A stretch of DNA of 64,000 nucleotides from a virus, in IMG/VR virus record IMGVR_UViG_3300024503_000419; one strand, 5' to 3'. Made by a program: the position numbers and the translations under genes. Under the pieces are notes generated by a model. That model had not been told where the DNA came from, ran no database searches, and was given only the letters and a program-made list of their open reading frames with translations. This document shows positions 1 through 64,000 of this stretch, piece by piece (position 1 is the first letter of the stretch; every line of letters starts with the position of its first letter).

Positions 1-27
1 AAAAACATTCACACAAATGCATAACTC

Positions 28-58
28 TTTGCTATTCAATATACTCTGATTACTTTTA
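28..58 (+). promoter_or_regulatory. Bacteroidota sigma-A type promoter (near consensus) upstream of the scaffold/capsid operon
   Basis: TTTG (28-31), 19-nt spacer, TACTTTTA (51-58); consensus is TTTG-N19-21-TAnnTTTG, with one mismatch at the last base. Confidence 0.55.
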
Positions 59-92
59 CAAACGTATAAACCAAACTTAAAATAAACTACAT

Positions 93-1382
93 ATGGCTGA
101 GAACCTTGATACCCCGTCATTTGGCAACTTTAGTATTGAAAATACTATGGAAATGGGACCTGGAGGTGCAGAGCTTCTTAATGACTTGCTCTCTCCTGAA
201 ACTTCTACAAGCAATCCTGATCAGATTCAAGAGATTGTAAAGAACGTAGAAGATCCTGCTCCTGCTCCAAAACCTGAGGTGCCTAAAGGAAAAGAAATCG
301 TTCCTCAACAAGATGGTAAAGAACCTTCTGCTCAGGACTTGATTTCAAACTTCCTTGGTGACAACACTGATGAAGAAGAGGAAGAAACACAACCTGTTGA
401 TCCTCAACCAGTTAAGAAGAAAGCTGGCGAAGCAAAACCTGCTGAAGCTGCTCCTGCTGCTGAAGAGGAATCACAAGATGAGGAGACAGAACAAGTGAGT
501 CAATTCACCGCACTTTCTCGTGACCTATTCAAACTTGGTGTCTTTTCAAAGGATGAAGATGAAGAAGATGCTGACATCTCTACACCTGAAGCTTTCCTTG
601 AGCGCTTCCAAAATGAGAAGAAGAAAGGAGCTGTTGAAATGGTGCAGAGCTTCATTGGTCAGTTTGGGGAAGATTATCAACAAGCGTTTGATGCTATATT
701 CGTAAAAGGCGTTAATCCAAAGGACTACTTTGGTACATATAATAACGTGACCAGCTTTGCTGAAATGGATTTGTCACAAGAGAATAATCAAGTGGCAGTG
801 ATAAAACAAGCACTAGCTGATCAGGGTTTTGAAACTGAAGACATTAACACAGAGGTTGAAAGACTCAAAAACTACGGTGATTTGGAAAGCGTTGCTACAA
901 AGCACCATAAAGTGTTGGTTAAAAAGGAAGCTGCAAAACTCCAACAAATGGAGCAAAGAGCTGAACAAGAACTCCAACAAAAGCAAGCAATCAAAAACCA
1001 ATACATCCAGAATGTTCAGCAAGTTCTTAACGACAAGCTGAAATCTAAGGAGTTTGATGGTATACCCATCAATCCCAAGTTGGCAAACGAACTACAAGAC
1101 TTCCTGCTGGTAGATAAGTATAAGACAGCAAACGGTGAGACCCTCACTGATTTCGACAAGACCATCTTGGAATTGAAGAGACCTGAGAACCATGCAACAA
1201 AGGTGAAAGTTGCTCTCCTGCTTAAAATCTTAGAAAAAGACCCTACATTATCTACCATCCAAAGAACAGGCGTTTCAAAGAAATCAAACGAGCTGTTTGG
1301 GGAAGTGGCTAGACAGGTTACAAAAACTAAGTCAGCAGTGGGTGGTGCACAGCCTTCTAAACAAAATTCATGGTTCTTATAA
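93..1382 (+). CDS. Putative capsid scaffolding/assembly protein (conserved crAss-like gene upstream of MCP)
   Basis: 429 aa, acidic low-complexity N-terminal half, coiled-coil centre (KKEAAKLQQMEQRAEQELQQKQ), directly upstream of the MCP as in crAss-like head modules. Confidence 0.6.
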   Translation: MAENLDTPSFGNFSIENTMEMGPGGAELLNDLLSPETSTSNPDQIQEIVKNVEDPAPAPKPEVPKGKEIVPQQDGKEPSAQDLISNFLGDNTDEEEEETQPVDPQPVKKKAGEAKPAEAAPAAEEESQDEETEQVSQFTALSRDLFKLGVFSKDEDEEDADISTPEAFLERFQNEKKKGAVEMVQSFIGQFGEDYQQAFDAIFVKGVNPKDYFGTYNNVTSFAEMDLSQENNQVAVIKQALADQGFETEDINTEVERLKNYGDLESVATKHHKVLVKKEAAKLQQMEQRAEQELQQKQAIKNQYIQNVQQVLNDKLKSKEFDGIPINPKLANELQDFLLVDKYKTANGETLTDFDKTILELKRPENHATKVKVALLLKILEKDPTLSTIQRTGVSKKSNELFGEVARQVTKTKSAVGGAQPSKQNSWFL

Positions 1383-1408
1383 ATTTTCATAAATAAAAGG
1401 ATAACAAA

Positions 1409-2962
1409 ATGGCAATTCAAACAATCCCAGGTCTAACTGGCTTCACGTATGCTCGTGTCGCATCTATGGACAAGCGTGCTGTTGGTAAGCTAACTGACGC
1501 TAACCACCTGGAGAGCTTCCACTCAACTGAGCCTGCTGATTACGACAAGAAAATCATCAGCCTCTATACACAGAGCTCTCTTTACAGCAACGACTTCCTA
1601 GACATGATCAACAAAAGCACGCCTTATTACATTGATAATAATAGCGATGCTTGGAAATGGCAAGTAGCTGTTCCGTACAAATTCCCTAAAATCATCGACA
1701 TCCCTGCTTCCACTCTTGAGTTGAGCAAGCCTGGTATTGATGGTCAAGAGTTCCAATTGGTAATTGACACAAACGAGTTCTCTAAGAACGCTATCGTTTC
1801 TGTTGGTTCTCGCCAATATGGTCCTCGCTTTTACGTTATTAAGGATCCAGTTCCTTGGAACATGGGCTTCCTTTATAGCTTCACTTTGGTTACAGACAAT
1901 CCAACTGTAGACTTCGTTAGTCCTGTGTTCTTGCAAGTGGGCATTGAACTTGAACTAGTTGACGCTGCGATTGGTGAATTTGACCAAGACTTGTTAGGTC
2001 TTCCTCGTTTGGGTGAGCAAATCACAATGTTTGAATCTTTGGGTTCTGCATATGGTTTTGAGCACAAAATCACTGAGTGGGCTGATGACAAAATGATGAG
2101 AGATAGCAAAGGTAATCCTTTGGATATCTTGGTTTACGCTCCTCAAAGACGTAACCAACTTCCTTTAACTCGTAACGATGTTAAATGGGAGCCATTCATC
2201 GAGTTCTGGATGAGAAAGTCTATGCTTGAGTTGAAAGTTAAGCGTATGATTTGGTCTCGCCCAGGCACTGTTAAAACAAATGGTAGCAAGCAAGAATTGA
2301 AGCGTACATCTGCTGGTGTTTACCACAGAATGCGTAACAACGGTAACTTGGTACAATACAACCGTGGTGAATTCACTGCGAACTTGATCCGTTCTGTTTT
2401 TGGAGACTTGTTCTACAGAAGGGTGGATGTTAAAGATCGTAGAGTGAAAATGTACACCAACGAAGCTGGATTTGACGTGTTCCAACAAGCTTTGAAGAAT
2501 GACGCTTTGAACAGCGGTTTGACATTCATGGCTGATAGCGGTAACCGTTATTTGCAAGGCGAAGGCCAGCACATCACTTACAACTTTGCATTCGATGCAA
2601 TGGTTACACGTGAAACTGGTCGTGTTGAGCTCATCCATTTGAAAGAATTGGATTTGCCTCAAACTAACTTAGAATTTGGTCAGAACAAGAAGAGCACTCC
2701 TGTATTCATGGTATTTGACGTGTCTCCAATGTCTGATGGTTCTATGGTTAACAACATCCGTGAAGTTCGTATGAAGGGTGCACCTTCTATGACTTGGGGA
2801 TATATTGATGGAACTCGTCACCATTTGGGATTTGCCAAATCTCAGGGTATGAGCTCTGCAAACAAATTCCCAGGATATGAAATCTGGATGAAAGACCGTT
2901 GTGATGTCTTTATCGAAGACTTGTCTCGTACAGTTTTGATCGAAGAGATTCCACAATTCTAA
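1409..2962 (+). CDS. Major capsid protein, crAss-like HK97 fold
   Basis: 517 aa with strong codon bias; size, position and sequence character (WKWQV, DGQEFQLVID, YTNEAGFDVF) fit crAss-like MCPs; followed by stem-loops. Confidence 0.85.
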   Translation: MAIQTIPGLTGFTYARVASMDKRAVGKLTDANHLESFHSTEPADYDKKIISLYTQSSLYSNDFLDMINKSTPYYIDNNSDAWKWQVAVPYKFPKIIDIPASTLELSKPGIDGQEFQLVIDTNEFSKNAIVSVGSRQYGPRFYVIKDPVPWNMGFLYSFTLVTDNPTVDFVSPVFLQVGIELELVDAAIGEFDQDLLGLPRLGEQITMFESLGSAYGFEHKITEWADDKMMRDSKGNPLDILVYAPQRRNQLPLTRNDVKWEPFIEFWMRKSMLELKVKRMIWSRPGTVKTNGSKQELKRTSAGVYHRMRNNGNLVQYNRGEFTANLIRSVFGDLFYRRVDVKDRRVKMYTNEAGFDVFQQALKNDALNSGLTFMADSGNRYLQGEGQHITYNFAFDAMVTRETGRVELIHLKELDLPQTNLEFGQNKKSTPVFMVFDVSPMSDGSMVNNIREVRMKGAPSMTWGYIDGTRHHLGFAKSQGMSSANKFPGYEIWMKDRCDVFIEDLSRTVLIEEIPQF

Positions 2963-2969
2963 TGACCGT

Positions 2970-3124
2970 ACTAGTGATGCTACCCGTAAGATCAGCATCC
3001 TAGTCTTCATAAAATCGAGAAGAGAATGCCCCCCACACTCCCTGTGGGGGAGCTCTTCTCAAACTACAGAGTGGTTGGACTGGGGTGTCTCCCAATCGCT
3101 ATCCCTTCGATGGGAATCACTCTG
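2970..3124 (+). other. Three consecutive RNA stem-loops between the MCP and the next gene
   Basis: ACTAG/CTAGT + GATGCT/AGCATC (2970-3004); GAGAAGAG/CTCTTCTC + CCCCCACA/TGTGGGGG (3017-3060); CAGAGTGGTT/AATCACTCTG closing a branched element (3067-3124). Confidence 0.7.
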
Positions 3125-3152
3125 CGAATAAAACCAAATAAATAAACTACAT

Positions 3153-4121
3153 ATGGGTAAGTTAGGTAAAATCTCAACAATTAAGAAGGAGTATAATAAC
3201 TCACAACTTCAGACAATGCAAGGTGGACTTGCTTTAAAAGGTTTAACGCGTATTCCTGGAACAGGGGTGTTTAAATATCCCTATAAGGAATTGGATGGTA
3301 AATACAGAACAGGACTTGATACTGAAGCTGCTTACATCCGCAGAATTTCTGATCCTCTAGAAAGAGACTTGGAGATTGAGCGTGTTACAAAACTGAAAGC
3401 TAAATTGCAAGCTGCTCTTGGTGATGTTGACTTAGGTCCTCGTTCTAGTTTTTGGAACTATGGATTGTCTACATCTACACAAGATGGAATGCATGTTCAG
3501 CCTGTTAAACTTCTGGATGGTGACAACTTCTTCGATCTTGCAATTCCTCTACAGGAACTAGCTTTTTCTTGGTTACGTGTTCATCCAACCATCGCAAGCT
3601 CATATCAAGCTTGGGAGCGTGGTGAATATCCAGCTGACACACAGTTTTACGTAGCTGATGATGAAATTGAAAATGCTGTTCTGTTCAAGAAGAAGCAACT
3701 CATCAACAAAGCTATTGTCAAGTTTGATGGAATGACTCCTGAGAGAAAAAGAAAAGTGGCACGTTTGTTGGGCCTACCTGTAACTGATGATACTAAAGAG
3801 GAAGCAGTTTACAACCTTGTAGACAATGTCCTCAAACAAACCGAGTTTAAAAACGGTAAGTATCAGGGGTTGAATCCTGTTGAAGTGTTCACACGCTTTG
3901 CAGATATGAAAGACAACTTACTCCATATCAAAGACTTAGTGAAACAAGCCATCACACATTCAATATACAGATCTAAGCCAAATGGTAAAATCTATGAAGG
4001 TGAATTTGAAATAGCTAAGGACGAAGATGATTTGATTAAACAACTCTCTGATGATGACAATCAAGACTTGCTCTTGACTCTCGAAGGAAAGTTGAAAACT
4101 AAGAAATTAGCTGCAGTATGA
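3153..4121 (+). CDS. Conserved crAss-like protein downstream of the MCP, function unknown
   Basis: 322 aa ORF in the head-tail operon; its leader is nearly identical to that of the gene at 93. Confidence 0.6.
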   Translation: MGKLGKISTIKKEYNNSQLQTMQGGLALKGLTRIPGTGVFKYPYKELDGKYRTGLDTEAAYIRRISDPLERDLEIERVTKLKAKLQAALGDVDLGPRSSFWNYGLSTSTQDGMHVQPVKLLDGDNFFDLAIPLQELAFSWLRVHPTIASSYQAWERGEYPADTQFYVADDEIENAVLFKKKQLINKAIVKFDGMTPERKRKVARLLGLPVTDDTKEEAVYNLVDNVLKQTEFKNGKYQGLNPVEVFTRFADMKDNLLHIKDLVKQAITHSIYRSKPNGKIYEGEFEIAKDEDDLIKQLSDDDNQDLLLTLEGKLKTKKLAAV

Positions 4122-4849
4122 TACCAGTAGATAGTTTATTATACAAGATAGATCAGAAACTAAATAAACTATCAACTAATGTACACCAGCAGATAAACTT
4201 AGAAGACAAGATACTAGCCCTCAATGAGGCTCAGATAAAGCTGATAAAACAAAAGGTTGATGGTTTTAGTGTGATAAGTGGAATGGGACTTGACGCTTTT
4301 AAGAAGCGTTACGAGGACCTCCAAAGTTTGGTGATCACTTACAACCACCAACCTCTTGAGCTCAAACTCAAGAACAAGGAACTAAATCAATGGTTTGCTA
4401 ATCTGCATCTCCTAGTTCCCAAGTACATGTTCTATATTGATAGTTATGTACTGGCTGACAAAGGAGTGTGTAAGGACAGAAAGATCTGGATAAACAGAGA
4501 TTTGGCTAAACATGGTGACCTTCAGTTCATTCTGAACAACGACCATTACAGACCAAGCTTTGAATACCAAGAGACTTTCAACTTCCTTTCGACAGATGAA
4601 ATAAGCATCTTCACCGATGGGACATTCACCCCAAGCAAAATCTACATGTCTTACATGAGATATCCAGTTTATATCAATAAAGAAGGATATATAATGCTTG
4701 ACGGAGAACCATCTTACAACCAAGACTGCGAACTTGAACTCTATCTAGAGGATGAATTGGTAGACTTAACAGTACAAAACCTAGCTATGTATACAGAGAA
4801 CGCACCCGCTGTTCAAAGTGCACAGTTCAGGATACAGACAAACGAATAA
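4118..4849 (+). CDS. Tail ring (head-tail connector/tubular) protein
   Basis: 243 aa; helical N-terminus (LEDKILALNEAQIKLIKQ), C-terminal YMRYP...CELELYLEDELVDLTV pattern of crAss ring proteins; ATGA overlap with the previous gene. Confidence 0.65.
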   Translation: MIPVDSLLYKIDQKLNKLSTNVHQQINLEDKILALNEAQIKLIKQKVDGFSVISGMGLDAFKKRYEDLQSLVITYNHQPLELKLKNKELNQWFANLHLLVPKYMFYIDSYVLADKGVCKDRKIWINRDLAKHGDLQFILNNDHYRPSFEYQETFNFLSTDEISIFTDGTFTPSKIYMSYMRYPVYINKEGYIMLDGEPSYNQDCELELYLEDELVDLTVQNLAMYTENAPAVQSAQFRIQTNE

Positions 4850-4877
4850 GTTTTTTAATCACTAAAAATAAAGCAAA

Positions 4878-6050
4878 ATGGCTGATTTTTCATTAACTAC
4901 GCTCTTCGTAGTACCAGTAGGGCAAACTGCGCTCCCTAGCTCTGGATCTACGCAAGACCTAACAGCAGGTCAGGTGGGTATCTACCGTGCTGACTACTCT
5001 GTTGCCACAGCTGGTAACATTGCTGCTTCTCCTTATTTCTATATTGCGCAGGGCCGTACCAACACTTATCTGCAAGGCTCTAAGCGTTCTGATAAGATTA
5101 AAGGTTGTCCTTCAGGATCTGGTTGCAAAAGCAACGTAACTGAATGGTATAAAGTGAACGGTTGTCCTACACCATTGACTCAAATCACTGATGTAGTAAA
5201 CTGGAATGTACAATGTGGTGAGGTGGTAACCCTTACACTTCGTGCTCACTCTAGCTATTTAGACACTTTGTATTTTAACGGTTTCACTCGTTCAGTCACT
5301 GTAAATGCTCCTTGTTGTGAGTGTGACGGTAACCCTTGTGCTGCTGTTGATGTTCCTGCATTCATTGATGATGTAATCTATCATTTGAATTTGCAAGCTC
5401 CAGGTAACAACCCTGACAACATCACTTTGTCTGATTTCTATCAGTTCCAAAGAATTGGTAATGATGCAAACGCATTCTTGCGTATCACTGGTAAACCATT
5501 GACTAAATATGGTCAGCCTTGTGACGTTGCAGCATTTCCTTTCGAGTATGACAGAATGTGGTTCCGTACATTCGTGTACAGTGGTCCAGCAACAACTGCT
5601 GACTTCATTGTGTACGATCCTTGTAACGTTGTTGCTGATCCTGTAGTTGTACAGCGTTCTTCTTACGCCACTGGTACTTCTGCTGAGATTGCACAATTAG
5701 AAAAGAACTTCTACAGCTATCAAGCTGGTTACTTGAAGCATCTTTACAGAATGAATGGCTACAACGAGAACTTTGAATCTTGGGTGAGCGATGGTACAAC
5801 CTACACCACCTATTACATCAAGTTCAATGAGTATGACAAGTCTGTTTACAGCTGGGGCGATTATATCAAAGAAGATAGCACTGTAATCATTGCTGTTGAA
5901 AAAGATAGCGCTGCTGAAGCTGCAATTGAGGCTGTTCTTGTAGCTGGTCTTGGTGCTGTGGCTGATGAGAATGGAGTTTGTGTAACTACCACTTCTACAA
6001 CAACCACTGTATGGCCTTCTACTTCTACTACTACAACTTTGATTCCGTAA
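4878..6050 (+). CDS. Auxiliary capsid (cement/decoration) protein with a C-terminal Thr-rich tail
   Basis: 390 aa, high-expression codon bias, beta-rich, followed by a stem-loop; ends CVTTTSTTTTVWPSTSTTTTLIP; position matches the crAss auxiliary capsid gene. Confidence 0.6.
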   Translation: MADFSLTTLFVVPVGQTALPSSGSTQDLTAGQVGIYRADYSVATAGNIAASPYFYIAQGRTNTYLQGSKRSDKIKGCPSGSGCKSNVTEWYKVNGCPTPLTQITDVVNWNVQCGEVVTLTLRAHSSYLDTLYFNGFTRSVTVNAPCCECDGNPCAAVDVPAFIDDVIYHLNLQAPGNNPDNITLSDFYQFQRIGNDANAFLRITGKPLTKYGQPCDVAAFPFEYDRMWFRTFVYSGPATTADFIVYDPCNVVADPVVVQRSSYATGTSAEIAQLEKNFYSYQAGYLKHLYRMNGYNENFESWVSDGTTYTTYYIKFNEYDKSVYSWGDYIKEDSTVIIAVEKDSAAEAAIEAVLVAGLGAVADENGVCVTTTSTTTTVWPSTSTTTTLIP

Positions 6051-6081
6051 TAGTAGGAGAATAACCTAGATTATATTAACC

Positions 6082-6124
6082 TAAGCCAGAGGTGAGAGGA
6101 TTTAAAACTCAATCCTCTGGCTTA
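6082..6124 (+). other. Stem-loop after the auxiliary capsid gene (mRNA stabiliser or attenuating terminator)
   Basis: TAAGCCAGAGG (6082-6092) pairs with CCTCTGGCTTA (6114-6124); inner TGAG/CTCA. Confidence 0.65.
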
Positions 6125-6139
6125 ATTATTTAAGACAAC

Positions 6140-6703
6140 ATGGCAGATTTAAAACTAGACATACTGGTAATCCCTACATATAATGTAACCACACTTGGGG
6201 TTGCTGATGCCTCTACCTATCCAACTAATCCACCTGTTGTTTCTGGTGCTACAATTGAAATCACAGTTCCTGGATTTGGCACATTCTTCAAACCTTTTAG
6301 TGTTAATGACTTCAACATATTTACAACATCAAACTTAGGAATCACTCCTCCAGGTGTGGATCAGCCACTTCCTGATGGTGTGTATCGTTTAAAATATTCT
6401 GTGGCTCCTGCATACTTAAACTATGTAGAGAAGTCAATCATGCGTATTGAACAGCTACAAGAGAAGTTTGATGGAGCATTTATGAAGCTTGATATGATGG
6501 AATGTGATAGAGCTATAAAAACACAAGCGTTTGTAGATTTGAACACTATAAATTTCTTTATACAGGGAGCTTTAGCTGCTGCCAACAACTGTGCTGATGT
6601 TGAAGCAACAAAAATGTACAATCAGGCAGATATGATGCTGAACAACTTCTTGAAGAACAATTGTGGATGTTCTGGAAACAACTACATTATAAACTTTTAT
6701 TAA
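6140..6703 (+). CDS. Structural protein, possible tail hub component
   Basis: 187 aa, Ig-like N-terminal half (PDGVYRLKYSVAP) and helical Cys-containing C-terminal half, in the tail module. Confidence 0.45.
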   Translation: MADLKLDILVIPTYNVTTLGVADASTYPTNPPVVSGATIEITVPGFGTFFKPFSVNDFNIFTTSNLGITPPGVDQPLPDGVYRLKYSVAPAYLNYVEKSIMRIEQLQEKFDGAFMKLDMMECDRAIKTQAFVDLNTINFFIQGALAAANNCADVEATKMYNQADMMLNNFLKNNCGCSGNNYIINFY

Positions 6704-6704
6704 T

Positions 6705-6857
6705 ATGGCTGCTTGTAAAAAATGTGGAGCTAAGGTTGGATGTGGATGTCAATTGATTAACGGTCTTTGTGCTGCATGCAATTCTGCTGTAAAACAAGGA
6801 AGAAAAATTATAGGAAATGTTATCACCCAGGCTTACAAATTGTCCAGAGTGCGCTAG
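6705..6857 (+). CDS. Small Cys-rich protein, 50 aa (not in the ORF track)
   Basis: Manual translation MAACKKCGAKVGCGCQLINGLCAACNSAVKQGRKIIGNVITQAYKLSRVR*; starts 1 nt after the previous stop. Confidence 0.6.
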   Translation: MAACKKCGAKVGCGCQLINGLCAACNSAVKQGRKIIGNVITQAYKLSRVR

Positions 6858-7083
6858 TATTCCCAATCTTATCGCTGAGATAGATTGTAAACTGGCAGCC
6901 CTTGGAAACAATTTGTACAATAATGTTGTGTTTATGTTGAACCAGCCTGTACCTGGAGGGGTAATGCTGGCACTCATAAACTACAGAAGAATACTTGTCT
7001 ACAAGTATTGTAATCCCGATTATGCTGCTTGTTATACAGTGAATATGATTGCGAGCAGAGTTAAACTTTTAAAATATAAATAA
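6817..7083 (+). CDS. Small structural protein, possible tail hub component
   Basis: 88 aa, CxxC near the N-terminus, abuts the next gene. Confidence 0.5.
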   Translation: MLSPRLTNCPECASIPNLIAEIDCKLAALGNNLYNNVVFMLNQPVPGGVMLALINYRRILVYKYCNPDYAACYTVNMIASRVKLLKYK

Positions 7084-8181
7084 ATGTCCAACATTTGTTC
7101 AAATTGCTATAACGGTTGTGCAGAAACAATTTCTGATCAATGTGTGAGATATACAGGAGTGGATGTTCCCGTTTTGGGAATTCAAACAGGAGATTCTCTT
7201 TCGTATGTTGAACAAGCATTGATTACTTTTCTTGTATCTACACTTGATGGAAGTGGTATAGTTTTACCAATTGACCCTCAAATTATCTGTGAGATTGTAA
7301 ACAAGAATCTTGTAGAATGTGAAGACCTCACACTCATAAATGTTATCAATGCATTAATAAAGGCCATATGTGAGCTTGACACAAGACTCACTGCTCTTGA
7401 GGCTGACTTTGCTGCTCTAGAGGGAGCATATACAGTGGGTTGTCTTGATGGTGTAACTGGTTCTTCTGGAACACATGCCATCCTTCAGGCAGCCATCAAT
7501 AAGATTTGTGATATAGAAGTGGACCTTGCAGCGCTAGCTCTTGATGTAGATACAAACTATGTCAAGCTTGCTGATCTCAACGCATTAATTCAGGCTTACC
7601 TAAACAGTATTGGTACAAGCACCAAGTATTATAACAAAATGATACCTTATGTAGCTGTAGAATACTATGGCTCTCTTACAGGTAAGTTTGATGGTACAGG
7701 TGCTGGTATTGGTGACTGGGAGAAAATCTACCTCTGTAATGGTCAAAATGGAACGCCTGATAAAAGAGGACGTGTTCCAGTGGGAGTGACAACAGGTATG
7801 GGAGGTGGAGCTATGAGCCCTGCAGTGGATCCTGCTGTGCCAAGCAACCCTAACTACACTCTTCTGGGAACAGCTGGTTCTAATACAGTGACTCTTGCTA
7901 CCAACCAAATACCTGCACACTCACACTCAGCTACATCATCTGTAACTGATCCTGGACACACACATACACTTGCTTACGCTCCTGGTAAATCTGATCCAGA
8001 TGAAGCGGGTGCTGTTGCTGATTATATGGATCAAGCTGGTACAAAGAGTTCTTCTGCAACTACTAACTCAGCAAGTACAGGAATCTCCGTAAGTGTTACT
8101 ATTGGCTCTACAGGAGGAGGACTAGGTCATAACAACTATCAACCTGGTCTTGGATGTTACTACATCATGTATATTCCTTAA
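7084..8181 (+). CDS. Tail fibre protein with a C-terminal tail-collar-like domain
   Basis: YLCNGQNGTPDKRGRVPVG, TVTLATNQIPAHSH and GHNNYQP motifs typical of phage tail-collar/short fibre proteins; N-terminal Cys-rich module plus coiled coil. Confidence 0.7.
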   Translation: MSNICSNCYNGCAETISDQCVRYTGVDVPVLGIQTGDSLSYVEQALITFLVSTLDGSGIVLPIDPQIICEIVNKNLVECEDLTLINVINALIKAICELDTRLTALEADFAALEGAYTVGCLDGVTGSSGTHAILQAAINKICDIEVDLAALALDVDTNYVKLADLNALIQAYLNSIGTSTKYYNKMIPYVAVEYYGSLTGKFDGTGAGIGDWEKIYLCNGQNGTPDKRGRVPVGVTTGMGGGAMSPAVDPAVPSNPNYTLLGTAGSNTVTLATNQIPAHSHSATSSVTDPGHTHTLAYAPGKSDPDEAGAVADYMDQAGTKSSSATTNSASTGISVSVTIGSTGGGLGHNNYQPGLGCYYIMYIP

Positions 8182-8202
8182 TAGCTAAACTCTTTACATA
8201 AA

Positions 8203-8457
8203 ATGATATTTCTTCCACAAAACCCATGCTGCACACCTGTAGTCACTCCTGTTTATGCTGCGTGTGAACCTTGTACAGCACAGCCTATTCCAACGAATAG
8301 TGTGTCATACAGTGGTCCAAACCTTCCATGTACACAGATTCATACATGTGATACAGTGACTGTGTCTCTTCAAAAAATAGACGAACAAATTTGTATACTG
8401 AAACAACAAATCGTAAACCTTCAGAGTCAAATAGACGATTGTTGCACACCTTCATAA
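8203..8457 (+). CDS. Small Cys-rich fibre-anchor-like protein
   Basis: 84 aa; SVSYSGPNLPCTQIHTCDTVTVSLQKID is homologous to the N-terminal modules of the genes at 7084, 43810 and 44214. Confidence 0.6.
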   Translation: MIFLPQNPCCTPVVTPVYAACEPCTAQPIPTNSVSYSGPNLPCTQIHTCDTVTVSLQKIDEQICILKQQIVNLQSQIDDCCTPS

Positions 8458-8492
8458 AGTTAAAAATCCCTGTTTGTTGGTTTTCAGGGATC

Positions 8493-8530
8493 CTCCCTGG
8501 GGCTATGGCCCTGGGGAGTTTTTGTTTTCT
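8493..8530 (+). terminator. Intrinsic terminator
   Basis: CTCCCTGGGGC-TATG-GCCCTGGGGAG hairpin (with G-U pairs) followed by TTTTTGTTTTCT. Confidence 0.8.
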
Positions 8531-8572
8531 AACTAACTTAGTTAGTAACAATAATGAAGTTGGTTAAAATAA

Positions 8573-8605
8573 TTTGGAAAATATGAAAAAACTTTCGTAC
8601 CTTTA
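8573..8605 (+). promoter_or_regulatory. Bacteroidota-type promoter (near consensus)
   Basis: TTTG (8573-8576), 21-nt spacer, TACCTTTA (8598-8605), just downstream of a terminator. Confidence 0.6.
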
Positions 8606-8633
8606 GGCCAATTTTAATCAAACTAAAACGTAA

Positions 8634-9884
8634 ATGCCTGAAAATCAATCTCTTCTGCAACAGATGGAGCATATGCTTCACTGGAAAAAGAGCAAAAAGT
8701 TCTATGCAGACAAACTCAACATTACAGAAAGCGAAGTGGATGATTTGATAAAGGAGCTGCGAAGTTCGCAGATGGCACAGGATGACGCAGAGATAGGGAA
8801 CTACATTGGGGAGCTAGAAGATCAGATAGTAAGATTTTATGAAGACGTTCAAAGGGGAACTGGAGAAGTGGTCTTCAACTCTAAAGAGGAAATCAAAAGT
8901 TTAGATGAGCTCATTGAGAAGTGCAAGATTGATACAGAGAAATGGGAAATAACTAAATACGTACAAAACTACTGGGGAAATGCTGAGCAGCCTCACTACC
9001 AAGTGAAAGCATGGCTGGGCAAGAAGAAAGGAGAACAAGTTTTTCAAGATAATTTCATCACATTTCTTGAGACATATACACCTGTTTCGCCTGAGATAGT
9101 GGCTCCTAAGTATGATGCAGGCAGACAAGATGCTTGCCTTATTATCAACAAACAGGATGCCCATTTAAACAAACTAGATATAGCAGGGGATAACGATATA
9201 GACGAGCGTTTTGGTGATTTCATACAGAGGGTGGAGATCATCCTAGACCAAGCCTCTCTAGCCAACAATCTCACAGATATCAAATACATCATTGGTTCTG
9301 ATGAGTTCAATAGTGAGTTTACCAACACCACTACAAAGGGTACACCCCAACAAAACATCTTGTCCTATCACGATGCTTTCCAAGCTATCTGTGATCATGA
9401 AGTGAGTGTGATAAACCTTCTCCTTCAGAAGGGTGAAGAAGTGGAGGTGATATTTGTAGCTGGCAATCATGATGAGTATGTAGGATGGCATTTAGCCAGT
9501 TGGTTGAAAACCTATTACAGAAAAGAATATCGTGTGCATTTTGACATATCTCCAAGGTATAGGAAGTACGTAAGTTATGGAAGTTCTGCAATGATGTTCA
9601 ACCACGGAGATGCTCTTAAGCCTGCAAAACTTGCGCATCTGTTCCCAATGGAGTTCAAATTTGCATGGTCAGACCACGATAATTTCTACATATTTACAGG
9701 TGATAAACACCATGAAATGAGTTTAGATTTCAATGGTATTAAGTTCTATCAGCTTCCAGCCTTCTCCACAGCTAAGAGTGGATGGGATGATAAAAATGGG
9801 TACACAATAACCAAAGGTGAAGTGACAGGATTCTTGATAGACTATGATAATGGAATAACAAATATATTCAAACAGTATTTATAA
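8634..9884 (+). CDS. Calcineurin-like metallophosphoesterase with a possible N-terminal HTH
   Basis: Motifs DAH, GSDEFN, GNHDE, FNHGD, TGDKHH; N-terminal YADKLNITESEVDDLIKEL is helix-turn-helix-like. Confidence 0.8.
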   Translation: MPENQSLLQQMEHMLHWKKSKKFYADKLNITESEVDDLIKELRSSQMAQDDAEIGNYIGELEDQIVRFYEDVQRGTGEVVFNSKEEIKSLDELIEKCKIDTEKWEITKYVQNYWGNAEQPHYQVKAWLGKKKGEQVFQDNFITFLETYTPVSPEIVAPKYDAGRQDACLIINKQDAHLNKLDIAGDNDIDERFGDFIQRVEIILDQASLANNLTDIKYIIGSDEFNSEFTNTTTKGTPQQNILSYHDAFQAICDHEVSVINLLLQKGEEVEVIFVAGNHDEYVGWHLASWLKTYYRKEYRVHFDISPRYRKYVSYGSSAMMFNHGDALKPAKLAHLFPMEFKFAWSDHDNFYIFTGDKHHEMSLDFNGIKFYQLPAFSTAKSGWDDKNGYTITKGEVTGFLIDYDNGITNIFKQYL

Positions 9885-10612
9885 TGTCAACTTTTAGGAA
9901 GTTAGTTTCAGATGCGCGCTCTATGCACAAGTTGCTCTCCACAGACAACTTGATCACAGATAGAGCTATTATGTCTGAGATTAAGAACAATGCCTTCCTC
10001 TTGATAAAGCGTGAGACTAATCTGAGGAAGTTATGGGCAACCGATACAGTTTTTACCACCATTCCTTGTCTAGAGATGGTGGAAGTTCCTATTTCTGAAT
10101 GCTGTGATTATGCTGATCCTTGCACGGTCTCTAGAACGAAGTTTAAGCTTCCTAGGATTACAGAGGGTAACTATCAGTATGTAATTCAGGGTGTTTATTC
10201 AATTAACGCCATGAGTGGACAGGGAAAGAAACTTAAGGAAATAACCATCAACCGATACGTGAATTTGCTCAAGCTTCCAATTATTAAGAAGGAAGAATAC
10301 TATTGGATTTCAAATGGGTATCTGTATGTAAACAACCCATTGCTAAAAGCAATCAGACTAGTTGCTCTTTTCGAGGAAGATGTTCCAAATGAGATAATGT
10401 ATCCAGAATGTGGATGTGGAACTCCTAGCTATACACCAGAGCAACTGTGTGTAAATCCTTTAGATAAAGAATCTCCAGTGCCTGGCTACCTAGAAAAGCA
10501 GGTGTTAGAGCTCACTTCTCAGAAGCTTCTCACTACGTATTTCAAACTTAAGACAGACATCACAAGTGATGGCGTTGATGGTCAAGCACCTAACGCTCCA
10601 AACTTGAGATGA
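9884..10612 (+). CDS. Tail ring/tubular protein
   Basis: 242 aa, ring-protein size and pattern (YYWISNGYLYV, ALFEED, PVPGYLEKQVLE), upstream of HU and the muzzle as in crAss-like genomes. Confidence 0.65.
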   Translation: MSTFRKLVSDARSMHKLLSTDNLITDRAIMSEIKNNAFLLIKRETNLRKLWATDTVFTTIPCLEMVEVPISECCDYADPCTVSRTKFKLPRITEGNYQYVIQGVYSINAMSGQGKKLKEITINRYVNLLKLPIIKKEEYYWISNGYLYVNNPLLKAIRLVALFEEDVPNEIMYPECGCGTPSYTPEQLCVNPLDKESPVPGYLEKQVLELTSQKLLTTYFKLKTDITSDGVDGQAPNAPNLR

Positions 10613-10613
10613 T

Positions 10614-11096
10614 ATGAGAGTAAAGATAGACTGGCGAAGCGCTAGCAAAGATAACTACAACAGTTTCTGTAAGAAACATCCGTCCATCAAGCTTACATTT
10701 GATCAGTGGAGAAACATCATCTATTCTTTTAATGATGCCTTTAGAGAATATATTCTTGAGACAGGAGAACGAGCAAAGCTGCCCTTTGGGTTTGGTGAGT
10801 TCTCAATAAGCAAGAAGAAGCGCAGGAAGATAAAAGGAATAGATGGTAAAGAGTTTGTCAATCTTCCTATTGATTGGAAGAAGACAAAAGAAAAAGGTAA
10901 GCGTATATACAATTTCAACTTTCACACAGAGGGTTATTTCTTTGGATGGATGTGGTTTAAATTAACAGCTAGGTTTAAACACTCACCGCTGTGGTATTTC
11001 AAACCTTCCAGGAACACGTCTAGGCTTCTCTCCCACTATCTGAGAGCTGATGACAAATACCAACATTTATATCAAGAATGGAAAAAAGCATTATAG
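10614..11096 (+). CDS. HU/IHF-like DNA-binding protein
   Basis: AKLPFGFGEFSISKKKRRK matches the HU/IHF arm motif; an IHF-like gene is typical of crAss tail modules. Confidence 0.7.
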   Translation: MRVKIDWRSASKDNYNSFCKKHPSIKLTFDQWRNIIYSFNDAFREYILETGERAKLPFGFGEFSISKKKRRKIKGIDGKEFVNLPIDWKKTKEKGKRIYNFNFHTEGYFFGWMWFKLTARFKHSPLWYFKPSRNTSRLLSHYLRADDKYQHLYQEWKKAL

Positions 11097-12068
11097 ATGG
11101 CATACTATTACAAATATAATTTCGTCACTCCTGAGCCTATCTACTCTATCGTCAAGGAAGAGTTTAAAAGCTATTTTGATACAGGAGCTGTAGATGATTT
11201 GATGTTTCCCACCTATCTAGACAAATGTCTCAGAAAGCTGGGAAGAACCACTTATGTGATTTCTCAAGAGATTCTTCACATCTGTGACTATGAAGCAAGA
11301 CTCCCAGATAATTTCTACGCTGTTCGTGAAGCTTGGCTTTGTACAGCTGTAAATGGTTTTCCATATCAGCAGGCCAACTCGTTCTATTCACAAGCAGCTA
11401 GCTCTACAACTATTCAAGTGAGCCCTGTGATTGTGTATGGTAATCCTTGTGAAGAGGGTAATTGTGGTCAACAGTTTTGTCCTAAGTGTATGCCTGATTT
11501 GGTGCAAGCTGTATATAAGACAAATAATCAAGCACCTGTACTCTATAGAAAGGAATATCTTCTCAAGCCTGGTAATATATCTGCACAGGGTAACTGTGGT
11601 GTAGATTATACCAACAACTGGGAATTCTATCAAGAGGCACCTCCTATCAACGAGTTTACACCTGGTTCCTCCTGGTATGATTCATTTGATATTAGAGACA
11701 ATAAGTTTGTTACTAACTTCCGCAATGGTGTAGTGCATCTGCTTTTCTATGCAACAGAATATGACCAAGTGGGTAACCAATTGATTCCTGACAACTATCG
11801 TATCAGGGAGTTTGTGGAAGCCTTCATTAAGTATAAAGTGATTGAAACGCTCACCAATCAGACCAATGATGAGACATTTAATCAGCTTCAACAAAAGCTA
11901 GCTTTCTACAAACAGCAGGCTGATGAGGCGTTCATTATGGCTGATATTGAGATTAAGAAACAAGATCCTTGGACCAAGCAACGCAGAATAATCAACGATC
12001 TTAATAGGTTTAACATGTATGAACTACCTAACCGTACCAATAGATATGGTTGGAGACGCAATAACTAA
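11097..12068 (+). CDS. Tail ring/tubular protein
   Basis: 323 aa directly upstream of the muzzle; YEARLPDNFY and LIPDNYRIREFVEAFIKYK patterns. Confidence 0.65.
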   Translation: MAYYYKYNFVTPEPIYSIVKEEFKSYFDTGAVDDLMFPTYLDKCLRKLGRTTYVISQEILHICDYEARLPDNFYAVREAWLCTAVNGFPYQQANSFYSQAASSTTIQVSPVIVYGNPCEEGNCGQQFCPKCMPDLVQAVYKTNNQAPVLYRKEYLLKPGNISAQGNCGVDYTNNWEFYQEAPPINEFTPGSSWYDSFDIRDNKFVTNFRNGVVHLLFYATEYDQVGNQLIPDNYRIREFVEAFIKYKVIETLTNQTNDETFNQLQQKLAFYKQQADEAFIMADIEIKKQDPWTKQRRIINDLNRFNMYELPNRTNRYGWRRNN

Positions 12069-12073
12069 CACTA

Positions 12074-15000
12074 ATGGCTGAACAGGAACAAGGTAATATT
12101 AGGCAGGAATATAATAATGCTACCACTGGTCTTAACATGGACCAAACCCCTAATCAAATACAGAAGGGGAAACTTACGTATGCATTAAACGCTGCTGTTG
12201 AAAACTTTGACTCTAATTCTGTAAACTATCAGAATGAGCCAGGGAATGAACTGTGTGTTACATTCCCTTCTGGCTTTGTACTTATAGGTAATCATTTCAT
12301 CCAAGAAAGAAACAAACATGTATTCTTCATCACCAATCCAGACACTGGAGCTAGTCAGATTGGATATATGGAAAACAATGATTGCGTCTATCGTGTACTT
12401 GTAAATGCTCCATGTCTCAACTTTAACACTAGCTATCCCATACAAAAGGTGGCGCACAAGATTACCAACTGCACCACTGAGATATATTGGACAGATGGTT
12501 ACAATCCCAGAAGATACCTAGACATTGACAACATTCCTAAGGTGTTGAAGTCTGGCACTCCTTTCTGCCATCCTGAGTATACAGACGATCTAGACTGTAA
12601 TCAACTCAAACTCCAGCCTAATTTCAAGATTCCTCAACTGGATGTAACAGATGTCACTAGCACAGGAAATCTCACTGCTGGCACATACCAGTTTGCTATA
12701 CAATACTCTGATCCTCAGGGCAATCCTTACACATCCTATTATTCTGTTACCAACCCAACACCTATTGCTGATGAGTTTATTACATCAGTGAACTTCAACT
12801 ATCCTGTTGGTAAATCCATCATCCTTAATATCAGCAATCTTGAGGACAGTGGGCTCTACCAATATTTCAACTTGGCGGTGATCAGAACAGTGAATGATAT
12901 CACTTCTGTGGAGCTAGTGGGTACATATTACATTGATAATGTACAAAAGCAAATCACATACACTGGTCAGAACGTTACACAAATCCGTCTTACCATCAAT
13001 GATATATTTGAGAAATTCCCTTATTATGATATTGCACAAGACCTGACAACAGCTCAAGATATTCTTATATGGGACAATCTTACATCCATTGATCGTATCA
13101 ACTATCAAAGCATTGCAAATCAAATCAATCTTCAGTGGGAAAGCTGGAGAATTCCTGCTAATGAGAATTACGCAGATGAATTGAATGCCACCAACCTTAG
13201 AGGTTATCTGAGGGACGAAGTGTATGCATTTGAAATAGTATTCTTGCTTAAGAATGGCAAGCAAACAGATGGATTCCATATTCCTGGTAGGATAGCAACA
13301 AGCTTTGACTTAACACCAGTTTCTCCAGCAAATGATGACTTCATTGGAGAACCTGATCCTTTTACAGGAACCAGTCCATATTGGAAGATATACAACACAG
13401 CATCTGTTACAGGATTTGCTCCTGAATATTCCCCTGCTGATGACTACAAAGGACCATACCAATATGGTCAGTTTGCATATTGGGAATCTACAGACACCTA
13501 TCCTTGTAATGCAGATGTTTGGGGTGATTTGGCTGGTCAACCAATTAGACATCACAAGTTCCCAGATATAAACATCAGTGCTGCATATGAGTCTAAGATT
13601 TTCTTAGGACCTACAGCAATGGTGCAGGGAAATGATGCTGTATTCCCTATTGGTGTACATCTGGATATACAGCAAGTGGAGGCTCTCATTCAGTCATCTA
13701 GTTTGACAGATGACCAGAAAAGTGATATTGTTGGATTCAAGATTATACGTGCAGACCGTGGCACAAACAAATCTATTGTAGCAAAGGGCATCCTTAGGAA
13801 TGTGAATACGTATGAAAGAGAGAAGCAAACCTACTTCTATCCCAACTATCCATACAACGATCTTAATGTAGATCCATTCCTTAATGAGAACAACAATGCC
13901 TGGACACAGATTTGTGATGATTACACAATAGAGATATCGTCTCTTGGTCCATGCTCTGATGGTGGTGCCAACTGTGCAGAGGTGTTATACACAGATTGCA
14001 ACAGTAATAAACAGGGTACACAGAAATATTATTCTACAGGAACATACCATTTATGTTCTACAAGCAAGCCTTTGGTGTTATCCCCTGCAACAGGAAGAAC
14101 AGGACTTTCTACATATGATGTTTGGGTGGCAACAATATGTCCTCCTACATTTTTAAAGACAGGTAATAGGATAGAATGGGTTGATATATACAACGGACCT
14201 TCTACAGAATGGATAACAGGATGGCCAAATGTAGAAACATTTACATTCAATGCAGTTCCTGGAACAATCCCAAAGGTGATAGAAGGAACACCTGATAATA
14301 TATGTTTCACTGGTCCTACACGTGTCACTGGTCCTAATTGTAAAATAGAAACTCCACAGCACGCTGTAACAGAGAAGTACAGACAGATATTCAACTCTCC
14401 TGAAACTTCCTTTGGACAGCCATTCTTAGGTGGTATTCTGAAGCTTGAGAGTGTAATGTTTGGTGGTGGCAAGGCCCATTTTGTTGAGGTGAAGAGCAAT
14501 GCTAAATACAAGCTCTTGACAGAACAAGCTCAGGTGGATGCTCTTAACAGTTCTAATAAACTAGGTGCTCTCACCACACCGTTTAGTGCCACTGCTATGT
14601 TCACCACATATCAGGCATATTTGACAATCTATGTAAACGGTATCACCAGAAAAAACTATGCTTATTCTTTCAACTCTGTAGCTGATTACAACTATGGTGT
14701 TGGAGTTCCTGACAACCTTGGTATAAAGCAGAGAAACTTAGACATTGCTAGATATTTGATTCCTGGTGTGCAGAATGTTGGTGATGTATACAACATCAAC
14801 AACTTCCAGAGGGAATCATCTGTATATTTGAGAACTGATCTAGACAGACCAGCGCTTCCTTTCCCAGACCAAAGTCCTAACATGGTGTCTTCAGGAAGTC
14901 CTTTGGTTACAGACAAGTCTAGATTCACCATATCAGAGATTGGTAACTGTGATGTTCCTGGTAAGGAAGAAGACATATCTGTTGTGTCTTATTATGCTTC

Positions 15001-17854
15001 TATGAAGAACATCTTCCCAAATCAATATGGACAGATCTATTCATATGACACTGTAGACACTGGTTATCAGGCAATTATAAATAGTGTTGACCAACCACGT
15101 ACAGTGTTTGGTGGTGATACATTCATCAGTAGATTTGCATTCAAGAGCAAGCTTCCTTTCTTTATAGATAATAGGGTGAACGCTCCTGATGACAGTGATA
15201 TATTCTATGATGAGATTGGTAATATAGCCTATCCAAAATACTGGCACTCAGCCAGATCTATTCTGAAGGATTATGTAAGTAGTGGAGGAACATTAACCAA
15301 CATCATATCTTATAAGGCTCACAACTTTGATTGCCCTAACGATCAGGGTGTTATTGTTACGCCTTCAATCACCACTACCACAACCACCACTATTTTACAA
15401 GGCACCATTATTTCAACCAATCCAAACAGGACATACTATGATGGATATTTCTATCTGTTTGCATATGGTATTCCCAACTTCTATTGTGAAAGCTCTTACA
15501 ATATTGACCTGCGTCAGGCGTTCAATAATAGAGAGGGTGATTTCTGGCCTCACGTGAGCACAGGTATTCCTGATGACTGGGTGCAGCAAAGCTTTGTACC
15601 TATTGCTCAGGATAACACCTACTATTACAATGTGAGCTATTCTAAGCAAAACAGGGAGAATACATTCACCCATTTGCCTATCGACTGGGACAAACCTTGT
15701 TACACCTACTATCCATTCAGAGCCATCTATTCTGATAGCCAGAACATAGATGCTGACAACAGAGTGAATAGCTGGTTGATTTACAGAGCCATCTCCTATT
15801 ATGATTTCCCTCAGAACTTTGGAGATCTTGTGTCTCTAGATGGAATTCAGAACAGAGCTGTTCTTGCTCGTTTTGAGAACAAGACACTCATGTATAACAA
15901 CCTCCTTACAATAGATACAAGTAACCCTCAGGCTGCCTATGTAGGCAATCCAAGGTTGTTTAGAGGAGCACCCCCAATTGACTTCGCAGAAACTGATTTG
16001 GGATATGTAGGAACTCAAAACAAGATGTTATTGAAGATTCCACAAGGACAAGTGAGTGTGGATGCTAAGAGGGGTCAGGTGTTCCTAATAGCTGGAACAG
16101 AGGCTGTAGATTTGTCTGGTTTTGGATCTGGTCTTAACAGGTTCTTTACAGACCATCTGGCATTTGAAATCTTGCGTTACTTCCCTAAGGTGAACACAGA
16201 CAACAACTTCACAGGGATTGGATTACATGGTGTGTATGACAGCAAGTATGACCGTGTGCTTATTACAAAGCTTGATTATGTTCCTAAGGTGAATTCCATC
16301 ATGTATGATGAAAATACAAGGACATTTTATGATGTTAAAGAAGTGAATGGTCTTATAATCAGAATACCTATATCTGTATCTGATGAAAAATACTTCTGTA
16401 ACAAGAGCTGGACAGTGTCTTTCAACTTCAATACAAAGAGCTGGATAAGCTTCCATAGCTATCTGCCTAATTGGTATATTGGAGAAAACAACTTCTTCTA
16501 TTCTGGTATCAACGGATGCTGTGATGACTTTGATGTGCTTGTTGGTACAATTGGACCTATTCCAACCACCACCACAACTACAACACTTGATTGTGCTCTT
16601 GCAGGTATTGTGTATCTTTACAACTGTGATTTGGAAGGAACAGCAACTCCTGTAACTACTACCACTACATCTAGTACAAGCACTACAACCACCACATCTA
16701 GTACTAGCACAACCACCACATCTAGCACAACCACCACATCTAGCACAACCACCACATCTAGCACAACCACTACAACGACTACCGCTCCACCTGAACCAAT
16801 TTATAGTGTTAGACGTTGCTCAGATGACTTTGGTCCATACAAGATAACTTACGGTACTGGTGATGTACCAACCCTGGTGGGACAAGCATTTTTACTAAAT
16901 AACGGTGGATCACCATTCGATGGAGCTACTTGCTGGTATATTGAAAGTTTATCAGTTGAAGGACCTGCTGATTATGCTGCTGTTGCATTCGGTACAGCTT
17001 ATGCAGATTGTGATTCGTGTCCTTCTTTAACAACTACCACCACCACTGCACCACCTCCAGAACAATATACACTAAACTATAGCGATGTTGGTTGTGCAGA
17101 AGCTTGTGCAGGATATGGACCTCCATGTTCGAATTGCTCTACATATTACGCAGCAACTGGTGATCCATTGGCTAATGGTACGACAATTTATACAGACTAT
17201 AATCTAACAACAATAGCTCCAAATGGATATTATTCCAACGGAGTTTCATGTTGGACAATAGCAGGTAGTCCTGGTGGTGTATTAAATGCAGAAAGTGCCT
17301 GTGTAACTACAACAACCACAACAACAGAAGCCCCTGTCACCACAACCACTACAACAACACCAACACCTACCACCACTACAACAACAACTGAGCCACCAAC
17401 TACTACCACTACCACTACAGCTGCATTAGTTTTGTCTAGTATATTAGTAGTTGATGATAATGCATATAGCACAACAAGCTTGGCATGTACAAGTAATATA
17501 AACCCAGGTAGTAGCGGAACATACGATTATATACAGGGTAAGGTGACTTGCACGTTGAAGGATCAATATGGAAATACCTTTACAAACAATTTAGGATATG
17601 CAGTGGATGTAGACATAGATGCTAATGTAACAGGATGTAGTCCTGGTACTGTACCATTCACTATATCAATACCAAACGGAAGTTCAAGTGGATACATCAT
17701 ATATGACGTACAAATAACAGACAACTGTGGTGATCCAGATGCATTCTCATGTACACAGAACACAACAACTATGGATTGCATCACAGCAATTACAAATAGC
17801 TACCCAGTTTATACAGGAAGTAATTTGGATTATTGTTCATCACCACCTTTATAA
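12074..17854 (+). CDS. Muzzle/tail stabilisation protein (P22 gp10-like) with C-terminal Cys-rich domains on poly-Thr linkers
   Basis: 1926 aa; N-terminal GLNMD...YALNA, YQFAIQY, YLRDEVYAFEIVF, VFGGDTFISRF, FDSK-like YDSKYDRVLITK and SWISFHSYLPNWY motifs of crAss muzzle proteins. Confidence 0.8.
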   Translation: MAEQEQGNIRQEYNNATTGLNMDQTPNQIQKGKLTYALNAAVENFDSNSVNYQNEPGNELCVTFPSGFVLIGNHFIQERNKHVFFITNPDTGASQIGYMENNDCVYRVLVNAPCLNFNTSYPIQKVAHKITNCTTEIYWTDGYNPRRYLDIDNIPKVLKSGTPFCHPEYTDDLDCNQLKLQPNFKIPQLDVTDVTSTGNLTAGTYQFAIQYSDPQGNPYTSYYSVTNPTPIADEFITSVNFNYPVGKSIILNISNLEDSGLYQYFNLAVIRTVNDITSVELVGTYYIDNVQKQITYTGQNVTQIRLTINDIFEKFPYYDIAQDLTTAQDILIWDNLTSIDRINYQSIANQINLQWESWRIPANENYADELNATNLRGYLRDEVYAFEIVFLLKNGKQTDGFHIPGRIATSFDLTPVSPANDDFIGEPDPFTGTSPYWKIYNTASVTGFAPEYSPADDYKGPYQYGQFAYWESTDTYPCNADVWGDLAGQPIRHHKFPDINISAAYESKIFLGPTAMVQGNDAVFPIGVHLDIQQVEALIQSSSLTDDQKSDIVGFKIIRADRGTNKSIVAKGILRNVNTYEREKQTYFYPNYPYNDLNVDPFLNENNNAWTQICDDYTIEISSLGPCSDGGANCAEVLYTDCNSNKQGTQKYYSTGTYHLCSTSKPLVLSPATGRTGLSTYDVWVATICPPTFLKTGNRIEWVDIYNGPSTEWITGWPNVETFTFNAVPGTIPKVIEGTPDNICFTGPTRVTGPNCKIETPQHAVTEKYRQIFNSPETSFGQPFLGGILKLESVMFGGGKAHFVEVKSNAKYKLLTEQAQVDALNSSNKLGALTTPFSATAMFTTYQAYLTIYVNGITRKNYAYSFNSVADYNYGVGVPDNLGIKQRNLDIARYLIPGVQNVGDVYNINNFQRESSVYLRTDLDRPALPFPDQSPNMVSSGSPLVTDKSRFTISEIGNCDVPGKEEDISVVSYYASMKNIFPNQYGQIYSYDTVDTGYQAIINSVDQPRTVFGGDTFISRFAFKSKLPFFIDNRVNAPDDSDIFYDEIGNIAYPKYWHSARSILKDYVSSGGTLTNIISYKAHNFDCPNDQGVIVTPSITTTTTTTILQGTIISTNPNRTYYDGYFYLFAYGIPNFYCESSYNIDLRQAFNNREGDFWPHVSTGIPDDWVQQSFVPIAQDNTYYYNVSYSKQNRENTFTHLPIDWDKPCYTYYPFRAIYSDSQNIDADNRVNSWLIYRAISYYDFPQNFGDLVSLDGIQNRAVLARFENKTLMYNNLLTIDTSNPQAAYVGNPRLFRGAPPIDFAETDLGYVGTQNKMLLKIPQGQVSVDAKRGQVFLIAGTEAVDLSGFGSGLNRFFTDHLAFEILRYFPKVNTDNNFTGIGLHGVYDSKYDRVLITKLDYVPKVNSIMYDENTRTFYDVKEVNGLIIRIPISVSDEKYFCNKSWTVSFNFNTKSWISFHSYLPNWYIGENNFFYSGINGCCDDFDVLVGTIGPIPTTTTTTTLDCALAGIVYLYNCDLEGTATPVTTTTTSSTSTTTTTSSTSTTTTSSTTTTSSTTTTSSTTTTTTTAPPEPIYSVRRCSDDFGPYKITYGTGDVPTLVGQAFLLNNGGSPFDGATCWYIESLSVEGPADYAAVAFGTAYADCDSCPSLTTTTTTAPPPEQYTLNYSDVGCAEACAGYGPPCSNCSTYYAATGDPLANGTTIYTDYNLTTIAPNGYYSNGVSCWTIAGSPGGVLNAESACVTTTTTTTEAPVTTTTTTTPTPTTTTTTTEPPTTTTTTTAALVLSSILVVDDNAYSTTSLACTSNINPGSSGTYDYIQGKVTCTLKDQYGNTFTNNLGYAVDVDIDANVTGCSPGTVPFTISIPNGSSSGYIIYDVQITDNCGDPDAFSCTQNTTTMDCITAITNSYPVYTGSNLDYCSSPPL
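16650..16790 (+). repeat. Mucin-like Thr/Ser coding repeat in the muzzle protein
   Basis: VTTTTTSSTSTTTTTSSTSTTTTSSTTTTSSTTTTSSTTTTTTT, including three near-exact 18-nt ACATCTAGCACAACCACC units. Confidence 0.9.
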
Positions 17855-17866
17855 AAGGATAAACTT

Positions 17867-18391
17867 ATGGCACAGACAGTATTAATAGTATTAACCACAG
17901 CAGGAACTAACACAGGCCCCTTTAGCCTGTATTCAAATGTGGACGGATTTGTAACACCGTTTGAACTTGGTGTATCTAAGGCAGCTCTTGAAGCTGGGTA
18001 CACTTCGTTTCTTGTCCCTGATGGTGCAACCATAATCAGAGTGAAGTCTAATGGTGTATGTACAAACTACATAGATATTCCTTTTGGTATAACCACAACC
18101 ACCACAACATCTAGTAGTACAACCACCACTACGAGCACCACTATTTCAACCACATCCACCACCACTACAACTTATTGTCAGTCTATTGGTGCAGGAGCTG
18201 GTTGCTTCAACTGGAACTTTACAGCAGGTGGAACAGGAGCAATTGTACAATGGACAGATTGTAATGGTAACAACCAAACATCAGTGTTGAATGAAGGTGA
18301 GTCAGGAAGCGGATGTTTGTGTGATGGTCAAACACCAAATGTTCTAGAAGGTAGTTTATCTATTATAAGTCAAGTGGGTACATGTCCATAA
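17867..18391 (+). CDS. Small virion-surface protein: Ig-like domain, poly-Thr linker, Cys-rich domain
   Basis: 174 aa; N-domain is paralogous to the N-domain of the gene at 18404; C-domain resembles the C-terminus of the gene at 44214. Confidence 0.7.
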   Translation: MAQTVLIVLTTAGTNTGPFSLYSNVDGFVTPFELGVSKAALEAGYTSFLVPDGATIIRVKSNGVCTNYIDIPFGITTTTTTSSSTTTTTSTTISTTSTTTTTYCQSIGAGAGCFNWNFTAGGTGAIVQWTDCNGNNQTSVLNEGESGSGCLCDGQTPNVLEGSLSIISQVGTCP

Positions 18392-18403
18392 TGCGTTTAA
18401 TAA

Positions 18404-19270
18404 ATGAGTAAAACAATTATCATAAAGCTGACTATCTCAGGACCAAGTGCAGGTCCCTTTAACATCACTGATGAATTTGGAAACATCATAGCAACTGGTG
18501 TTTCCAAAGAAAGTCTGATTGATGGTGTTAGCTACAGTGTTGCAGACGATGTGACAATGGTGACCATTGAGTCCACTGGTAAATGTAAAAGCAAGAAAAC
18601 ATTCCCAATCGGTGTGACAAATCCTGTAGAAATAGCAGCTTCCAGTTATAAACAAATCACAACAGCTTGTATCTGGAGGCATCTGAAGAATCCAGTGATA
18701 TATAATACGTTCTATGGAAACATAGAGCCATACATCATCGAGTATCCTTTTGCCTACCAATACTTTGACGAAATCCTTCAGAGTGTTAAAGACTACACAA
18801 AGGCATACAGATATTTCCCTGATGTGGATGGTGTATCAGATGACAACCGCAAGATAGAAACTGATAATGCCTGGTTTAATAAGGCAGTGTTGTACAATGG
18901 TCAACAGTCTTCTGGTGTGTTGGAACTGGTTCCAAAACCAATCAACAACTTGAAGGAATACTTGAAATATCCTTTATATAATGTTGATTCTAAGACAATT
19001 ACATTCACAAAATCAGATAACTTCTATCAATATAACACCTTCTGGTCATTGGTGAAGAACAAACAAGAACCTCTCTTCGTACGCACGTGCGAGTCTTTGT
19101 CTTTGGACAAGGTGGTTAATCAACCTAATATGGACTATGGCAAGAGATCCTTTAAGAAGGAACCTCTAAGAGCAAAAGATTTAAGGGTGAGACACATCCT
19201 AGATAATAGATCAGATGCACATCTAGTTTCTCAGTTTATTTACACACCAGCTCAAATCTCTTACAAATAA
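18404..19270 (+). CDS. Ig-like domain fused to the detached C-terminal segment of the muzzle protein
   Basis: IWRH...YNTFYGNIEPYIIEYPF...FNKAVLYNGQQSSGVLEL resembles what normally follows the FHSY.P motif in crAss muzzle proteins (recalled similarity). Confidence 0.6.
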   Translation: MSKTIIIKLTISGPSAGPFNITDEFGNIIATGVSKESLIDGVSYSVADDVTMVTIESTGKCKSKKTFPIGVTNPVEIAASSYKQITTACIWRHLKNPVIYNTFYGNIEPYIIEYPFAYQYFDEILQSVKDYTKAYRYFPDVDGVSDDNRKIETDNAWFNKAVLYNGQQSSGVLELVPKPINNLKEYLKYPLYNVDSKTITFTKSDNFYQYNTFWSLVKNKQEPLFVRTCESLSLDKVVNQPNMDYGKRSFKKEPLRAKDLRVRHILDNRSDAHLVSQFIYTPAQISYK

Positions 19271-20814
19271 TGGCAAAGAAGTTAACATCATCCAAAGCAA
19301 GAGAAATCCTACACGACAAGAGCGTGCATGGACATCCTTTGACAGACAAGCAAAGAAGATTCTTTGGTGCTATTGCTGGAGGTGCTAAACCTTATAAAGC
19401 TCAGTTTGGATCATTTCTTCAACCAATTACAGGAGAAGATGTTTCAAGGTTCTTTGATTTATTTTCTGTGCCTCAAAAAGCTGCAACAAAACTTGTAACA
19501 GGGAAATATCAAACCCCTTCTCAGGCTATGGGAATCAAGAATAAAGCTGGTGCCATTGCTACAGACATACTTCTTGATCCTGTAAATTTAGTCACAGGTG
19601 TTGGTGCTTTGAGACAGGCTGTTAAATTTAGACCTAAGCCAGGAATGATGTATAGGCAGATATTTGGAGAAGAGGCATTAGAGAACTTTCAGAAATACGG
19701 ACCTACAACCAGACCAGGTGTTGAACCTAGTCAACAATTAGTTGACCATGCTTTGTTTCCTCAAAGGAATCCTTCAAAGGTGGGAGAGATGTATACCTCT
19801 ACTGGAGAAAAATTCAAAACAGTTTCTACTGTAGACGATGCTGGTGGATACAGGATGCCTTACTTTTCTGAGGGTAACTTATGGTATGGTAAGTCTCGTC
19901 CAAAAGCAGGCAAAGAACGTTTAATTGTAGCTGACCCAAAAAACTTCCCAGAGGGGACATTTACACCAGCTGGAGAATCTACCATCATAATGGGTAAACC
20001 TTCAAAAGCATTAGTGGAAAGTTATGCTGGTAACAGAAGAGCAATGGTTCCTCTTCAAGAAACATTTGACGCAAGTAAGTTTCAGGTTTATGAACCTAAC
20101 TGGCTTAGAGGGTATAAAGAAGTTAAACCAAAGAAAAAAGAAGAAGGTGGATGGTTGGATAAGTATGAGCAAGGAGGACTGGTGTTGAAGCAAAAGAAAA
20201 CAGATAACTATGGCACAAAGCCAAACGTTAATGATGATAAAGCCACCTATCCTGATGGATTCGTAGGATGGGAGTATGACATCACTGGACGTAACTACAG
20301 CCCTGCATGGGGTGGTCAGTTTGCTATGGGTGGATCTATCCCTGGTGCTGTAGGATTCACATACGCACGCACAGTGGGAGCTGCTCCTAGCAATGGTCCT
20401 TATGCTAAGAAGACCAAGGCTAGTGCACAGAATGGAATGGAGATGAAATACTATCAAGCAGGACTTGATTTCAAACCTAAGACTATTAGTCAAGATGGTA
20501 CAGTGATTGATCCTGATGGATATTGGAATCCAGACAACTGGGGAAAACCTGTAATTATTCCTTCCAATCAAATCACAATGGAAGATGTATATGAACCATT
20601 GGTTGGTGTGTCTGATGAAGGAGATGTTCAATACATGGAACCTGGAAAAAATTATGTGTTTGAGGGAGACTATGTTACAGAATATCCTGTTGCTAAAGGT
20701 GGAATCAGTGTGAACCAAGCTGATGCCCAACCTATTAAAAAGTTAGATCAATTGCTTAACTTTACAAACTATAACAAACCAACCAAGGGTGGGTGGTTAG
20801 ATAAATATCAATAA
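19270..20814 (+). CDS. Internal virion cargo protein
   Basis: 514 aa, basic N-terminus, repeated GGWLDKY and (A/F/Y)xxG(G) motifs; lies between the muzzle and the large cargo genes. Confidence 0.55.
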   Translation: MAKKLTSSKAREILHDKSVHGHPLTDKQRRFFGAIAGGAKPYKAQFGSFLQPITGEDVSRFFDLFSVPQKAATKLVTGKYQTPSQAMGIKNKAGAIATDILLDPVNLVTGVGALRQAVKFRPKPGMMYRQIFGEEALENFQKYGPTTRPGVEPSQQLVDHALFPQRNPSKVGEMYTSTGEKFKTVSTVDDAGGYRMPYFSEGNLWYGKSRPKAGKERLIVADPKNFPEGTFTPAGESTIIMGKPSKALVESYAGNRRAMVPLQETFDASKFQVYEPNWLRGYKEVKPKKKEEGGWLDKYEQGGLVLKQKKTDNYGTKPNVNDDKATYPDGFVGWEYDITGRNYSPAWGGQFAMGGSIPGAVGFTYARTVGAAPSNGPYAKKTKASAQNGMEMKYYQAGLDFKPKTISQDGTVIDPDGYWNPDNWGKPVIIPSNQITMEDVYEPLVGVSDEGDVQYMEPGKNYVFEGDYVTEYPVAKGGISVNQADAQPIKKLDQLLNFTNYNKPTKGGWLDKYQ

Positions 20815-20815
20815 C

Positions 20816-23800
20816 ATGAAAAAACAGATGCTTAAAATCGCTGGTGTCAAATCTGAAAAGGAATTCTACAAGAAGTTTCCTACAGAAGAAGCATTCATGG
20901 CTAAACATGGTAAGGCTTTCAAGAAGGCACAGATAGGTAGCTACATTGGTGGTGAATCAGATGGTGGGTTTCAGCCCATAAGTTTCCAAGATGTGTATGA
21001 CCAAGCTGACTACACTATCACTGGAATGACAGATGAGATGCGCAGAGATGAGCAACTCAGACAGTCACAAATGGCTGCTGCTCAGAAGGAAACTGGATCT
21101 GGTGGTAATCCACTTAGTAATGTTGCCAGCATGCTCCAAAACCCAGAAGCTATGCAAGCCATTACAGGTGCTTTTGGTGGTGCTAAGAAAGGAAAGAAAC
21201 TTTCAAAGCTCCAAGTGGGCTCTACAAGTGGACTATTATCTATACCCAACCCTACATTAGTTACACAAGCAGATCAGGACATCACTAAGCAGTTTTACGA
21301 TGCACAAGTTTCTCCTGATATACAAGAAATATCAGGATCTAATATTGGTAAAACTATTGGTCAATATGCTCCTGCTGCAGGAAAACTTATACAAGGTATT
21401 CAACAGGCAAAAGAAGAAAAGAAAGCTTTGCAAAGAGCTCAGCAGATGCAACAAGTTAGTGATGTTGTAAAACAAGCTGCTGAAACACGTCCTGAAGAAA
21501 CCCAACGTAGATATGTTCGTCCTGAGGATATTGTAAACACAGGAGAAGAATTTTTCCCAATATATGGTGTAGGTACAAATGTGCTTGCAAGGAATGGAGC
21601 TTCTGTTGGTGGTGGAGAAATCATGAACACATATGCTCCCAATACACTTTATGACAATCTTGGATATGAGCCTCTGAATGAGAGCGAGAGATATAAGCAG
21701 TTCTACCATGGTGGTAAGATGCATGTAGCTCAGAGTGGGTTTGAAGCATTTGCTCAAGCTGGTGGTGGAGATATAACAAGTCAGCTTCTTACAGGAATCA
21801 CTGGAGAGAATGCTGGTGGTCAGATTGGTGGAACAATTGGTAAAACAGCTGGAACAATAATTGGAGGCCCTGTTGGAGGAATGATTGGTCAGGTGGGAGG
21901 ACAGCTTATTGGCACATTGCTAGATAAGAAACCTCAGAAGATTAAAGCAGCTAAAGAAGCTACACAAAAGAACATTCAAGCTACAGCTCTTCAGTCAGGT
22001 ATTCAAGGAGCACAACAACAATATACATCCTTCATGCAAGATGGTGGCACCACCTCTCCTTACAAATGGATGAGCCATACATGGCAACCACAGGTGATAA
22101 CCACCTTTGGAGAGCACAAAGTGAGCGATCTTCTTAGACCTCCTAAGGATGCAGATATGCTAAGAGCTGGTGGTCATCTAAAAGAATACACACCTCCTAG
22201 TGCAAGAGCTATGTCTACAGAAAGACCAGACTTTCAAATGGGTGGAGAACTCCAAACACACTGGGGTGGATATGCAGAACCTATGTCCTACAATCCATAC
22301 CTTCCTGAGGGAGGAGAAACTGTAATGTTCAAAGGACAGTCTCACGATGAGTCTGATGGAAAAGGAAACACAGGCATTGGCATTACATATGGTGACAATC
22401 CTGTAGAAGTGGAAAGAGGTGAGCCTGCTATGAAGATGAGAGATGGATCTGGTGGCGATAGCAGTCTTGTAGTGTTTGGTAACCTGAAGGTGCCTAAGGG
22501 TATGCTTCCTGGTGCTGATGGTAAGAACTTCAAGAAATATGTATCAGAGCTTTCCAAGAATGAAGACAAAACAAATAAAATGATTAGTAAAGCTGTTACG
22601 TCTGTTGATGAATTGGATGTCATTACACCATATGATCAATTGGCTTTCAACACTTTACAAGCACAGATAGATGGTGGAAACGCAAAGCTTAAGAAGATAG
22701 CTCAGGATAAGATGGATGCTGCAGCTCTACAGACAGCTATGAATGACACCATTGAAGAGTTTGGACTTGAGACAACAGACAGAGGAACAATTAAAGCTAA
22801 AAAAGGAATGCTCATTACAAAAGCTCAAGATGGCACAAAGAAACCAAAATCAATGTCTGCTCTAGCAGAAGTTCCTAAAGGACAGAAAGAAACAGACATT
22901 GCTTATGGAAAGGTTACCCTGCAAGATATTGAGGATATGAAAAAGAACAATCCTTGGTATGATTGGAAAGGATTCAATCCTAAAAGCAAGGCAGATGTTC
23001 TTAAGTTCCAACAGGCATTCAATATGCTTTCTAAAGCTATTGGAAGTCCTACTAAACTTGTAGAGGATAAGCTCTTAGGAGAACAGACAGTGAGCTCTAA
23101 AGTGGAATATGATAAAGAAACACCTAAGATAGTAACTCCTGTAACAACCACACCTCAAACCACCATTCCACTTCAGACACCAGAGGAAAAGAAGTTTGAA
23201 ATTTCTGAGATTGTTCAAAGCAAACGTTTACCATGGATGGATGTTCTAAACCAGGTGCTTCCATATGTGAGACCAAGTGATGCTGAAAAACTAGATGCAA
23301 ACCAGCTTGCTGGTGAGATGTATGCATTGGCTACCAATCAGTTAGAGCCTGTAAGAGCTCAAACCTTCCAACCTCAGCTATCTGTCCCATATGACATATC
23401 TCTTCAGGATATACTAAATGAGAACGAAGCTACCTACAGATCTCAACAGAGGATGTTTGGATACAATCCTGCTCTACAAAGTCAGTTGAATGCCCAGAAA
23501 TATTCTGCTAACCAGAGAGTGCTTGGTGAGCAATTCCGTATGAACCAGGCTCTGAAAAATCAAATCTATAAAGAGAACAGGGATCTTCTGAACCAGTCAC
23601 AGCTTCAAAACCTGGGTATTCTGGACCAGCAATATGTTAGACAGCAGGAAGCTAAAAGTAAAACCAAGGCTACTACACAGGCTGCTCTTAATTCTATTGC
23701 TGCCAAATATGCTCAGAACAAGTTGGAAAACAGGACATTACAAGTGTACGAGAACTTGTACAACTATCGTTATGACCCTAGATTCAGGGCTATAAACATG

Positions 23801-23935
23801 AACCCTCTATTCCAAGCGAATATACCAAATGTTCAAGACACTTATACAGGTCTTCCTGTAGTTAAGGATGGTAAAAAGATAGACAGAAAAAAAGCTCTTA
23901 ATAGCTCCATTGTAAAGTCTATGAAAAATCTCTAA
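20816..23935 (+). CDS. Large internal cargo/ejection protein
   Basis: 1039 aa, Gly-rich hydrophobic segment (GGQIGGTIGKTAGTIIGGPVGGMIG), SHDE...VEVERGE motif, Gln-rich coiled-coil C-terminus. Confidence 0.65.
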   Translation: MKKQMLKIAGVKSEKEFYKKFPTEEAFMAKHGKAFKKAQIGSYIGGESDGGFQPISFQDVYDQADYTITGMTDEMRRDEQLRQSQMAAAQKETGSGGNPLSNVASMLQNPEAMQAITGAFGGAKKGKKLSKLQVGSTSGLLSIPNPTLVTQADQDITKQFYDAQVSPDIQEISGSNIGKTIGQYAPAAGKLIQGIQQAKEEKKALQRAQQMQQVSDVVKQAAETRPEETQRRYVRPEDIVNTGEEFFPIYGVGTNVLARNGASVGGGEIMNTYAPNTLYDNLGYEPLNESERYKQFYHGGKMHVAQSGFEAFAQAGGGDITSQLLTGITGENAGGQIGGTIGKTAGTIIGGPVGGMIGQVGGQLIGTLLDKKPQKIKAAKEATQKNIQATALQSGIQGAQQQYTSFMQDGGTTSPYKWMSHTWQPQVITTFGEHKVSDLLRPPKDADMLRAGGHLKEYTPPSARAMSTERPDFQMGGELQTHWGGYAEPMSYNPYLPEGGETVMFKGQSHDESDGKGNTGIGITYGDNPVEVERGEPAMKMRDGSGGDSSLVVFGNLKVPKGMLPGADGKNFKKYVSELSKNEDKTNKMISKAVTSVDELDVITPYDQLAFNTLQAQIDGGNAKLKKIAQDKMDAAALQTAMNDTIEEFGLETTDRGTIKAKKGMLITKAQDGTKKPKSMSALAEVPKGQKETDIAYGKVTLQDIEDMKKNNPWYDWKGFNPKSKADVLKFQQAFNMLSKAIGSPTKLVEDKLLGEQTVSSKVEYDKETPKIVTPVTTTPQTTIPLQTPEEKKFEISEIVQSKRLPWMDVLNQVLPYVRPSDAEKLDANQLAGEMYALATNQLEPVRAQTFQPQLSVPYDISLQDILNENEATYRSQQRMFGYNPALQSQLNAQKYSANQRVLGEQFRMNQALKNQIYKENRDLLNQSQLQNLGILDQQYVRQQEAKSKTKATTQAALNSIAAKYAQNKLENRTLQVYENLYNYRYDPRFRAINMNPLFQANIPNVQDTYTGLPVVKDGKKIDRKKALNSSIVKSMKNL

Positions 23936-23975
23936 CTAGTTCAGTTAGAGCGAATTACCAAAACTCGTTATTCCT

Positions 23976-24007
23976 CTTGGAAAATATAATTATTCATATT
24001 ACATTTG
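23976..24007 (+). promoter_or_regulatory. Bacteroidota-type promoter upstream of the RNAP/ejection operon
   Basis: CTTG (23976-23979), 20-nt spacer, TACATTTG (24000-24007, perfect -7 element). Confidence 0.7.
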
Positions 24008-24022
24008 CTAACTTGACTTAAA

Positions 24023-26689
24023 ATGGCTTCATTTACAGACCTCATACCGCAATTTAACCCCTATATCCAGCAGCTCCCTGTGGACGCTATGGTGACTGTG
24101 GGCATGGAGAAACAGAAGCGCTATGACGAGGGTATACAAAAGATTCAGTCTCAGATAGATCAGATTGGTGGGTTAGACATCAGTAAACCTGGCCATAAGG
24201 CATATTTGCAATCTAAGCTGAATGAACTTGGTAACAACCTCAAAATAGTAGCTGCTGGTGACTTCTCCAACTTTCAGCTTGTTAATTCTGTATCTGGAAT
24301 GACAGCTCAGATTGTTAGAGATCCTATAGTGCAGAATGCTGTAAGATCTACACAACATGCTAGAAAGGAGCAAGAAAATATTCAAGCTGCTCAGAAGGCA
24401 GGTAAGTCATCTGTAGACAACGAAGACTTTTACTACGATAGGTATAACAAGTGGTTGAACGATGCTGATCTTTCCAAACCATTCACAGACGAGTTTATTG
24501 AATACAAGGATGTGGATGCCAAGCTTAGGGATTTAACAAGCAAGCTGAAAGAAGATGAGATAGGTATTGAGAATCCTTACATGAGAAATGAGCTAGGAGA
24601 AACCCTCTACTTTTATAAAGATCCTAAGACAGGACAAACCTTGGCTTCTACAGATCCTTCAAAAGGAGAGAAAAGACTAGACCTAGATATGTTGAGCATT
24701 AAGGTGAAGGGACTTCCTGCAGAAAGAATTCTTAACAACTTCTATGATAGCTTAGATGCAAATGACATTAGACAGCTAAGAATAAATAGCTGGGCACATT
24801 ATAGAGGCGCTGGTCCTGAGTCTTTTAGAAAGGATATAGAGGATTCATATAAGAATAAGAAAGAAATGCTTTCTCAAAAAAAGGTGGACTTGGCTGTAAA
24901 AATCCAAAACCCATCAATCACAGGTCCAGCTAAAGATAGACTTGTAGCTGAACTTGCAGATATTAATAACCAGATAGACAATAATGTACTAGATAAAGAA
25001 TTAGCTAGTGATCTTGCAGAACTTCAAAATCCTAGAAATCTAGAAGAGTTCAAATACAAGCTGTATACACAAAACCATTTAACAAATCTAGCAAAAGATC
25101 TCTCATATAAAAGCTATGTACAGGAGAGGAAAGCCAATCCCGCTGAACAAGCAAACCTTGCAAGACAGAAGTTTCAGTTTGATCAGATCAAGGAAGCTAA
25201 TGATATGTACAGATGGAAAACAACAGAGGGAAGACTTGAAAGAGAGTTTCAGTATAGAGTGAAAAAAGATCTTGAGGAAAAAATAGCTAAGGGGTACAGA
25301 GTGAGTCCTGGTGATTGGGGAACAGATATAGAAGCTCCTACAACACAAGATTTATTTAAAGACATGACCACCAGCGCTGAGGCATTTGGTGCTGAGCAAA
25401 CCAGAATTGCAGAAGCTTTCTATCCAAGTACCAATCCTTTGTATAAGAACATGACCTTAGATGAGAAGGTGAAAGCTCTTGGTATCAAATCTTCAGAATA
25501 TAGACAAAATCCTAATATGACTCTTACGCCAGATCAAAAGCTGTATCTGGAGCAGTATAGAGAAATGGAGAACAACATTTCAAAAACAATCAATACATAC
25601 AATTCTGCTATTAAGTTTGAAGAAGATTTCAAGAAGAAATATGTAGCTGAGAAGATAGGTGCTCAAACTGTCACTGTTGCAGGAAAGACCTATACAGGAG
25701 ATGATGCTGCAGACTTTGATGCCACAGTAAACAAGTTTAACAAAATGGGTGTATCAGTTGGTATGAGTGGTGCTCCTTCTGCATCTCCATATTTTGATAC
25801 AAAAGCTGCTGACAATTTCTATAAAACATATAAAGGTGGTAAGCTTTATCAAATGTGGCAAGCATATGATAGAGATAAAAGTCCATTTAAGAGAATGACT
25901 GGTGATGATGAACAGTTGATGAATTTCATGACACGTTCAAAAGTTCCTTTACAAAATTTACAATCTGAGGTTTCAGAAGCCACATCAAAATACATTGCTT
26001 CAATCAGCCCTAATTATGCTGTACAAAGAGCTAGGATTGATATAAAGGATCCAAATAAAGCTAGAGACCTTGATGACTTCCTTGCAGAGAAAAGAGCACA
26101 GTATGAAAGCAAGGGTGCGCTCGCTACAAAAGACTTGGGAGATTACAATCCAACCACTGCTACATCAATAAGAACAGGAGAAGGTTCTAGCTTCCAAATA
26201 GAAAAACGTAGAGACGGTGGTGCAAATGTTATTATGTTTGGAGCAAAGGGATCTAAACAAGTGATACCAGCAACTGCTTCTGAGGTGGCTAGATTCTTTC
26301 CAGAGGTGGCAGTTAAAAATCCTTTCTCTGACATAAATGACATAATACTAACTTCACCAGATCGTACAACAAATGCTGCAAATCAAAGATTTGTTCCTGG
26401 TTCTGGTAGCACAGCTGTAAATGCAAAGATTAGTGGGTACCAACTTCCTCAACTCAAAGGCACTGGATATGAATCAAAGGTGAGACTGGACGTTGAAGGT
26501 AGTTTGAGTAACACAGGTAATCCTGAGACAGACTTATTCACAGTGATTATGTATGTACCAGATCCTAAAACTGGTACATGGAAAGGTGACTATCTAAGTG
26601 ATGGATATGTTTCATCAGCAGATGCTTTATTGAAAATGCAACTCATTAGTCCTATTAGTATTAATGATGCAATTAAAACATTTAAGTAA
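24023..26689 (+). CDS. Ejected virion protein (first of three large genes of the RNAP cluster)
   Basis: 888 aa, mostly helical, translationally coupled (TAATG) to the RNAP gene. Confidence 0.6.
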   Translation: MASFTDLIPQFNPYIQQLPVDAMVTVGMEKQKRYDEGIQKIQSQIDQIGGLDISKPGHKAYLQSKLNELGNNLKIVAAGDFSNFQLVNSVSGMTAQIVRDPIVQNAVRSTQHARKEQENIQAAQKAGKSSVDNEDFYYDRYNKWLNDADLSKPFTDEFIEYKDVDAKLRDLTSKLKEDEIGIENPYMRNELGETLYFYKDPKTGQTLASTDPSKGEKRLDLDMLSIKVKGLPAERILNNFYDSLDANDIRQLRINSWAHYRGAGPESFRKDIEDSYKNKKEMLSQKKVDLAVKIQNPSITGPAKDRLVAELADINNQIDNNVLDKELASDLAELQNPRNLEEFKYKLYTQNHLTNLAKDLSYKSYVQERKANPAEQANLARQKFQFDQIKEANDMYRWKTTEGRLEREFQYRVKKDLEEKIAKGYRVSPGDWGTDIEAPTTQDLFKDMTTSAEAFGAEQTRIAEAFYPSTNPLYKNMTLDEKVKALGIKSSEYRQNPNMTLTPDQKLYLEQYREMENNISKTINTYNSAIKFEEDFKKKYVAEKIGAQTVTVAGKTYTGDDAADFDATVNKFNKMGVSVGMSGAPSASPYFDTKAADNFYKTYKGGKLYQMWQAYDRDKSPFKRMTGDDEQLMNFMTRSKVPLQNLQSEVSEATSKYIASISPNYAVQRARIDIKDPNKARDLDDFLAEKRAQYESKGALATKDLGDYNPTTATSIRTGEGSSFQIEKRRDGGANVIMFGAKGSKQVIPATASEVARFFPEVAVKNPFSDINDIILTSPDRTTNAANQRFVPGSGSTAVNAKISGYQLPQLKGTGYESKVRLDVEGSLSNTGNPETDLFTVIMYVPDPKTGTWKGDYLSDGYVSSADALLKMQLISPISINDAIKTFK

Positions 26690-29600
26690 TGCCAATTTTT
26701 GACAAAGAGCTTATTGATAATGTTCATGAGGATGGGTCTTTGAAAGGACCCACTCCTGTACTTGGTTCTTTTGCTGGAACTAAAGTTGATATGAATGCTT
26801 TTGGTCGAGGTGCATTGTTTGCTCCTAGTAGTAAGGTGGGACTTAGTCTCAAAGAAATAAAAGCAATACAGGGAACCCCTGGTCCGAAAGGTTTTGATCA
26901 ATTGTTCCCTGCTGCTCTTGAGTCTGAACTTCTTGCCAACCAACGCTACCCTGTCTATGAAAGAGGTGTTGATTTGGAGCAAATATATGCATTGCAACAA
27001 CCATGGTATCAAACACTTAGTAATGGTGTAGCCAAGCTTGGTATAAACGCCATAGGTACATTTGCCCAGTCTTTAACAAACATCCCTAATACAATATCTG
27101 CAATAAAGAATGGAGAAGCATCAAAGCTCTCTGGTGATCCTAATGGATATGAAGGAACTATAGATAAATGGATGAGGGACATGAATGATGTTCTTCCTAA
27201 CTATGCAAGTCAGTATTCTAGAGAACATCCGTTCCTTTCAGCAATTCCTTTTACAAGAGGATCTGCATATTGGTGGGGAGAGAAGTTCTTGCCTAACATA
27301 GGATTTATGGTGGGTGCTGTAGGCGGTGCTGCTTTACAAGATATTGCTATTGGTGCTGTTACACAAGGACTTGGAGAGATTCCTCTTGTTGCATCTCAAG
27401 TGGGAAAAGCTGCTCTCTACTTAAACAGACTATTCAGTTCTGAAACCAAACTTGACAGACTTCTTGAAGCTGGAAGAGCTCTTGGTAAAACAGAGCAACA
27501 GCTTCTAAACGTGAAAAGACTTGGAGAACTTGCTGCTGCTGCAAAGGTGGGAAGTGGGTTTAGATATGGAACTGCAATTGCAGGAGCCTCTATGACTGAA
27601 TCTGGTGTTGAAAGTAGAGGTGCATACACACAGGTGAAGGATGAACTTACAAGACAATATATTGCTGAGAATGGTAAAGAACCAGATTTTGCTGCTGCAC
27701 AAGAAATAGAAAACTATGCAACAAATGCTATGAATGCCAGATTTGGTATAAACATGGCTCTTCTTACAGCATCAAACACCCTGCAGTTTGGTAACCTATT
27801 CAGATCAATGACTGCTGCAAGAGGTGCTGTCACTCAGCTTGAAGGTATTGGAAAGATAGGACTTGCAGAGGGATCTCTAGATGTATTTGAAAAGCAGGGA
27901 GCTAAGACAGTTGCTGGTAAGGTTTGGGATAGTGTTAAGCCTGGTGTAGGTAATATATTCAGAGAAGGTGTGTTTGAAGAAGGTGGACAGTTTGCTGCAG
28001 AAAGAGGAACTTACGATTATTATACAAGAAAGTATAAAAGCGATAAGTATAAAGGAACATGGGATGATCTAAATGAGTTGATTAAATCCACCACCTTCGG
28101 AATGAAGGAACAGTTTGGTAGTGTTGAAGGTATAGAGAACATGTTGATAGGAGGTCTCACTGGATTGATTGTTGGAAAGGTTCAGAACCTGTATGAGGAG
28201 AAGAAAGGAATAGGAGAGAAAGCTAGAACAGGAACTGCCTTAAACATCTTGAACAGGTTTGGTATGACCAACACCCTTCAGAGGAAATACGATGATACAG
28301 TGACACAGGCTGGTATTCTGAGAGATATGCAGGAAGCTGCAAAGTCCAATGATGTATTCAGATACAAGAACCTTCAGTCAGATGCATTCTTCAACTTTGT
28401 ACAATCTCGTATTCCTTATGGAATGCACGATGTTACGGTTGAACAGCTTAACATGCTCAAGGATTTGTCTAAAGAACAATTTGAGCAGATGTTCCAATTA
28501 GACTTCAATGAAACAAACAAAGCTACAGTTAGTGAGTATGTAGATGCTCTTATTAACAAGGCTAACGAAATAAAGAAAACATCTGATGCAATTAATCAGA
28601 CGTTTGTAAATCCATTCAAGAATGCTCCTAAGGAAGGTGATGTAGCAAGTCAGATAGAAGCTGACAACTATAACACCTTTGAAGATTATAAGCTTGATTT
28701 GGCTTATTACGCTTCAATTGCTCCAGAGGTGAATAGAAGACTTTCATCTATTCAACAAGATGTAACTAACATCGTTCCTGGAGTGAGCAATAACATGTTG
28801 TCTCAGCTCACCAGTGAGAGTGGCTTGAAAGCCTTGAGTGAAATGTATGAGCAAAAGGCAAACATGCTCAATTCCACTGTAACAGAACTTACACCTGTTC
28901 AGGAGAAGATAGCCATCAAGAACCAAGTGAAAGCTCTTCGTACAAGATCTGAGAAAATATCTATGGCTCTTGGAGAGGGTAAGATTACAGACAAATTGTT
29001 TGAAGACCTTCTCAACTTTGAGATGAATAACCAAGATGCTACAAAGGAAAACATTGTTCCTTTGGCACAGGTTCAGAAGCTTCGTGATTATGGTTTTGAC
29101 ATAAACAGAAACCTTGAGAGAAAGAAGATAGCAGCTGACGCTTTTGATAAACTTTCTACAAAAGAAGGATTTGAGAAATACTACGAACAAGCTGAACAGA
29201 TAGCTGCTGATAAAGAGGAAGCAGAAAAGGAAGAAGTAAAGCCTGTTGAAGAAAAGAAAGAACCTGTATACAAAAATGTAGCTGGTGTAGAAGAAAAACT
29301 TGAAAAGAACAGAGAATACCAAATCCCAAAGGCTAAGATAGCTTCTGTAAAAAAGCTGGCTGATGACAGATGGAGTGTAAGCTACCCTGGAGGAGCTACA
29401 ACATTCTACAAAACACAGGAAGATGCTAAACTTGCTGCTGATGACATCAATGATGAACTGGGCAATCTGCAGAAGGTGAGAGTGTTGGAGTTTAATGAGG
29501 ATGGCTCTGTTAAGGTGGAAAACCTGAAAGGAGATATATTCAATATACAACCATCTAGACTTGCTGGATATGAGAGAGTGGAAACAAAAGAAGAGAAGTT

Positions 29601-32600
29601 CTCAAAAGCAGCAGGTGATATAAACAGACAACAGGAAGAACTTGAGAAGAGGAGTGGTGATATAAACGTAGGACAACAGTCTACAACAGCTCCTCCACCC
29701 CCTTCAAGTGAGGGTAAGCTGAAGGCAGCTAGAAGATTCTTTGCTTCAAGTACAGGTCCTTCTGAGGCTGCTGAAGATCCTACACAGCTTTCTCCACAGG
29801 TGGTTCGCTCTAGGGTGTTTTTGAACAATGCTAAAAACTTCAAAAACAGAAACAAACTTAGAGCCTTCCTAGTTACACCAAATCAATTGGCTGGTCTTGG
29901 TCTCACTGGACTAATCCAAATGCAATACAACCTTCCATTAAACACTCCTTTGTCAGACATCCCAAATGCAGATAATGTAGACTTGGGACTTGTTGCACAG
30001 GTGTATGTTGAGGAAGATGCTGGTAAGTTGTATTTTGTAGATGAGAAGGGTGAGCGCATCAGTGAAGTGAATGGTCAACCTACTGATATGAGTAGGGTTG
30101 TATTCAAGGCAATGCCTACCACTGAGATCTATTATAACTATAAAGACAAGAATGGTAATCCAGTTCCTAAATATAGAGATGGTGAGAAGGAAATATTCCA
30201 GCAATATGCTAATGGCTGGAAACAAGCTAGAATAGGACTTTTTAAAGCTCCTGCATTTCCTATCAAACTGTATAAGTTTAACATATCAAGAGGTGTTGCA
30301 AAGACAAATAAAATAGATGGTAACTTTGTAAGAAGCCATGTTGGTAGCACCATTCTTCCTGAAGACAAGATAGGTACGCAGGAAGGATTGATTGTGATAA
30401 ACAAAGAAGGATTCATTACACACCAAGGAGATAACATTGGATGGCCTATTGGTTCTCCAGCAGTTCAGTTTGGTGACACTCTTGAATACATCAATAATAG
30501 TAGGTTTAGCAGAAACAAAGCTGTCTCTATTTATCAGGTGATAAAAGCTTTGGCTGCTGACACAATGAAACAGTATGAGTCTGGTAAGGGTATATCCCTC
30601 AATCAGGCTTACATGACATATTTGCAAAATGTTTTATATCTACGTAAGACAGGTGTTGTTAAAGCAGACAGCAATCAGTTCTTTATAGATACAGCAAACA
30701 TGTCCATCTCTCTAGGCGGTAAAGTGTATAAGCTGGATGAGATTGAAAACAATGAGAAGGAGATGGTAGAACAGCTTAGATCAATCTACCACAACCTAAA
30801 CTCATTCACACTAAAGGACAACTTCTATTCTCCTTTCTACGAGTATAGCTATGAAGATGGATCTCTGAAGGAAATAGAATGGCCTAACTACCAATCATAT
30901 CTGCTTTCTTCAAAGTATCCAGACGGTAAGTCTAGAAGCACTGAAGACACCCCTTATTTGACAAACGTAGCTCCTCCTACACCAGCTGTTCCATATTCTT
31001 TTGAACAGAAGTATTCTACATTAATTGATTTTGATTTTCCTGCTGTAGCTGCATCAAAAGCTGAACCTTCAGCTGCAGGTGTTCCTATGATAGGAGAATA
31101 TGATATGGGTGGAGAGAAGGTGAACACCTACCCATCCACACTTGGACCTATAGACTTTACAGGCACCATATCGAAAAAAGATGGAAAGGATGTAATTGAT
31201 GTAGATGTTAAGGACAATGACACCATCCTTAAGATTGCAAAGGATGCTGAGTTTGTTGAGAAGACAGTGGTTCCTACACTTAAGCAAGTGAAGGACTTTG
31301 ATGAATCAGATGATGATATTTCATTGGTTAAAAAGTGGGCAGGATATAGAGTGATGGGTCAGTTGTATGCAATGAAAGAAGCCCCAGTTGCGGAAGAAAA
31401 AGAAGAAGAAGAAGTTAAACCCACTGAAGAAAAGAAATTTAATGCAAACGATGCACTTCCTCCTTCAGATGAATACATGAGGGTGGGTGTCACTGAGGGT
31501 GCTGCCCCAATGACAGATGCTGAGTTTGAAGCGTTCAAACAGTTTCATGCAGAAAAAGTTCCAGGTATTCCATTTGAGGTGTTGGACAATGTTGTTACAA
31601 CACACGACAATGAAAAAGCTTTTGGTGTATTTGAGAATGGTGTGGCTAAGTTTCACAAACTTGCTCCTGCTACAACCCCTTATCATGAGATAGGTGAAGG
31701 TGTGTGGAAAGCATTCCTCACTCCTGAGCAAAGACAATTATTGTTAGAGGAGTTCAAAGCTAAGTCTGGTCAGTTTACAGACAGAGCTTCAGGAAAGAAA
31801 ATCTACTATGCTGATGCTACAGACCAGCAGGCTAAAGAAAGAATATTGGATGACTATGCTGAGTTCAGAGCTGGTAAGATAAAAGCCAAGTCTCTGGGAG
31901 AAAGAGTGTTAGCATTCTTCAGAAGCATTATAGAATTCTTCAAGCAATTTGTACAGAAACCTTCTATGAAGGAACAGTTGTTCAAAGCAATTGAATCTGG
32001 CAAGTTTAAAGAGTTCAAGGTTCCTGAGAGAGTGCAAAGAGACATTCCTGAATATATGCGTATTCCTGGACTTACAGAAACTCAGGCATATGACTTTGTA
32101 CAAGACATGATAATTCGTTCTGGCAGAATCCTATTTGGAGGAAGCAAGAAATCCATATTCAAACTCAACCCAATCACTGGTAGAGAAGTGTTCAACACTA
32201 TTGAGCAAGAATACATCAGGGAGAATAAAAGACAGCAGATGTCTGATGTTACATGGAACATGCTCAAGAAGAGAACAATAGACAGTCTTCGTACAATAGG
32301 AATCAACTATAACGAAGAGGATCTATTAAACATCAACTCTGAGGGAACTACAGGACTTGCCTATGCCCCAGAACCATTCTCTGTCAATTGGAAGAAGAGT
32401 TCTCCATTCCCTATAAAGTTCTTGGCATATGTTATGCCTAAGACAAAACCCACCAACCAGCAAAACTCTACATCCTTAAAACTCCCAGAAAGAGAAATCA
32501 CATCTAGTGTGCTAGGATTTAAGATGGCAGGATATGGAAGGGTATTCAGCACGCTATTCAGTAAGCTGGCTAACACCACCAATCCTAAATTGATGGGTAA

Positions 32601-35600
32601 GAAGCTTTCTGACCTAGCCAAATATGATGCTGACTTTGTTAGATTCTTCCAATACGTTGGTGGTAATCTGGACACAGGTGAAGTGGATTTCACAAACTTT
32701 AAAGATGCTGACTGGAGATTGTTCATCAACTTCTTCCAGACATTCAGCTTGCAAAAGCCTGAAGCACTTGCACAATATATAACAGGAAGTCAGGTTTATA
32801 CAGCTCCTGCCAATCAGTTCACTGCTGCAAAAGAAATTGAATACGGATGGTATGAGGGAATCAAAACGTTGTCCAAAGATCCTAACTCAATTGTAAAATG
32901 GAACAAGGAGAAGAAAACGTACGAGGTTAATACGAATGAGAAAGTTTACCCAACAAGCATGCCAAAGAATCCTGAAGACCAGATTGAGTTCTTGTCTAAG
33001 ATTGGCATTACATTCACTCTAGGTGACTATGCTAATCTAAAGGATGAGGGTAAAGACGAGTTCTCAGAAGCTGTAGGAAACATATACACCTATCTGAAAC
33101 GAACAAAAGAGATAGGTATAGTGAGTGGAAAAGAACTAGGTATCAATTCTTATGTATCTGCTCTAGCCAACCTTTTGATAGAATCAACCAATCCTCTCAC
33201 CGATAGCACCTATCCTGGTGTGGATGGATCAAGACTTCAAACCTATACACAGAACAACTACTTCTCTGTGTTTGAAAATGAATTCAATGAGGCAGAAACT
33301 CTTGAGGATTTGATTTCTATGAGACCAGAACTCCAAGACATCTTCTCTAAGAACAGCATTTCTCTAATGAAGAATGGACTGTTCTACAAGGCTGATGGTA
33401 CAAAGATGAGGCTAATCAAGGTTTCGTACATACAGGGTGAGAAGAACAACAACACAAACACTGGTAAGACAACCAACAGTTTACCTCTTGGACAAAGAAT
33501 GACCCAAGAGATCAACCAGAACCTAAAAGGAAACTACTATATAATGCTCCCTGCAGATTCATCTACAGAGTGGATGATGAACATGGGCAACTATATTACA
33601 TTTGATGACATCAAGAATGGCAGATCTTGGAACAGACTTTACAAGGTGTTCAAGGGCTATTTGATAGATGACATAAATGTTGCTTTGGATTGGGAGAACA
33701 GGTCTAAGATTAGGAACATTGGAAACAAAGCAAAAGAACTTCGTTTCTTCAAGGATATACTCTCAACATATAACAGCGCTGGAGAACTGGTTCCTTCAGC
33801 TGTACTCAACGAAATAAACAAAAGAATTGAAGCAGGAGAGTCTATTGACCAAATAAAAGAATACATAGATCGTGAGGATGTTACAGAGAAGATCAATGAG
33901 ATGGTTAAAATATCTGTTGAAGAAAATGTAACTAGAACCAGAGAAGCTCTTATGTCAGAAAGCCAGATCGTTCTGCTTTCTAAACGTGAGCAAGATGATC
34001 CAAACATGTATGCCTATCCAAAGCTTGATGATAGTTTCACTAATAGCAAGAATGTTTCTTTGAATAAATTTAAACTTTCAGAAGAAAGTGTTAATAATAT
34101 TCTAACGTTTGCCAGGATGAACTATATGATTGCTAATATAGAGTTCCACAAAATTCTATTTGGTGATCCATATCAGTTCAAGATAAAGGATAACATTCTT
34201 GATGAAACCAAACGTGTGAAGTCATTTGGTTCTCCAAGAAGAGTGACATTTGACACTCCTGAGTATAACAGCTCATTGAATGATGAGTATAACAAGGTGG
34301 GTGATGTGTCCTTGGATCCTGAAGAACTTGGTTATCATTTACACAAAGACTACGCTAACACCATCACGGTGAAGGATATTGAGTTCTCAACTCCACTGTA
34401 TAAAGAAGTGAATGAGGCAGATGCTGATTCTTGGCTGATGGATACAGCATACAGAGAGCTTAAGCTCAAGAATGCACAGTGGCCAGAAGAAGCTGAAGAA
34501 TGGCATCAATGGCAAATGGCTTACACCAGACAGAATATGCCAGGCTATGAGTATAAGAATGAGCAATTAAGAAAGCTTGATCAAGAACGTCTTAAGAAGC
34601 CTGAGCCTTTGTTTGTGCTTGAAAAGCTTAAGCCAGTTGCTACAGGAACCAAAGCTGCTTCAACAAACATTAATCTCGTAGTTGATAAGTTTGCACAGCT
34701 TCCTATATATTACAAAGCTGTTCAGGGAAGAAACCTTGAGAAGCTTTACACTAAGATGTGGAAGGAGAAGGTTGATTATGCTGTAATGGTTAGTGGTAGA
34801 AAGCTGGGTGCTGAGAAGCTTCAGAACCTCTATGCCAACAATCAGTTTAACGATGCTCCATTTGACAACTTTGTTAAGGTGCCTTGGAAAGCTCTTGGTA
34901 TTCAGGTGGAAAACTCTTATGAGAATCCTAAGGATCAAACGTGGGGATCTCAGCCTTCAAAGATATCTAGCATGGACTTCTTCAATAATGGTAAAGAGGC
35001 TATAGCTGGTGCTGAGAAGGCATACAAAGATTACATAGATGCTACCAAGAGGTATCATGACAATAAGTATCAGCAGCTTCTAAACAAGCTTGGTCTTAAA
35101 GATTTGGGAGATGGATTTAAACTTGTTGATCCTGTGGCTGTTGCAGAAACTCTTGAGGGTGAATTCTTCAGAAGACAACTTTCTGAGAATGTGAAATATG
35201 CTATCCAGTTGGACGAGAACAAACAGTTCCCTATTCCTTTTGAAGCATCTACACACTACACGCAGATTAAGGACATTCTCTACTCAATGGTGAATAAGTC
35301 TTTGGTGAGTCCTAAGTTGAACGGTGGGCCTAAGGCTATGTCATCTGTCACTCTTTGGGAGAAAGGAAAGAGAGATCCAAATGCTCCAAACCCAGAACTT
35401 AAGTTCTATACAAAGGACGATCCATATATTGAGATATTGCTTCCTTATAAGTATAAGAGCAAGTTTAATAAGAGAAGATTCCCAACAGATGAGTCTATTC
35501 TAGAATACCTGAATAGCACTCCAGAGGGCAAACAAATAATACAGGGTGTTGCTTTCCGTGTTCCTTGTGATGCACAGAATAAGATTGACACATATAGAAT

Positions 35601-38600
35601 AAAAGGTTTCCTTCCAGAATTCATGGGAGATGTTGTAATTGTTCCTTCAGAACTTACAACAAAAGCAGGTCTTGACTTTGACTTTGATAAGATGAGCACC
35701 TACCTCAAGTCTATATATGTAGACAAGAATGGTAATGTTCGTTTGGTTAAATACCTTGGCTCTGAAGAAGCTACAAAGGATTTCTTTGGTAAGGTGTTTG
35801 ATGATAGACTTGAGAAGAAGAAGGTGAATAAAGCTGAGATATTGGATGCTCTGCAAATCCTTGACCTGGGACTTGAAGATCCAAACAATCTGGTAGAAAG
35901 ATACTCAGACCTTCTGGATTTGCTTCTTGAAGATGCTACAGCAGAAGATCGTGCTGATGTCCTTATAAAGGAACTTGAAAGTTTAGGAGATGCAAATCTC
36001 CAAGCTACTATGAGAGATAGATATGTGAACGACATGTACAACCGTGCTCTTGAGAATGAATACTTCCAAACTCTTGAGAATATGCTCACCCTTCCTGGCA
36101 ACTATGATAGAAGACTTGTTCCTACCAATGATGCTGGTTTGAAGGAAGTGGCAAATGAAATAAACAGACTTAGAGGAATAGATACTGATAAGGTGAAGAA
36201 CAGACTTCTGGATGGTACATACATGACCACACTTAGAAATGACTTCATCACAGGTAAGGCATGGATAGGTATTGTTGCTACAAACATCACTTCTCATTCT
36301 CTATTCCAAAAAACCCAAACTCATCTAGATCCTTTAAAACTGTCACAGTTGTCTGACTTTGAGAGGTCAATTATTGGAAATGGTAGTATAGTTCTTCCAC
36401 ATAACACTGTGAATATCAATGGAATAGAACGTCTTTCATTGTCTGGATCTAAAACTGCTGATGGAAACAATCAATACATTTCTGACAGACTTGCTGGATA
36501 TGGTACAGCTGTTCTTGATGTGTCTAAGGATAGATTCATCATGGATATCATCTATTCAGATTTGCTGATAAGTCCAACCATGTTCCTTGAGAGAATTGGA
36601 TCAGGTGCATACGTTTCTAAGTTTATTAACCAGCCCATCATCAGAAAGTACATTTCTTATCTGGAAGGAAAAGGAGACAAGAGATTGTTCTCTTCTGCAA
36701 ACGTAAAAGCTGTCAAAGCTTTCTTCCCCACTACATCCTCACTCACTTACACAGTGGGTATAGATATAAAAAACTTTGATAATAATATTGAACAATACGC
36801 AAAAGAAAGTCTCACGAGTGAACAGAATGCTGAACAGCATAACATCCTTGATGAGTTTTTGAAATATGCCAAGATGGCTCAGTATAGTTACAAACTTACA
36901 CAAGCCATCAACTATGACACATCTAAGTCAAGAAACTCAGATTCCTTCTCAAGGAAGCAAACCAAAACAGGAATTGCTCAACAGAAAAACATCTTCTGCT
37001 GTGCAGAGAAAATCCTCAATGCTTCCTTTATAGGTAACCAAAGAGACTTGATTGACTTGATGATGTCTTCTATGGGAGAGATAATTAAGACTGAGCAAGA
37101 CAAGTTTAGAGTGATAACTGACTCAGTATTAACACCTTATGAAGAAGTGGACTTTATGGCAGATGAGAACTTTGAGAAGGTGGCAAGTAAACTCAAGGCT
37201 AGCTTCATTGATTACATCATTCAAACCAAGACCAATCTAAATGAGGAGCTTGCAAGCTTAACACTTGGAGACAACTCTGTAGCTAAACAGCTTGAGCAGG
37301 CAAAGAAGAAATACCCAACATTGAGAATACTTAACGAGCTCCAAGTTGTAACTGGTGATAGAGAGGGAGGTGCTCAAAGCATCAAAACTAGAGTGAAGAT
37401 AACAGATCCTGTAGATGAGAACATTTACACAGAGATGATGAGAGAGCTGAATGATGTTGATCCTGACCTCTTCAACAACATTGTTAAGGTGGCTCTGATA
37501 CAGGGAGTTTATGACTCTTCTATATCCATAAAGAACATTATTCCTCCAGAGAAGTATTCTGAGAAGGTGAAGCCTATTATTGATTCTCTGGCTCCAACAT
37601 TGGATGTACAATTGTTCTCTAAAGGAGCTTTCCAAAAGAACAACTGGAACGATGATAATGTGATGCCTGTAGCTAAGATAAAGCTGTTTGAAGATGAAAG
37701 TGTAGCACCTTTTGAAGACCAATATGGCAATCAATATTACAGATATAAATCTCCATCATTTGGGGCAATAAAAGAATTGGGAATCAAAGATGACCTTGAC
37801 AGGAGAATAATGTTGATTGATCCTAAGTTTAACTCTTCAGATGCACAATACGAGTTTTTGAAGGTTCGTAGAATCACACTCATTGAAAACCTTGGAGAAT
37901 TGGTTGACATGGAAACAGGTCTCACCATAACAAATGCAGCTGTCTACAACAGAAGAAAGTCAGGAGACCTATCTGTAGATAATGTGTATGGCTATCAGAA
38001 GGTGAGAGATGCTTTGGGTAATCCTGTAACAACATATAAGGGAGAATATGTATACAAGCTTGTAAACCTGTTGGGAGATGGCAACCGTGCTTCTGAATAC
38101 TATGCTGACAACAGACGTTCTATATACAACAATGGAACTGTTCAGATTGATAATGAGATTCCTGATGAGGACATTATAAATTATTTTAGTGGCGTTGTTA
38201 AAGCTGAAAAACAAGTTGTACCTTCACAATTAGTTGATGAAGAAGTTAGTGACACAGATATAAATGAGTTAATTACAATAAACTTGGCTGAAGAAAATTC
38301 AACAGTAGGTGAAGCTTATGAGATAGGTCTTATTGATAATGAGTTTAAATTGAATTATGTATTTGAAGATTTCAAGACCTACAAAGAAAACATTGACAAG
38401 GGTGAAAGATTAATTGCAGAAGGTAAAAACAAGGAAGCTCTTGAGTTTTTGAATAAGGTTCCAACACCTCGTGAGTTTGATGAAGATGGAAATGTTGTAG
38501 ATGCTAGTATTGATAATGAAACTCTTTTGGCAAAAATGATATGGCTTCATTATGAAAACATATATGATAAATCACCTGCTAAAGCTATAAGAGGTGCAAT

Positions 38601-38730
38601 TAATGATATTGTGAATGATCTGACCAGTGCTTCAAAAAGAGTGAGTGACTATAGAAAAGGAAATGAAGAGATATCTGCTAAAGAGTTTCCTAATAAAGAT
38701 CTAGACATTAAAGACGAAAAATGTAAATAA
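26689..38730 (+). CDS. Virion-packaged DNA-dependent RNA polymerase polyprotein, crAss-like two-barrel type
   Basis: 4013 aa; catalytic GLDFDFDKM (35674-35691) preceded by AFRVP (35557), as in the phi14:2 gp66-type DFDxD RNAP; N-terminal hydrophobic ejection-like region; zincin-like YHEIGE at 31684. Confidence 0.9.
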   Translation: MPIFDKELIDNVHEDGSLKGPTPVLGSFAGTKVDMNAFGRGALFAPSSKVGLSLKEIKAIQGTPGPKGFDQLFPAALESELLANQRYPVYERGVDLEQIYALQQPWYQTLSNGVAKLGINAIGTFAQSLTNIPNTISAIKNGEASKLSGDPNGYEGTIDKWMRDMNDVLPNYASQYSREHPFLSAIPFTRGSAYWWGEKFLPNIGFMVGAVGGAALQDIAIGAVTQGLGEIPLVASQVGKAALYLNRLFSSETKLDRLLEAGRALGKTEQQLLNVKRLGELAAAAKVGSGFRYGTAIAGASMTESGVESRGAYTQVKDELTRQYIAENGKEPDFAAAQEIENYATNAMNARFGINMALLTASNTLQFGNLFRSMTAARGAVTQLEGIGKIGLAEGSLDVFEKQGAKTVAGKVWDSVKPGVGNIFREGVFEEGGQFAAERGTYDYYTRKYKSDKYKGTWDDLNELIKSTTFGMKEQFGSVEGIENMLIGGLTGLIVGKVQNLYEEKKGIGEKARTGTALNILNRFGMTNTLQRKYDDTVTQAGILRDMQEAAKSNDVFRYKNLQSDAFFNFVQSRIPYGMHDVTVEQLNMLKDLSKEQFEQMFQLDFNETNKATVSEYVDALINKANEIKKTSDAINQTFVNPFKNAPKEGDVASQIEADNYNTFEDYKLDLAYYASIAPEVNRRLSSIQQDVTNIVPGVSNNMLSQLTSESGLKALSEMYEQKANMLNSTVTELTPVQEKIAIKNQVKALRTRSEKISMALGEGKITDKLFEDLLNFEMNNQDATKENIVPLAQVQKLRDYGFDINRNLERKKIAADAFDKLSTKEGFEKYYEQAEQIAADKEEAEKEEVKPVEEKKEPVYKNVAGVEEKLEKNREYQIPKAKIASVKKLADDRWSVSYPGGATTFYKTQEDAKLAADDINDELGNLQKVRVLEFNEDGSVKVENLKGDIFNIQPSRLAGYERVETKEEKFSKAAGDINRQQEELEKRSGDINVGQQSTTAPPPPSSEGKLKAARRFFASSTGPSEAAEDPTQLSPQVVRSRVFLNNAKNFKNRNKLRAFLVTPNQLAGLGLTGLIQMQYNLPLNTPLSDIPNADNVDLGLVAQVYVEEDAGKLYFVDEKGERISEVNGQPTDMSRVVFKAMPTTEIYYNYKDKNGNPVPKYRDGEKEIFQQYANGWKQARIGLFKAPAFPIKLYKFNISRGVAKTNKIDGNFVRSHVGSTILPEDKIGTQEGLIVINKEGFITHQGDNIGWPIGSPAVQFGDTLEYINNSRFSRNKAVSIYQVIKALAADTMKQYESGKGISLNQAYMTYLQNVLYLRKTGVVKADSNQFFIDTANMSISLGGKVYKLDEIENNEKEMVEQLRSIYHNLNSFTLKDNFYSPFYEYSYEDGSLKEIEWPNYQSYLLSSKYPDGKSRSTEDTPYLTNVAPPTPAVPYSFEQKYSTLIDFDFPAVAASKAEPSAAGVPMIGEYDMGGEKVNTYPSTLGPIDFTGTISKKDGKDVIDVDVKDNDTILKIAKDAEFVEKTVVPTLKQVKDFDESDDDISLVKKWAGYRVMGQLYAMKEAPVAEEKEEEEVKPTEEKKFNANDALPPSDEYMRVGVTEGAAPMTDAEFEAFKQFHAEKVPGIPFEVLDNVVTTHDNEKAFGVFENGVAKFHKLAPATTPYHEIGEGVWKAFLTPEQRQLLLEEFKAKSGQFTDRASGKKIYYADATDQQAKERILDDYAEFRAGKIKAKSLGERVLAFFRSIIEFFKQFVQKPSMKEQLFKAIESGKFKEFKVPERVQRDIPEYMRIPGLTETQAYDFVQDMIIRSGRILFGGSKKSIFKLNPITGREVFNTIEQEYIRENKRQQMSDVTWNMLKKRTIDSLRTIGINYNEEDLLNINSEGTTGLAYAPEPFSVNWKKSSPFPIKFLAYVMPKTKPTNQQNSTSLKLPEREITSSVLGFKMAGYGRVFSTLFSKLANTTNPKLMGKKLSDLAKYDADFVRFFQYVGGNLDTGEVDFTNFKDADWRLFINFFQTFSLQKPEALAQYITGSQVYTAPANQFTAAKEIEYGWYEGIKTLSKDPNSIVKWNKEKKTYEVNTNEKVYPTSMPKNPEDQIEFLSKIGITFTLGDYANLKDEGKDEFSEAVGNIYTYLKRTKEIGIVSGKELGINSYVSALANLLIESTNPLTDSTYPGVDGSRLQTYTQNNYFSVFENEFNEAETLEDLISMRPELQDIFSKNSISLMKNGLFYKADGTKMRLIKVSYIQGEKNNNTNTGKTTNSLPLGQRMTQEINQNLKGNYYIMLPADSSTEWMMNMGNYITFDDIKNGRSWNRLYKVFKGYLIDDINVALDWENRSKIRNIGNKAKELRFFKDILSTYNSAGELVPSAVLNEINKRIEAGESIDQIKEYIDREDVTEKINEMVKISVEENVTRTREALMSESQIVLLSKREQDDPNMYAYPKLDDSFTNSKNVSLNKFKLSEESVNNILTFARMNYMIANIEFHKILFGDPYQFKIKDNILDETKRVKSFGSPRRVTFDTPEYNSSLNDEYNKVGDVSLDPEELGYHLHKDYANTITVKDIEFSTPLYKEVNEADADSWLMDTAYRELKLKNAQWPEEAEEWHQWQMAYTRQNMPGYEYKNEQLRKLDQERLKKPEPLFVLEKLKPVATGTKAASTNINLVVDKFAQLPIYYKAVQGRNLEKLYTKMWKEKVDYAVMVSGRKLGAEKLQNLYANNQFNDAPFDNFVKVPWKALGIQVENSYENPKDQTWGSQPSKISSMDFFNNGKEAIAGAEKAYKDYIDATKRYHDNKYQQLLNKLGLKDLGDGFKLVDPVAVAETLEGEFFRRQLSENVKYAIQLDENKQFPIPFEASTHYTQIKDILYSMVNKSLVSPKLNGGPKAMSSVTLWEKGKRDPNAPNPELKFYTKDDPYIEILLPYKYKSKFNKRRFPTDESILEYLNSTPEGKQIIQGVAFRVPCDAQNKIDTYRIKGFLPEFMGDVVIVPSELTTKAGLDFDFDKMSTYLKSIYVDKNGNVRLVKYLGSEEATKDFFGKVFDDRLEKKKVNKAEILDALQILDLGLEDPNNLVERYSDLLDLLLEDATAEDRADVLIKELESLGDANLQATMRDRYVNDMYNRALENEYFQTLENMLTLPGNYDRRLVPTNDAGLKEVANEINRLRGIDTDKVKNRLLDGTYMTTLRNDFITGKAWIGIVATNITSHSLFQKTQTHLDPLKLSQLSDFERSIIGNGSIVLPHNTVNINGIERLSLSGSKTADGNNQYISDRLAGYGTAVLDVSKDRFIMDIIYSDLLISPTMFLERIGSGAYVSKFINQPIIRKYISYLEGKGDKRLFSSANVKAVKAFFPTTSSLTYTVGIDIKNFDNNIEQYAKESLTSEQNAEQHNILDEFLKYAKMAQYSYKLTQAINYDTSKSRNSDSFSRKQTKTGIAQQKNIFCCAEKILNASFIGNQRDLIDLMMSSMGEIIKTEQDKFRVITDSVLTPYEEVDFMADENFEKVASKLKASFIDYIIQTKTNLNEELASLTLGDNSVAKQLEQAKKKYPTLRILNELQVVTGDREGGAQSIKTRVKITDPVDENIYTEMMRELNDVDPDLFNNIVKVALIQGVYDSSISIKNIIPPEKYSEKVKPIIDSLAPTLDVQLFSKGAFQKNNWNDDNVMPVAKIKLFEDESVAPFEDQYGNQYYRYKSPSFGAIKELGIKDDLDRRIMLIDPKFNSSDAQYEFLKVRRITLIENLGELVDMETGLTITNAAVYNRRKSGDLSVDNVYGYQKVRDALGNPVTTYKGEYVYKLVNLLGDGNRASEYYADNRRSIYNNGTVQIDNEIPDEDIINYFSGVVKAEKQVVPSQLVDEEVSDTDINELITINLAEENSTVGEAYEIGLIDNEFKLNYVFEDFKTYKENIDKGERLIAEGKNKEALEFLNKVPTPREFDEDGNVVDASIDNETLLAKMIWLHYENIYDKSPAKAIRGAINDIVNDLTSASKRVSDYRKGNEEISAKEFPNKDLDIKDEKCK

Positions 38731-41700
38731 TGGCTTGTAGACTAGATGTTAAAAAGGCAATATTGGACAAAGCTTTCAACGAAATGTTTGAAGGTAGGTA
38801 CACTTATTCCCGTATATCTGATGACACCATAAGAATAAATGGTAAAGTGGATGCTGCTGGGACAAAAGCTTTGAGTAGAACTCAAGCCTTGAATATAGCT
38901 AAAAGAAAGCTGGCACAAGTTAGAAAGTCATTTAATAATGCTGTAACTGGATATGTTACAAACGTTTCTGATTATGATCCAGTTACAATAACTCTGGATG
39001 TCAATCCTAATTATGTAGAACACGAATACAATAGACTTCCTGAAGAACAAAAGACAGATCCTAAGAATGCTATGTTACAGAAGGAAGACTTAGATATGTC
39101 AAAAGCTTCTCCTGCCACTGTGGCCATGATAAAAGACTTCCTCAATCGTATTGGTGTTAACATCAAACCTATGCAACAGATTGTTGTAAATGGTGAGAAG
39201 CAGAATGCAAATGGTGTAGCTCTTATTATGCAGAAGCTTATACAGGTGGTAGAGGGTAAAGAGGCTGAAGCTCTTCCTGAGGAAGCAATGCACTTTGCTG
39301 TTGAGATTATAAAGCAAACAAACCCAGCCCTTTACAAGAAGCTGTTGAGTGAGATAAACAACTATAGGATATTAAAGCAAGTGTTTGCTGACTATGCGTC
39401 TGATCCTCTCTATCAGACAAAGGATGGTAAGCCAGATGTCCTCAAACTTAAAGACGAGGCTATAGCAAAGGTGTTGGCTGAGGTGGTTATTAAGAACCGT
39501 GAGGGAGCTGTGGACAATCCTCAGAACCTTGAGAAAGCACTTGGTTGGTGGGGAAAGATTATGGAATGGCTCAAAGGACTATTCACAAAGAGTGGATTTG
39601 ACCAGGCAGCTATGGACATCATCTCTGGAAAGAAAATAGGTACAGCGGATGACATCAGAGCTGATATAGATTTAGCTTTCCTTCAGCAGGCAAATGATCC
39701 ACAGACCACCATCTTTAATAAAATAAAAGAGGTGGATTCTAAGATAGAGAAAAAAACTGTTATAGAGGATGGTGAGGAAGTTGAGAGATACTTCATAGAT
39801 GGAAAGCAAATCAGAAGAAGGGTGACAGATCTTTCTAAAGATTGGTATTCCAGACAGCGTGACCAGAAGGATTTAACAAAGAGTGACTACCAAAAGGCAC
39901 TTGATGAACTTAAGAAAGAGAAGGGTACAGCTGGCCATAAATATCTAGAACTTGCATTTGGCATGTTCATAGATGAGAACGGATTTGTAAGAGATGTTCC
40001 TTTGGATGAGGATGTAGCATTAGCCAAGGTGCCTGCTTCAGACAGGTCTATGTTTAGTGTTCTGAAGGACAATCTACAAGAAAGAATTAGAGTGATCAAT
40101 GCTCAGGGTGGTGGTAAGGTGAGATTTGCTAGTGAGGTGACCATCTACGATCCTAACAGATCTATAGCTGGTACAGTGGACTTCCTTGCTATTACACCAG
40201 AAGGAAATACATATGTTCTTGACTGGAAGTTCATGGCTATTAAGACAGATCAATTCCAAGAGATTCCTTGGTATAATGTCAATAGCTGGAGAATACAAAT
40301 GGACCAGTATAAGCTCATCCTAAAGAGCGTGTATGGTGTTAAGCCTGGAAACTTTGAACAGACTAGGATGATTCCTATACAGGCTATTTACACAGGAGGG
40401 GATGCAAGGTCTGGTGTTCTTCCAATGCTTGAGAAGGTGAGGATTGGAGATGTTGTGGTGAACAACATTGATGAAGATTATTTATTACCTCTTGCTTTGA
40501 TTGATGAGAAAACAGGTAGCAAAAAGCTTGACAGCATTCTTGAAAAACTCAATGCTGTATACAAAAAGTTTTCTGAGAGAAGAGTGTTGCCTTCTGAAAC
40601 ATTGAGCAAAAGAGAACAGCTCAACTCACTGTTCCAGGCAATCAGACATCTTCAGATGAAGAGAGAGGTGAGACCTCTACTTAGACAAGCTAAGATATTA
40701 AACATACAGATAAAGAAGCTCCTACAGAGATATAAGAATGAGTTTGAAGGAAAAGATCCTAAGTCTTTCACAGACCAACAGGTTAGTGAGTTTGCTGCAG
40801 ATCTTATTACAGCACAGGAGTCTTTGAGAACCTACACCAATCTTGATGTGGATTTGAGATTTCTGTTCCCAGAAGAACTGTCAGAAGAGGATGCAAAGCT
40901 TAATGAAGACTTAAGAAAGACAGCAGATGCTGCCAGATCTCTTATGAATGAGCTAGAAGGTGAGGATGGTGTTATAAACAACTTTGCTTCTGAAATAGTT
41001 GCTAAGTCTGAAGGAATAGATTCCTTGTTGTCTCCAGAGAAAATAATAAAAGGTTTTACAAAACTCTTTGGAACCACATCAACATTACAGACAAGAGCTA
41101 TACAAATCCTTTACAAAAAGGCAAACAAAGCGTTTGCTTATTCTGGAATGGAGGCAATCAACGAGAACAAAAGACTGCTGTCTATAAAGGAAGCCTACGA
41201 TAAATGGGCAAGATCTAAAGGACTTACAGCAAAAAGCTATTTTGATATTATCAAGAAGAAAGGAAAGAACGAGCTTATTGATGAGTTCAATCCTGAGTTC
41301 TTCTCCACCCTTAAGAAGAAGATAGAGGCTAAGGATTATGATTGGGTGAGAGCTAACATCAATGTTGCTGAATACAACAAAGACCTTTCTGAGAAGCTCA
41401 AGGAAGAGATACAAAGAATTATTGACAGACCTAGGGTGTTTGAGAACCAAGAAGAAGCTGCAAGAATGCAGAGATATGAGGAGACAAAGAATCCTGCAGA
41501 TCTTCCAAATGAGCTTAAATATGAAATAAACCAGGCTAGAGCTTTATACAACACAACCACTACAGAATCTCCAGGATGGTTGCTTTATGATCTTGTAAAG
41601 AAACATGCAGCAGAGAAATGGGTGTCTAAAGAATGGAAAGAGCTGAACGATCCAAAGAACAAAGCTGCTCTTGATTTCTATAATTACATTAGAGACAAGA

Positions 41701-43742
41701 ACGAAGAATACAGAGATCTTGGATATATAAGAAGAGACAGCGCTAGGGTGTTCCTGCCATTTGTAAGAAAAACCCTTACAGAGAAACTTGTAATGGGAGG
41801 AAACGTTAGACTTGGTGAACAGTTCTTCAGAAGCATATCTATTGATGAAGGAGATATAGGATATGGTCAAACTGATCCATTGTCAGGCAAACCCATCAAT
41901 GTCATCCCTAAGTATTTCACATCTCCTATAGAAGGAGAAGTGAGCGAAGACCTGTTCAGGACAATGGCTTTCTATAATGAGGCAGCCATTAGATATAAGT
42001 ATTTGAAACAGATGGAGGATCAGTTGAGACTTGTGTCTGGTGTTGAGAGGAACAAGAAGGCAATTGCCACCTCTATATTTGGAAAAACAGAATACAAAGA
42101 TGATGTTCTCCAATACACTCCAGACAATAATGAAAACTCCAAGCTCTACGATGATATGATGAAATCCATCATATATGGTCAGAGATATGTTACAAGTGAG
42201 ACATTTGATCAGCTGCTTGGAAAGCTTGGTAATTGGGGTGAGACATTGAACAAGAAGCTTGGAATAAACGTATTCCCAGAGGGTCTGTCTGAAAGACAAG
42301 TGAGTGTTAATAAGGTTATTGACAATCTGAACAGCACATTCCAGCTGAGTGCTCTTGGACTAAACCTCCTGTCAGCATCTTCCAACTTCTTTGGTGGTAA
42401 TGCTCAGTCTATCATCAACTCTGGTAAGTATTTCACCAAGGGTGATTATCTGGCTAGTGAGCTTGAGATATTCACACAGAAGCTCAATGTTCCTAACCAA
42501 AAGAAAATAATAGCTGCTCTTGAATACTTCCTCCCTCTGACAGAAAACTATAACAGGGAGTTTGCAAAGAAGCTTTCTCTCAGCACATTGACACAGGAGA
42601 GTTTACAAGATGGGCTGATGTTCCTTATGAGAAAGTCTGACTGGAATGTACAAACTGCCAACTTCCTTTCCTTCCTCAAGAACACTATTGTTCAAGATGG
42701 AGAAGTGGTGAATGCTAGAGAATACCTAAGGTCTCAGCCTAAATATGCAAACATATATGCTGGTGGGGTGGAGCAAAGAAAAAGCCTAGAGAATCAATTT
42801 GAGGAGGATGTTAAGAAACTTGTTGAAGAGAAGGGTGTATTAAAAGTTTCACAAATCGTTGATAATAAACTAGTTATACCTGGTGTTGAGCAACAGTCAC
42901 AAAGTGTTGTTGATCTCAGAAGGAACGTACAAAGTCTGAGCAAAGCTGCGCTTGGTAACTTGTCAGAAGATGATCTCAGAATGATAAACATGAGTGTATA
43001 TGGTAAGTCATTCATGGTGTTTAAAAACTGGATTCCTCGTCTGATTGATGTAAGATTTGGTAATGTTAAATACAATTCAGCCTCTGATGCCTACGAATGG
43101 GGAAGAACAAGAATGGTGTTTAGGATTATCAAGGAAGACCTATTCAGAATGTTAGGTAATCTCCATGGATCTCTAGTGGCTAATGAGAGAGGGGTTGAAT
43201 TCATGAGACAGCTTTATGAAAAGAAGAGGGATGAATATAAGAAGGACACAGGCAAGGAACTAGATATGACAGAGGCACAGTTTATAGATCTTGTCAGAGG
43301 AAACATTAGGTCTCAGATAATAGACGTAATATTCTACGTAAGCCTACTCATCCTTGTGGCAGGCATAAAGAACCTTCCAGATGATGAGGAAGATCCTTCT
43401 GTCAAGAACCAATATAGGTTCCTTGTAAAGATGGCTGATAAGTTTAAGGATGAGATTAGCTATTTCTACGATCCTACAGCCATCCTCAAAACTGTATCTG
43501 GAAACATATTCCCAGCCATCTCCCTGATTGAGAACTTCAGAAAGGGACTGGGTAACTTCTTTGTAGAAAACTGGGCTCTTATAGAAGGTGATGAGAAAAC
43601 TGTAAAAGATACATATGTTATCAAGTATTGGATGCGTACCTTCCCATTCACCAATCAGATGGTTGGTTACCTCCCAATGTTCTACCCAGATGCTGCCAAA
43701 GACCTGGGTATAAAGATGCAAAAGAACTATGGTATACGATAG
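38730..43742 (+). CDS. Large ejected virion protein with zincin-like and PD-(D/E)XK nuclease-like domains
   Basis: 1670 aa; PEEAMH...DEAIA (39279); GTAGHKYLE, SEV, AGTVD, DWK, QMDQY (about 39920-40320); helical C-terminal region. Confidence 0.7.
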   Translation: MACRLDVKKAILDKAFNEMFEGRYTYSRISDDTIRINGKVDAAGTKALSRTQALNIAKRKLAQVRKSFNNAVTGYVTNVSDYDPVTITLDVNPNYVEHEYNRLPEEQKTDPKNAMLQKEDLDMSKASPATVAMIKDFLNRIGVNIKPMQQIVVNGEKQNANGVALIMQKLIQVVEGKEAEALPEEAMHFAVEIIKQTNPALYKKLLSEINNYRILKQVFADYASDPLYQTKDGKPDVLKLKDEAIAKVLAEVVIKNREGAVDNPQNLEKALGWWGKIMEWLKGLFTKSGFDQAAMDIISGKKIGTADDIRADIDLAFLQQANDPQTTIFNKIKEVDSKIEKKTVIEDGEEVERYFIDGKQIRRRVTDLSKDWYSRQRDQKDLTKSDYQKALDELKKEKGTAGHKYLELAFGMFIDENGFVRDVPLDEDVALAKVPASDRSMFSVLKDNLQERIRVINAQGGGKVRFASEVTIYDPNRSIAGTVDFLAITPEGNTYVLDWKFMAIKTDQFQEIPWYNVNSWRIQMDQYKLILKSVYGVKPGNFEQTRMIPIQAIYTGGDARSGVLPMLEKVRIGDVVVNNIDEDYLLPLALIDEKTGSKKLDSILEKLNAVYKKFSERRVLPSETLSKREQLNSLFQAIRHLQMKREVRPLLRQAKILNIQIKKLLQRYKNEFEGKDPKSFTDQQVSEFAADLITAQESLRTYTNLDVDLRFLFPEELSEEDAKLNEDLRKTADAARSLMNELEGEDGVINNFASEIVAKSEGIDSLLSPEKIIKGFTKLFGTTSTLQTRAIQILYKKANKAFAYSGMEAINENKRLLSIKEAYDKWARSKGLTAKSYFDIIKKKGKNELIDEFNPEFFSTLKKKIEAKDYDWVRANINVAEYNKDLSEKLKEEIQRIIDRPRVFENQEEAARMQRYEETKNPADLPNELKYEINQARALYNTTTTESPGWLLYDLVKKHAAEKWVSKEWKELNDPKNKAALDFYNYIRDKNEEYRDLGYIRRDSARVFLPFVRKTLTEKLVMGGNVRLGEQFFRSISIDEGDIGYGQTDPLSGKPINVIPKYFTSPIEGEVSEDLFRTMAFYNEAAIRYKYLKQMEDQLRLVSGVERNKKAIATSIFGKTEYKDDVLQYTPDNNENSKLYDDMMKSIIYGQRYVTSETFDQLLGKLGNWGETLNKKLGINVFPEGLSERQVSVNKVIDNLNSTFQLSALGLNLLSASSNFFGGNAQSIINSGKYFTKGDYLASELEIFTQKLNVPNQKKIIAALEYFLPLTENYNREFAKKLSLSTLTQESLQDGLMFLMRKSDWNVQTANFLSFLKNTIVQDGEVVNAREYLRSQPKYANIYAGGVEQRKSLENQFEEDVKKLVEEKGVLKVSQIVDNKLVIPGVEQQSQSVVDLRRNVQSLSKAALGNLSEDDLRMINMSVYGKSFMVFKNWIPRLIDVRFGNVKYNSASDAYEWGRTRMVFRIIKEDLFRMLGNLHGSLVANERGVEFMRQLYEKKRDEYKKDTGKELDMTEAQFIDLVRGNIRSQIIDVIFYVSLLILVAGIKNLPDDEEDPSVKNQYRFLVKMADKFKDEISYFYDPTAILKTVSGNIFPAISLIENFRKGLGNFFVENWALIEGDEKTVKDTYVIKYWMRTFPFTNQMVGYLPMFYPDAAKDLGIKMQKNYGIR

Positions 43743-43773
43743 CTATATTATGTCGTTTATTTCTTCATAACTC

Positions 43774-43804
43774 ATTGAAAATACATTACTAACAACTAAT
43801 TTTG
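43774..43804 (+). promoter_or_regulatory. Bacteroidota-type promoter upstream of the fibre genes
   Basis: ATTG (43774-43777), 19-nt spacer, TAATTTTG (43797-43804). Confidence 0.6.
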
Positions 43805-43809
43805 CTTAT

Positions 43810-44205
43810 ATGCGTACTGCTGCAATTTGCCCAACATGTGCCACCTATGAGAATGCTCTGTGCGTTCTTTATAACGGTGACTATTTGACTAACATTGACG
43901 TAAACCCCCTAGACTCTTTACAGGTTGCGTTAGAGAAGATTAATGACAATCTGGTTCCTGTAACAGGATCTGGTGCTCCTACAGCTGGAGCCATCTACTT
44001 GGGACAGCTCTATTTAAGAACCAGTGGACCCAAGAATCTTTATTATGCCCAAACTACAGGCACAGGAGCCTTAGACTGGAGGATTCTTCTTTCTGTTCCT
44101 TACACAGGAGCCCCTGAATATGCTGATAATGCTGCTGCCATTTTGGGTGGTTTACTCCAAGGTCAAGTGTACCGTACAGGTGACGTATTGAAAATCGTAC
44201 ATTAA
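43810..44205 (+). CDS. Small fibre-associated protein
   Basis: 131 aa; N-terminal CVLYNGDYL...DSLQVALEKI module and C-terminal YADNAAAILGGL..GQVYRTG motif typical of fibre ends. Confidence 0.65.
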   Translation: MRTAAICPTCATYENALCVLYNGDYLTNIDVNPLDSLQVALEKINDNLVPVTGSGAPTAGAIYLGQLYLRTSGPKNLYYAQTTGTGALDWRILLSVPYTGAPEYADNAAAILGGLLQGQVYRTGDVLKIVH

Positions 44206-44213
44206 TTTAGAAC

Positions 44214-46931
44214 ATGAACGTACTTCCTAATATACTCCAATATGGGGGTAGTGGCACATCTGGTACTTCAGGTGAGTCAACTCCTGACTGTGTAGATAAT
44301 ACACCGATATATACCTATGTGCCTGATCCTGAACCAGTTAATGATTCAGACAAAGTACCGTTCATATCTAAACTCTTTGGCAATCATAGCCAAAATGATT
44401 CTTTTACAACCAGCCCAGTCATATGTGCTGCTAACCCTTGTCCAATTATATTGAACGCCACTTGTGTGTTCTATGAAGGACCCAATTTGATCTATACAAA
44501 AATTAACACCAACGATAATGTTCAGACAGTCATTGAGAAAATAGAAGCAGCTTTTGCCAATGGTTTGGCAGGAAGCTCTGGAACTTCTGGAACTTCTGGA
44601 ACCAGTGGGACCAGTGGTACTTCAGGTGCAGATGGAACGTTTGGTACAAGCGGTAGCTCAGGAACCAGTGGGACCAGTGGGACCAGTGGTACAAGCGCTA
44701 CGAGTGGAACTAGTGGCATAGCTGGTAGTTCTGGTACAAGCGGCACAACAGGTACTTCTGGTACCACTGGTACGAGTGGTACGAGTGCAACCAGTGGAAC
44801 ATCAGGCACAAGCGGTACAAATGGTACTGGCGGCACATCAGGCACGTCTGGTACATCAGCTACCTCAGGATCTAGTGGAACCACAGGTACAAGCGGTACA
44901 AGTGCTACAAGTGGTACGTCTGCAACAAGTGGATCAAGTGGTACATCAGGTACGTCAGCAACAGATGGTACAGGTGGTACCAGTGGTACGTCAGGTACTT
45001 CTGCCACCTCTGGTACATCAGGATCTTCTGGAACTGATGGAACAGGAGGAACTTCAGGTACAAGTGGTACGAGTGCGACTTCTGGATCTTCAGGTACTAC
45101 AGGTACAAGTGGAACAAGCGGAACTACAGGAACATCTGGCAGTAGTGGTACAAGTGGTACATCTGCCACTGATGGTACAGGAGGTTCATCAGGTACGTCA
45201 GGCACAAGTGGAACTGCTGGTACAACAGGTACATCAGGAACCAGTGGTACAGCTGGAACCAGTGGTACAGATGGTACAGCAGGTACGTCTGGTACTAGTG
45301 GCACTGCAGGAACAAGTGGCACATCAGGAACCACTGGCATAAGTGGTACTTCTGGCACTTCAGGAACCAGTGGAACAGACGGATCTGGAGGTACAAGCGG
45401 TACATCTGGTACAAGTGCAACAAGCGGCACCAGTGGTACGAGTGCTACATCAGGCACTTCTGGAACAAGTGGTACTACAGGTACATCAGGATCTTCAGGT
45501 TTGAGTGGTGATAGATTTGCTACAACATCCTCCACCACATATACAATACAAGCCCCTCCTGGTACAGGCACTATTACAGTGGGTACAGGACTGGCATACA
45601 CTCTGGGGCAATCAATCATTATAACTTATTCAGGCGATGCTTTCAAACACAATGAAGCAGTCGTTACATCATATGATCCAAACACTGGTAGCTTAAGCTT
45701 CCAAGTGACTGGACAAACTGGCTCTGGTACATATTCATCTTGGGAAGTGAACCTAGATGGTGCTACAGGTGGTAACGGTACAGATGGTACTTCTGGAACA
45801 AGTGGTACGTCTGCTACAGCAGGTACGTCTGGTACTACAGGAACTTCTGGTTCAAGTGGTAGTAGTGGTACAACAGGCACATCAGGTACTGGTGGCACAT
45901 CTGGTACAAGTGGAATAGATGGCACGTCTGGAACTACAGGCACCTCAGGCACCTCAGGAACCACTGGAACATCTGGTACAAGTGCTACATCTGGAACTTC
46001 AGGTACATCTGGTACTAATGGATCTAATGGTACATCTGGTACGTCTGGCACCACAGGTACATCTGGTAGTAGTGGAACAAGCGCTACATCAGGTACATCA
46101 GGCACTAGCGGCACTGATGGTTCAGGAGGAACCAGTGGTACGAGTGGCACTACAGGTACGAGTGGAAGTTCTGGCAGCTCTGGATCATCTGGTAGCAGTG
46201 GTACAGCTGGATCTTCAGGCACAAGCGGTACAGCAGGTAGCTCAGGAACAGATGGTAGTGGGGGAACCAGTGGAACATCTGGATCTTCTGGATCTAGTGG
46301 CAGTGCTGGTACAAGTGGTACTGACGGTAGTGGCGGAACCTCTGGCACTGCAGGAACTAGTGGATCGTCTGGGTCTTCTGGAAGCTCTGGTAGTTCAGGC
46401 ACAGCAGGCTCTAGTGGAACAAGTGGAACATCAGGTACTGATGGAACAGGAGGAACATCAGGTGTTGATGGTACTAGTGGAACTTCAGGTACAAGTGGTG
46501 TGGATGGAACATCAGGTACTTCTGGAGTTGATGGCACATCTGGTTCATCTGGAACCTCAGGAATCAACGGAACATCTGGTGTGGATGGAAGTTCAGGTAC
46601 AAGTGGATCAAGCGGTACTAGTGGAACAAGTGGTGCGTCTTCAGTGTATGTTGGTACAAGCTCAAGTGCAATCACACTACCTTTGGTAGAATGTACAACA
46701 ACCACTACTACTACCGCTTTTGTATGTGCCAACTGTAGAAATTGGGAGTATAATGGAGCAACTATTCCTGAAGGAGGTGATGTGATTCATTATTACAACT
46801 GTTATACTGGTGATCCTCAAACAATTACATTAAGCAGTGGTGACCCAACTGGTCAATTCTGTAACTGTGATTCTGTAGGAAATCCTTATGCTGATAATGG
46901 TACAACGTTGACACAAATTGGTATATGTTGA
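44214..46931 (+). CDS. Gly-Thr-Ser collagen-like fibre protein
   Basis: 905 aa; two runs of about 100 (G/A)-X-Y triplets dominated by GTS/GSS/GTT flanking a globular domain; C-terminal poly-Thr and Cys-rich domain. Confidence 0.85.
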   Translation: MNVLPNILQYGGSGTSGTSGESTPDCVDNTPIYTYVPDPEPVNDSDKVPFISKLFGNHSQNDSFTTSPVICAANPCPIILNATCVFYEGPNLIYTKINTNDNVQTVIEKIEAAFANGLAGSSGTSGTSGTSGTSGTSGADGTFGTSGSSGTSGTSGTSGTSATSGTSGIAGSSGTSGTTGTSGTTGTSGTSATSGTSGTSGTNGTGGTSGTSGTSATSGSSGTTGTSGTSATSGTSATSGSSGTSGTSATDGTGGTSGTSGTSATSGTSGSSGTDGTGGTSGTSGTSATSGSSGTTGTSGTSGTTGTSGSSGTSGTSATDGTGGSSGTSGTSGTAGTTGTSGTSGTAGTSGTDGTAGTSGTSGTAGTSGTSGTTGISGTSGTSGTSGTDGSGGTSGTSGTSATSGTSGTSATSGTSGTSGTTGTSGSSGLSGDRFATTSSTTYTIQAPPGTGTITVGTGLAYTLGQSIIITYSGDAFKHNEAVVTSYDPNTGSLSFQVTGQTGSGTYSSWEVNLDGATGGNGTDGTSGTSGTSATAGTSGTTGTSGSSGSSGTTGTSGTGGTSGTSGIDGTSGTTGTSGTSGTTGTSGTSATSGTSGTSGTNGSNGTSGTSGTTGTSGSSGTSATSGTSGTSGTDGSGGTSGTSGTTGTSGSSGSSGSSGSSGTAGSSGTSGTAGSSGTDGSGGTSGTSGSSGSSGSAGTSGTDGSGGTSGTAGTSGSSGSSGSSGSSGTAGSSGTSGTSGTDGTGGTSGVDGTSGTSGTSGVDGTSGTSGVDGTSGSSGTSGINGTSGVDGSSGTSGSSGTSGTSGASSVYVGTSSSAITLPLVECTTTTTTTAFVCANCRNWEYNGATIPEGGDVIHYYNCYTGDPQTITLSSGDPTGQFCNCDSVGNPYADNGTTLTQIGIC
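44571..45510 (+). repeat. Gly-X-Y (GTS) coding repeat, block 1
   Basis: Period-3 amino acid repeat with highly varied synonymous codons. Confidence 0.95.
45759..46640 (+). repeat. Gly-X-Y (GTS) coding repeat, block 2
   Basis: Period-3 amino acid repeat with highly varied synonymous codons. Confidence 0.95.
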
Positions 46932-46946
46932 CACAAATTGGTACAT
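46907..46946 (+). repeat. 20-bp tandem duplication at the 3' end of the GTS fibre gene
   Basis: GTTGACACAAATTGGTATAT followed by GTTGACACAAATTGGTACAT. Confidence 0.9.
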
Positions 46947-47013
46947 GTACCACAACCACTACAACAACTCAACCAATATAATTAAATTTACAAAACAACC
47001 TTAATATATCAAC

Positions 47014-49986
47014 ATGCCTAATTGCTCTCCTTGTGGATGTTATGACAATATAACCCTTACTACCCAAACAGGATTGTCATTCAATGCAAACGACTTTGTG
47101 CAGTTGTATGATGGTGTTAATTCTTACATATGGGGTGAAATTGTTTCATATAATAGTGGAACTGGAGAACTAGTTCTTAAACCTTGTCAATTTTGTGGAG
47201 ACGCAGGTGTTATAACTAATTGGACCATCACGTTATCTGGCATCCCTGGCCCAAGTGGAACTAGTGGAATAGGAATCTTTACTGCTGGTTCTGGTACTTG
47301 TTCTTCTATTAGATGTGGTGTTAATAATACAGCACCAGGTGATTATAGTTTTGCTGGAGGTGGTCAATGTAATACAGCTGGTGGGTGTCACTCATTTGTT
47401 GGTGGTGGATATCTAAATATAATCAGTAATAGTAATGGTACATGTAACTCAGCAATTGTAGGTGGAAAATTTAATATAAATCAAACTAGATTTTCTACTA
47501 TAGCTGGAGGAGAGTGTAATCAAATCTTAACATTATCAGGCTATGAGGGTTGGAGCTTTATTGGTGGAGGATCTTATAATATAATTTGTGGTTCTTCTCA
47601 TACAATTTCTGGAGGTAACTATAATACTATTACTGCTGGAACATATGGAACAGCCCAAGCTCACTTTATTGGTGGAGGTAACTGTAATACTATTAGTAGT
47701 GATTATAATACAAACACTATTTCTGGAGGTTACTATAACACCATAAGCGGCATGTATACCACAAATGCTTTTATTGGTGGAGGAAATACTAATACTGTTT
47801 GTTCACAAAATTCAAGTATTTTATCAGGATTCTGTAATACTATTAGTAGCAACTGTTGGAATCCAAACTCAGCTGGTTCATCTACCATACTATCAGGATA
47901 TAATAATAACATAACATGTAATACACTCTCATCTGCTATTGTTGGCGGAAGATATAATACAATATCAGGAGGATATTCCGCATTTATAGGTGGTGGTGAG
48001 TGTAATATTGCTGGTATTGGTTATTCAACTGTTAGTAGTGGTTATTGCAACGTAGCATATTATGGAGGATTTGTTGGTACAGGAGCGTTTAATACGGCTG
48101 GCGCTGGTGAATCATTTATAGGAGCAGGTATGTATAATACAGCTTGTGGAATACATTCAGCAATAGTAAGTGGACAATATAATACTATATCTTCAAATTA
48201 TTCATTTATTGGTGGAGGAAGGTTTAATGTGAATGGAGGAGACTGTTCATCTATTGCAGGTGGTACTTATAACTATACTTATGGACAAAACTCAACTGTT
48301 GGTGGAGGAGATGGTAACCAAGCGTGTGGATCTTATTCAGCAATTGTTAACGGTTTATTAAATACAGCAAGTGGTTATAACTCAGTAGTATTAGGTGGTA
48401 GGGGTAATACAGCATCTGCTCCATATAGTGCAGTATTTGGCTGCGGATTAACTAACTCTGTAGCTTGTTCATTCAAAGCCAATAGATTAATTGCAGCTAA
48501 CTTAGCAACTGCTGGTTGTGCTGTTTGTACTGATGCAAATGGAATGTTAGTTCCATACACTGCAGGTGGTGGTGGAATTATGGTTGCAGGTGCAGGTTGT
48601 AATTCTACACTTAGATGTGGAGTTAGTAATACTGCATGTGGAGATTATAGCTTTGCAGGTGGTGGACAATGTAATACAAACGGAGGATTAGCTACAAGTA
48701 TAGTAGGAGGTACAAATAACACAGCAGCACAATATGTGTCTTGTACATATAATATAACAAATTCCAATTTATATGGAATGGGCTATTTGCAATTAAATAG
48801 CTCTTACGGAGATGTTACATCAATGTTCCCAAATGGTTCTACAGTAACGATGAACTCAGCCACTTATGGTCTAATGACAGGACAGGTTACTGTGAGTAAC
48901 TACTACGGCTGGATACCTGCCACTGTAATTGCAACGACTTGCTCCTCTTTCTATTGTGATTTTACAACCATCACTGGAAGTATAGGTTCTTCAAACTCAT
49001 TTATAGGAGGTGGACAGTATAATACAGTTTGCTCAAATAATTCAAATATTGTAGGTGGCCGTAGTAATACAATTCATCCAGCTTATTCAGCAATAGTAGG
49101 TGGGTGTAATAATACAGTTTGTTCTAAGCGTTCATTTATAGGTGGAGGAAGTTATAACATAATAGATGGGTATTCAAATACTGCAACTATTGTGGGTGGT
49201 ACTGGTAACTGTATTGCCCCTAATTACAACAACTCATTTAGTGCATATTATACATTTATTGGAGGCGGTACTTCTAACTTTGCTAGTAATCAATACTCAA
49301 CTATTGTTGGTGGATGTGCAAATAGTGCTAGTGGTTACTCATCATTTATTGGTAATGGATACCAGAATGCTGCTCGTGGATACTATTCTGCAGTAGTTGG
49401 AGGTGGTAGTAATATAGTAGACGGTGATGGTTCATTTATTGGAGGTGGTTATTTTAACACGGTTTGTTGTAGCCAATCAGTAATCCTAGGAGGTATGGGT
49501 AATACAGCCTCTGGAAATTATTCAGGAGTATTTGGATGTTGTATTGTTAACAGTATTGCTTGTTCTTTTGCATCAAACCAATTGTGGGCTTGTAATCTTG
49601 TAGGTACAACAGTTGCTTTATGTGTTGGAACAAATGGTGTGATTGTTAGAAATAGCTCTGACATACGTTTAAAAACAAACATCTGTGGTCTTTCTTATGG
49701 ATTATGTGATGTTAAAAAACTGAACCCTGTTAGCTTTGACTGGAATGAAACAGCAAGAGAAACTAGAGGATGTAATAGACAAATTGGCTTCATAGCTCAA
49801 GAGGTTGAACCAATTATACCAGAAGCAGTAGGTAGAAGTGCAGAGAGTGATGAAATGTCTCTAAGTCCAGAGAAAATAATTCCAGTTCTTACTAAAGCAT
49901 TACAAGAATTAAGTGCTAAATTTGATGCTCAAGAACAAAAAATAGCTACCTTAGAGGATATAATCAAAAGAAACAATTTAGTTTAA
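47014..49986 (+). CDS. Beta-helical tail spike/fibre with a C-terminal Peptidase S74 intramolecular chaperone
   Basis: 990 aa; many S(F/A)I(G/V)GGxxN repeats; SDIRLKTNI, LNPVSFDWN, IGFIAQEV and IPVLTKALQEL chaperone motifs. Confidence 0.85.
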   Translation: MPNCSPCGCYDNITLTTQTGLSFNANDFVQLYDGVNSYIWGEIVSYNSGTGELVLKPCQFCGDAGVITNWTITLSGIPGPSGTSGIGIFTAGSGTCSSIRCGVNNTAPGDYSFAGGGQCNTAGGCHSFVGGGYLNIISNSNGTCNSAIVGGKFNINQTRFSTIAGGECNQILTLSGYEGWSFIGGGSYNIICGSSHTISGGNYNTITAGTYGTAQAHFIGGGNCNTISSDYNTNTISGGYYNTISGMYTTNAFIGGGNTNTVCSQNSSILSGFCNTISSNCWNPNSAGSSTILSGYNNNITCNTLSSAIVGGRYNTISGGYSAFIGGGECNIAGIGYSTVSSGYCNVAYYGGFVGTGAFNTAGAGESFIGAGMYNTACGIHSAIVSGQYNTISSNYSFIGGGRFNVNGGDCSSIAGGTYNYTYGQNSTVGGGDGNQACGSYSAIVNGLLNTASGYNSVVLGGRGNTASAPYSAVFGCGLTNSVACSFKANRLIAANLATAGCAVCTDANGMLVPYTAGGGGIMVAGAGCNSTLRCGVSNTACGDYSFAGGGQCNTNGGLATSIVGGTNNTAAQYVSCTYNITNSNLYGMGYLQLNSSYGDVTSMFPNGSTVTMNSATYGLMTGQVTVSNYYGWIPATVIATTCSSFYCDFTTITGSIGSSNSFIGGGQYNTVCSNNSNIVGGRSNTIHPAYSAIVGGCNNTVCSKRSFIGGGSYNIIDGYSNTATIVGGTGNCIAPNYNNSFSAYYTFIGGGTSNFASNQYSTIVGGCANSASGYSSFIGNGYQNAARGYYSAVVGGGSNIVDGDGSFIGGGYFNTVCCSQSVILGGMGNTASGNYSGVFGCCIVNSIACSFASNQLWACNLVGTTVALCVGTNGVIVRNSSDIRLKTNICGLSYGLCDVKKLNPVSFDWNETARETRGCNRQIGFIAQEVEPIIPEAVGRSAESDEMSLSPEKIIPVLTKALQELSAKFDAQEQKIATLEDIIKRNNLV

Positions 49987-50005
49987 ACATAAAAAAATAA
50001 ATATT

Positions 50006-50227
50006 ATGGCAGATTTAACAGCCTTAGAGGCAGAATTAAGAGCAACTCAATTAGAAATTGAATTAGCAAGAAAAGCTAAAATGGAAGCATTTATTGCACA
50101 AAGAAAAGCTGAGGAAGAAGCAGCAGCAGCAGCTGAGGCAGCAAAAACTCCTGAGCAAAAAGCAGCAGAATTGCAAGCTAAAATTGATGAGCATAAAGCT
50201 CGTTTAGCTCAATTAAAAGCTGAATAA
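50006..50227 (+). CDS. Small Ala/Glu/Lys-rich coiled-coil protein, possible fibre assembly factor
   Basis: 73 aa directly after the spike gene. Confidence 0.55.
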   Translation: MADLTALEAELRATQLEIELARKAKMEAFIAQRKAEEEAAAAAEAAKTPEQKAAELQAKIDEHKARLAQLKAE

Positions 50228-50231
50228 AAAT

Positions 50232-50262
50232 TTTGTTATTCAAAATAGTTGGTTTACCTTTG
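50232..50262 (+). promoter_or_regulatory. Bacteroidota-type promoter of the GT9/sulfotransferase/PAPS operon
   Basis: TTTG (50232-50235), 19-nt spacer, TACCTTTG (50255-50262): perfect consensus. Confidence 0.85.
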
Positions 50263-50281
50263 GAGGTAAAATCAACCATAC

Positions 50282-51148
50282 ATGAATATAATATTCCAAA
50301 TTAATGGCGGTATTGGCAAGGTGATTGCTGGTACCGCCATTTGTGCTTCTATCAAGGCTAAGTATCCTGATAGTAAACTTATTGTTGTCTCTGGTTATCC
50401 AGATGTATTCTTAGGTAATAAGAATGTTGACAGAGCATACGCTTTTGGACAACAGGCTTATTTCTATAAGGAATACATTGAGAATCAAGAGATTATGGTA
50501 TTTGCACACGATCCATACTTGGAAGCAAAGCACATTAAACAAGATGAACACCTTATTGAAACATGGTGTAATTTGTACGGTTTACCAGTAACAAAGACTG
50601 TTGGAGAGCTATTTCTTACACAGAGAGAAATAGATTTCTTTAGCAAAAAATTTGTTTCTGATAAGCCTATTTTTTTGATGCAAACTAATGGTGGTGCTGA
50701 GACAGAACAGAAATACTCTTGGGCTAGAGATATTCCTAGCTATATAGTAGAGAATGTTATACATGAGTTTAGAGAGAAGTATAACATTGTTCATATAAAG
50801 AGAGAAGATCAGATAGGTTACGAAGGAACATTTGCTGTGTCTGATACCTTCAGAGCATTGATTGTTCTTATAAACCTTAGTGAAAAGAGATTGTTAATGG
50901 ATAGCTTTGGACAACATGCAGCTGCAGCTTTGAATAAACCTTCTACAGTGTTGTGGGTTGCTAACAGTCCTAAGGTGTTTGGATATGACTTACATACAAA
51001 CATTGTAGCTAACTCAGGAACAATTAGTCCAGAATTAAGAAATGCCTATCTAAGTAAGTATAATATTGGAGGTGACCCTATTGAGTTTCCTTACAACAAA
51101 GAGTCTGAAATATTTAATGTAGATGCTGTAATTAACTCCTTAAAATAA
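50282..51148 (+). CDS. GT9-like (GT-B fold, heptosyltransferase-related) glycosyltransferase
   Basis: NGGIGKVIAGT N-terminal loop; MDSFGQHAAAALNKPSTVLW corresponds to the GT9 DSG..H.AAAL..P.V.L motif. Confidence 0.7.
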   Translation: MNIIFQINGGIGKVIAGTAICASIKAKYPDSKLIVVSGYPDVFLGNKNVDRAYAFGQQAYFYKEYIENQEIMVFAHDPYLEAKHIKQDEHLIETWCNLYGLPVTKTVGELFLTQREIDFFSKKFVSDKPIFLMQTNGGAETEQKYSWARDIPSYIVENVIHEFREKYNIVHIKREDQIGYEGTFAVSDTFRALIVLINLSEKRLLMDSFGQHAAAALNKPSTVLWVANSPKVFGYDLHTNIVANSGTISPELRNAYLSKYNIGGDPIEFPYNKESEIFNVDAVINSLK

Positions 51149-51154
51149 ACCAAC

Positions 51155-51976
51155 ATGGAAAAGATATTCTATCAAAGCTCATTGCCTAGAGCAGGAAGTA
51201 CATTGTTGCAAAACATACTAGCTCAAAATCCTGATATATACGCTACACCTACAAGTGGTGTGTTAGAACTTATATTTGGTGCACGTGCTAACTATACAAA
51301 CTCAGCAGAGTTTAAAGCTCAAGATCCTGAGTTAATGAAAACAGGATGGCAAGCATTTGCTAAAGCTGGAATGGATGCATTCTACAATGCTGTTACAGAT
51401 AAAAAATATGTGATAGATAAGTCTCGTGGATGGGGTATTCACTATGATTTCTTACAGTTTGTACAAGGTGGTGAACCTAAAATCATTTGCATGGTTAGAG
51501 ACCTACGTGATGTATTTGCTTCTATGGAGAACAACTTCAGAAAGCATCCTGAGAAGCAATCAGACATTTTGGATTGGTCTAAAGGTCAAGGTACTACTGT
51601 ACCAAAGCGTATTGATATCTGGTCACAGAATCCTCCTGTAGGACTAGCTATTGAAAGACTAGCTGAGATATTTAGACTAGGTATTAATACTAAAATATTA
51701 TTCATTAAATTTGAAGACCTATGTCTCTATCCAGAAACAGAGATGACAAGGATATATCAATACCTTGGTATACCACACTACCACCATGATTTTGATAACA
51801 TTGAGCAAATTACTAAGGAGGATGATGAAGTGTATGGAGCATTTGGTGATCATGTCATTAGAACAAAGCTAGAGCCTGTTCCTTCTAGAGCAAAAGCATT
51901 GTTAGGGAAAGATGTAGTTGATTGGATATACAACAACTACAAATGGTTTTATGACTATTTTAGATATTCAAAATGA
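51155..51976 (+). CDS. PAPS-dependent sulfotransferase
   Basis: 5'-PSB loop SLPRAGSTLLQNIL, DKSR, 3'-PB motif MVRDLRDVFAS, IKFEDL. Confidence 0.9.
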   Translation: MEKIFYQSSLPRAGSTLLQNILAQNPDIYATPTSGVLELIFGARANYTNSAEFKAQDPELMKTGWQAFAKAGMDAFYNAVTDKKYVIDKSRGWGIHYDFLQFVQGGEPKIICMVRDLRDVFASMENNFRKHPEKQSDILDWSKGQGTTVPKRIDIWSQNPPVGLAIERLAEIFRLGINTKILFIKFEDLCLYPETEMTRIYQYLGIPHYHHDFDNIEQITKEDDEVYGAFGDHVIRTKLEPVPSRAKALLGKDVVDWIYNNYKWFYDYFRYSK

Positions 51977-52416
51977 TTATAGTGTTATTTGGACAGCCTA
52001 ATTGTGGAAAGTCCACATTGGCTGATGCGCTTATAAAGGAAAGGTTTACTATTGTAAACATTGATGGAGACAAGCTCAGAGAGATATTTGTGAACAAAGA
52101 TTACAGCAGAGAGGGGAGAATCAAGAATCTGAACAGGGCTAGTGATATTGCTACGTTCATGAGCACTATTGGGGATGACATCATCCTATCTCTCGTATAT
52201 CCATATAAGGAAGCTAGAGACTACCTCAACAGCTTGTGTGACTCTGTCTATTGGGTTTATTTGACATATGATGAGCCTAGAGGCAGGGAATCATTTCATG
52301 TAAAGGATTTTGAAGAGCCTGGAGATGATGAACGTGTTCTTCGTCTGAACACTTCTACAACATCCATAGAGGACTGTATAACTAAAATAATGACACATGC
52401 AAAACTTCTTGGCTAG
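51973..52416 (+). CDS. cysC: Adenylyl-sulfate (APS) kinase
   Basis: P-loop GQPNCGKST, IDGDKLRE, DYSREGRIKNL, FEEP motifs of CysC. Confidence 0.8.
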   Translation: MIIVLFGQPNCGKSTLADALIKERFTIVNIDGDKLREIFVNKDYSREGRIKNLNRASDIATFMSTIGDDIILSLVYPYKEARDYLNSLCDSVYWVYLTYDEPRGRESFHVKDFEEPGDDERVLRLNTSTTSIEDCITKIMTHAKLLG

Positions 52417-52795
52417 ATCAGCAGGACCCACTTCTTCCAATGACAAGAAATATTCTATGTTTATAGGAAGATGGCAACCCTGGCACGCTGGACACAGATG
52501 GTTAATTGACCAGAGACTCAATGAAGGAAAGAATGTCCTCCTCTGTATAAGAGATGTAGAACCAGATGAGAAGAATCCTTGGACCGCACATCAAGTGATG
52601 TTAAACTTATTCGATGAACTTAAAGACTTGGTTGAATCAGGAAGAGTTAGGGTTATTACTATACCTGATATTGAATCTATTAATATTGGTAGGGGTGTTG
52701 GTTATGATGTCATAGAACACGTACCCCCTCAGGAGATACATGACATATCTGCTACAAAAATCCGTGAGCAAATGAAAGTAGAAGGTAAGCTATGA
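52397..52795 (+). CDS. HxGH-family nucleotidyltransferase, candidate minimal ATP sulfurylase
   Basis: FIGRWQPWHAGH and ISATKIRE motifs; lies between the APS kinase and a DUF2061-like gene. Confidence 0.65.
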   Translation: MQNFLARSAGPTSSNDKKYSMFIGRWQPWHAGHRWLIDQRLNEGKNVLLCIRDVEPDEKNPWTAHQVMLNLFDELKDLVESGRVRVITIPDIESINIGRGVGYDVIEHVPPQEIHDISATKIREQMKVEGKL

Positions 52796-53004
52796 CTGTA
52801 AGCAAGAAAAGACATATAGCCAAAACAATCAGCTACAGGATTGTCAGCACACTCATTGGGTTTGGTATTATGTGGCTAGTGACAGGAAGTGTGAAAATAG
52901 GAGCTGCATTTGGTGTAGCTGAGCTAGTGTACAAGCCTATACAATATTACCTACATGAGCGTATTTGGTATAAATGGATTAGATATGGACTGAAGAAAGA
53001 CTAA
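52792..53004 (+). CDS. DUF2061-like small membrane protein
   Basis: AKTISYRIVST...YYLHERIW signature; this family is often found beside sulfate-activation genes. Confidence 0.75.
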   Translation: MTVSKKRHIAKTISYRIVSTLIGFGIMWLVTGSVKIGAAFGVAELVYKPIQYYLHERIWYKWIRYGLKKD

Positions 53005-53794
53005 GCATTGCTTTGTATTCTTCTAGCCCTTTCTCCAAATTGTATTTAGCTTCCCAACCAGGCATAAACAAATCAGCCTTGGTAAACATCTGATAGTTGT
53101 CAGGCATTTCAAACTTGAACTTGTATTTGAATGGTATATCCATTATCTCTAGAACATTCTCAAACGTTCTGGGCTCTCCTGTTCCTACATCAAACCATCC
53201 TCCTTTGAATTCATTGTAATGCTGCCAGGCATACAAATTTGCATCTACAACATCCTTTATATACACAAAGTCTCTCACAGGTTGTCCTGGAAAGAGCATC
53301 ACTTCTTCTCCAAGCTGATGTTTCTTATAAGATTGATGAGCAATAGAAGCCATGTTTCCTTTGTGCATTTCTCCTGGTCCATACACATTGAAATAACGTA
53401 GGGCCACTCCCTTGCTCTTTATTACAAACTCCTCTCCCAGAAACTTACTCCATGCATAGAGTGTTTCAGGACTTCCCTTTGTTCCATATATAGCAGCTGA
53501 TGAACTATATATAATGGGAATGCCTCTGTGCTGACACCAGCTAGCAATGATGTTAGTGGAATGTACATTGAGCATAAGCATCTCATTGATGTCCTTGTTC
53601 TGTGTATCTGAACAAGCACCTACATGAAACACCACTTCTGGGTTCATGTCTACAAGATATTCTATAAGTCTATCCTGCCATCTGGCTCTATCAAATATCC
53701 ATTTCTCAAGACCCTTTACAGTGTGCCCCTGTCTTTCAAGTTCTGTCTGTAAAGCTTTGCCAATAAATCCGTTGTTACCTGTTACGCAGACCAT
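52979..53794 (-). CDS. hldD: ADP-L-glycero-D-manno-heptose 6-epimerase
   Basis: VTGNNGFIG, FHVGACSDT, YSSSAAIYG, YAWSK, LRYFNVYGPGEMHKGNMAS, RDFVY and YQMFTKAD closely parallel HldD/RfaD; start placed at the ATG at 53794. Confidence 0.88.
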   Translation of the reverse strand: MVCVTGNNGFIGKALQTELERQGHTVKGLEKWIFDRARWQDRLIEYLVDMNPEVVFHVGACSDTQNKDINEMLMLNVHSTNIIASWCQHRGIPIIYSSSAAIYGTKGSPETLYAWSKFLGEEFVIKSKGVALRYFNVYGPGEMHKGNMASIAHQSYKKHQLGEEVMLFPGQPVRDFVYIKDVVDANLYAWQHYNEFKGGWFDVGTGEPRTFENVLEIMDIPFKYKFKFEMPDNYQMFTKADLFMPGWEAKYNLEKGLEEYKAMLSLSSVHI

Positions 53795-54435
53795 ATGTGT
53801 ATTATTATTTCTGTATAATATGCTAGGAATTCTTCTGACCAAACTCCTGCTGTGATGTCCACACCATCCAAGGAATACACCTTGAAATTTACATCATGTA
53901 AATATTCATCTCTAAACTTCTTGAATTTTTGTTTCAGAAGAAGATTGCTCAAATGCCATTCTCCAGCTATCTTCTTCATATTGCTCAGTATCCATGGTTT
54001 GTTTTCTAGGGTGAATATGTCATACTCCCCACCCTCACAATCCATCTTAAGGAAGTCTATCCTACCAATATTGTAATCTTCAATCACCTGCTTAAAGGTG
54101 GTGCAATACGTAGATTCCCCCTGATCATCAAAGACAAACTCACCATCAAACTTACCTACATGTCCTGATATAGCTTTGTTGATACATGTAACAGGAGCGT
54201 GTCTTGTATTATACACCAGTGTCTTAAACTCTGAATAACTAGGCTCAAAACAGAACACGTGCTTTGGATGCTTATCTAGGATGGAATAGGTGAATATACC
54301 TATACTTGCTCCAATATCAAACACCACATCACCCTCTTCTACGGTGAAGCATTTCTCATATATCCTATCTACAAATGTTTCTCTCTTTACTGTCTCTATA
54401 AATATGGCGTCTGATGTTCCCCAATTAAATTCCAT
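53782..54435 (-). CDS. FkbM-family SAM-dependent methyltransferase
   Basis: VVFDIGASIGIF, VFCFEP, IDFLKMDCEGGEYDIF. Confidence 0.88.
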   Translation of the reverse strand: MEFNWGTSDAIFIETVKRETFVDRIYEKCFTVEEGDVVFDIGASIGIFTYSILDKHPKHVFCFEPSYSEFKTLVYNTRHAPVTCINKAISGHVGKFDGEFVFDDQGESTYCTTFKQVIEDYNIGRIDFLKMDCEGGEYDIFTLENKPWILSNMKKIAGEWHLSNLLLKQKFKKFRDEYLHDVNFKVYSLDGVDITAGVWSEEFLAYYTEIIIHIWSA

Positions 54436-57400
54436 GATTGTATTTTTTTAATTACGTCTTCAGATTTAATAGATGTCTGACATTCCCATTGTCTGTCTGT
54501 TCCTTTATGCACAGGACACCAGTTCCAATCTCCTGCATCAAATCTGTATTCAGCTTTGTTCCAGCATCCATGACATACATTCTCATTAGTAATTCTAATA
54601 CAGCTAAACTCATGGTCAGCAGCTGTAAAGTTACTAATCATTACCACTTGTTTATTCAGAGCCCAAGCTAACCAGCTTAGCCCACTGGATAGTCCTATAA
54701 AGAACTCACTGTGATGGATAACATTCATGGTGTTCTCCATAGATGTATCTTCAAGCTGTTCACAATTGTCAAAAGGATTCTTCTCCTTGGACACATTAAC
54801 TATCTTATATCCATTCTCATGTAAGAAGTTGATGGTGAGCTGCCAGTCTTCCTTCTGCCAAAACTTACATCCAGCCGTTGAATTAGTGGCTATTGTAACA
54901 TATCTACCATATGAATTGTTACCAGGTGTAAAGGCTAAACGTGGTCTAATCTCTTGAAAATCAAGACCTAAGATGTTGGTTGCTGTCTGTTGGAGGGGAA
55001 TAGTATTACACAAAGCTGGCTCCTTATTACCATCATAGAACCAACCCACACTGTACATACCAAGGATGTTACCTACACCTGTTCCTGGTTCTACAAACTC
55101 AAGCTCTGGATAGACACTCTCAAATAGGAAGTTCTTAAATGTGCTCACTGTTACATGGCAATTGTGCTTCCTCTTGAACTCAAGTACATATGGCATCCAT
55201 GCAATTGTGTCTCCTAGTGATTTGCTATCCATAGCTATATAGACACGCTGGCCCTCATAATTGAGTGTATACTCATAGTATATACTTTCATCCTTCCACA
55301 CCTTGATGGTCCATTTGGTAAACCATCTCCTGTTGAGCTTCACCCAGTGATTCACCTTTATCTTGTTCTCATAGTGACACACACCCTGCTCATCATAAAA
55401 TCTGACAGTGAAGGTGCTTTTGGAATTACCTGTTATCTCTAGGAATGGCTCGTGTATAAATGTGTGGGTGATATTAATCAGTTCTTTGTCAGGCTGTATG
55501 GGTCTATTCATCACCTCCTGATACAGATCAATATGCTTCTGTGCGAAATCAAGCTTCTGTCCTTCAGGAATATCGTAGCTCACATCTGTATCTAACAGCT
55601 GGGTGAGCTGTTCTTTCATCTTTTCAGGCTTCAGATCTGTAATATACTGAGTGAACATGTCTCCATACTGAGGAAGATTTCTTGCCAGGATTGGCAGTCC
55701 ATATCCTATAGCTTCTCTAATCACCAGTGGATTGCATTCAAATGTACTGTTAAACAGGAACACATCTGCAGCTGCCATAAACCTACCCACATCATCACGC
55801 TCTCCCCATACATGTACATTAGGTGGTATGTCCTTCATAATGGGTTCCCAGTAGTGCTGGAAGTTACCAGCCTGATTACCTACAAAGTGGAATTGTACAT
55901 CTGGCATTTGTCTAGCCAGCTCTACAGCTTCTCCTTGGTTCTTACCAGCAGTCCATAGTCCTACATTAAGCACATGTTTACCAGGTCCTAGATCTATGGG
56001 CTCAGATTCTTTCTTCACGATAGGAAACTCAATCACCTCCTTTCTAGAAGGCATATTAGCAAACGTCTTTAGATGGTGTGGTGTACAGAACGCATATGCA
56101 TCTGGATGATAGCGCTTCTCTAAGTCTGGCTTGAACACAATGTTGTGACATGTTTCAATCATCCTCCAGGTTCTATTTGGACTGTACAGCGCTTGTCTCA
56201 CCTCTTCTGGCCAGTTGTTCCAGCCATCTTCCACCATCTCATCCACATGCACTATATCTACAGCATGTCTTTTGATGATATCAATCACCTCCATCTTATT
56301 CTCTCCCAAGGTGTAGAAGTGGTGGGCTATTTCCTTTATCTGATTCTTCTGGACAACAAAGTGATCACTGTGGTTGGAATACTCCACAACAATAATCTTA
56401 GATTTGGAATAGGCCAACAGATCTGCTATTCTCTCTAAAAGGAAGGCAGGCATTCCACCTGTCGATAGATGTGGTGCCAGGAATAATATCTTAAGCTGAT
56501 TCTTCTGGCGCTCTAACATTCTGTACATAGTGACAGCATCCTTTTCTCCGTGATAGAATAGTAACTGGTCTACATCTGCAGGCACAGCTACAAAATGTGC
56601 TAGGTGCTGCTTCTTAGTTCTGAATGTGACATTATTCACTGTGTTCAAGGATCCATTCATGTATATGTATGGTAGTCCATCTAATGCCTTGTACTTCCAC
56701 AGAAGCACGTTAGCTATAGTTTCCTCATGATAGGGAGCATAGTATTGTGGATTCTGTAACACCTTGGGATGGTTACACATCCACCACCAACTGTCAAGGA
56801 ATTCTTGACAGTATTCACCAGCTACAAAATATCCTGTTTGTCTGTATTTATCTCTGATGTATTGATCTACACCAAACAGCTCACAAGCTGGATGTTCAAG
56901 AGTAGTGGATAGGTCATCTCTACTATCAGCCCCACCTCTTCCATTGCTGATCATCCATTCATATATTCCCTCTGTAAAATACGGATAGGCACTCTTCACT
57001 GGGAAATAGTCAAATATTCTGTCTACATACTTGGTAGCCACACTATCACTATCCACATAGGCCACTGTTTTAGCATGCTTTAACGCTTCTTTAACAATTA
57101 GTGGGCGCTGGATGAGGATGTTGTAAATGTCTGGATTAGCTCTGTCTATATACTTCTGCTGAGGAAGATCCTTGGTTTTACAATCCCAACGGAATGTAGC
57201 AGCTCCCTTTATATCCACATCTGAGTTGAGCATATAAACCATAACAGGTAGACTGCTAAAGGTTCTAAGAGAATCTACGCACGCCTGCACAGTGTCCTTA
57301 TAGCTCTCTGTAGCATATAAGACATATGCTTTTTCCCATCTAATGTCCTGATTTACATAGTATCCATACCACTGGTTGTCATATAGCTTCTCCAGTCCTG

Positions 57401-57848
57401 GGTAACGCTCTAGCATCACCTCTGGTGTTAGATCTGCCTGGTGGTGGGTTTCATACTCATTTCCATACTCTGCTCCATCCTGAGCCATCATATAGGGCAC
57501 AGCTACAAGAAACCTCTTGTCCATCAGGTCAAAGTCTGTAAGCAGGTTTTTAGCTGTGCCTGAGGGTAGGTGTTCTAGAATATCCCCTAAGATGATAAAG
57601 TCATAGGGTCTAACATCAAAGGTGACAATATCCCCTACATAAACATTATCATATTTAGCTCTCAGATTGAACTGATCTACATATGGAGCCCATATCTCTA
57701 CAGCATCCATCCTATATCCTAAATTCCTTAGCAAATCAGAATATGTTCCCTGTCCAGGACCTACATCTAGAATGCGTGTTGATAGGGGAATATTGTCTAT
57801 AAACCACTGCTTTATTTCAGGCTTGAAGTAGGTGTAACTGTTTGGCAT
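54396..57848 (-). CDS. Four-domain enzyme: class I methyltransferase, GT-A glycosyltransferase, GT4 glycosyltransferase and Aah/TibC-type protein O-heptosyltransferase
   Basis: ILDVGPGQG/GDILEH; AYVDSD (DxD); FLAPHLSTGGMP...ECNPLVIREA; SLGDTIAWMPY...FIGLSSGLSWLAWA...CHGCW...WCPVHKGTDRQWEC. Start placed at the ATG at 57848, downstream of the promoter. Confidence 0.85.
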   Translation of the reverse strand: MPNSYTYFKPEIKQWFIDNIPLSTRILDVGPGQGTYSDLLRNLGYRMDAVEIWAPYVDQFNLRAKYDNVYVGDIVTFDVRPYDFIILGDILEHLPSGTAKNLLTDFDLMDKRFLVAVPYMMAQDGAEYGNEYETHHQADLTPEVMLERYPGLEKLYDNQWYGYYVNQDIRWEKAYVLYATESYKDTVQACVDSLRTFSSLPVMVYMLNSDVDIKGAATFRWDCKTKDLPQQKYIDRANPDIYNILIQRPLIVKEALKHAKTVAYVDSDSVATKYVDRIFDYFPVKSAYPYFTEGIYEWMISNGRGGADSRDDLSTTLEHPACELFGVDQYIRDKYRQTGYFVAGEYCQEFLDSWWWMCNHPKVLQNPQYYAPYHEETIANVLLWKYKALDGLPYIYMNGSLNTVNNVTFRTKKQHLAHFVAVPADVDQLLFYHGEKDAVTMYRMLERQKNQLKILFLAPHLSTGGMPAFLLERIADLLAYSKSKIIVVEYSNHSDHFVVQKNQIKEIAHHFYTLGENKMEVIDIIKRHAVDIVHVDEMVEDGWNNWPEEVRQALYSPNRTWRMIETCHNIVFKPDLEKRYHPDAYAFCTPHHLKTFANMPSRKEVIEFPIVKKESEPIDLGPGKHVLNVGLWTAGKNQGEAVELARQMPDVQFHFVGNQAGNFQHYWEPIMKDIPPNVHVWGERDDVGRFMAAADVFLFNSTFECNPLVIREAIGYGLPILARNLPQYGDMFTQYITDLKPEKMKEQLTQLLDTDVSYDIPEGQKLDFAQKHIDLYQEVMNRPIQPDKELINITHTFIHEPFLEITGNSKSTFTVRFYDEQGVCHYENKIKVNHWVKLNRRWFTKWTIKVWKDESIYYEYTLNYEGQRVYIAMDSKSLGDTIAWMPYVLEFKRKHNCHVTVSTFKNFLFESVYPELEFVEPGTGVGNILGMYSVGWFYDGNKEPALCNTIPLQQTATNILGLDFQEIRPRLAFTPGNNSYGRYVTIATNSTAGCKFWQKEDWQLTINFLHENGYKIVNVSKEKNPFDNCEQLEDTSMENTMNVIHHSEFFIGLSSGLSWLAWALNKQVVMISNFTAADHEFSCIRITNENVCHGCWNKAEYRFDAGDWNWCPVHKGTDRQWECQTSIKSEDVIKKIQSWNLIGEHQTPYL

Positions 57849-57868
57849 AACTGATTGGCTTTCTGTTA

Positions 57869-57900
57869 CAAAGATAGAAAAAAGATTTGGTAGTTTCAAA
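57869..57900 (-). promoter_or_regulatory. Bacteroidota-type promoter driving the glycosyltransferase-FkbM-hldD operon
   Basis: Minus strand: TTTG (57900-57897), 20-nt spacer, TATCTTTG (57876-57869): perfect consensus. Confidence 0.85.
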
Positions 57901-57917
57901 TAAATTACATAGATTTG
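57886..57917 (+). promoter_or_regulatory. Bacteroidota-type promoter driving cupin-hldC-hldA
   Basis: TTTG (57886-57889), 20-nt spacer, TAGATTTG (57910-57917): perfect consensus; overlaps the divergent promoter. Confidence 0.85.
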
Positions 57918-57953
57918 CCCCACAAGTGGAGTGTATCCACTTTATGCTATATT

Positions 57954-58301
57954 ATGCACGAACTACATAAAGTTGAGAAGGGTTGGGGTCACGAACTCTG
58001 GATCCATAACTCCCCAGAATACTGCGGAAAACTGCTGGTTTTCAAGGCTGGCAAGAAGTTCTCAATGCACTTCCACAAGATAAAGCAGGAGAGCTGGTAT
58101 GTAAGCAAAGGGTCCTTCCAATATACATGGGTGGACATGTCTACAGGCACCCTCTATACAGACTATCTGAAGGAAGGAGATGCTCTAACCATTATGCCCT
58201 ACCACCCTCACCAGCTGGAAGCTCTAGAAGATGGCATCATATTTGAGGTGAGTACACAACACTTTGATGAAGATAGCTACAGACTATGGAAGGGGGACTA
58301 A
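57954..58301 (+). CDS. Cupin-fold sugar(-phosphate) isomerase-like protein
   Basis: VEKGWGHE, SMHFHKIKQESW, PYHPHQL and FEVST cupin metal motifs; start placed at the ATG at 57954. Confidence 0.8.
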   Translation: MHELHKVEKGWGHELWIHNSPEYCGKLLVFKAGKKFSMHFHKIKQESWYVSKGSFQYTWVDMSTGTLYTDYLKEGDALTIMPYHPHQLEALEDGIIFEVSTQHFDEDSYRLWKGD

Positions 58302-58696
58302 GGGTATGGGTGAATGGAGCATTTGATGTCCTGCATATAGGGCATATTCAACTCCTTAAAAGAGCTAAAGAGTTTGGTAGTGTGAGAGTGGGTGTTGATA
58401 GTGACGCACGTGTTGCAGAATTAAAAGGTGATAGTAGACCATTTAACAAGCTGTCTGACAGAATAGATTTCCTGAAGAGCATTAGGTATGTGGATGAGAT
58501 AGTATCATATGATTCTGAGGAAGAGCTCACCAACCAAATCAAACTTTATGAACCAGACATCATGGTGATAGGATCTGACTACATGGGAAAAAGAATAGTG
58601 GGGGCTGAATATATAACACAGATAGTATTCTTTGACAGAATAGAACATAAATCAACTACATCAATATTAGGGTATGAAGCTGGTGGTAATAGGTGA
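58286..58696 (+). CDS. hldC: D-glycero-beta-D-manno-heptose 1-phosphate adenylyltransferase (RfaE/HldE domain II)
   Basis: NGAFDVLHIGH, GVDSDARV..LKGDSRPFN, GSDY. Confidence 0.82.
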   Translation: MEGGLRVWVNGAFDVLHIGHIQLLKRAKEFGSVRVGVDSDARVAELKGDSRPFNKLSDRIDFLKSIRYVDEIVSYDSEEELTNQIKLYEPDIMVIGSDYMGKRIVGAEYITQIVFFDRIEHKSTTSILGYEAGGNR

Positions 58697-59414
58697 TGTC
58701 TGCAAGGATGTCTTCATCTATGGAGACTGTAAACGCTTAAGTCCAGAAGCACCTGTACCTGTATTTAATCCAGTGGAAACAATAGAGAACTCAGGAATGG
58801 CTGGTAACGTGGTAGCCAATCTAAGTGCTATCAACCCCAACCTGCAGATAAATTTCCATCACAACTTTGAGAACATTACCAAAACCAGGTATGTAGATAA
58901 GAAGACCAATCACCTTTTCCTAAGAGTGGACGATGAGCCAAAGGTGAATAGAATATTCCTCACAGCTCAGCTTATTGAGGATGTAGAAACTGCAGATGCT
59001 GTGATTGTGAGTGACTATGACAAGGGATATCTAACAGAAGATGACCTGCAATATATAGCTGTTAAAGCTAAGTGGTCCATCTTAGACAGCAAGAAGCATT
59101 TAAAACCACACACCATATCAAACTATTCATTCATCAAACTGAATGAATCTGAATACAATAAAAACAAACAGTCTCTAATTTACATGAGAGACAAAGTGAT
59201 AGTGACACTTAGTTCCAAAGGAGCAATGCATAAAGATGTTACATACAGCTCCCCAAGTCCAAAAGAAACTATAGATGTAAGTGGTGCAGGAGATACGTTC
59301 GTTGCAGCATTTACAATTAAATACTTGGAAACCAAAGACATATCTACGTCTATTGAATATGCCAATCTTATGTCATCTATTGTGGTGGGTAAGAGAGGTG
59401 TTGTAACCCCATAA
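58674..59414 (+). CDS. hldA: D-glycero-D-manno-heptose 7-phosphate kinase (RfaE/HldE domain I, PfkB family)
   Basis: IGDVCKDVFIYG..KRLSPEAPVPV, GMAGNV..NL, VSDYDKG, DVSGAGDTF. Confidence 0.88.
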   Translation: MKLVVIGDVCKDVFIYGDCKRLSPEAPVPVFNPVETIENSGMAGNVVANLSAINPNLQINFHHNFENITKTRYVDKKTNHLFLRVDDEPKVNRIFLTAQLIEDVETADAVIVSDYDKGYLTEDDLQYIAVKAKWSILDSKKHLKPHTISNYSFIKLNESEYNKNKQSLIYMRDKVIVTLSSKGAMHKDVTYSSPSPKETIDVSGAGDTFVAAFTIKYLETKDISTSIEYANLMSSIVVGKRGVVTP

Positions 59415-59486
59415 ATAATTTCTAACTACATAGCACACTATTCCTGTTCGGAGGGAAGGGTGTGCTATTTTCCATTATGTAATGAA

Positions 59487-59774
59487 ATGAAAGAGAACGA
59501 GTCTGTAACAGCAATCAAATCTTGGGTGTTCCCAGGTCTCATCACAGTGCTAGCAGCCATTATTTGGAGTGATGTACAAGAGATCAAGTCTGATGTAAAG
59601 GCCCTAATGGCCCAGTCAAACATTGATAAAACTAGGATTGATAACCTAGAACGAATAATATACCAACAAAACGATCCCATAAAAACCTTCTATCCAGGTT
59701 CAGAAAGAACCTTGGCAATATTGCCAAACAACAATTTTGAATTTAAAAAGAAGGAAAATGAAAAAGTTCTTTAG
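59487..59774 (+). CDS. Single-pass membrane protein with coiled coil (lysis-module)
   Basis: WVFPGLITVLAAIIW transmembrane segment followed by a heptad region. Confidence 0.5.
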   Translation: MKENESVTAIKSWVFPGLITVLAAIIWSDVQEIKSDVKALMAQSNIDKTRIDNLERIIYQQNDPIKTFYPGSERTLAILPNNNFEFKKKENEKVL

Positions 59775-60012
59775 TGACTTATTCAATGATGACAACAAGA
59801 TTAATGAAAAAAGCTTCATTGGTTTTCTTGCATTTGTAATGATGACAGTGTTTGCTGTGTCAGACATCGTTACAGGATCTCTTGGTAAGGATCTGGTTAT
59901 TAATGACTTCATTTTTAACGCGTTCCTCTACCTCACTCTTGGATGTTTTGGTATAGCATCCATAGACAAATACATTAACAAAAAAGGTGATAGTGATGAA
60001 CAAGCTTCTTAG
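59758..60012 (+). CDS. Putative holin
   Basis: 84 aa, two transmembrane helices, charged C-terminus, upstream of the endolysin. Confidence 0.6.
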   Translation: MKKFFSDLFNDDNKINEKSFIGFLAFVMMTVFAVSDIVTGSLGKDLVINDFIFNAFLYLTLGCFGIASIDKYINKKGDSDEQAS

Positions 60013-60589
60013 TGTAATTATCGTAGTGCTTATAGGCTTTTTAGTATTCAAAGGAAATGGATGTGGAGGGGATGTCCCCAAAGCTGACACAGTGGTGGTG
60101 CATGACACATCATGGCAAGTGCATGATAGCCTCATCATTAAGAAGATGAAGGTGAAAGAAGTGATTCATGACACACTGCCTCCTGAGTATATAGCTGATA
60201 CAAACTACCCAAAGCTGAAGGCACAATACGAAGAATTGGCTAAAGCTTTCCTGGCTAAGAAGATATACGCTGATACACTAAAACTTGACACTCTAGGATA
60301 TATAGCTGTAGCTGACACTGTACAGAAGAATGAACTTCAGAATAGATCGTATGACTACAAATATAAAATCCCAACAATCACCAACACTGTCACCATAACA
60401 AAACAAGACCCACCTAAAGGTGCTTTATATGTAGGAGGCGGTGTGTCTGGAGAGAAAACCAATGGAATAAATTCTGTAAGAGGAGGGTTGCTTTACAAAA
60501 CCAAGAAGAACACCATGTTTGGTGTACATACTGGCTTTGCAAACAACCAGCTGGTTTATGGAATAGACGCTTATTGGAAACTTAAATAA
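59996..60589 (+). CDS. Membrane-anchored periplasmic protein, spanin-like or lysis accessory
   Basis: N-terminal hydrophobic anchor, DTVVVHDT repeats, C-terminal beta-strands ending in aromatic residues (YGIDAYWKLK). Confidence 0.5.
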   Translation: MNKLLSVIIVVLIGFLVFKGNGCGGDVPKADTVVVHDTSWQVHDSLIIKKMKVKEVIHDTLPPEYIADTNYPKLKAQYEELAKAFLAKKIYADTLKLDTLGYIAVADTVQKNELQNRSYDYKYKIPTITNTVTITKQDPPKGALYVGGGVSGEKTNGINSVRGGLLYKTKKNTMFGVHTGFANNQLVYGIDAYWKLK

Positions 60590-60596
60590 ACTATAA

Positions 60597-60725
60597 ATGG
60601 AAAAATTGATTGAGCTCTTAAAGAGTCTGTTCAGCAAGGGTGGCCTTGTTGAGAAGGTTAAAACCATCAAACAATTAGACAAAGAAGTTAAGAAAATAAT
60701 CCCTGCTAAAAAAAAGAAGAAATGA
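60597..60725 (+). CDS. Small basic protein, 42 aa (not in the ORF track)
   Basis: MEKLIELLKSLFSKGGLVEKVKTIKQLDKEVKKIIPAKKKKK*; ATGA overlap with the endolysin. Confidence 0.55.
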   Translation: MEKLIELLKSLFSKGGLVEKVKTIKQLDKEVKKIIPAKKKKK

Positions 60726-61321
60726 ACCTAGAGAAACTGAAAGGACATATACCAGATGATGTGATTGCACAAATCCCTGAGGTGGGAGAGAAGTTTCAAA
60801 TCAATTCTCCTCTCAGACTAGCCCATTTCCTTGCACAGTGTGGACATGAGAGTGGTGGGTTTAAATTCAAATCAGAGAACCTCAACTACTCAGCTGAAAT
60901 CCTCAGAAAGGTGTTCCCTAAATACTTCCCAGACATTGTTGTAGCTAAGCAATACGAGCGTAAGCCAGAAGCTATTGCTAGCAGAGTGTACGGAGGGCGT
61001 ATGGGTAATGGTCCTGAGGCTTCAAAAGAGGGGTTCAAGTACAAGGGTCGTGGCTTCATCCAACTCACAGGGAAGCAGAACTACACTGCATTTGATGCTA
61101 CAGTGCCTGAAGATATACTAGCTAATCCAGACTTGGTAGCCACTAAATACCCCCTACTTTCAGCAGCCTGGTTCTGGAATAGCAGGAAGCTGAACAGCAT
61201 AGCTGATCAGGGAGCAACGGATGAAGTGGTTACCAAGATTACCAAGCTGGTAAACGGTGGCACCATAGGACTAGCAGATAGGATTAAACACTTCAAAGAA
61301 TATCATAAACTGTTAGGATAA
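60722..61321 (+). CDS. Endolysin, glycoside hydrolase family 19
   Basis: RLAHFLAQCGHESGGF, ENLNYSA, YKGRGFIQLTGKQNY, SAAWFW, ITKLVNGG. Confidence 0.92.
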   Translation: MNLEKLKGHIPDDVIAQIPEVGEKFQINSPLRLAHFLAQCGHESGGFKFKSENLNYSAEILRKVFPKYFPDIVVAKQYERKPEAIASRVYGGRMGNGPEASKEGFKYKGRGFIQLTGKQNYTAFDATVPEDILANPDLVATKYPLLSAAWFWNSRKLNSIADQGATDEVVTKITKLVNGGTIGLADRIKHFKEYHKLLG

Positions 61322-61704
61322 TGGCAAACGCTCAACCTAAACCCAAACCTAAAAGATCTAGGAGATCTGGACTTAAGAAAGCCAAGCTTATTAAGAAAAA
61401 CATTGATGTGATCTATAATTTATGGACACAGATGAACGCTCAACAGCTTACAATCATCATCATTATTATAGGGTTGTTTATAAGCAGTTGTGCTAATGTT
61501 AAATATGTTTATGTTGACCCCAAAGACTCAGTGGTGAGAAGACAGAGAGTAGTATATGACAACTATATAGCACCTAGTCCTTTTTATGATCCGTTCTTTA
61601 GGCCCTATTTCTGGGGACCTAGACAGATTATAATTGTACCTAGAAACCAGCCCCAAAGACCAGGATTTGGTCCATTGCCCCCAACACCTAAACCCCGTAG
61701 ATAA
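61321..61704 (+). CDS. Pro-rich lipoprotein, candidate o-spanin (likely start at 61432)
   Basis: MNAQQLTIIIIIIGLFISSC lipobox-like signal; Pro-rich C-terminus. Confidence 0.5.
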   Translation: MANAQPKPKPKRSRRSGLKKAKLIKKNIDVIYNLWTQMNAQQLTIIIIIIGLFISSCANVKYVYVDPKDSVVRRQRVVYDNYIAPSPFYDPFFRPYFWGPRQIIIVPRNQPQRPGFGPLPPTPKPRR

Positions 61705-61705
61705 A

Positions 61706-62011
61706 ATGGCTACATCGAAAAAAGGAGTGAGCGTATCAGCCAATCCTCTTCCAATATCCTTTAAAGACTTTGCAAAGAATCCTGTAGTGGGCACCCTGTT
61801 TCTGGTGCTCATTGCTATTTCCTACCTGTATATAGACATTCGTTCTACATTCCAAGATCAAGCTAGAAAGCAAGATGCTCGCATTGAGAAGGTGGAAGGA
61901 AGACTAGACCTTGTACAGGATGCCCTAAGAAGAAGTGACAGTGCTAAGGCTGTAACAAGTACACAGCTTAGGACCCTTCAAGAACTAGGAGCCATCAAAA
62001 AAGTTAACTGA
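61706..62011 (+). CDS. Membrane-anchored coiled-coil protein, candidate i-spanin
   Basis: Transmembrane segment VVGTLFLVLIAISYLYI plus coiled coil. Confidence 0.5.
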   Translation: MATSKKGVSVSANPLPISFKDFAKNPVVGTLFLVLIAISYLYIDIRSTFQDQARKQDARIEKVEGRLDLVQDALRRSDSAKAVTSTQLRTLQELGAIKKVN

Positions 62012-62343
62012 TGAAACAACTTTTACCCATAATCCTTATAGTTTTCTATTCTTGCCAATCTGGTAATGCTCAAAAGGTAGACCCTACACTTGGTGAAGAT
62101 AGAGAGTTTGAGGAGTTTATGAAACAAGTGAATTATAATCAAGCAGTTGCAGCAAAAATACAAGCTGAAGCTGCCAAAAGCCAAACCAAACTAGTAGAAC
62201 AAACAGTATCCAAAATTGTCACCCTCAAAACTGAGGTGACAACATTAAAAACAGAACTCAACGATGTTAAACAAAAGCTTGATAGCGTTACTGCTGACAC
62301 TGGGAACACTTACAGGGTGGTCCCAATCGACCACTTACCCTAA
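62011..62343 (+). CDS. Coiled-coil lipoprotein
   Basis: MKQLLPIILIVFYSC signal and heptad repeats. Confidence 0.55.
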   Translation: MKQLLPIILIVFYSCQSGNAQKVDPTLGEDREFEEFMKQVNYNQAVAAKIQAEAAKSQTKLVEQTVSKIVTLKTEVTTLKTELNDVKQKLDSVTADTGNTYRVVPIDHLP

Positions 62344-62665
62344 AACCAAAAGGATAGGACAGGACTCTGTCGTAATAATAACCATCAAGCAAGCTGACCA
62401 AATTAATGATACATTCCGTCTTTACAAAGACAGCATAGCATTAACCATAGACAGCATAATAAAACAGAAAAAACTATTAGACAGCCTCAGGTTGGAACAT
62501 TACAACCTAAAGAACGCTCCAAATGAATACAAATGGAAGTATGAGGCCAATAGGGAGATCTACTTCAAAAGAGAAGAGTCTATAAAGAGGGATGAGAAAT
62601 ACCATTTCCTTCAGAAGATAATGCTTGTAGGTCTTGTTGTATTCTTATTCTCTCAATTAAAATAA
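62264..62665 (+). CDS. Exported protein with a C-terminal membrane anchor
   Basis: N-terminal signal peptide (LIALLLTLGTLTGWSQ); C-terminal KIMLVGLVVFLFS. Confidence 0.5.
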   Translation: MLNKSLIALLLTLGTLTGWSQSTTYPKTKRIGQDSVVIITIKQADQINDTFRLYKDSIALTIDSIIKQKKLLDSLRLEHYNLKNAPNEYKWKYEANREIYFKREESIKRDEKYHFLQKIMLVGLVVFLFSQLK

Positions 62666-62670
62666 ACCAC

Positions 62671-62802
62671 ATGGCAAAAGCAAAAACCAGCAAAGGAGAA
62701 GCTACAAAGATCTCCTTTGGCAAAAGAAAGAAGGGCAAAGCTCAGAAAACTCAGGGTCCTAAAGACAAACCAGTGAGCAAGTATAGGGGGCAAGGAAGAT
62801 GA
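62671..62802 (+). CDS. Small basic protein, 43 aa (not in the ORF track)
   Basis: MAKAKTSKGEATKISFGKRKKGKAQKTQGPKDKPVSKYRGQGR*. Confidence 0.65.
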   Translation: MAKAKTSKGEATKISFGKRKKGKAQKTQGPKDKPVSKYRGQGR

Positions 62803-62942
62803 AAAAGATCCTATCCCTAATAGTGTTAGGTTGGGTAACCGTGGCATTATTCATACAGCTTACATTCGTAACACTGTCTTTCACAAACCCTGATAAGGCT
62901 ACACAGCTGGCTAGAAGAATGATGAACACCATCTCTAACTAA
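62799..62942 (+). CDS. Small membrane protein, 47 aa (not in the ORF track)
   Basis: MKKILSLIVLGWVTVALFIQLTFVTLSFTNPDKATQLARRMMNTISN*; ATGA overlap. Confidence 0.55.
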   Translation: MKKILSLIVLGWVTVALFIQLTFVTLSFTNPDKATQLARRMMNTISN

Positions 62943-62993
62943 GTTAGTTAGAGTCGTTTTAATCAATCTTGTTATTGTAATTTGTTGAGGCTC

Positions 62994-63024
62994 ATTGTTT
63001 TTTGTTATAAACACCATATTTTTG
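62994..63024 (+). promoter_or_regulatory. Bacteroidota-type promoter
   Basis: ATTG (62994-62997), 19-nt spacer, TATTTTTG (63017-63024). Confidence 0.55.
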
Positions 63025-63031
63025 TATACTT

Positions 63032-63679
63032 ATGGCCATACCATCCCGTCAGATAGGCTGGGGCACACAGGACAACCTGCTGTGGCAGATTGCAAAGCAA
63101 CTGGAGGGAGCCTCTTGTCAGCTCTGTACGTTGAATGATAACATAGCCACTATTACAGGCACCTCTGGTACAAGTGGGACTAGTGGTGTTAGCGGATCTA
63201 ATGGTACATCAGGTACCAGTGGGCTTTCTAGTTTTAAATACGGATCTTTCTATAGCACTGTGGATCAATCACTTGCAAAGGATGCTATAGGACCTTTTAC
63301 ATTTAACAACACAGACCTAAGTAATGGTGTTAGTGTGGTTTCTAGTTCAAGAATTACACTGGCTAACGCTGGTAAATACAACATCCAGTTTAGTGCACAG
63401 TTTCATCACATAGGTGGTGGAGGATCTGGGGAAACAGTGAACATATGGCTTGCTAAAAACGGCTCAGATATAGCTGACTCAAACACAAGACTCACTATCA
63501 CCTCTAGTACTAAGTATAGTGTGGCAGCCTGGAACTTCTTTGTAGATGCTTCAGGAGGAGACTATTATGAAATCATCTGGTCTACAGATAATGCCAATAT
63601 AAAAATAGAACATGAGGCTGCTGGTGTGCATCCTGCTATACCATCAATAATTTTAACAGTCAATCAAATAGGAATATAA
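63032..63679 (+). CDS. Short fibre/decoration protein: anchor module, GTS linker, C1q/BclA-CTD-like head
   Basis: GTSGTSGTSGVSGSNGTSGTSG linker; YGSFY...ITLANAGKYNIQFSAQF...GDYYEIIWS jelly-roll pattern. Confidence 0.7.
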   Translation: MAIPSRQIGWGTQDNLLWQIAKQLEGASCQLCTLNDNIATITGTSGTSGTSGVSGSNGTSGTSGLSSFKYGSFYSTVDQSLAKDAIGPFTFNNTDLSNGVSVVSSSRITLANAGKYNIQFSAQFHHIGGGGSGETVNIWLAKNGSDIADSNTRLTITSSTKYSVAAWNFFVDASGGDYYEIIWSTDNANIKIEHEAAGVHPAIPSIILTVNQIGI

Positions 63680-63680
63680 C

Positions 63681-63830
63681 ATGGCAATACCATCAAGGGG
63701 CATAGGTTGGGGTACAACGGAGAACTTGTTGTGGCAAATTAGCAAACAGCTGGAAGGAATATCTTGCCAGCTTTGTGATTTGAATAACAATTTCACTACC
63801 ACCACAACCACCACCACATCACCAGTGTAA
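63681..63830 (+). CDS. 49-aa paralogue of the preceding anchor module with a poly-Thr tail (not in the ORF track)
   Basis: MAIPSRGIGWGTTENLLWQISKQLEGISCQLCDLNNNFTTTTTTTTSPV*. Confidence 0.8.
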   Translation: MAIPSRGIGWGTTENLLWQISKQLEGISCQLCDLNNNFTTTTTTTTSPV

Positions 63831-63895
63831 TATTTTGCGCAAAGTACCTAAAACAGGTACCGTTCGCAAATTTTTTATAACCAACAAAACTACAT

Positions 63896-64000
63896 ATGAA
63901 GGATTTAAAGTATGTTTGTGTTCAGCCTGACGACACCTATTACACATGGCAGGTGCATTTATGGTTGGAGAGCCTTAGAAAAAGAAACGAATCTGACAAG
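63896..64000 (+). CDS. Partial CDS at the window edge, possibly a glycosyltransferase-like protein
   Basis: MKDLKYVCVQPDDTYYTWQVHLWLESLRKRNESDK..., open to the end of the window; AACTACATATG leader. Confidence 0.55.
   Translation, partial: MKDLKYVCVQPDDTYYTWQVHLWLESLRKRNESDK

What the first reader, a model, noticed from the sequence alone, without database searches (positions are those of the whole stretch)
54396..57848. Assembly-line polyprotein: methyltransferase, GT-A, GT4 and heptosyltransferase in one chain
Four catalytic domains are fused in one ~1150-aa ORF: class I MTase (about 57848-57360), GT-A with DxD (about 57340-56520), GT4 (about 56495-55500) and TibC-like (about 55480-54396). 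Read from C- to N-terminus, the order suggests priming, extension, extension and methyl capping of a short oligosaccharide on a protein. If the TibC domain oligomerises, the other domains would form a multi-enzyme ring. This reading is inference.
Basis: partly seen in the sequence, partly recalled or inferred. Interest (0 to 1): 0.75.

Follow-up and report, generated by a model that had tools for sequence, protein, structure and literature searches.

The report
Four-enzyme sugar-coating protein of a phage
An abundant uncultured marine crAss-like phage encodes one 1150-residue protein joining a methyltransferase, two sugar-adding enzymes and a relative of the bacterial enzyme that puts heptose on adhesin proteins. 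It most likely builds a short methylated sugar chain on the phage's own serine/threonine-rich tail fibres, but no experiment has tested this.

Summary
ORF 54396-57848 (-) encodes a soluble 1150-aa protein with four folded catalytic domains at almost exactly the stated borders:
- class I SAM methyltransferase, aa 1-166
- retaining GT-A of a rare GT8-like family, aa 171-448
- GT4, aa 453-781
- TibC/Aah-type O-heptosyltransferase, aa 791-1150

All catalytic motifs are invariant in 26 homologues of 57-89% identity.

- It is a fusion enzyme. Nothing indicates a cleaved polyprotein.
- GT4-TibC is the constant core in near-identical phages (capsid protein 95-99% identical). The N-terminal modules are gained, lost, swapped or encoded as separate genes. 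This fits "prime, then decorate", but distant relatives shuffle the domain order.
- The iron-finger cysteines are kept. The beta-hairpin thumb that builds the TibC dodecamer is about 10 residues shorter, so a multi-enzyme ring is unsupported.
- The adenine-contacting Arg of TibC is replaced by Thr.

The gene sits beside ADP-heptose synthesis genes, sulfation genes and fibre genes, including a fibre with 148 G-[ST]-[ST] triplets. Its own virion is therefore the likeliest target.

This scan noted the same architecture earlier on other DNA (e1-5355819, e1-5351795, e1-3279559). I class it as a new variant of known kinds.

The parts
54396..57848 (-). Whole gene: 1150-aa four-domain glycan-building fusion enzyme (ATG start at 57848; stop at 54396-54398)
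   Evidence: ORF list, translation, homologue lengths and shared start, promoter position
57351..57848 (-). Domain 1, aa 1-166: class I SAM-dependent methyltransferase. Motif I is D28-V-G-P-G-Q-G34.
   Evidence: PF13489 and PF08241 above cut-off. Seven-strand Rossmann pattern in the model. Motif residues invariant. Nearest cultured-phage homologue, Phrappuccino gp145, directly follows three glycosyltransferase genes.
56505..57338 (-). Domain 2, aa 171-448: GT-A fold glycosyltransferase of a rare GT8-like (retaining-type) family. DxD is D266-S-D268; it also has an H433-G-E-K436 motif.
   Evidence: No Pfam or NCBIfam hit. Model pLDDT 92. LgtC Z 15.8, with WbbM, glycogenin, UGGT and GT6 enzymes following. 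Only 180 representatives among 1.8 billion proteins. Motifs invariant.
55506..56492 (-). Domain 3, aa 453-781: GT4 (GT-B fold) glycosyltransferase. It has a GGMP loop and the EX7E motif E704...E712.
   Evidence: PF13692 42.6 bits and PF00534 36.4 bits. Best solved sequence relative is RfaG/WaaG, E 1.3e-5. Structural hits include BshA, WaaG, PglA and MshA. Motifs invariant.
54396..55478 (-). Domain 4, aa 791-1150: TibC/Aah-type (BAHT) O-heptosyltransferase, made of an N-terminal beta-barrel (aa 791-861), a GT-B core and an iron finger. Catalytic Asp is D880.
   Evidence: TIGR04414 259.7 bits, cut-off 200. PDB 4rap E 2e-63. TM 0.83. Residue mapping onto TibC.
54480..54575 (-). Iron-finger motif: C1092, C1095, C1111 and C1123, aligned with TibC Cys339/342/358/370
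   Evidence: HMMER alignment to 4rap_A. The role of these Cys in TibC is from PMC4358343. All four are invariant in 26 homologues.
57869..57900 (-). Bacteroidota-type promoter (TTTG-N20-TAnnTTTG) 21 nt upstream of the ATG. It overlaps a divergent copy at 57886-57917 (+) in front of the cupin gene.
   Evidence: Pattern found 6 times in the window against 1.43 expected; 0 of 100 shuffles reach 6. Sequence read directly.
53782..54435 (-). Downstream gene overlapping the fusion's 3' end by 40 nt: FkbM-family methyltransferase (217 aa)
   Evidence: PF05050, TIGR01444 61 bits, phrog_8156
52979..53842 (-). HldD-like NAD-dependent epimerase, last gene of the minus-strand unit
   Evidence: Best NCBIfam hit is TIGR02197 ADP-glyceromanno-heptose 6-epimerase, 179 bits, below the 274.6 cut-off. 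PF01370.
57954..59414 (+). Divergent operon: cupin, HldC-like adenylyltransferase (58286-58696) and HldA-like PfkB kinase (58674-59414). These are candidate ADP-heptose supply genes.
   Evidence: rfaE_dom_II 99 bits and rfaE_dom_I 125 bits are the best hits, both below cut-off. Pfam.
50282..52795 (+). Neighbouring operon: unknown 288-aa protein, carbohydrate-type sulfotransferase, APS-kinase-like protein and small nucleotidyltransferase. This is a candidate glycan-sulfation module.
   Evidence: Pfam. NoeE-like and APS kinase hits. Promoter at 50232-50262. Conserved next to the fusion in most relatives.
44214..46931 (+). Candidate acceptor 1: 905-aa collagen-like fibre with 148 G-[ST]-[ST] triplets and 46% Ser+Thr
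   Evidence: Translation, PF01391 209 bits, triplet count
47014..49986 (+). Candidate acceptor 2: 990-aa Ser/Cys-rich beta-roll fibre with a C-terminal S74 intramolecular chaperone
   Evidence: Translation, PF13884 and beta-roll hit, tail-fibre PHROGs
63032..63679 (+). Candidate acceptor 3: 215-aa protein with a short GTS stalk and a head domain
   Evidence: Translation. A homologue lies near the fusion in nearly all related loci.

Best explanation
The gene encodes a soluble, cytoplasmic multidomain enzyme that builds a short O-linked oligosaccharide on protein. The target is most likely the phage's own Ser/Thr-rich fibres, before or during virion assembly.

Proposed steps, all inferred rather than shown:
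1. The C-terminal TibC/Aah-like domain transfers heptose from ADP-heptose to Ser hydroxyls. The donor would come from the neighbouring HldA/HldC/HldD-like genes or from the host.
2. The GT4 domain adds the next sugar. This domain is always fused or adjacent to the TibC-like domain in related phages.
3. The GT8-like retaining GT-A domain adds a further alpha-linked hexose.
4. The N-terminal class I methyltransferase O-methylates the chain. The FkbM methyltransferase and the sulfotransferase operon next door would add further decoration.

The outer modules (GT-A, methyltransferase, pyruvyl transferase, GT25) vary among phages whose capsid protein is 95-99% identical. The locus therefore behaves as a hypervariable glycan-diversifying island.

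The protein is a fusion, not a cleaved polyprotein. A TibC-style dodecameric ring is not supported.
For: Shown here:
- Four domains are assigned by HMM and fold.
- Every catalytic motif is invariant in 26 homologues of 57-89% identity, and conservation is even across domains at 65-70%.
- TibC catalytic base D110 = D880. Phosphate binders T226/K230 = T991/K995. W305 = W1059. All four Fe-binding Cys are conserved. The stereoselectivity position P300 is Ser, as in Aah, which accepts both heptose epimers; this fits the adjacent HldD-like epimerase.
- There is no membrane segment.
- The gene has its own Bacteroidota-type promoter, divergent from the promoter of the heptose-gene operon.
- The best family hits of the neighbours are the three ADP-heptose pathway enzymes and a carbohydrate sulfotransferase.
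- The locus lies 4.4 kb from two fibre genes. One has 148 G-[ST]-[ST] triplets; the other is a Ser-rich beta-roll. TibC and Aah modify Ser on beta-helical passengers.
- The architecture is kept in more than 100 metagenomic proteins and 16 viral contigs, always as one frame.
- Module behaviour: GT4-TibC alone in G002; an unfused four-gene operon (FkbM, 887-aa GT4 protein, GT4, TibC) in G001; a pyruvyl transferase inserted at a domain junction; GT25 swapped in.
- The methyltransferase's nearest cultured-phage homologue follows three glycosyltransferase genes.
- The GT9-GT4-GT8 content mirrors the LPS core order WaaC/F, WaaG, WaaO/I. RfaG is the best solved GT4 sequence hit, and WaaI/WaaO are among the GT-A structural hits. 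This last point is suggestive only.
Against: - No biochemical or proteomic datum exists. The acceptor, donor sugars and order of action are all inferred.
- TibC Arg286, which contacts adenine N1 and is needed for activity, is Thr1040 in 25 of 26 homologues. The nucleotide moiety of the donor may therefore differ.
- The heptose-pathway genes are absent near the fusion in at least five related loci (L003, L007, L008, L010, L014). ADP-heptose supply is therefore not a constant of the system.
- TibC and Aah modify Ser in beta-helices. Nothing shows that a collagen-like GTS helix is an acceptor.
- G-T-[ST] repeats and a TibC-like domain are both present in all near-complete relatives examined, so co-occurrence could not discriminate.
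- Distant proteins carrying the same GT-A module have other domain orders, so order need not encode the reaction sequence.
- The similarity of the GT4 and GT-A domains to the LPS enzymes is generic for their families.
Confidence: 0.6

Rival explanations
1. The chemistry is the same, but the target is the host. The enzyme would remodel host envelope glycans (an LPS-core-like structure) or host surface proteins during infection, for example to block superinfection or adsorption of progeny to lysed cells.
For: The domain content GT9 + GT4 + GT8-like equals that of LPS core assembly. Solved relatives include WaaG, WaaO/WaaI and LgtC. Host-type promoters drive the cassette.
Against: The C-terminal domain passes the protein-specific TIGR04414 equivalog cut-off and keeps the TibC beta-barrel and iron finger, not the plain WaaC/WaaF layout. 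The protein has no membrane segment. No lipid-carrier, flippase or ligase gene was seen among the neighbours examined. The locus sits among fibre and lysis genes of a crAss-like phage.
Confidence: 0.12
2. One reading: the TibC-like domain assembles a dodecameric ring like TibC. The fusion would then form a 48-active-site multi-enzyme ring that processes fibres threaded through it.
For: The four iron-finger Cys that mediate back-to-back dimers in TibC are invariant, and F368 is kept as Phe or Trp. The overall fold is TM 0.83 to the TibC protomer.
Against: In TibC, F265D and V266D thumb mutants are dimers and inactive. The phage domain lacks the Phe-Val tip in the alignment and the region is coil in the model. 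About 790 extra N-terminal residues per protomer would have to be accommodated. Stand-alone and two-domain versions exist in close relatives, so no particular super-assembly is required.
Confidence: 0.12
3. The four domains are fused by chance or for co-expression and act on unrelated substrates. For example, the methyltransferase could act on nucleic acid or protein and a glycosyltransferase on DNA.
For: The substrates of domains 1-3 are not defined by any family-specific model. Phage glycosyltransferases that modify DNA are known (review text in PMC12619734).
Against: The same modules recur together, in fused and unfused forms, with FkbM methyltransferases, pyruvyl transferase, GT25 and GT32. 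All of these are carbohydrate-acting families. The methyltransferase homologue in a mycobacteriophage follows three glycosyltransferase genes. The neighbours make nucleotide-sugar and sulfate donors. The very short linkers and even conservation argue for one functional unit.
Confidence: 0.08

Closest known systems
TibC and Aah of E. coli (bacterial autotransporter heptosyltransferases, BAHT; TIGR04414; PDB 4rap/4rb4; PMC4358343)
   Same: The C-terminal 360 residues are homologous (259.7 bits, 29% identity, TM 0.83). They share the N-terminal beta-barrel, the GT-B core, catalytic Asp, Thr/Lys phosphate binders, the Trp and the four-Cys iron finger. The gene is linked to repetitive Ser-rich fibrous proteins.
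   Different: It is fused behind three other enzymes, whereas BAHTs are stand-alone proteins of about 400 aa. It is phage-encoded. The thumb hairpin is about 10 residues shorter. The adenine-contacting Arg286 is Thr. The acceptors would be phage fibres, not autotransporter passengers.
Chlorovirus PBCV-1 A064R (GT-GT-methyltransferase) and A111/114R (three GT domains) (PMC7826918)
   Same: Each is a virus-encoded single chain joining several glycosyltransferase domains. A064R also has a methyltransferase that caps the terminal sugar, and it acts on a virion protein in the cytoplasm. The A064R GT-A domain (2p6w) is a structural neighbour of domain 2 (Z 13.4).
   Different: These are viruses of eukaryotic algae making an N-linked glycan on the capsid protein. 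They have no priming enzyme, no GT9/BAHT domain and no GT4 domain. Their methyltransferase is C-terminal (order N to C equals reaction order), whereas here it is N-terminal. The similarity is at fold level only.
Mycobacteriophage virion glycosylation cassettes (Freeman et al. 2023, as cited in PMC12619734; Phrappuccino gp142-145)
   Same: Phage-encoded glycosyltransferases plus a class I methyltransferase. The Phrappuccino methyltransferase is 34% identical to domain 1 and sits directly after three GT genes. Glycans on capsid and tail-tube subunits are reported for mycobacteriophages.
   Different: They are separate small genes with no heptosyltransferase. The hosts are actinobacterial, and the acceptors are C-termini of capsid and tail-tube proteins rather than fibres.
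LPS inner/outer core pathway WaaC/WaaF (GT9), WaaG (GT4), WaaO/WaaI (GT8)
   Same: The same three glycosyltransferase families appear in the same chemical logic: heptose first, then alpha-hexoses. RfaG is the best solved sequence relative of domain 3, and WaaI/WaaO are among the structural relatives of domain 2.
   Different: Those are separate membrane-associated enzymes acting on lipid A-Kdo. Here they form one soluble chain whose GT9 domain is of the protein-modifying TibC type.
Related phage fusions: Microcystis phage Mel-JY01 1226-aa protein (PP395634, annotated 'methyltransferase FkbM'); UniProt A0A7S9XE01 (Virus NIOZ-UU157, 985 aa, 56% identical); A0A6J5SVC1 ('Glycosyltransferase Aah/TibC', uncultured phage)
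   Same: Multidomain phage proteins ending in a TibC-like domain. A0A7S9XE01 is a member of the same family.
   Different: Mel-JY01 has GT4 at the N-terminus and an unassigned middle part, and it belongs to an unrelated cyanophage. None has been studied. Database names are automatic.

Membership tests
BAHT (TibC/Aah O-heptosyltransferases, TIGR04414) | Score above the curated equivalog cut-off | tested here: met
   259.7 bits against cut-off 200, aa 810-1137 covering profile positions 26-372 of 374
BAHT (TibC/Aah O-heptosyltransferases, TIGR04414) | Protomer fold: N-terminal beta-barrel plus GT-B catalytic core | tested here: met
   Foldseek to 4rap: TM 0.83 by target, rmsd 3.1 A over 367 columns. 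Beta strands at aa 791-861 precede the Rossmann-like core.
BAHT (TibC/Aah O-heptosyltransferases, TIGR04414) | Catalytic base Asp110 and sugar-phosphate binders Thr226, Lys230, Trp305 | tested here: met
   These map to D880, T991, K995 and W1059, all invariant in 26 homologues
BAHT (TibC/Aah O-heptosyltransferases, TIGR04414) | Arg286 contacting adenine N1 (basis of ADP specificity; R286A impairs TibC) | tested here: not met
   The aligned residue is Thr1040: Thr in 25 of 26 homologues, Val in 1
BAHT (TibC/Aah O-heptosyltransferases, TIGR04414) | Four-Cys iron finger (Cys339/342/358/370) | tested here: met
   C1092, C1095, C1111 and C1123 are invariant. Iron binding itself is not testable here.
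BAHT (TibC/Aah O-heptosyltransferases, TIGR04414) | Beta-hairpin thumb with a hydrophobic tip (Phe265-Val266) that joins dimers into the dodecamer | tested here: not met
   The alignment shows 5+1+4 residues missing around the thumb, and the tip aligns to a gap/Pro1025. The model has coil between strands 1015-1018 and 1029-1031. An invariant Phe1026 remains, so a different contact is not excluded. I therefore file the domain as a divergent, thumb-less phage subgroup of the BAHT homology family, not as an orthologue of TibC/Aah.
BAHT (TibC/Aah O-heptosyltransferases, TIGR04414) | Transfers heptose from ADP-heptose to Ser of a repetitive beta-helical protein encoded nearby | not testable with these tools
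   Context only: HldA/HldC/HldD-like neighbours and Ser-rich fibres within 4.4-10 kb
GT8 (CAZy) / Pfam PF01501, retaining GT-A | Match to the family HMM | tested here: not met
   No Pfam or NCBIfam hit on aa 171-448 at E up to 1. No PDB sequence hit with the profile. By sequence the domain forms its own small family of 180 representatives.
GT8 (CAZy) / Pfam PF01501, retaining GT-A | GT-A fold closest to retaining GT8/GT6/GT24 enzymes, with DxD | tested here: met
   LgtC Z 15.8 (221 aligned, rmsd 3.7), glycogenin Z 14.8, UGGT 14.3, BoGT6a 15.5. D266-x-D268 is invariant.
GT8 (CAZy) / Pfam PF01501, retaining GT-A | C-terminal His of the HxxGxxKPW-type motif completing the metal site | tested here: inconclusive
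   H433-G-E-K436 is invariant and resembles the motif. Its equivalence to LgtC His244 was not checked residue by residue.
GT4 (Pfam PF00534/PF13692) | HMM match above cut-off, GT-B fold, EX7E motif | tested here: met
   42.6 and 36.4 bits against cut-offs 27 and 26.4. Structural hits BshA, WaaG, PglA and MshA at TM by target 0.5-0.66. E704 and E712 invariant.
Class I SAM-dependent methyltransferase | HMM match above cut-off, GxGxG motif I, seven-strand Rossmann fold | tested here: met
   PF13489 29.7 bits against 27 and PF08241 27.4 bits against 21.2. D28, G30, G32 and G34 invariant. Strand order in the model. Sugar O-methylation as the reaction is inferred from context only.
Viral multidomain glycan-building enzymes (PBCV-1 A064R type) | Several glycosyltransferase domains plus a methyltransferase in one virus-encoded chain acting on one glycan | tested here: inconclusive
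   The architecture criterion is met. Action on one glycan is untested. There is no sequence homology beyond fold level (2p6w Z 13.4).

The most novel reading that the evidence does not exclude
This would be the first virus-encoded protein O-heptosylation system. A single polypeptide would prime Ser residues of the phage's own collagen-like (Gly-Thr-Ser)n and beta-roll fibres with heptose, then elaborate a methylated glycan, with sulfation by the neighbouring genes. Its swappable outer modules would diversify the virion's sugar coat among marine crAss-like phages that are otherwise almost identical (capsid protein 95-99% identical, this enzyme 55-89%). That would amount to glycan-level variation of the fibres in one of the ocean's abundant phage groups.
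Probability: 0.4. Interest if true: 0.8.

Novelty: new variant of a known kind. Interest (0 to 1): 0.6.

Why it matters
Protein O-heptosylation is known only from BAHT enzymes of Gram-negative pathogens. Virion glycosylation by phage-encoded enzymes is documented essentially only for mycobacteriophages. Multidomain glycan-building enzymes in viruses are known from chloroviruses. This gene joins all three themes in an abundant, uncultured marine phage lineage with more than 594 capsid-matching contigs.

If the reading holds:
- Marine phages coat their fibres with a heptose-primed, methylated and perhaps sulfated glycan. This would bear on adsorption, stickiness to marine gels, resistance to proteases and grazers, and host range.
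- The modular gain and loss of domains at exact junctions offers a natural series for learning how glycan-building enzymes are combined.
- A related fusion in the cultured Microcystis phage Mel-JY01 makes the idea directly testable.

Tried and rejected
- Dimer prediction for the TibC-like domain (two copies of aa 781-1150): score 0.00, no verdict, no controls run. It says nothing either way.
- Megablast of 20 kb of the window against GenBank phages: no match. tblastn with the capsid protein found only Leptolyngbya phage Lbo-JY46 at 26% identity. There is no cultured close relative.
- No whole genome is held for the window.
- Literature searches for phage or viral TibC/BAHT/O-heptosyltransferase found nothing relevant. 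The Freeman et al. 2023 paper is not held and is cited only through PMC12619734.
- Co-occurrence test of G-T-[ST] repeat fibres with the TibC-like domain in five capsid-matched records: all five have the repeats and all three near-complete ones have the domain, so there was no contrast to exploit.
- Sigma-70-type promoter scan: 15 sites against 17.2 expected, uninformative. The Bacteroidota-type pattern was informative instead.
- Pfam PF21129 (TibC N-terminal domain) does not hit this protein, although it hits the Mel-JY01 protein weakly. The beta-barrel is supported by the NCBIfam alignment and the fold instead.
- 'Polyprotein' in the sense of a cleaved precursor: considered and rejected for lack of any protease or cleavage signal, and because the linkers are short.
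- GTG start at 57923: rejected.

Full report
OBSERVATION

The window has one long minus-strand ORF at 54396..57923, counted from a GTG. It sits among plus-strand genes. The biological start is the ATG at 57848, giving 1150 aa. All full-length homologues begin with the same Met-Pro and are 1138-1150 aa long. A Bacteroidota-type promoter (TTTG, 20 nt, TATCTTTG) lies at 57869-57900 on the minus strand, 21 nt before that ATG and inside the GTG extension. That pattern occurs 6 times in the window against 1.43 expected, and no shuffle reached 6. Two other copies stand in front of the cupin gene (57886-57917, +) and of ORF 50282 (50232-50262, +).

DOMAIN ASSIGNMENT

Pfam finds a class I methyltransferase (aa 20-103), a GT4 C-terminal half (aa 626-754) and a GT9 stretch (aa 982-1080). 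NCBIfam places aa 810-1137 in TIGR04414, the Aah/TibC O-heptosyltransferase equivalog, at 259.7 bits against a cut-off of 200. A profile of 26 homologues matches TibC (PDB 4rap) at E 2e-63.

Residues 171-448 match no sequence family. Folded alone with 26 homologues, this region gives a confident model (pLDDT 92) with a GT-A fold. The best matches are retaining enzymes:
- LgtC, Z 15.8
- the WbbM C-terminal domain, Z 15.6
- BoGT6a, Z 15.5
- glycogenin, Z 14.8
- UGGT, Z 14.3
- GlyE, LARGE1 and the PBCV-1 A64R domain, Z 13.4 to 13.7

Foldseek agrees at E about 1e-7, with galactinol synthases, WaaI and WaaO also listed.

The full-length model (pLDDT 85.3, pTM 0.47) gives these borders: methyltransferase 1-166, GT-A 171-448, GT4 453-781, TibC-like 791-1150 (beta-barrel 791-861). 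Linkers are 4-10 residues. The low pTM means the mutual arrangement of the domains is not predicted. The protein has no membrane-like segment.

CATALYTIC RESIDUES

All of the following are invariant in 26 homologues of 57-89% identity:
- Methyltransferase motif I: D28, G30, G32, G34.
- GT-A: D266-x-D268 and H433-G-x-K436.
- GT4: G464-G465, K636, E704...E712 (EX7E).

Mapping onto TibC, using the HMMER alignment and the residue roles given in PMC4358343:
- Catalytic base D110 = D880.
- T226 and K230 = T991 and K995.
- W305 = W1059.
- Fe ligands C339/342/358/370 = C1092/1095/1111/1123.
- The stereoselectivity position P300 is Ser1054, as in Aah, which accepts both ADP-D,D- and ADP-L,D-heptose.

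There are two departures from TibC:
- R286 makes the adenine N1 contact, and R286A impairs TibC. Here it is Thr1040.
- The beta-hairpin thumb is about 10 residues shorter. In this protein the tip is not conserved and the region is modelled as coil.

Conservation is even across domains (65-70% mean identity), so all four are under constraint.

WHO CARRIES IT

The 1926-aa ORF at 12074-17854 matches the crAss-virus muzzle protein. The capsid protein has more than 594 matches of 95-99% identity in IMG/VR. There is no cultured relative. The promoters are of Bacteroidota type. This is therefore an abundant uncultured marine crAss-like phage, probably of a Bacteroidota host (host inferred).

On the same contigs where the capsid protein is 98% identical, the fusion enzyme is only 70-75% identical. 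The locus is hypervariable relative to the virion core.

CONTEXT

On the same strand, the fusion is followed by an FkbM methyltransferase (overlapping it by 40 nt) and by an epimerase whose best match is ADP-heptose 6-epimerase.

Divergently transcribed are a cupin, an HldC-like adenylyltransferase and an HldA-like kinase. Their best hits are rfaE domains II and I, all below the curated cut-offs.

On the other side lies an operon with a carbohydrate-type sulfotransferase (NoeE-like), an APS-kinase-like protein and a small nucleotidyltransferase.

Beyond that are two fibre genes:
- a 905-aa collagen-like protein with 148 G-[ST]-[ST] triplets and 46% Ser+Thr
- a 990-aa Ser/Cys-rich beta-roll fibre with an S74 chaperone

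A smaller GTS-stalk protein is at 63032.

In 16 related viral loci the four-domain gene is always one frame. It is nearly always the only gene on its strand, or is accompanied only by FkbM. The sulfation genes are usually present. The heptose genes are present in five loci and absent near the gene in at least five others.

MODULARITY

- Insertion: P0011 and similar proteins carry a pyruvyl transferase inserted exactly between GT-A and GT4.
- Swap: P0114 replaces the methyltransferase with a second GT-A copy plus GT25.
- Loss: shorter forms lack the methyltransferase.
- Among records with the same capsid protein, one has the full fusion and one has only GT4-TibC (726 aa).
- A third such record has four separate, overlapping genes in the same slot and order: FkbM methyltransferase, an 887-aa GT4-containing protein, a 337-aa GT4 and a 358-aa TibC-like protein.
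- Stand-alone TibC-like proteins of about 370 aa occur on large contigs.
- The GT-A module is rare (180 representatives among 1.8 billion proteins). It occurs in many multidomain proteins with GT9, FkbM, GT32, GT4 and GT25 in differing orders.
- A cultured cyanophage, Microcystis phage Mel-JY01, has a 1226-aa GT4-...-TibC fusion annotated only as 'methyltransferase FkbM'.
- BFVD holds a 56% identical 985-aa relative (Virus NIOZ-UU157) and an uncultured-phage protein named 'Glycosyltransferase Aah/TibC'.

INTERPRETATION

The best-supported reading is a soluble glycan-building fusion enzyme that O-glycosylates protein, most likely the phage's own fibres.

Steps that are shown:
- four intact catalytic domains of the named folds
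- homology of the last domain to a family whose characterised members heptosylate Ser on repetitive beta-helical proteins
- linkage to nucleotide-heptose-type, methylation, sulfation and fibre genes
- a constant GT4-TibC core with variable outer modules

Steps that are inferred:
- heptose as the first sugar
- Ser of the fibres as the acceptor
- GT4 acting second, GT-A third and methylation last

The inferred order gains some support from three points. The GT4-TibC pair is never separated. Variation is concentrated in the N-terminal modules, as expected for the outer, variable residues of a glycan. The GT9/GT4/GT8 triad parallels LPS core assembly. The shuffled orders in distant proteins show that domain order is not a reliable code. 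In the one characterised viral precedent, PBCV-1 A064R, the methyltransferase is C-terminal (PMC7826918).

The ring hypothesis is not supported, because the thumb is truncated. The retained iron finger leaves dimerisation possible. The dimer prediction gave no verdict and is not used.

The word 'polyprotein' should be dropped.

KNOWN AND NEW

Each domain family is known. So are multidomain viral glycan enzymes (chloroviruses) and phage-encoded virion glycosylation (mycobacteriophages; PMC12619734 citing Freeman et al. 2023).

What is not described in the literature I could search:
- a BAHT-type protein heptosyltransferase in a virus
- its fusion to three further carbohydrate-acting domains
- the module-swapping series in an abundant marine phage group

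Automatic annotations ('autotransporter strand-loop-strand O-heptosyltransferase', 'Glycosyltransferase Aah/TibC') already label such proteins in JGI and UniProt. The sequence family is therefore recorded, but not interpreted.

This scan has itself noted the same four-domain architecture, and the two-domain GT4-GT9 form, on other DNA (e1-5355819, e1-5351795, e1-3279559, e1-5374848).

I class it as a new variant of known kinds, with interest 0.6. It is solid as an observation and attractive as a testable hypothesis, but the functional core is inference.

Noticed in passing
window 12074-17854 (+): The 1926-aa ORF matches the Crassvirus muzzle protein (PF25731, 113.5 bits). This identifies the window as a crAss-like phage. 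The giant ORFs 26689-38730 (4013 aa) and 38730-43742 (1670 aa) have no Pfam hit.
   Followed up: partly
window 1409-2962 (+) versus 54396-57848 (-): The capsid protein is 95-99% identical in more than 594 IMG/VR contigs. On the same contigs the fusion enzyme is only 55-89% identical. The glycosylation/fibre region is thus a hypervariable island in an otherwise very uniform, abundant phage population.
   Followed up: partly
window 50232-50262 (+), 57869-57900 (-), 57886-57917 (+): Bacteroidota-type promoters (TTTG-N19-21-TAnnTTTG) occur 6 times against 1.43 expected. Three sit exactly in front of the three transcription units of the glycan cassette, and two of them form an overlapping divergent pair. 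This suggests a Bacteroidota host and host-polymerase transcription.
   Followed up: partly
L102:6456-12006 (-) (IMG/VR record with the same capsid protein): Unfused version of the locus: an FkbM methyltransferase, an 887-aa protein (GT4 at the N-terminus plus about 600 unassigned residues), a 337-aa GT4 and a 358-aa TibC-like protein. They are overlapping genes in the same order as the fused domains.
   Followed up: partly
L104:4750-8430 (+) (Microcystis phage Mel-JY01, PP395634): A cultured cyanophage carries a 1226-aa GT4-unassigned-TibC fusion annotated only as 'methyltransferase FkbM'. It lies next to a structural protein gene and near a 639-aa cytidylyltransferase-like protein. This could serve as an experimental model.
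   Followed up: partly
window 44001-46000: A local G+C peak (0.473 against about 0.39-0.41 elsewhere) coincides with the Gly-Thr-Ser repeat fibre gene. Long antisense ORFs there (44522-45619 and 45626-46732) are probably artefacts of the repeat.
   Followed up: no
window about 63690-63830 (+): Just after ORF 63032-63679 there is a roughly 49-aa ORF. Its N-terminus resembles that of the preceding protein and it ends in a run of eight Thr.
   Followed up: no
window 57954-58301 (+): A small cupin heads the HldC/HldA-like operon. No SIS-type GmhA or HAD-type GmhB was seen among the neighbours examined. The first two steps and the phosphatase step of ADP-heptose synthesis are therefore unaccounted for, unless they are supplied by the host or by non-orthologous enzymes.
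   Followed up: no
window 8634-9884 (+): A DNA repair exonuclease (SbcD/Mre11-like, phrog_704, E 6e-47) sits between tail-like genes and the muzzle gene.
   Followed up: no
window 60722-61321 (+): The probable endolysin has a GH19 chitinase-like domain (PF00182). It is conserved next to the glycan cassette in most related loci.
   Followed up: no
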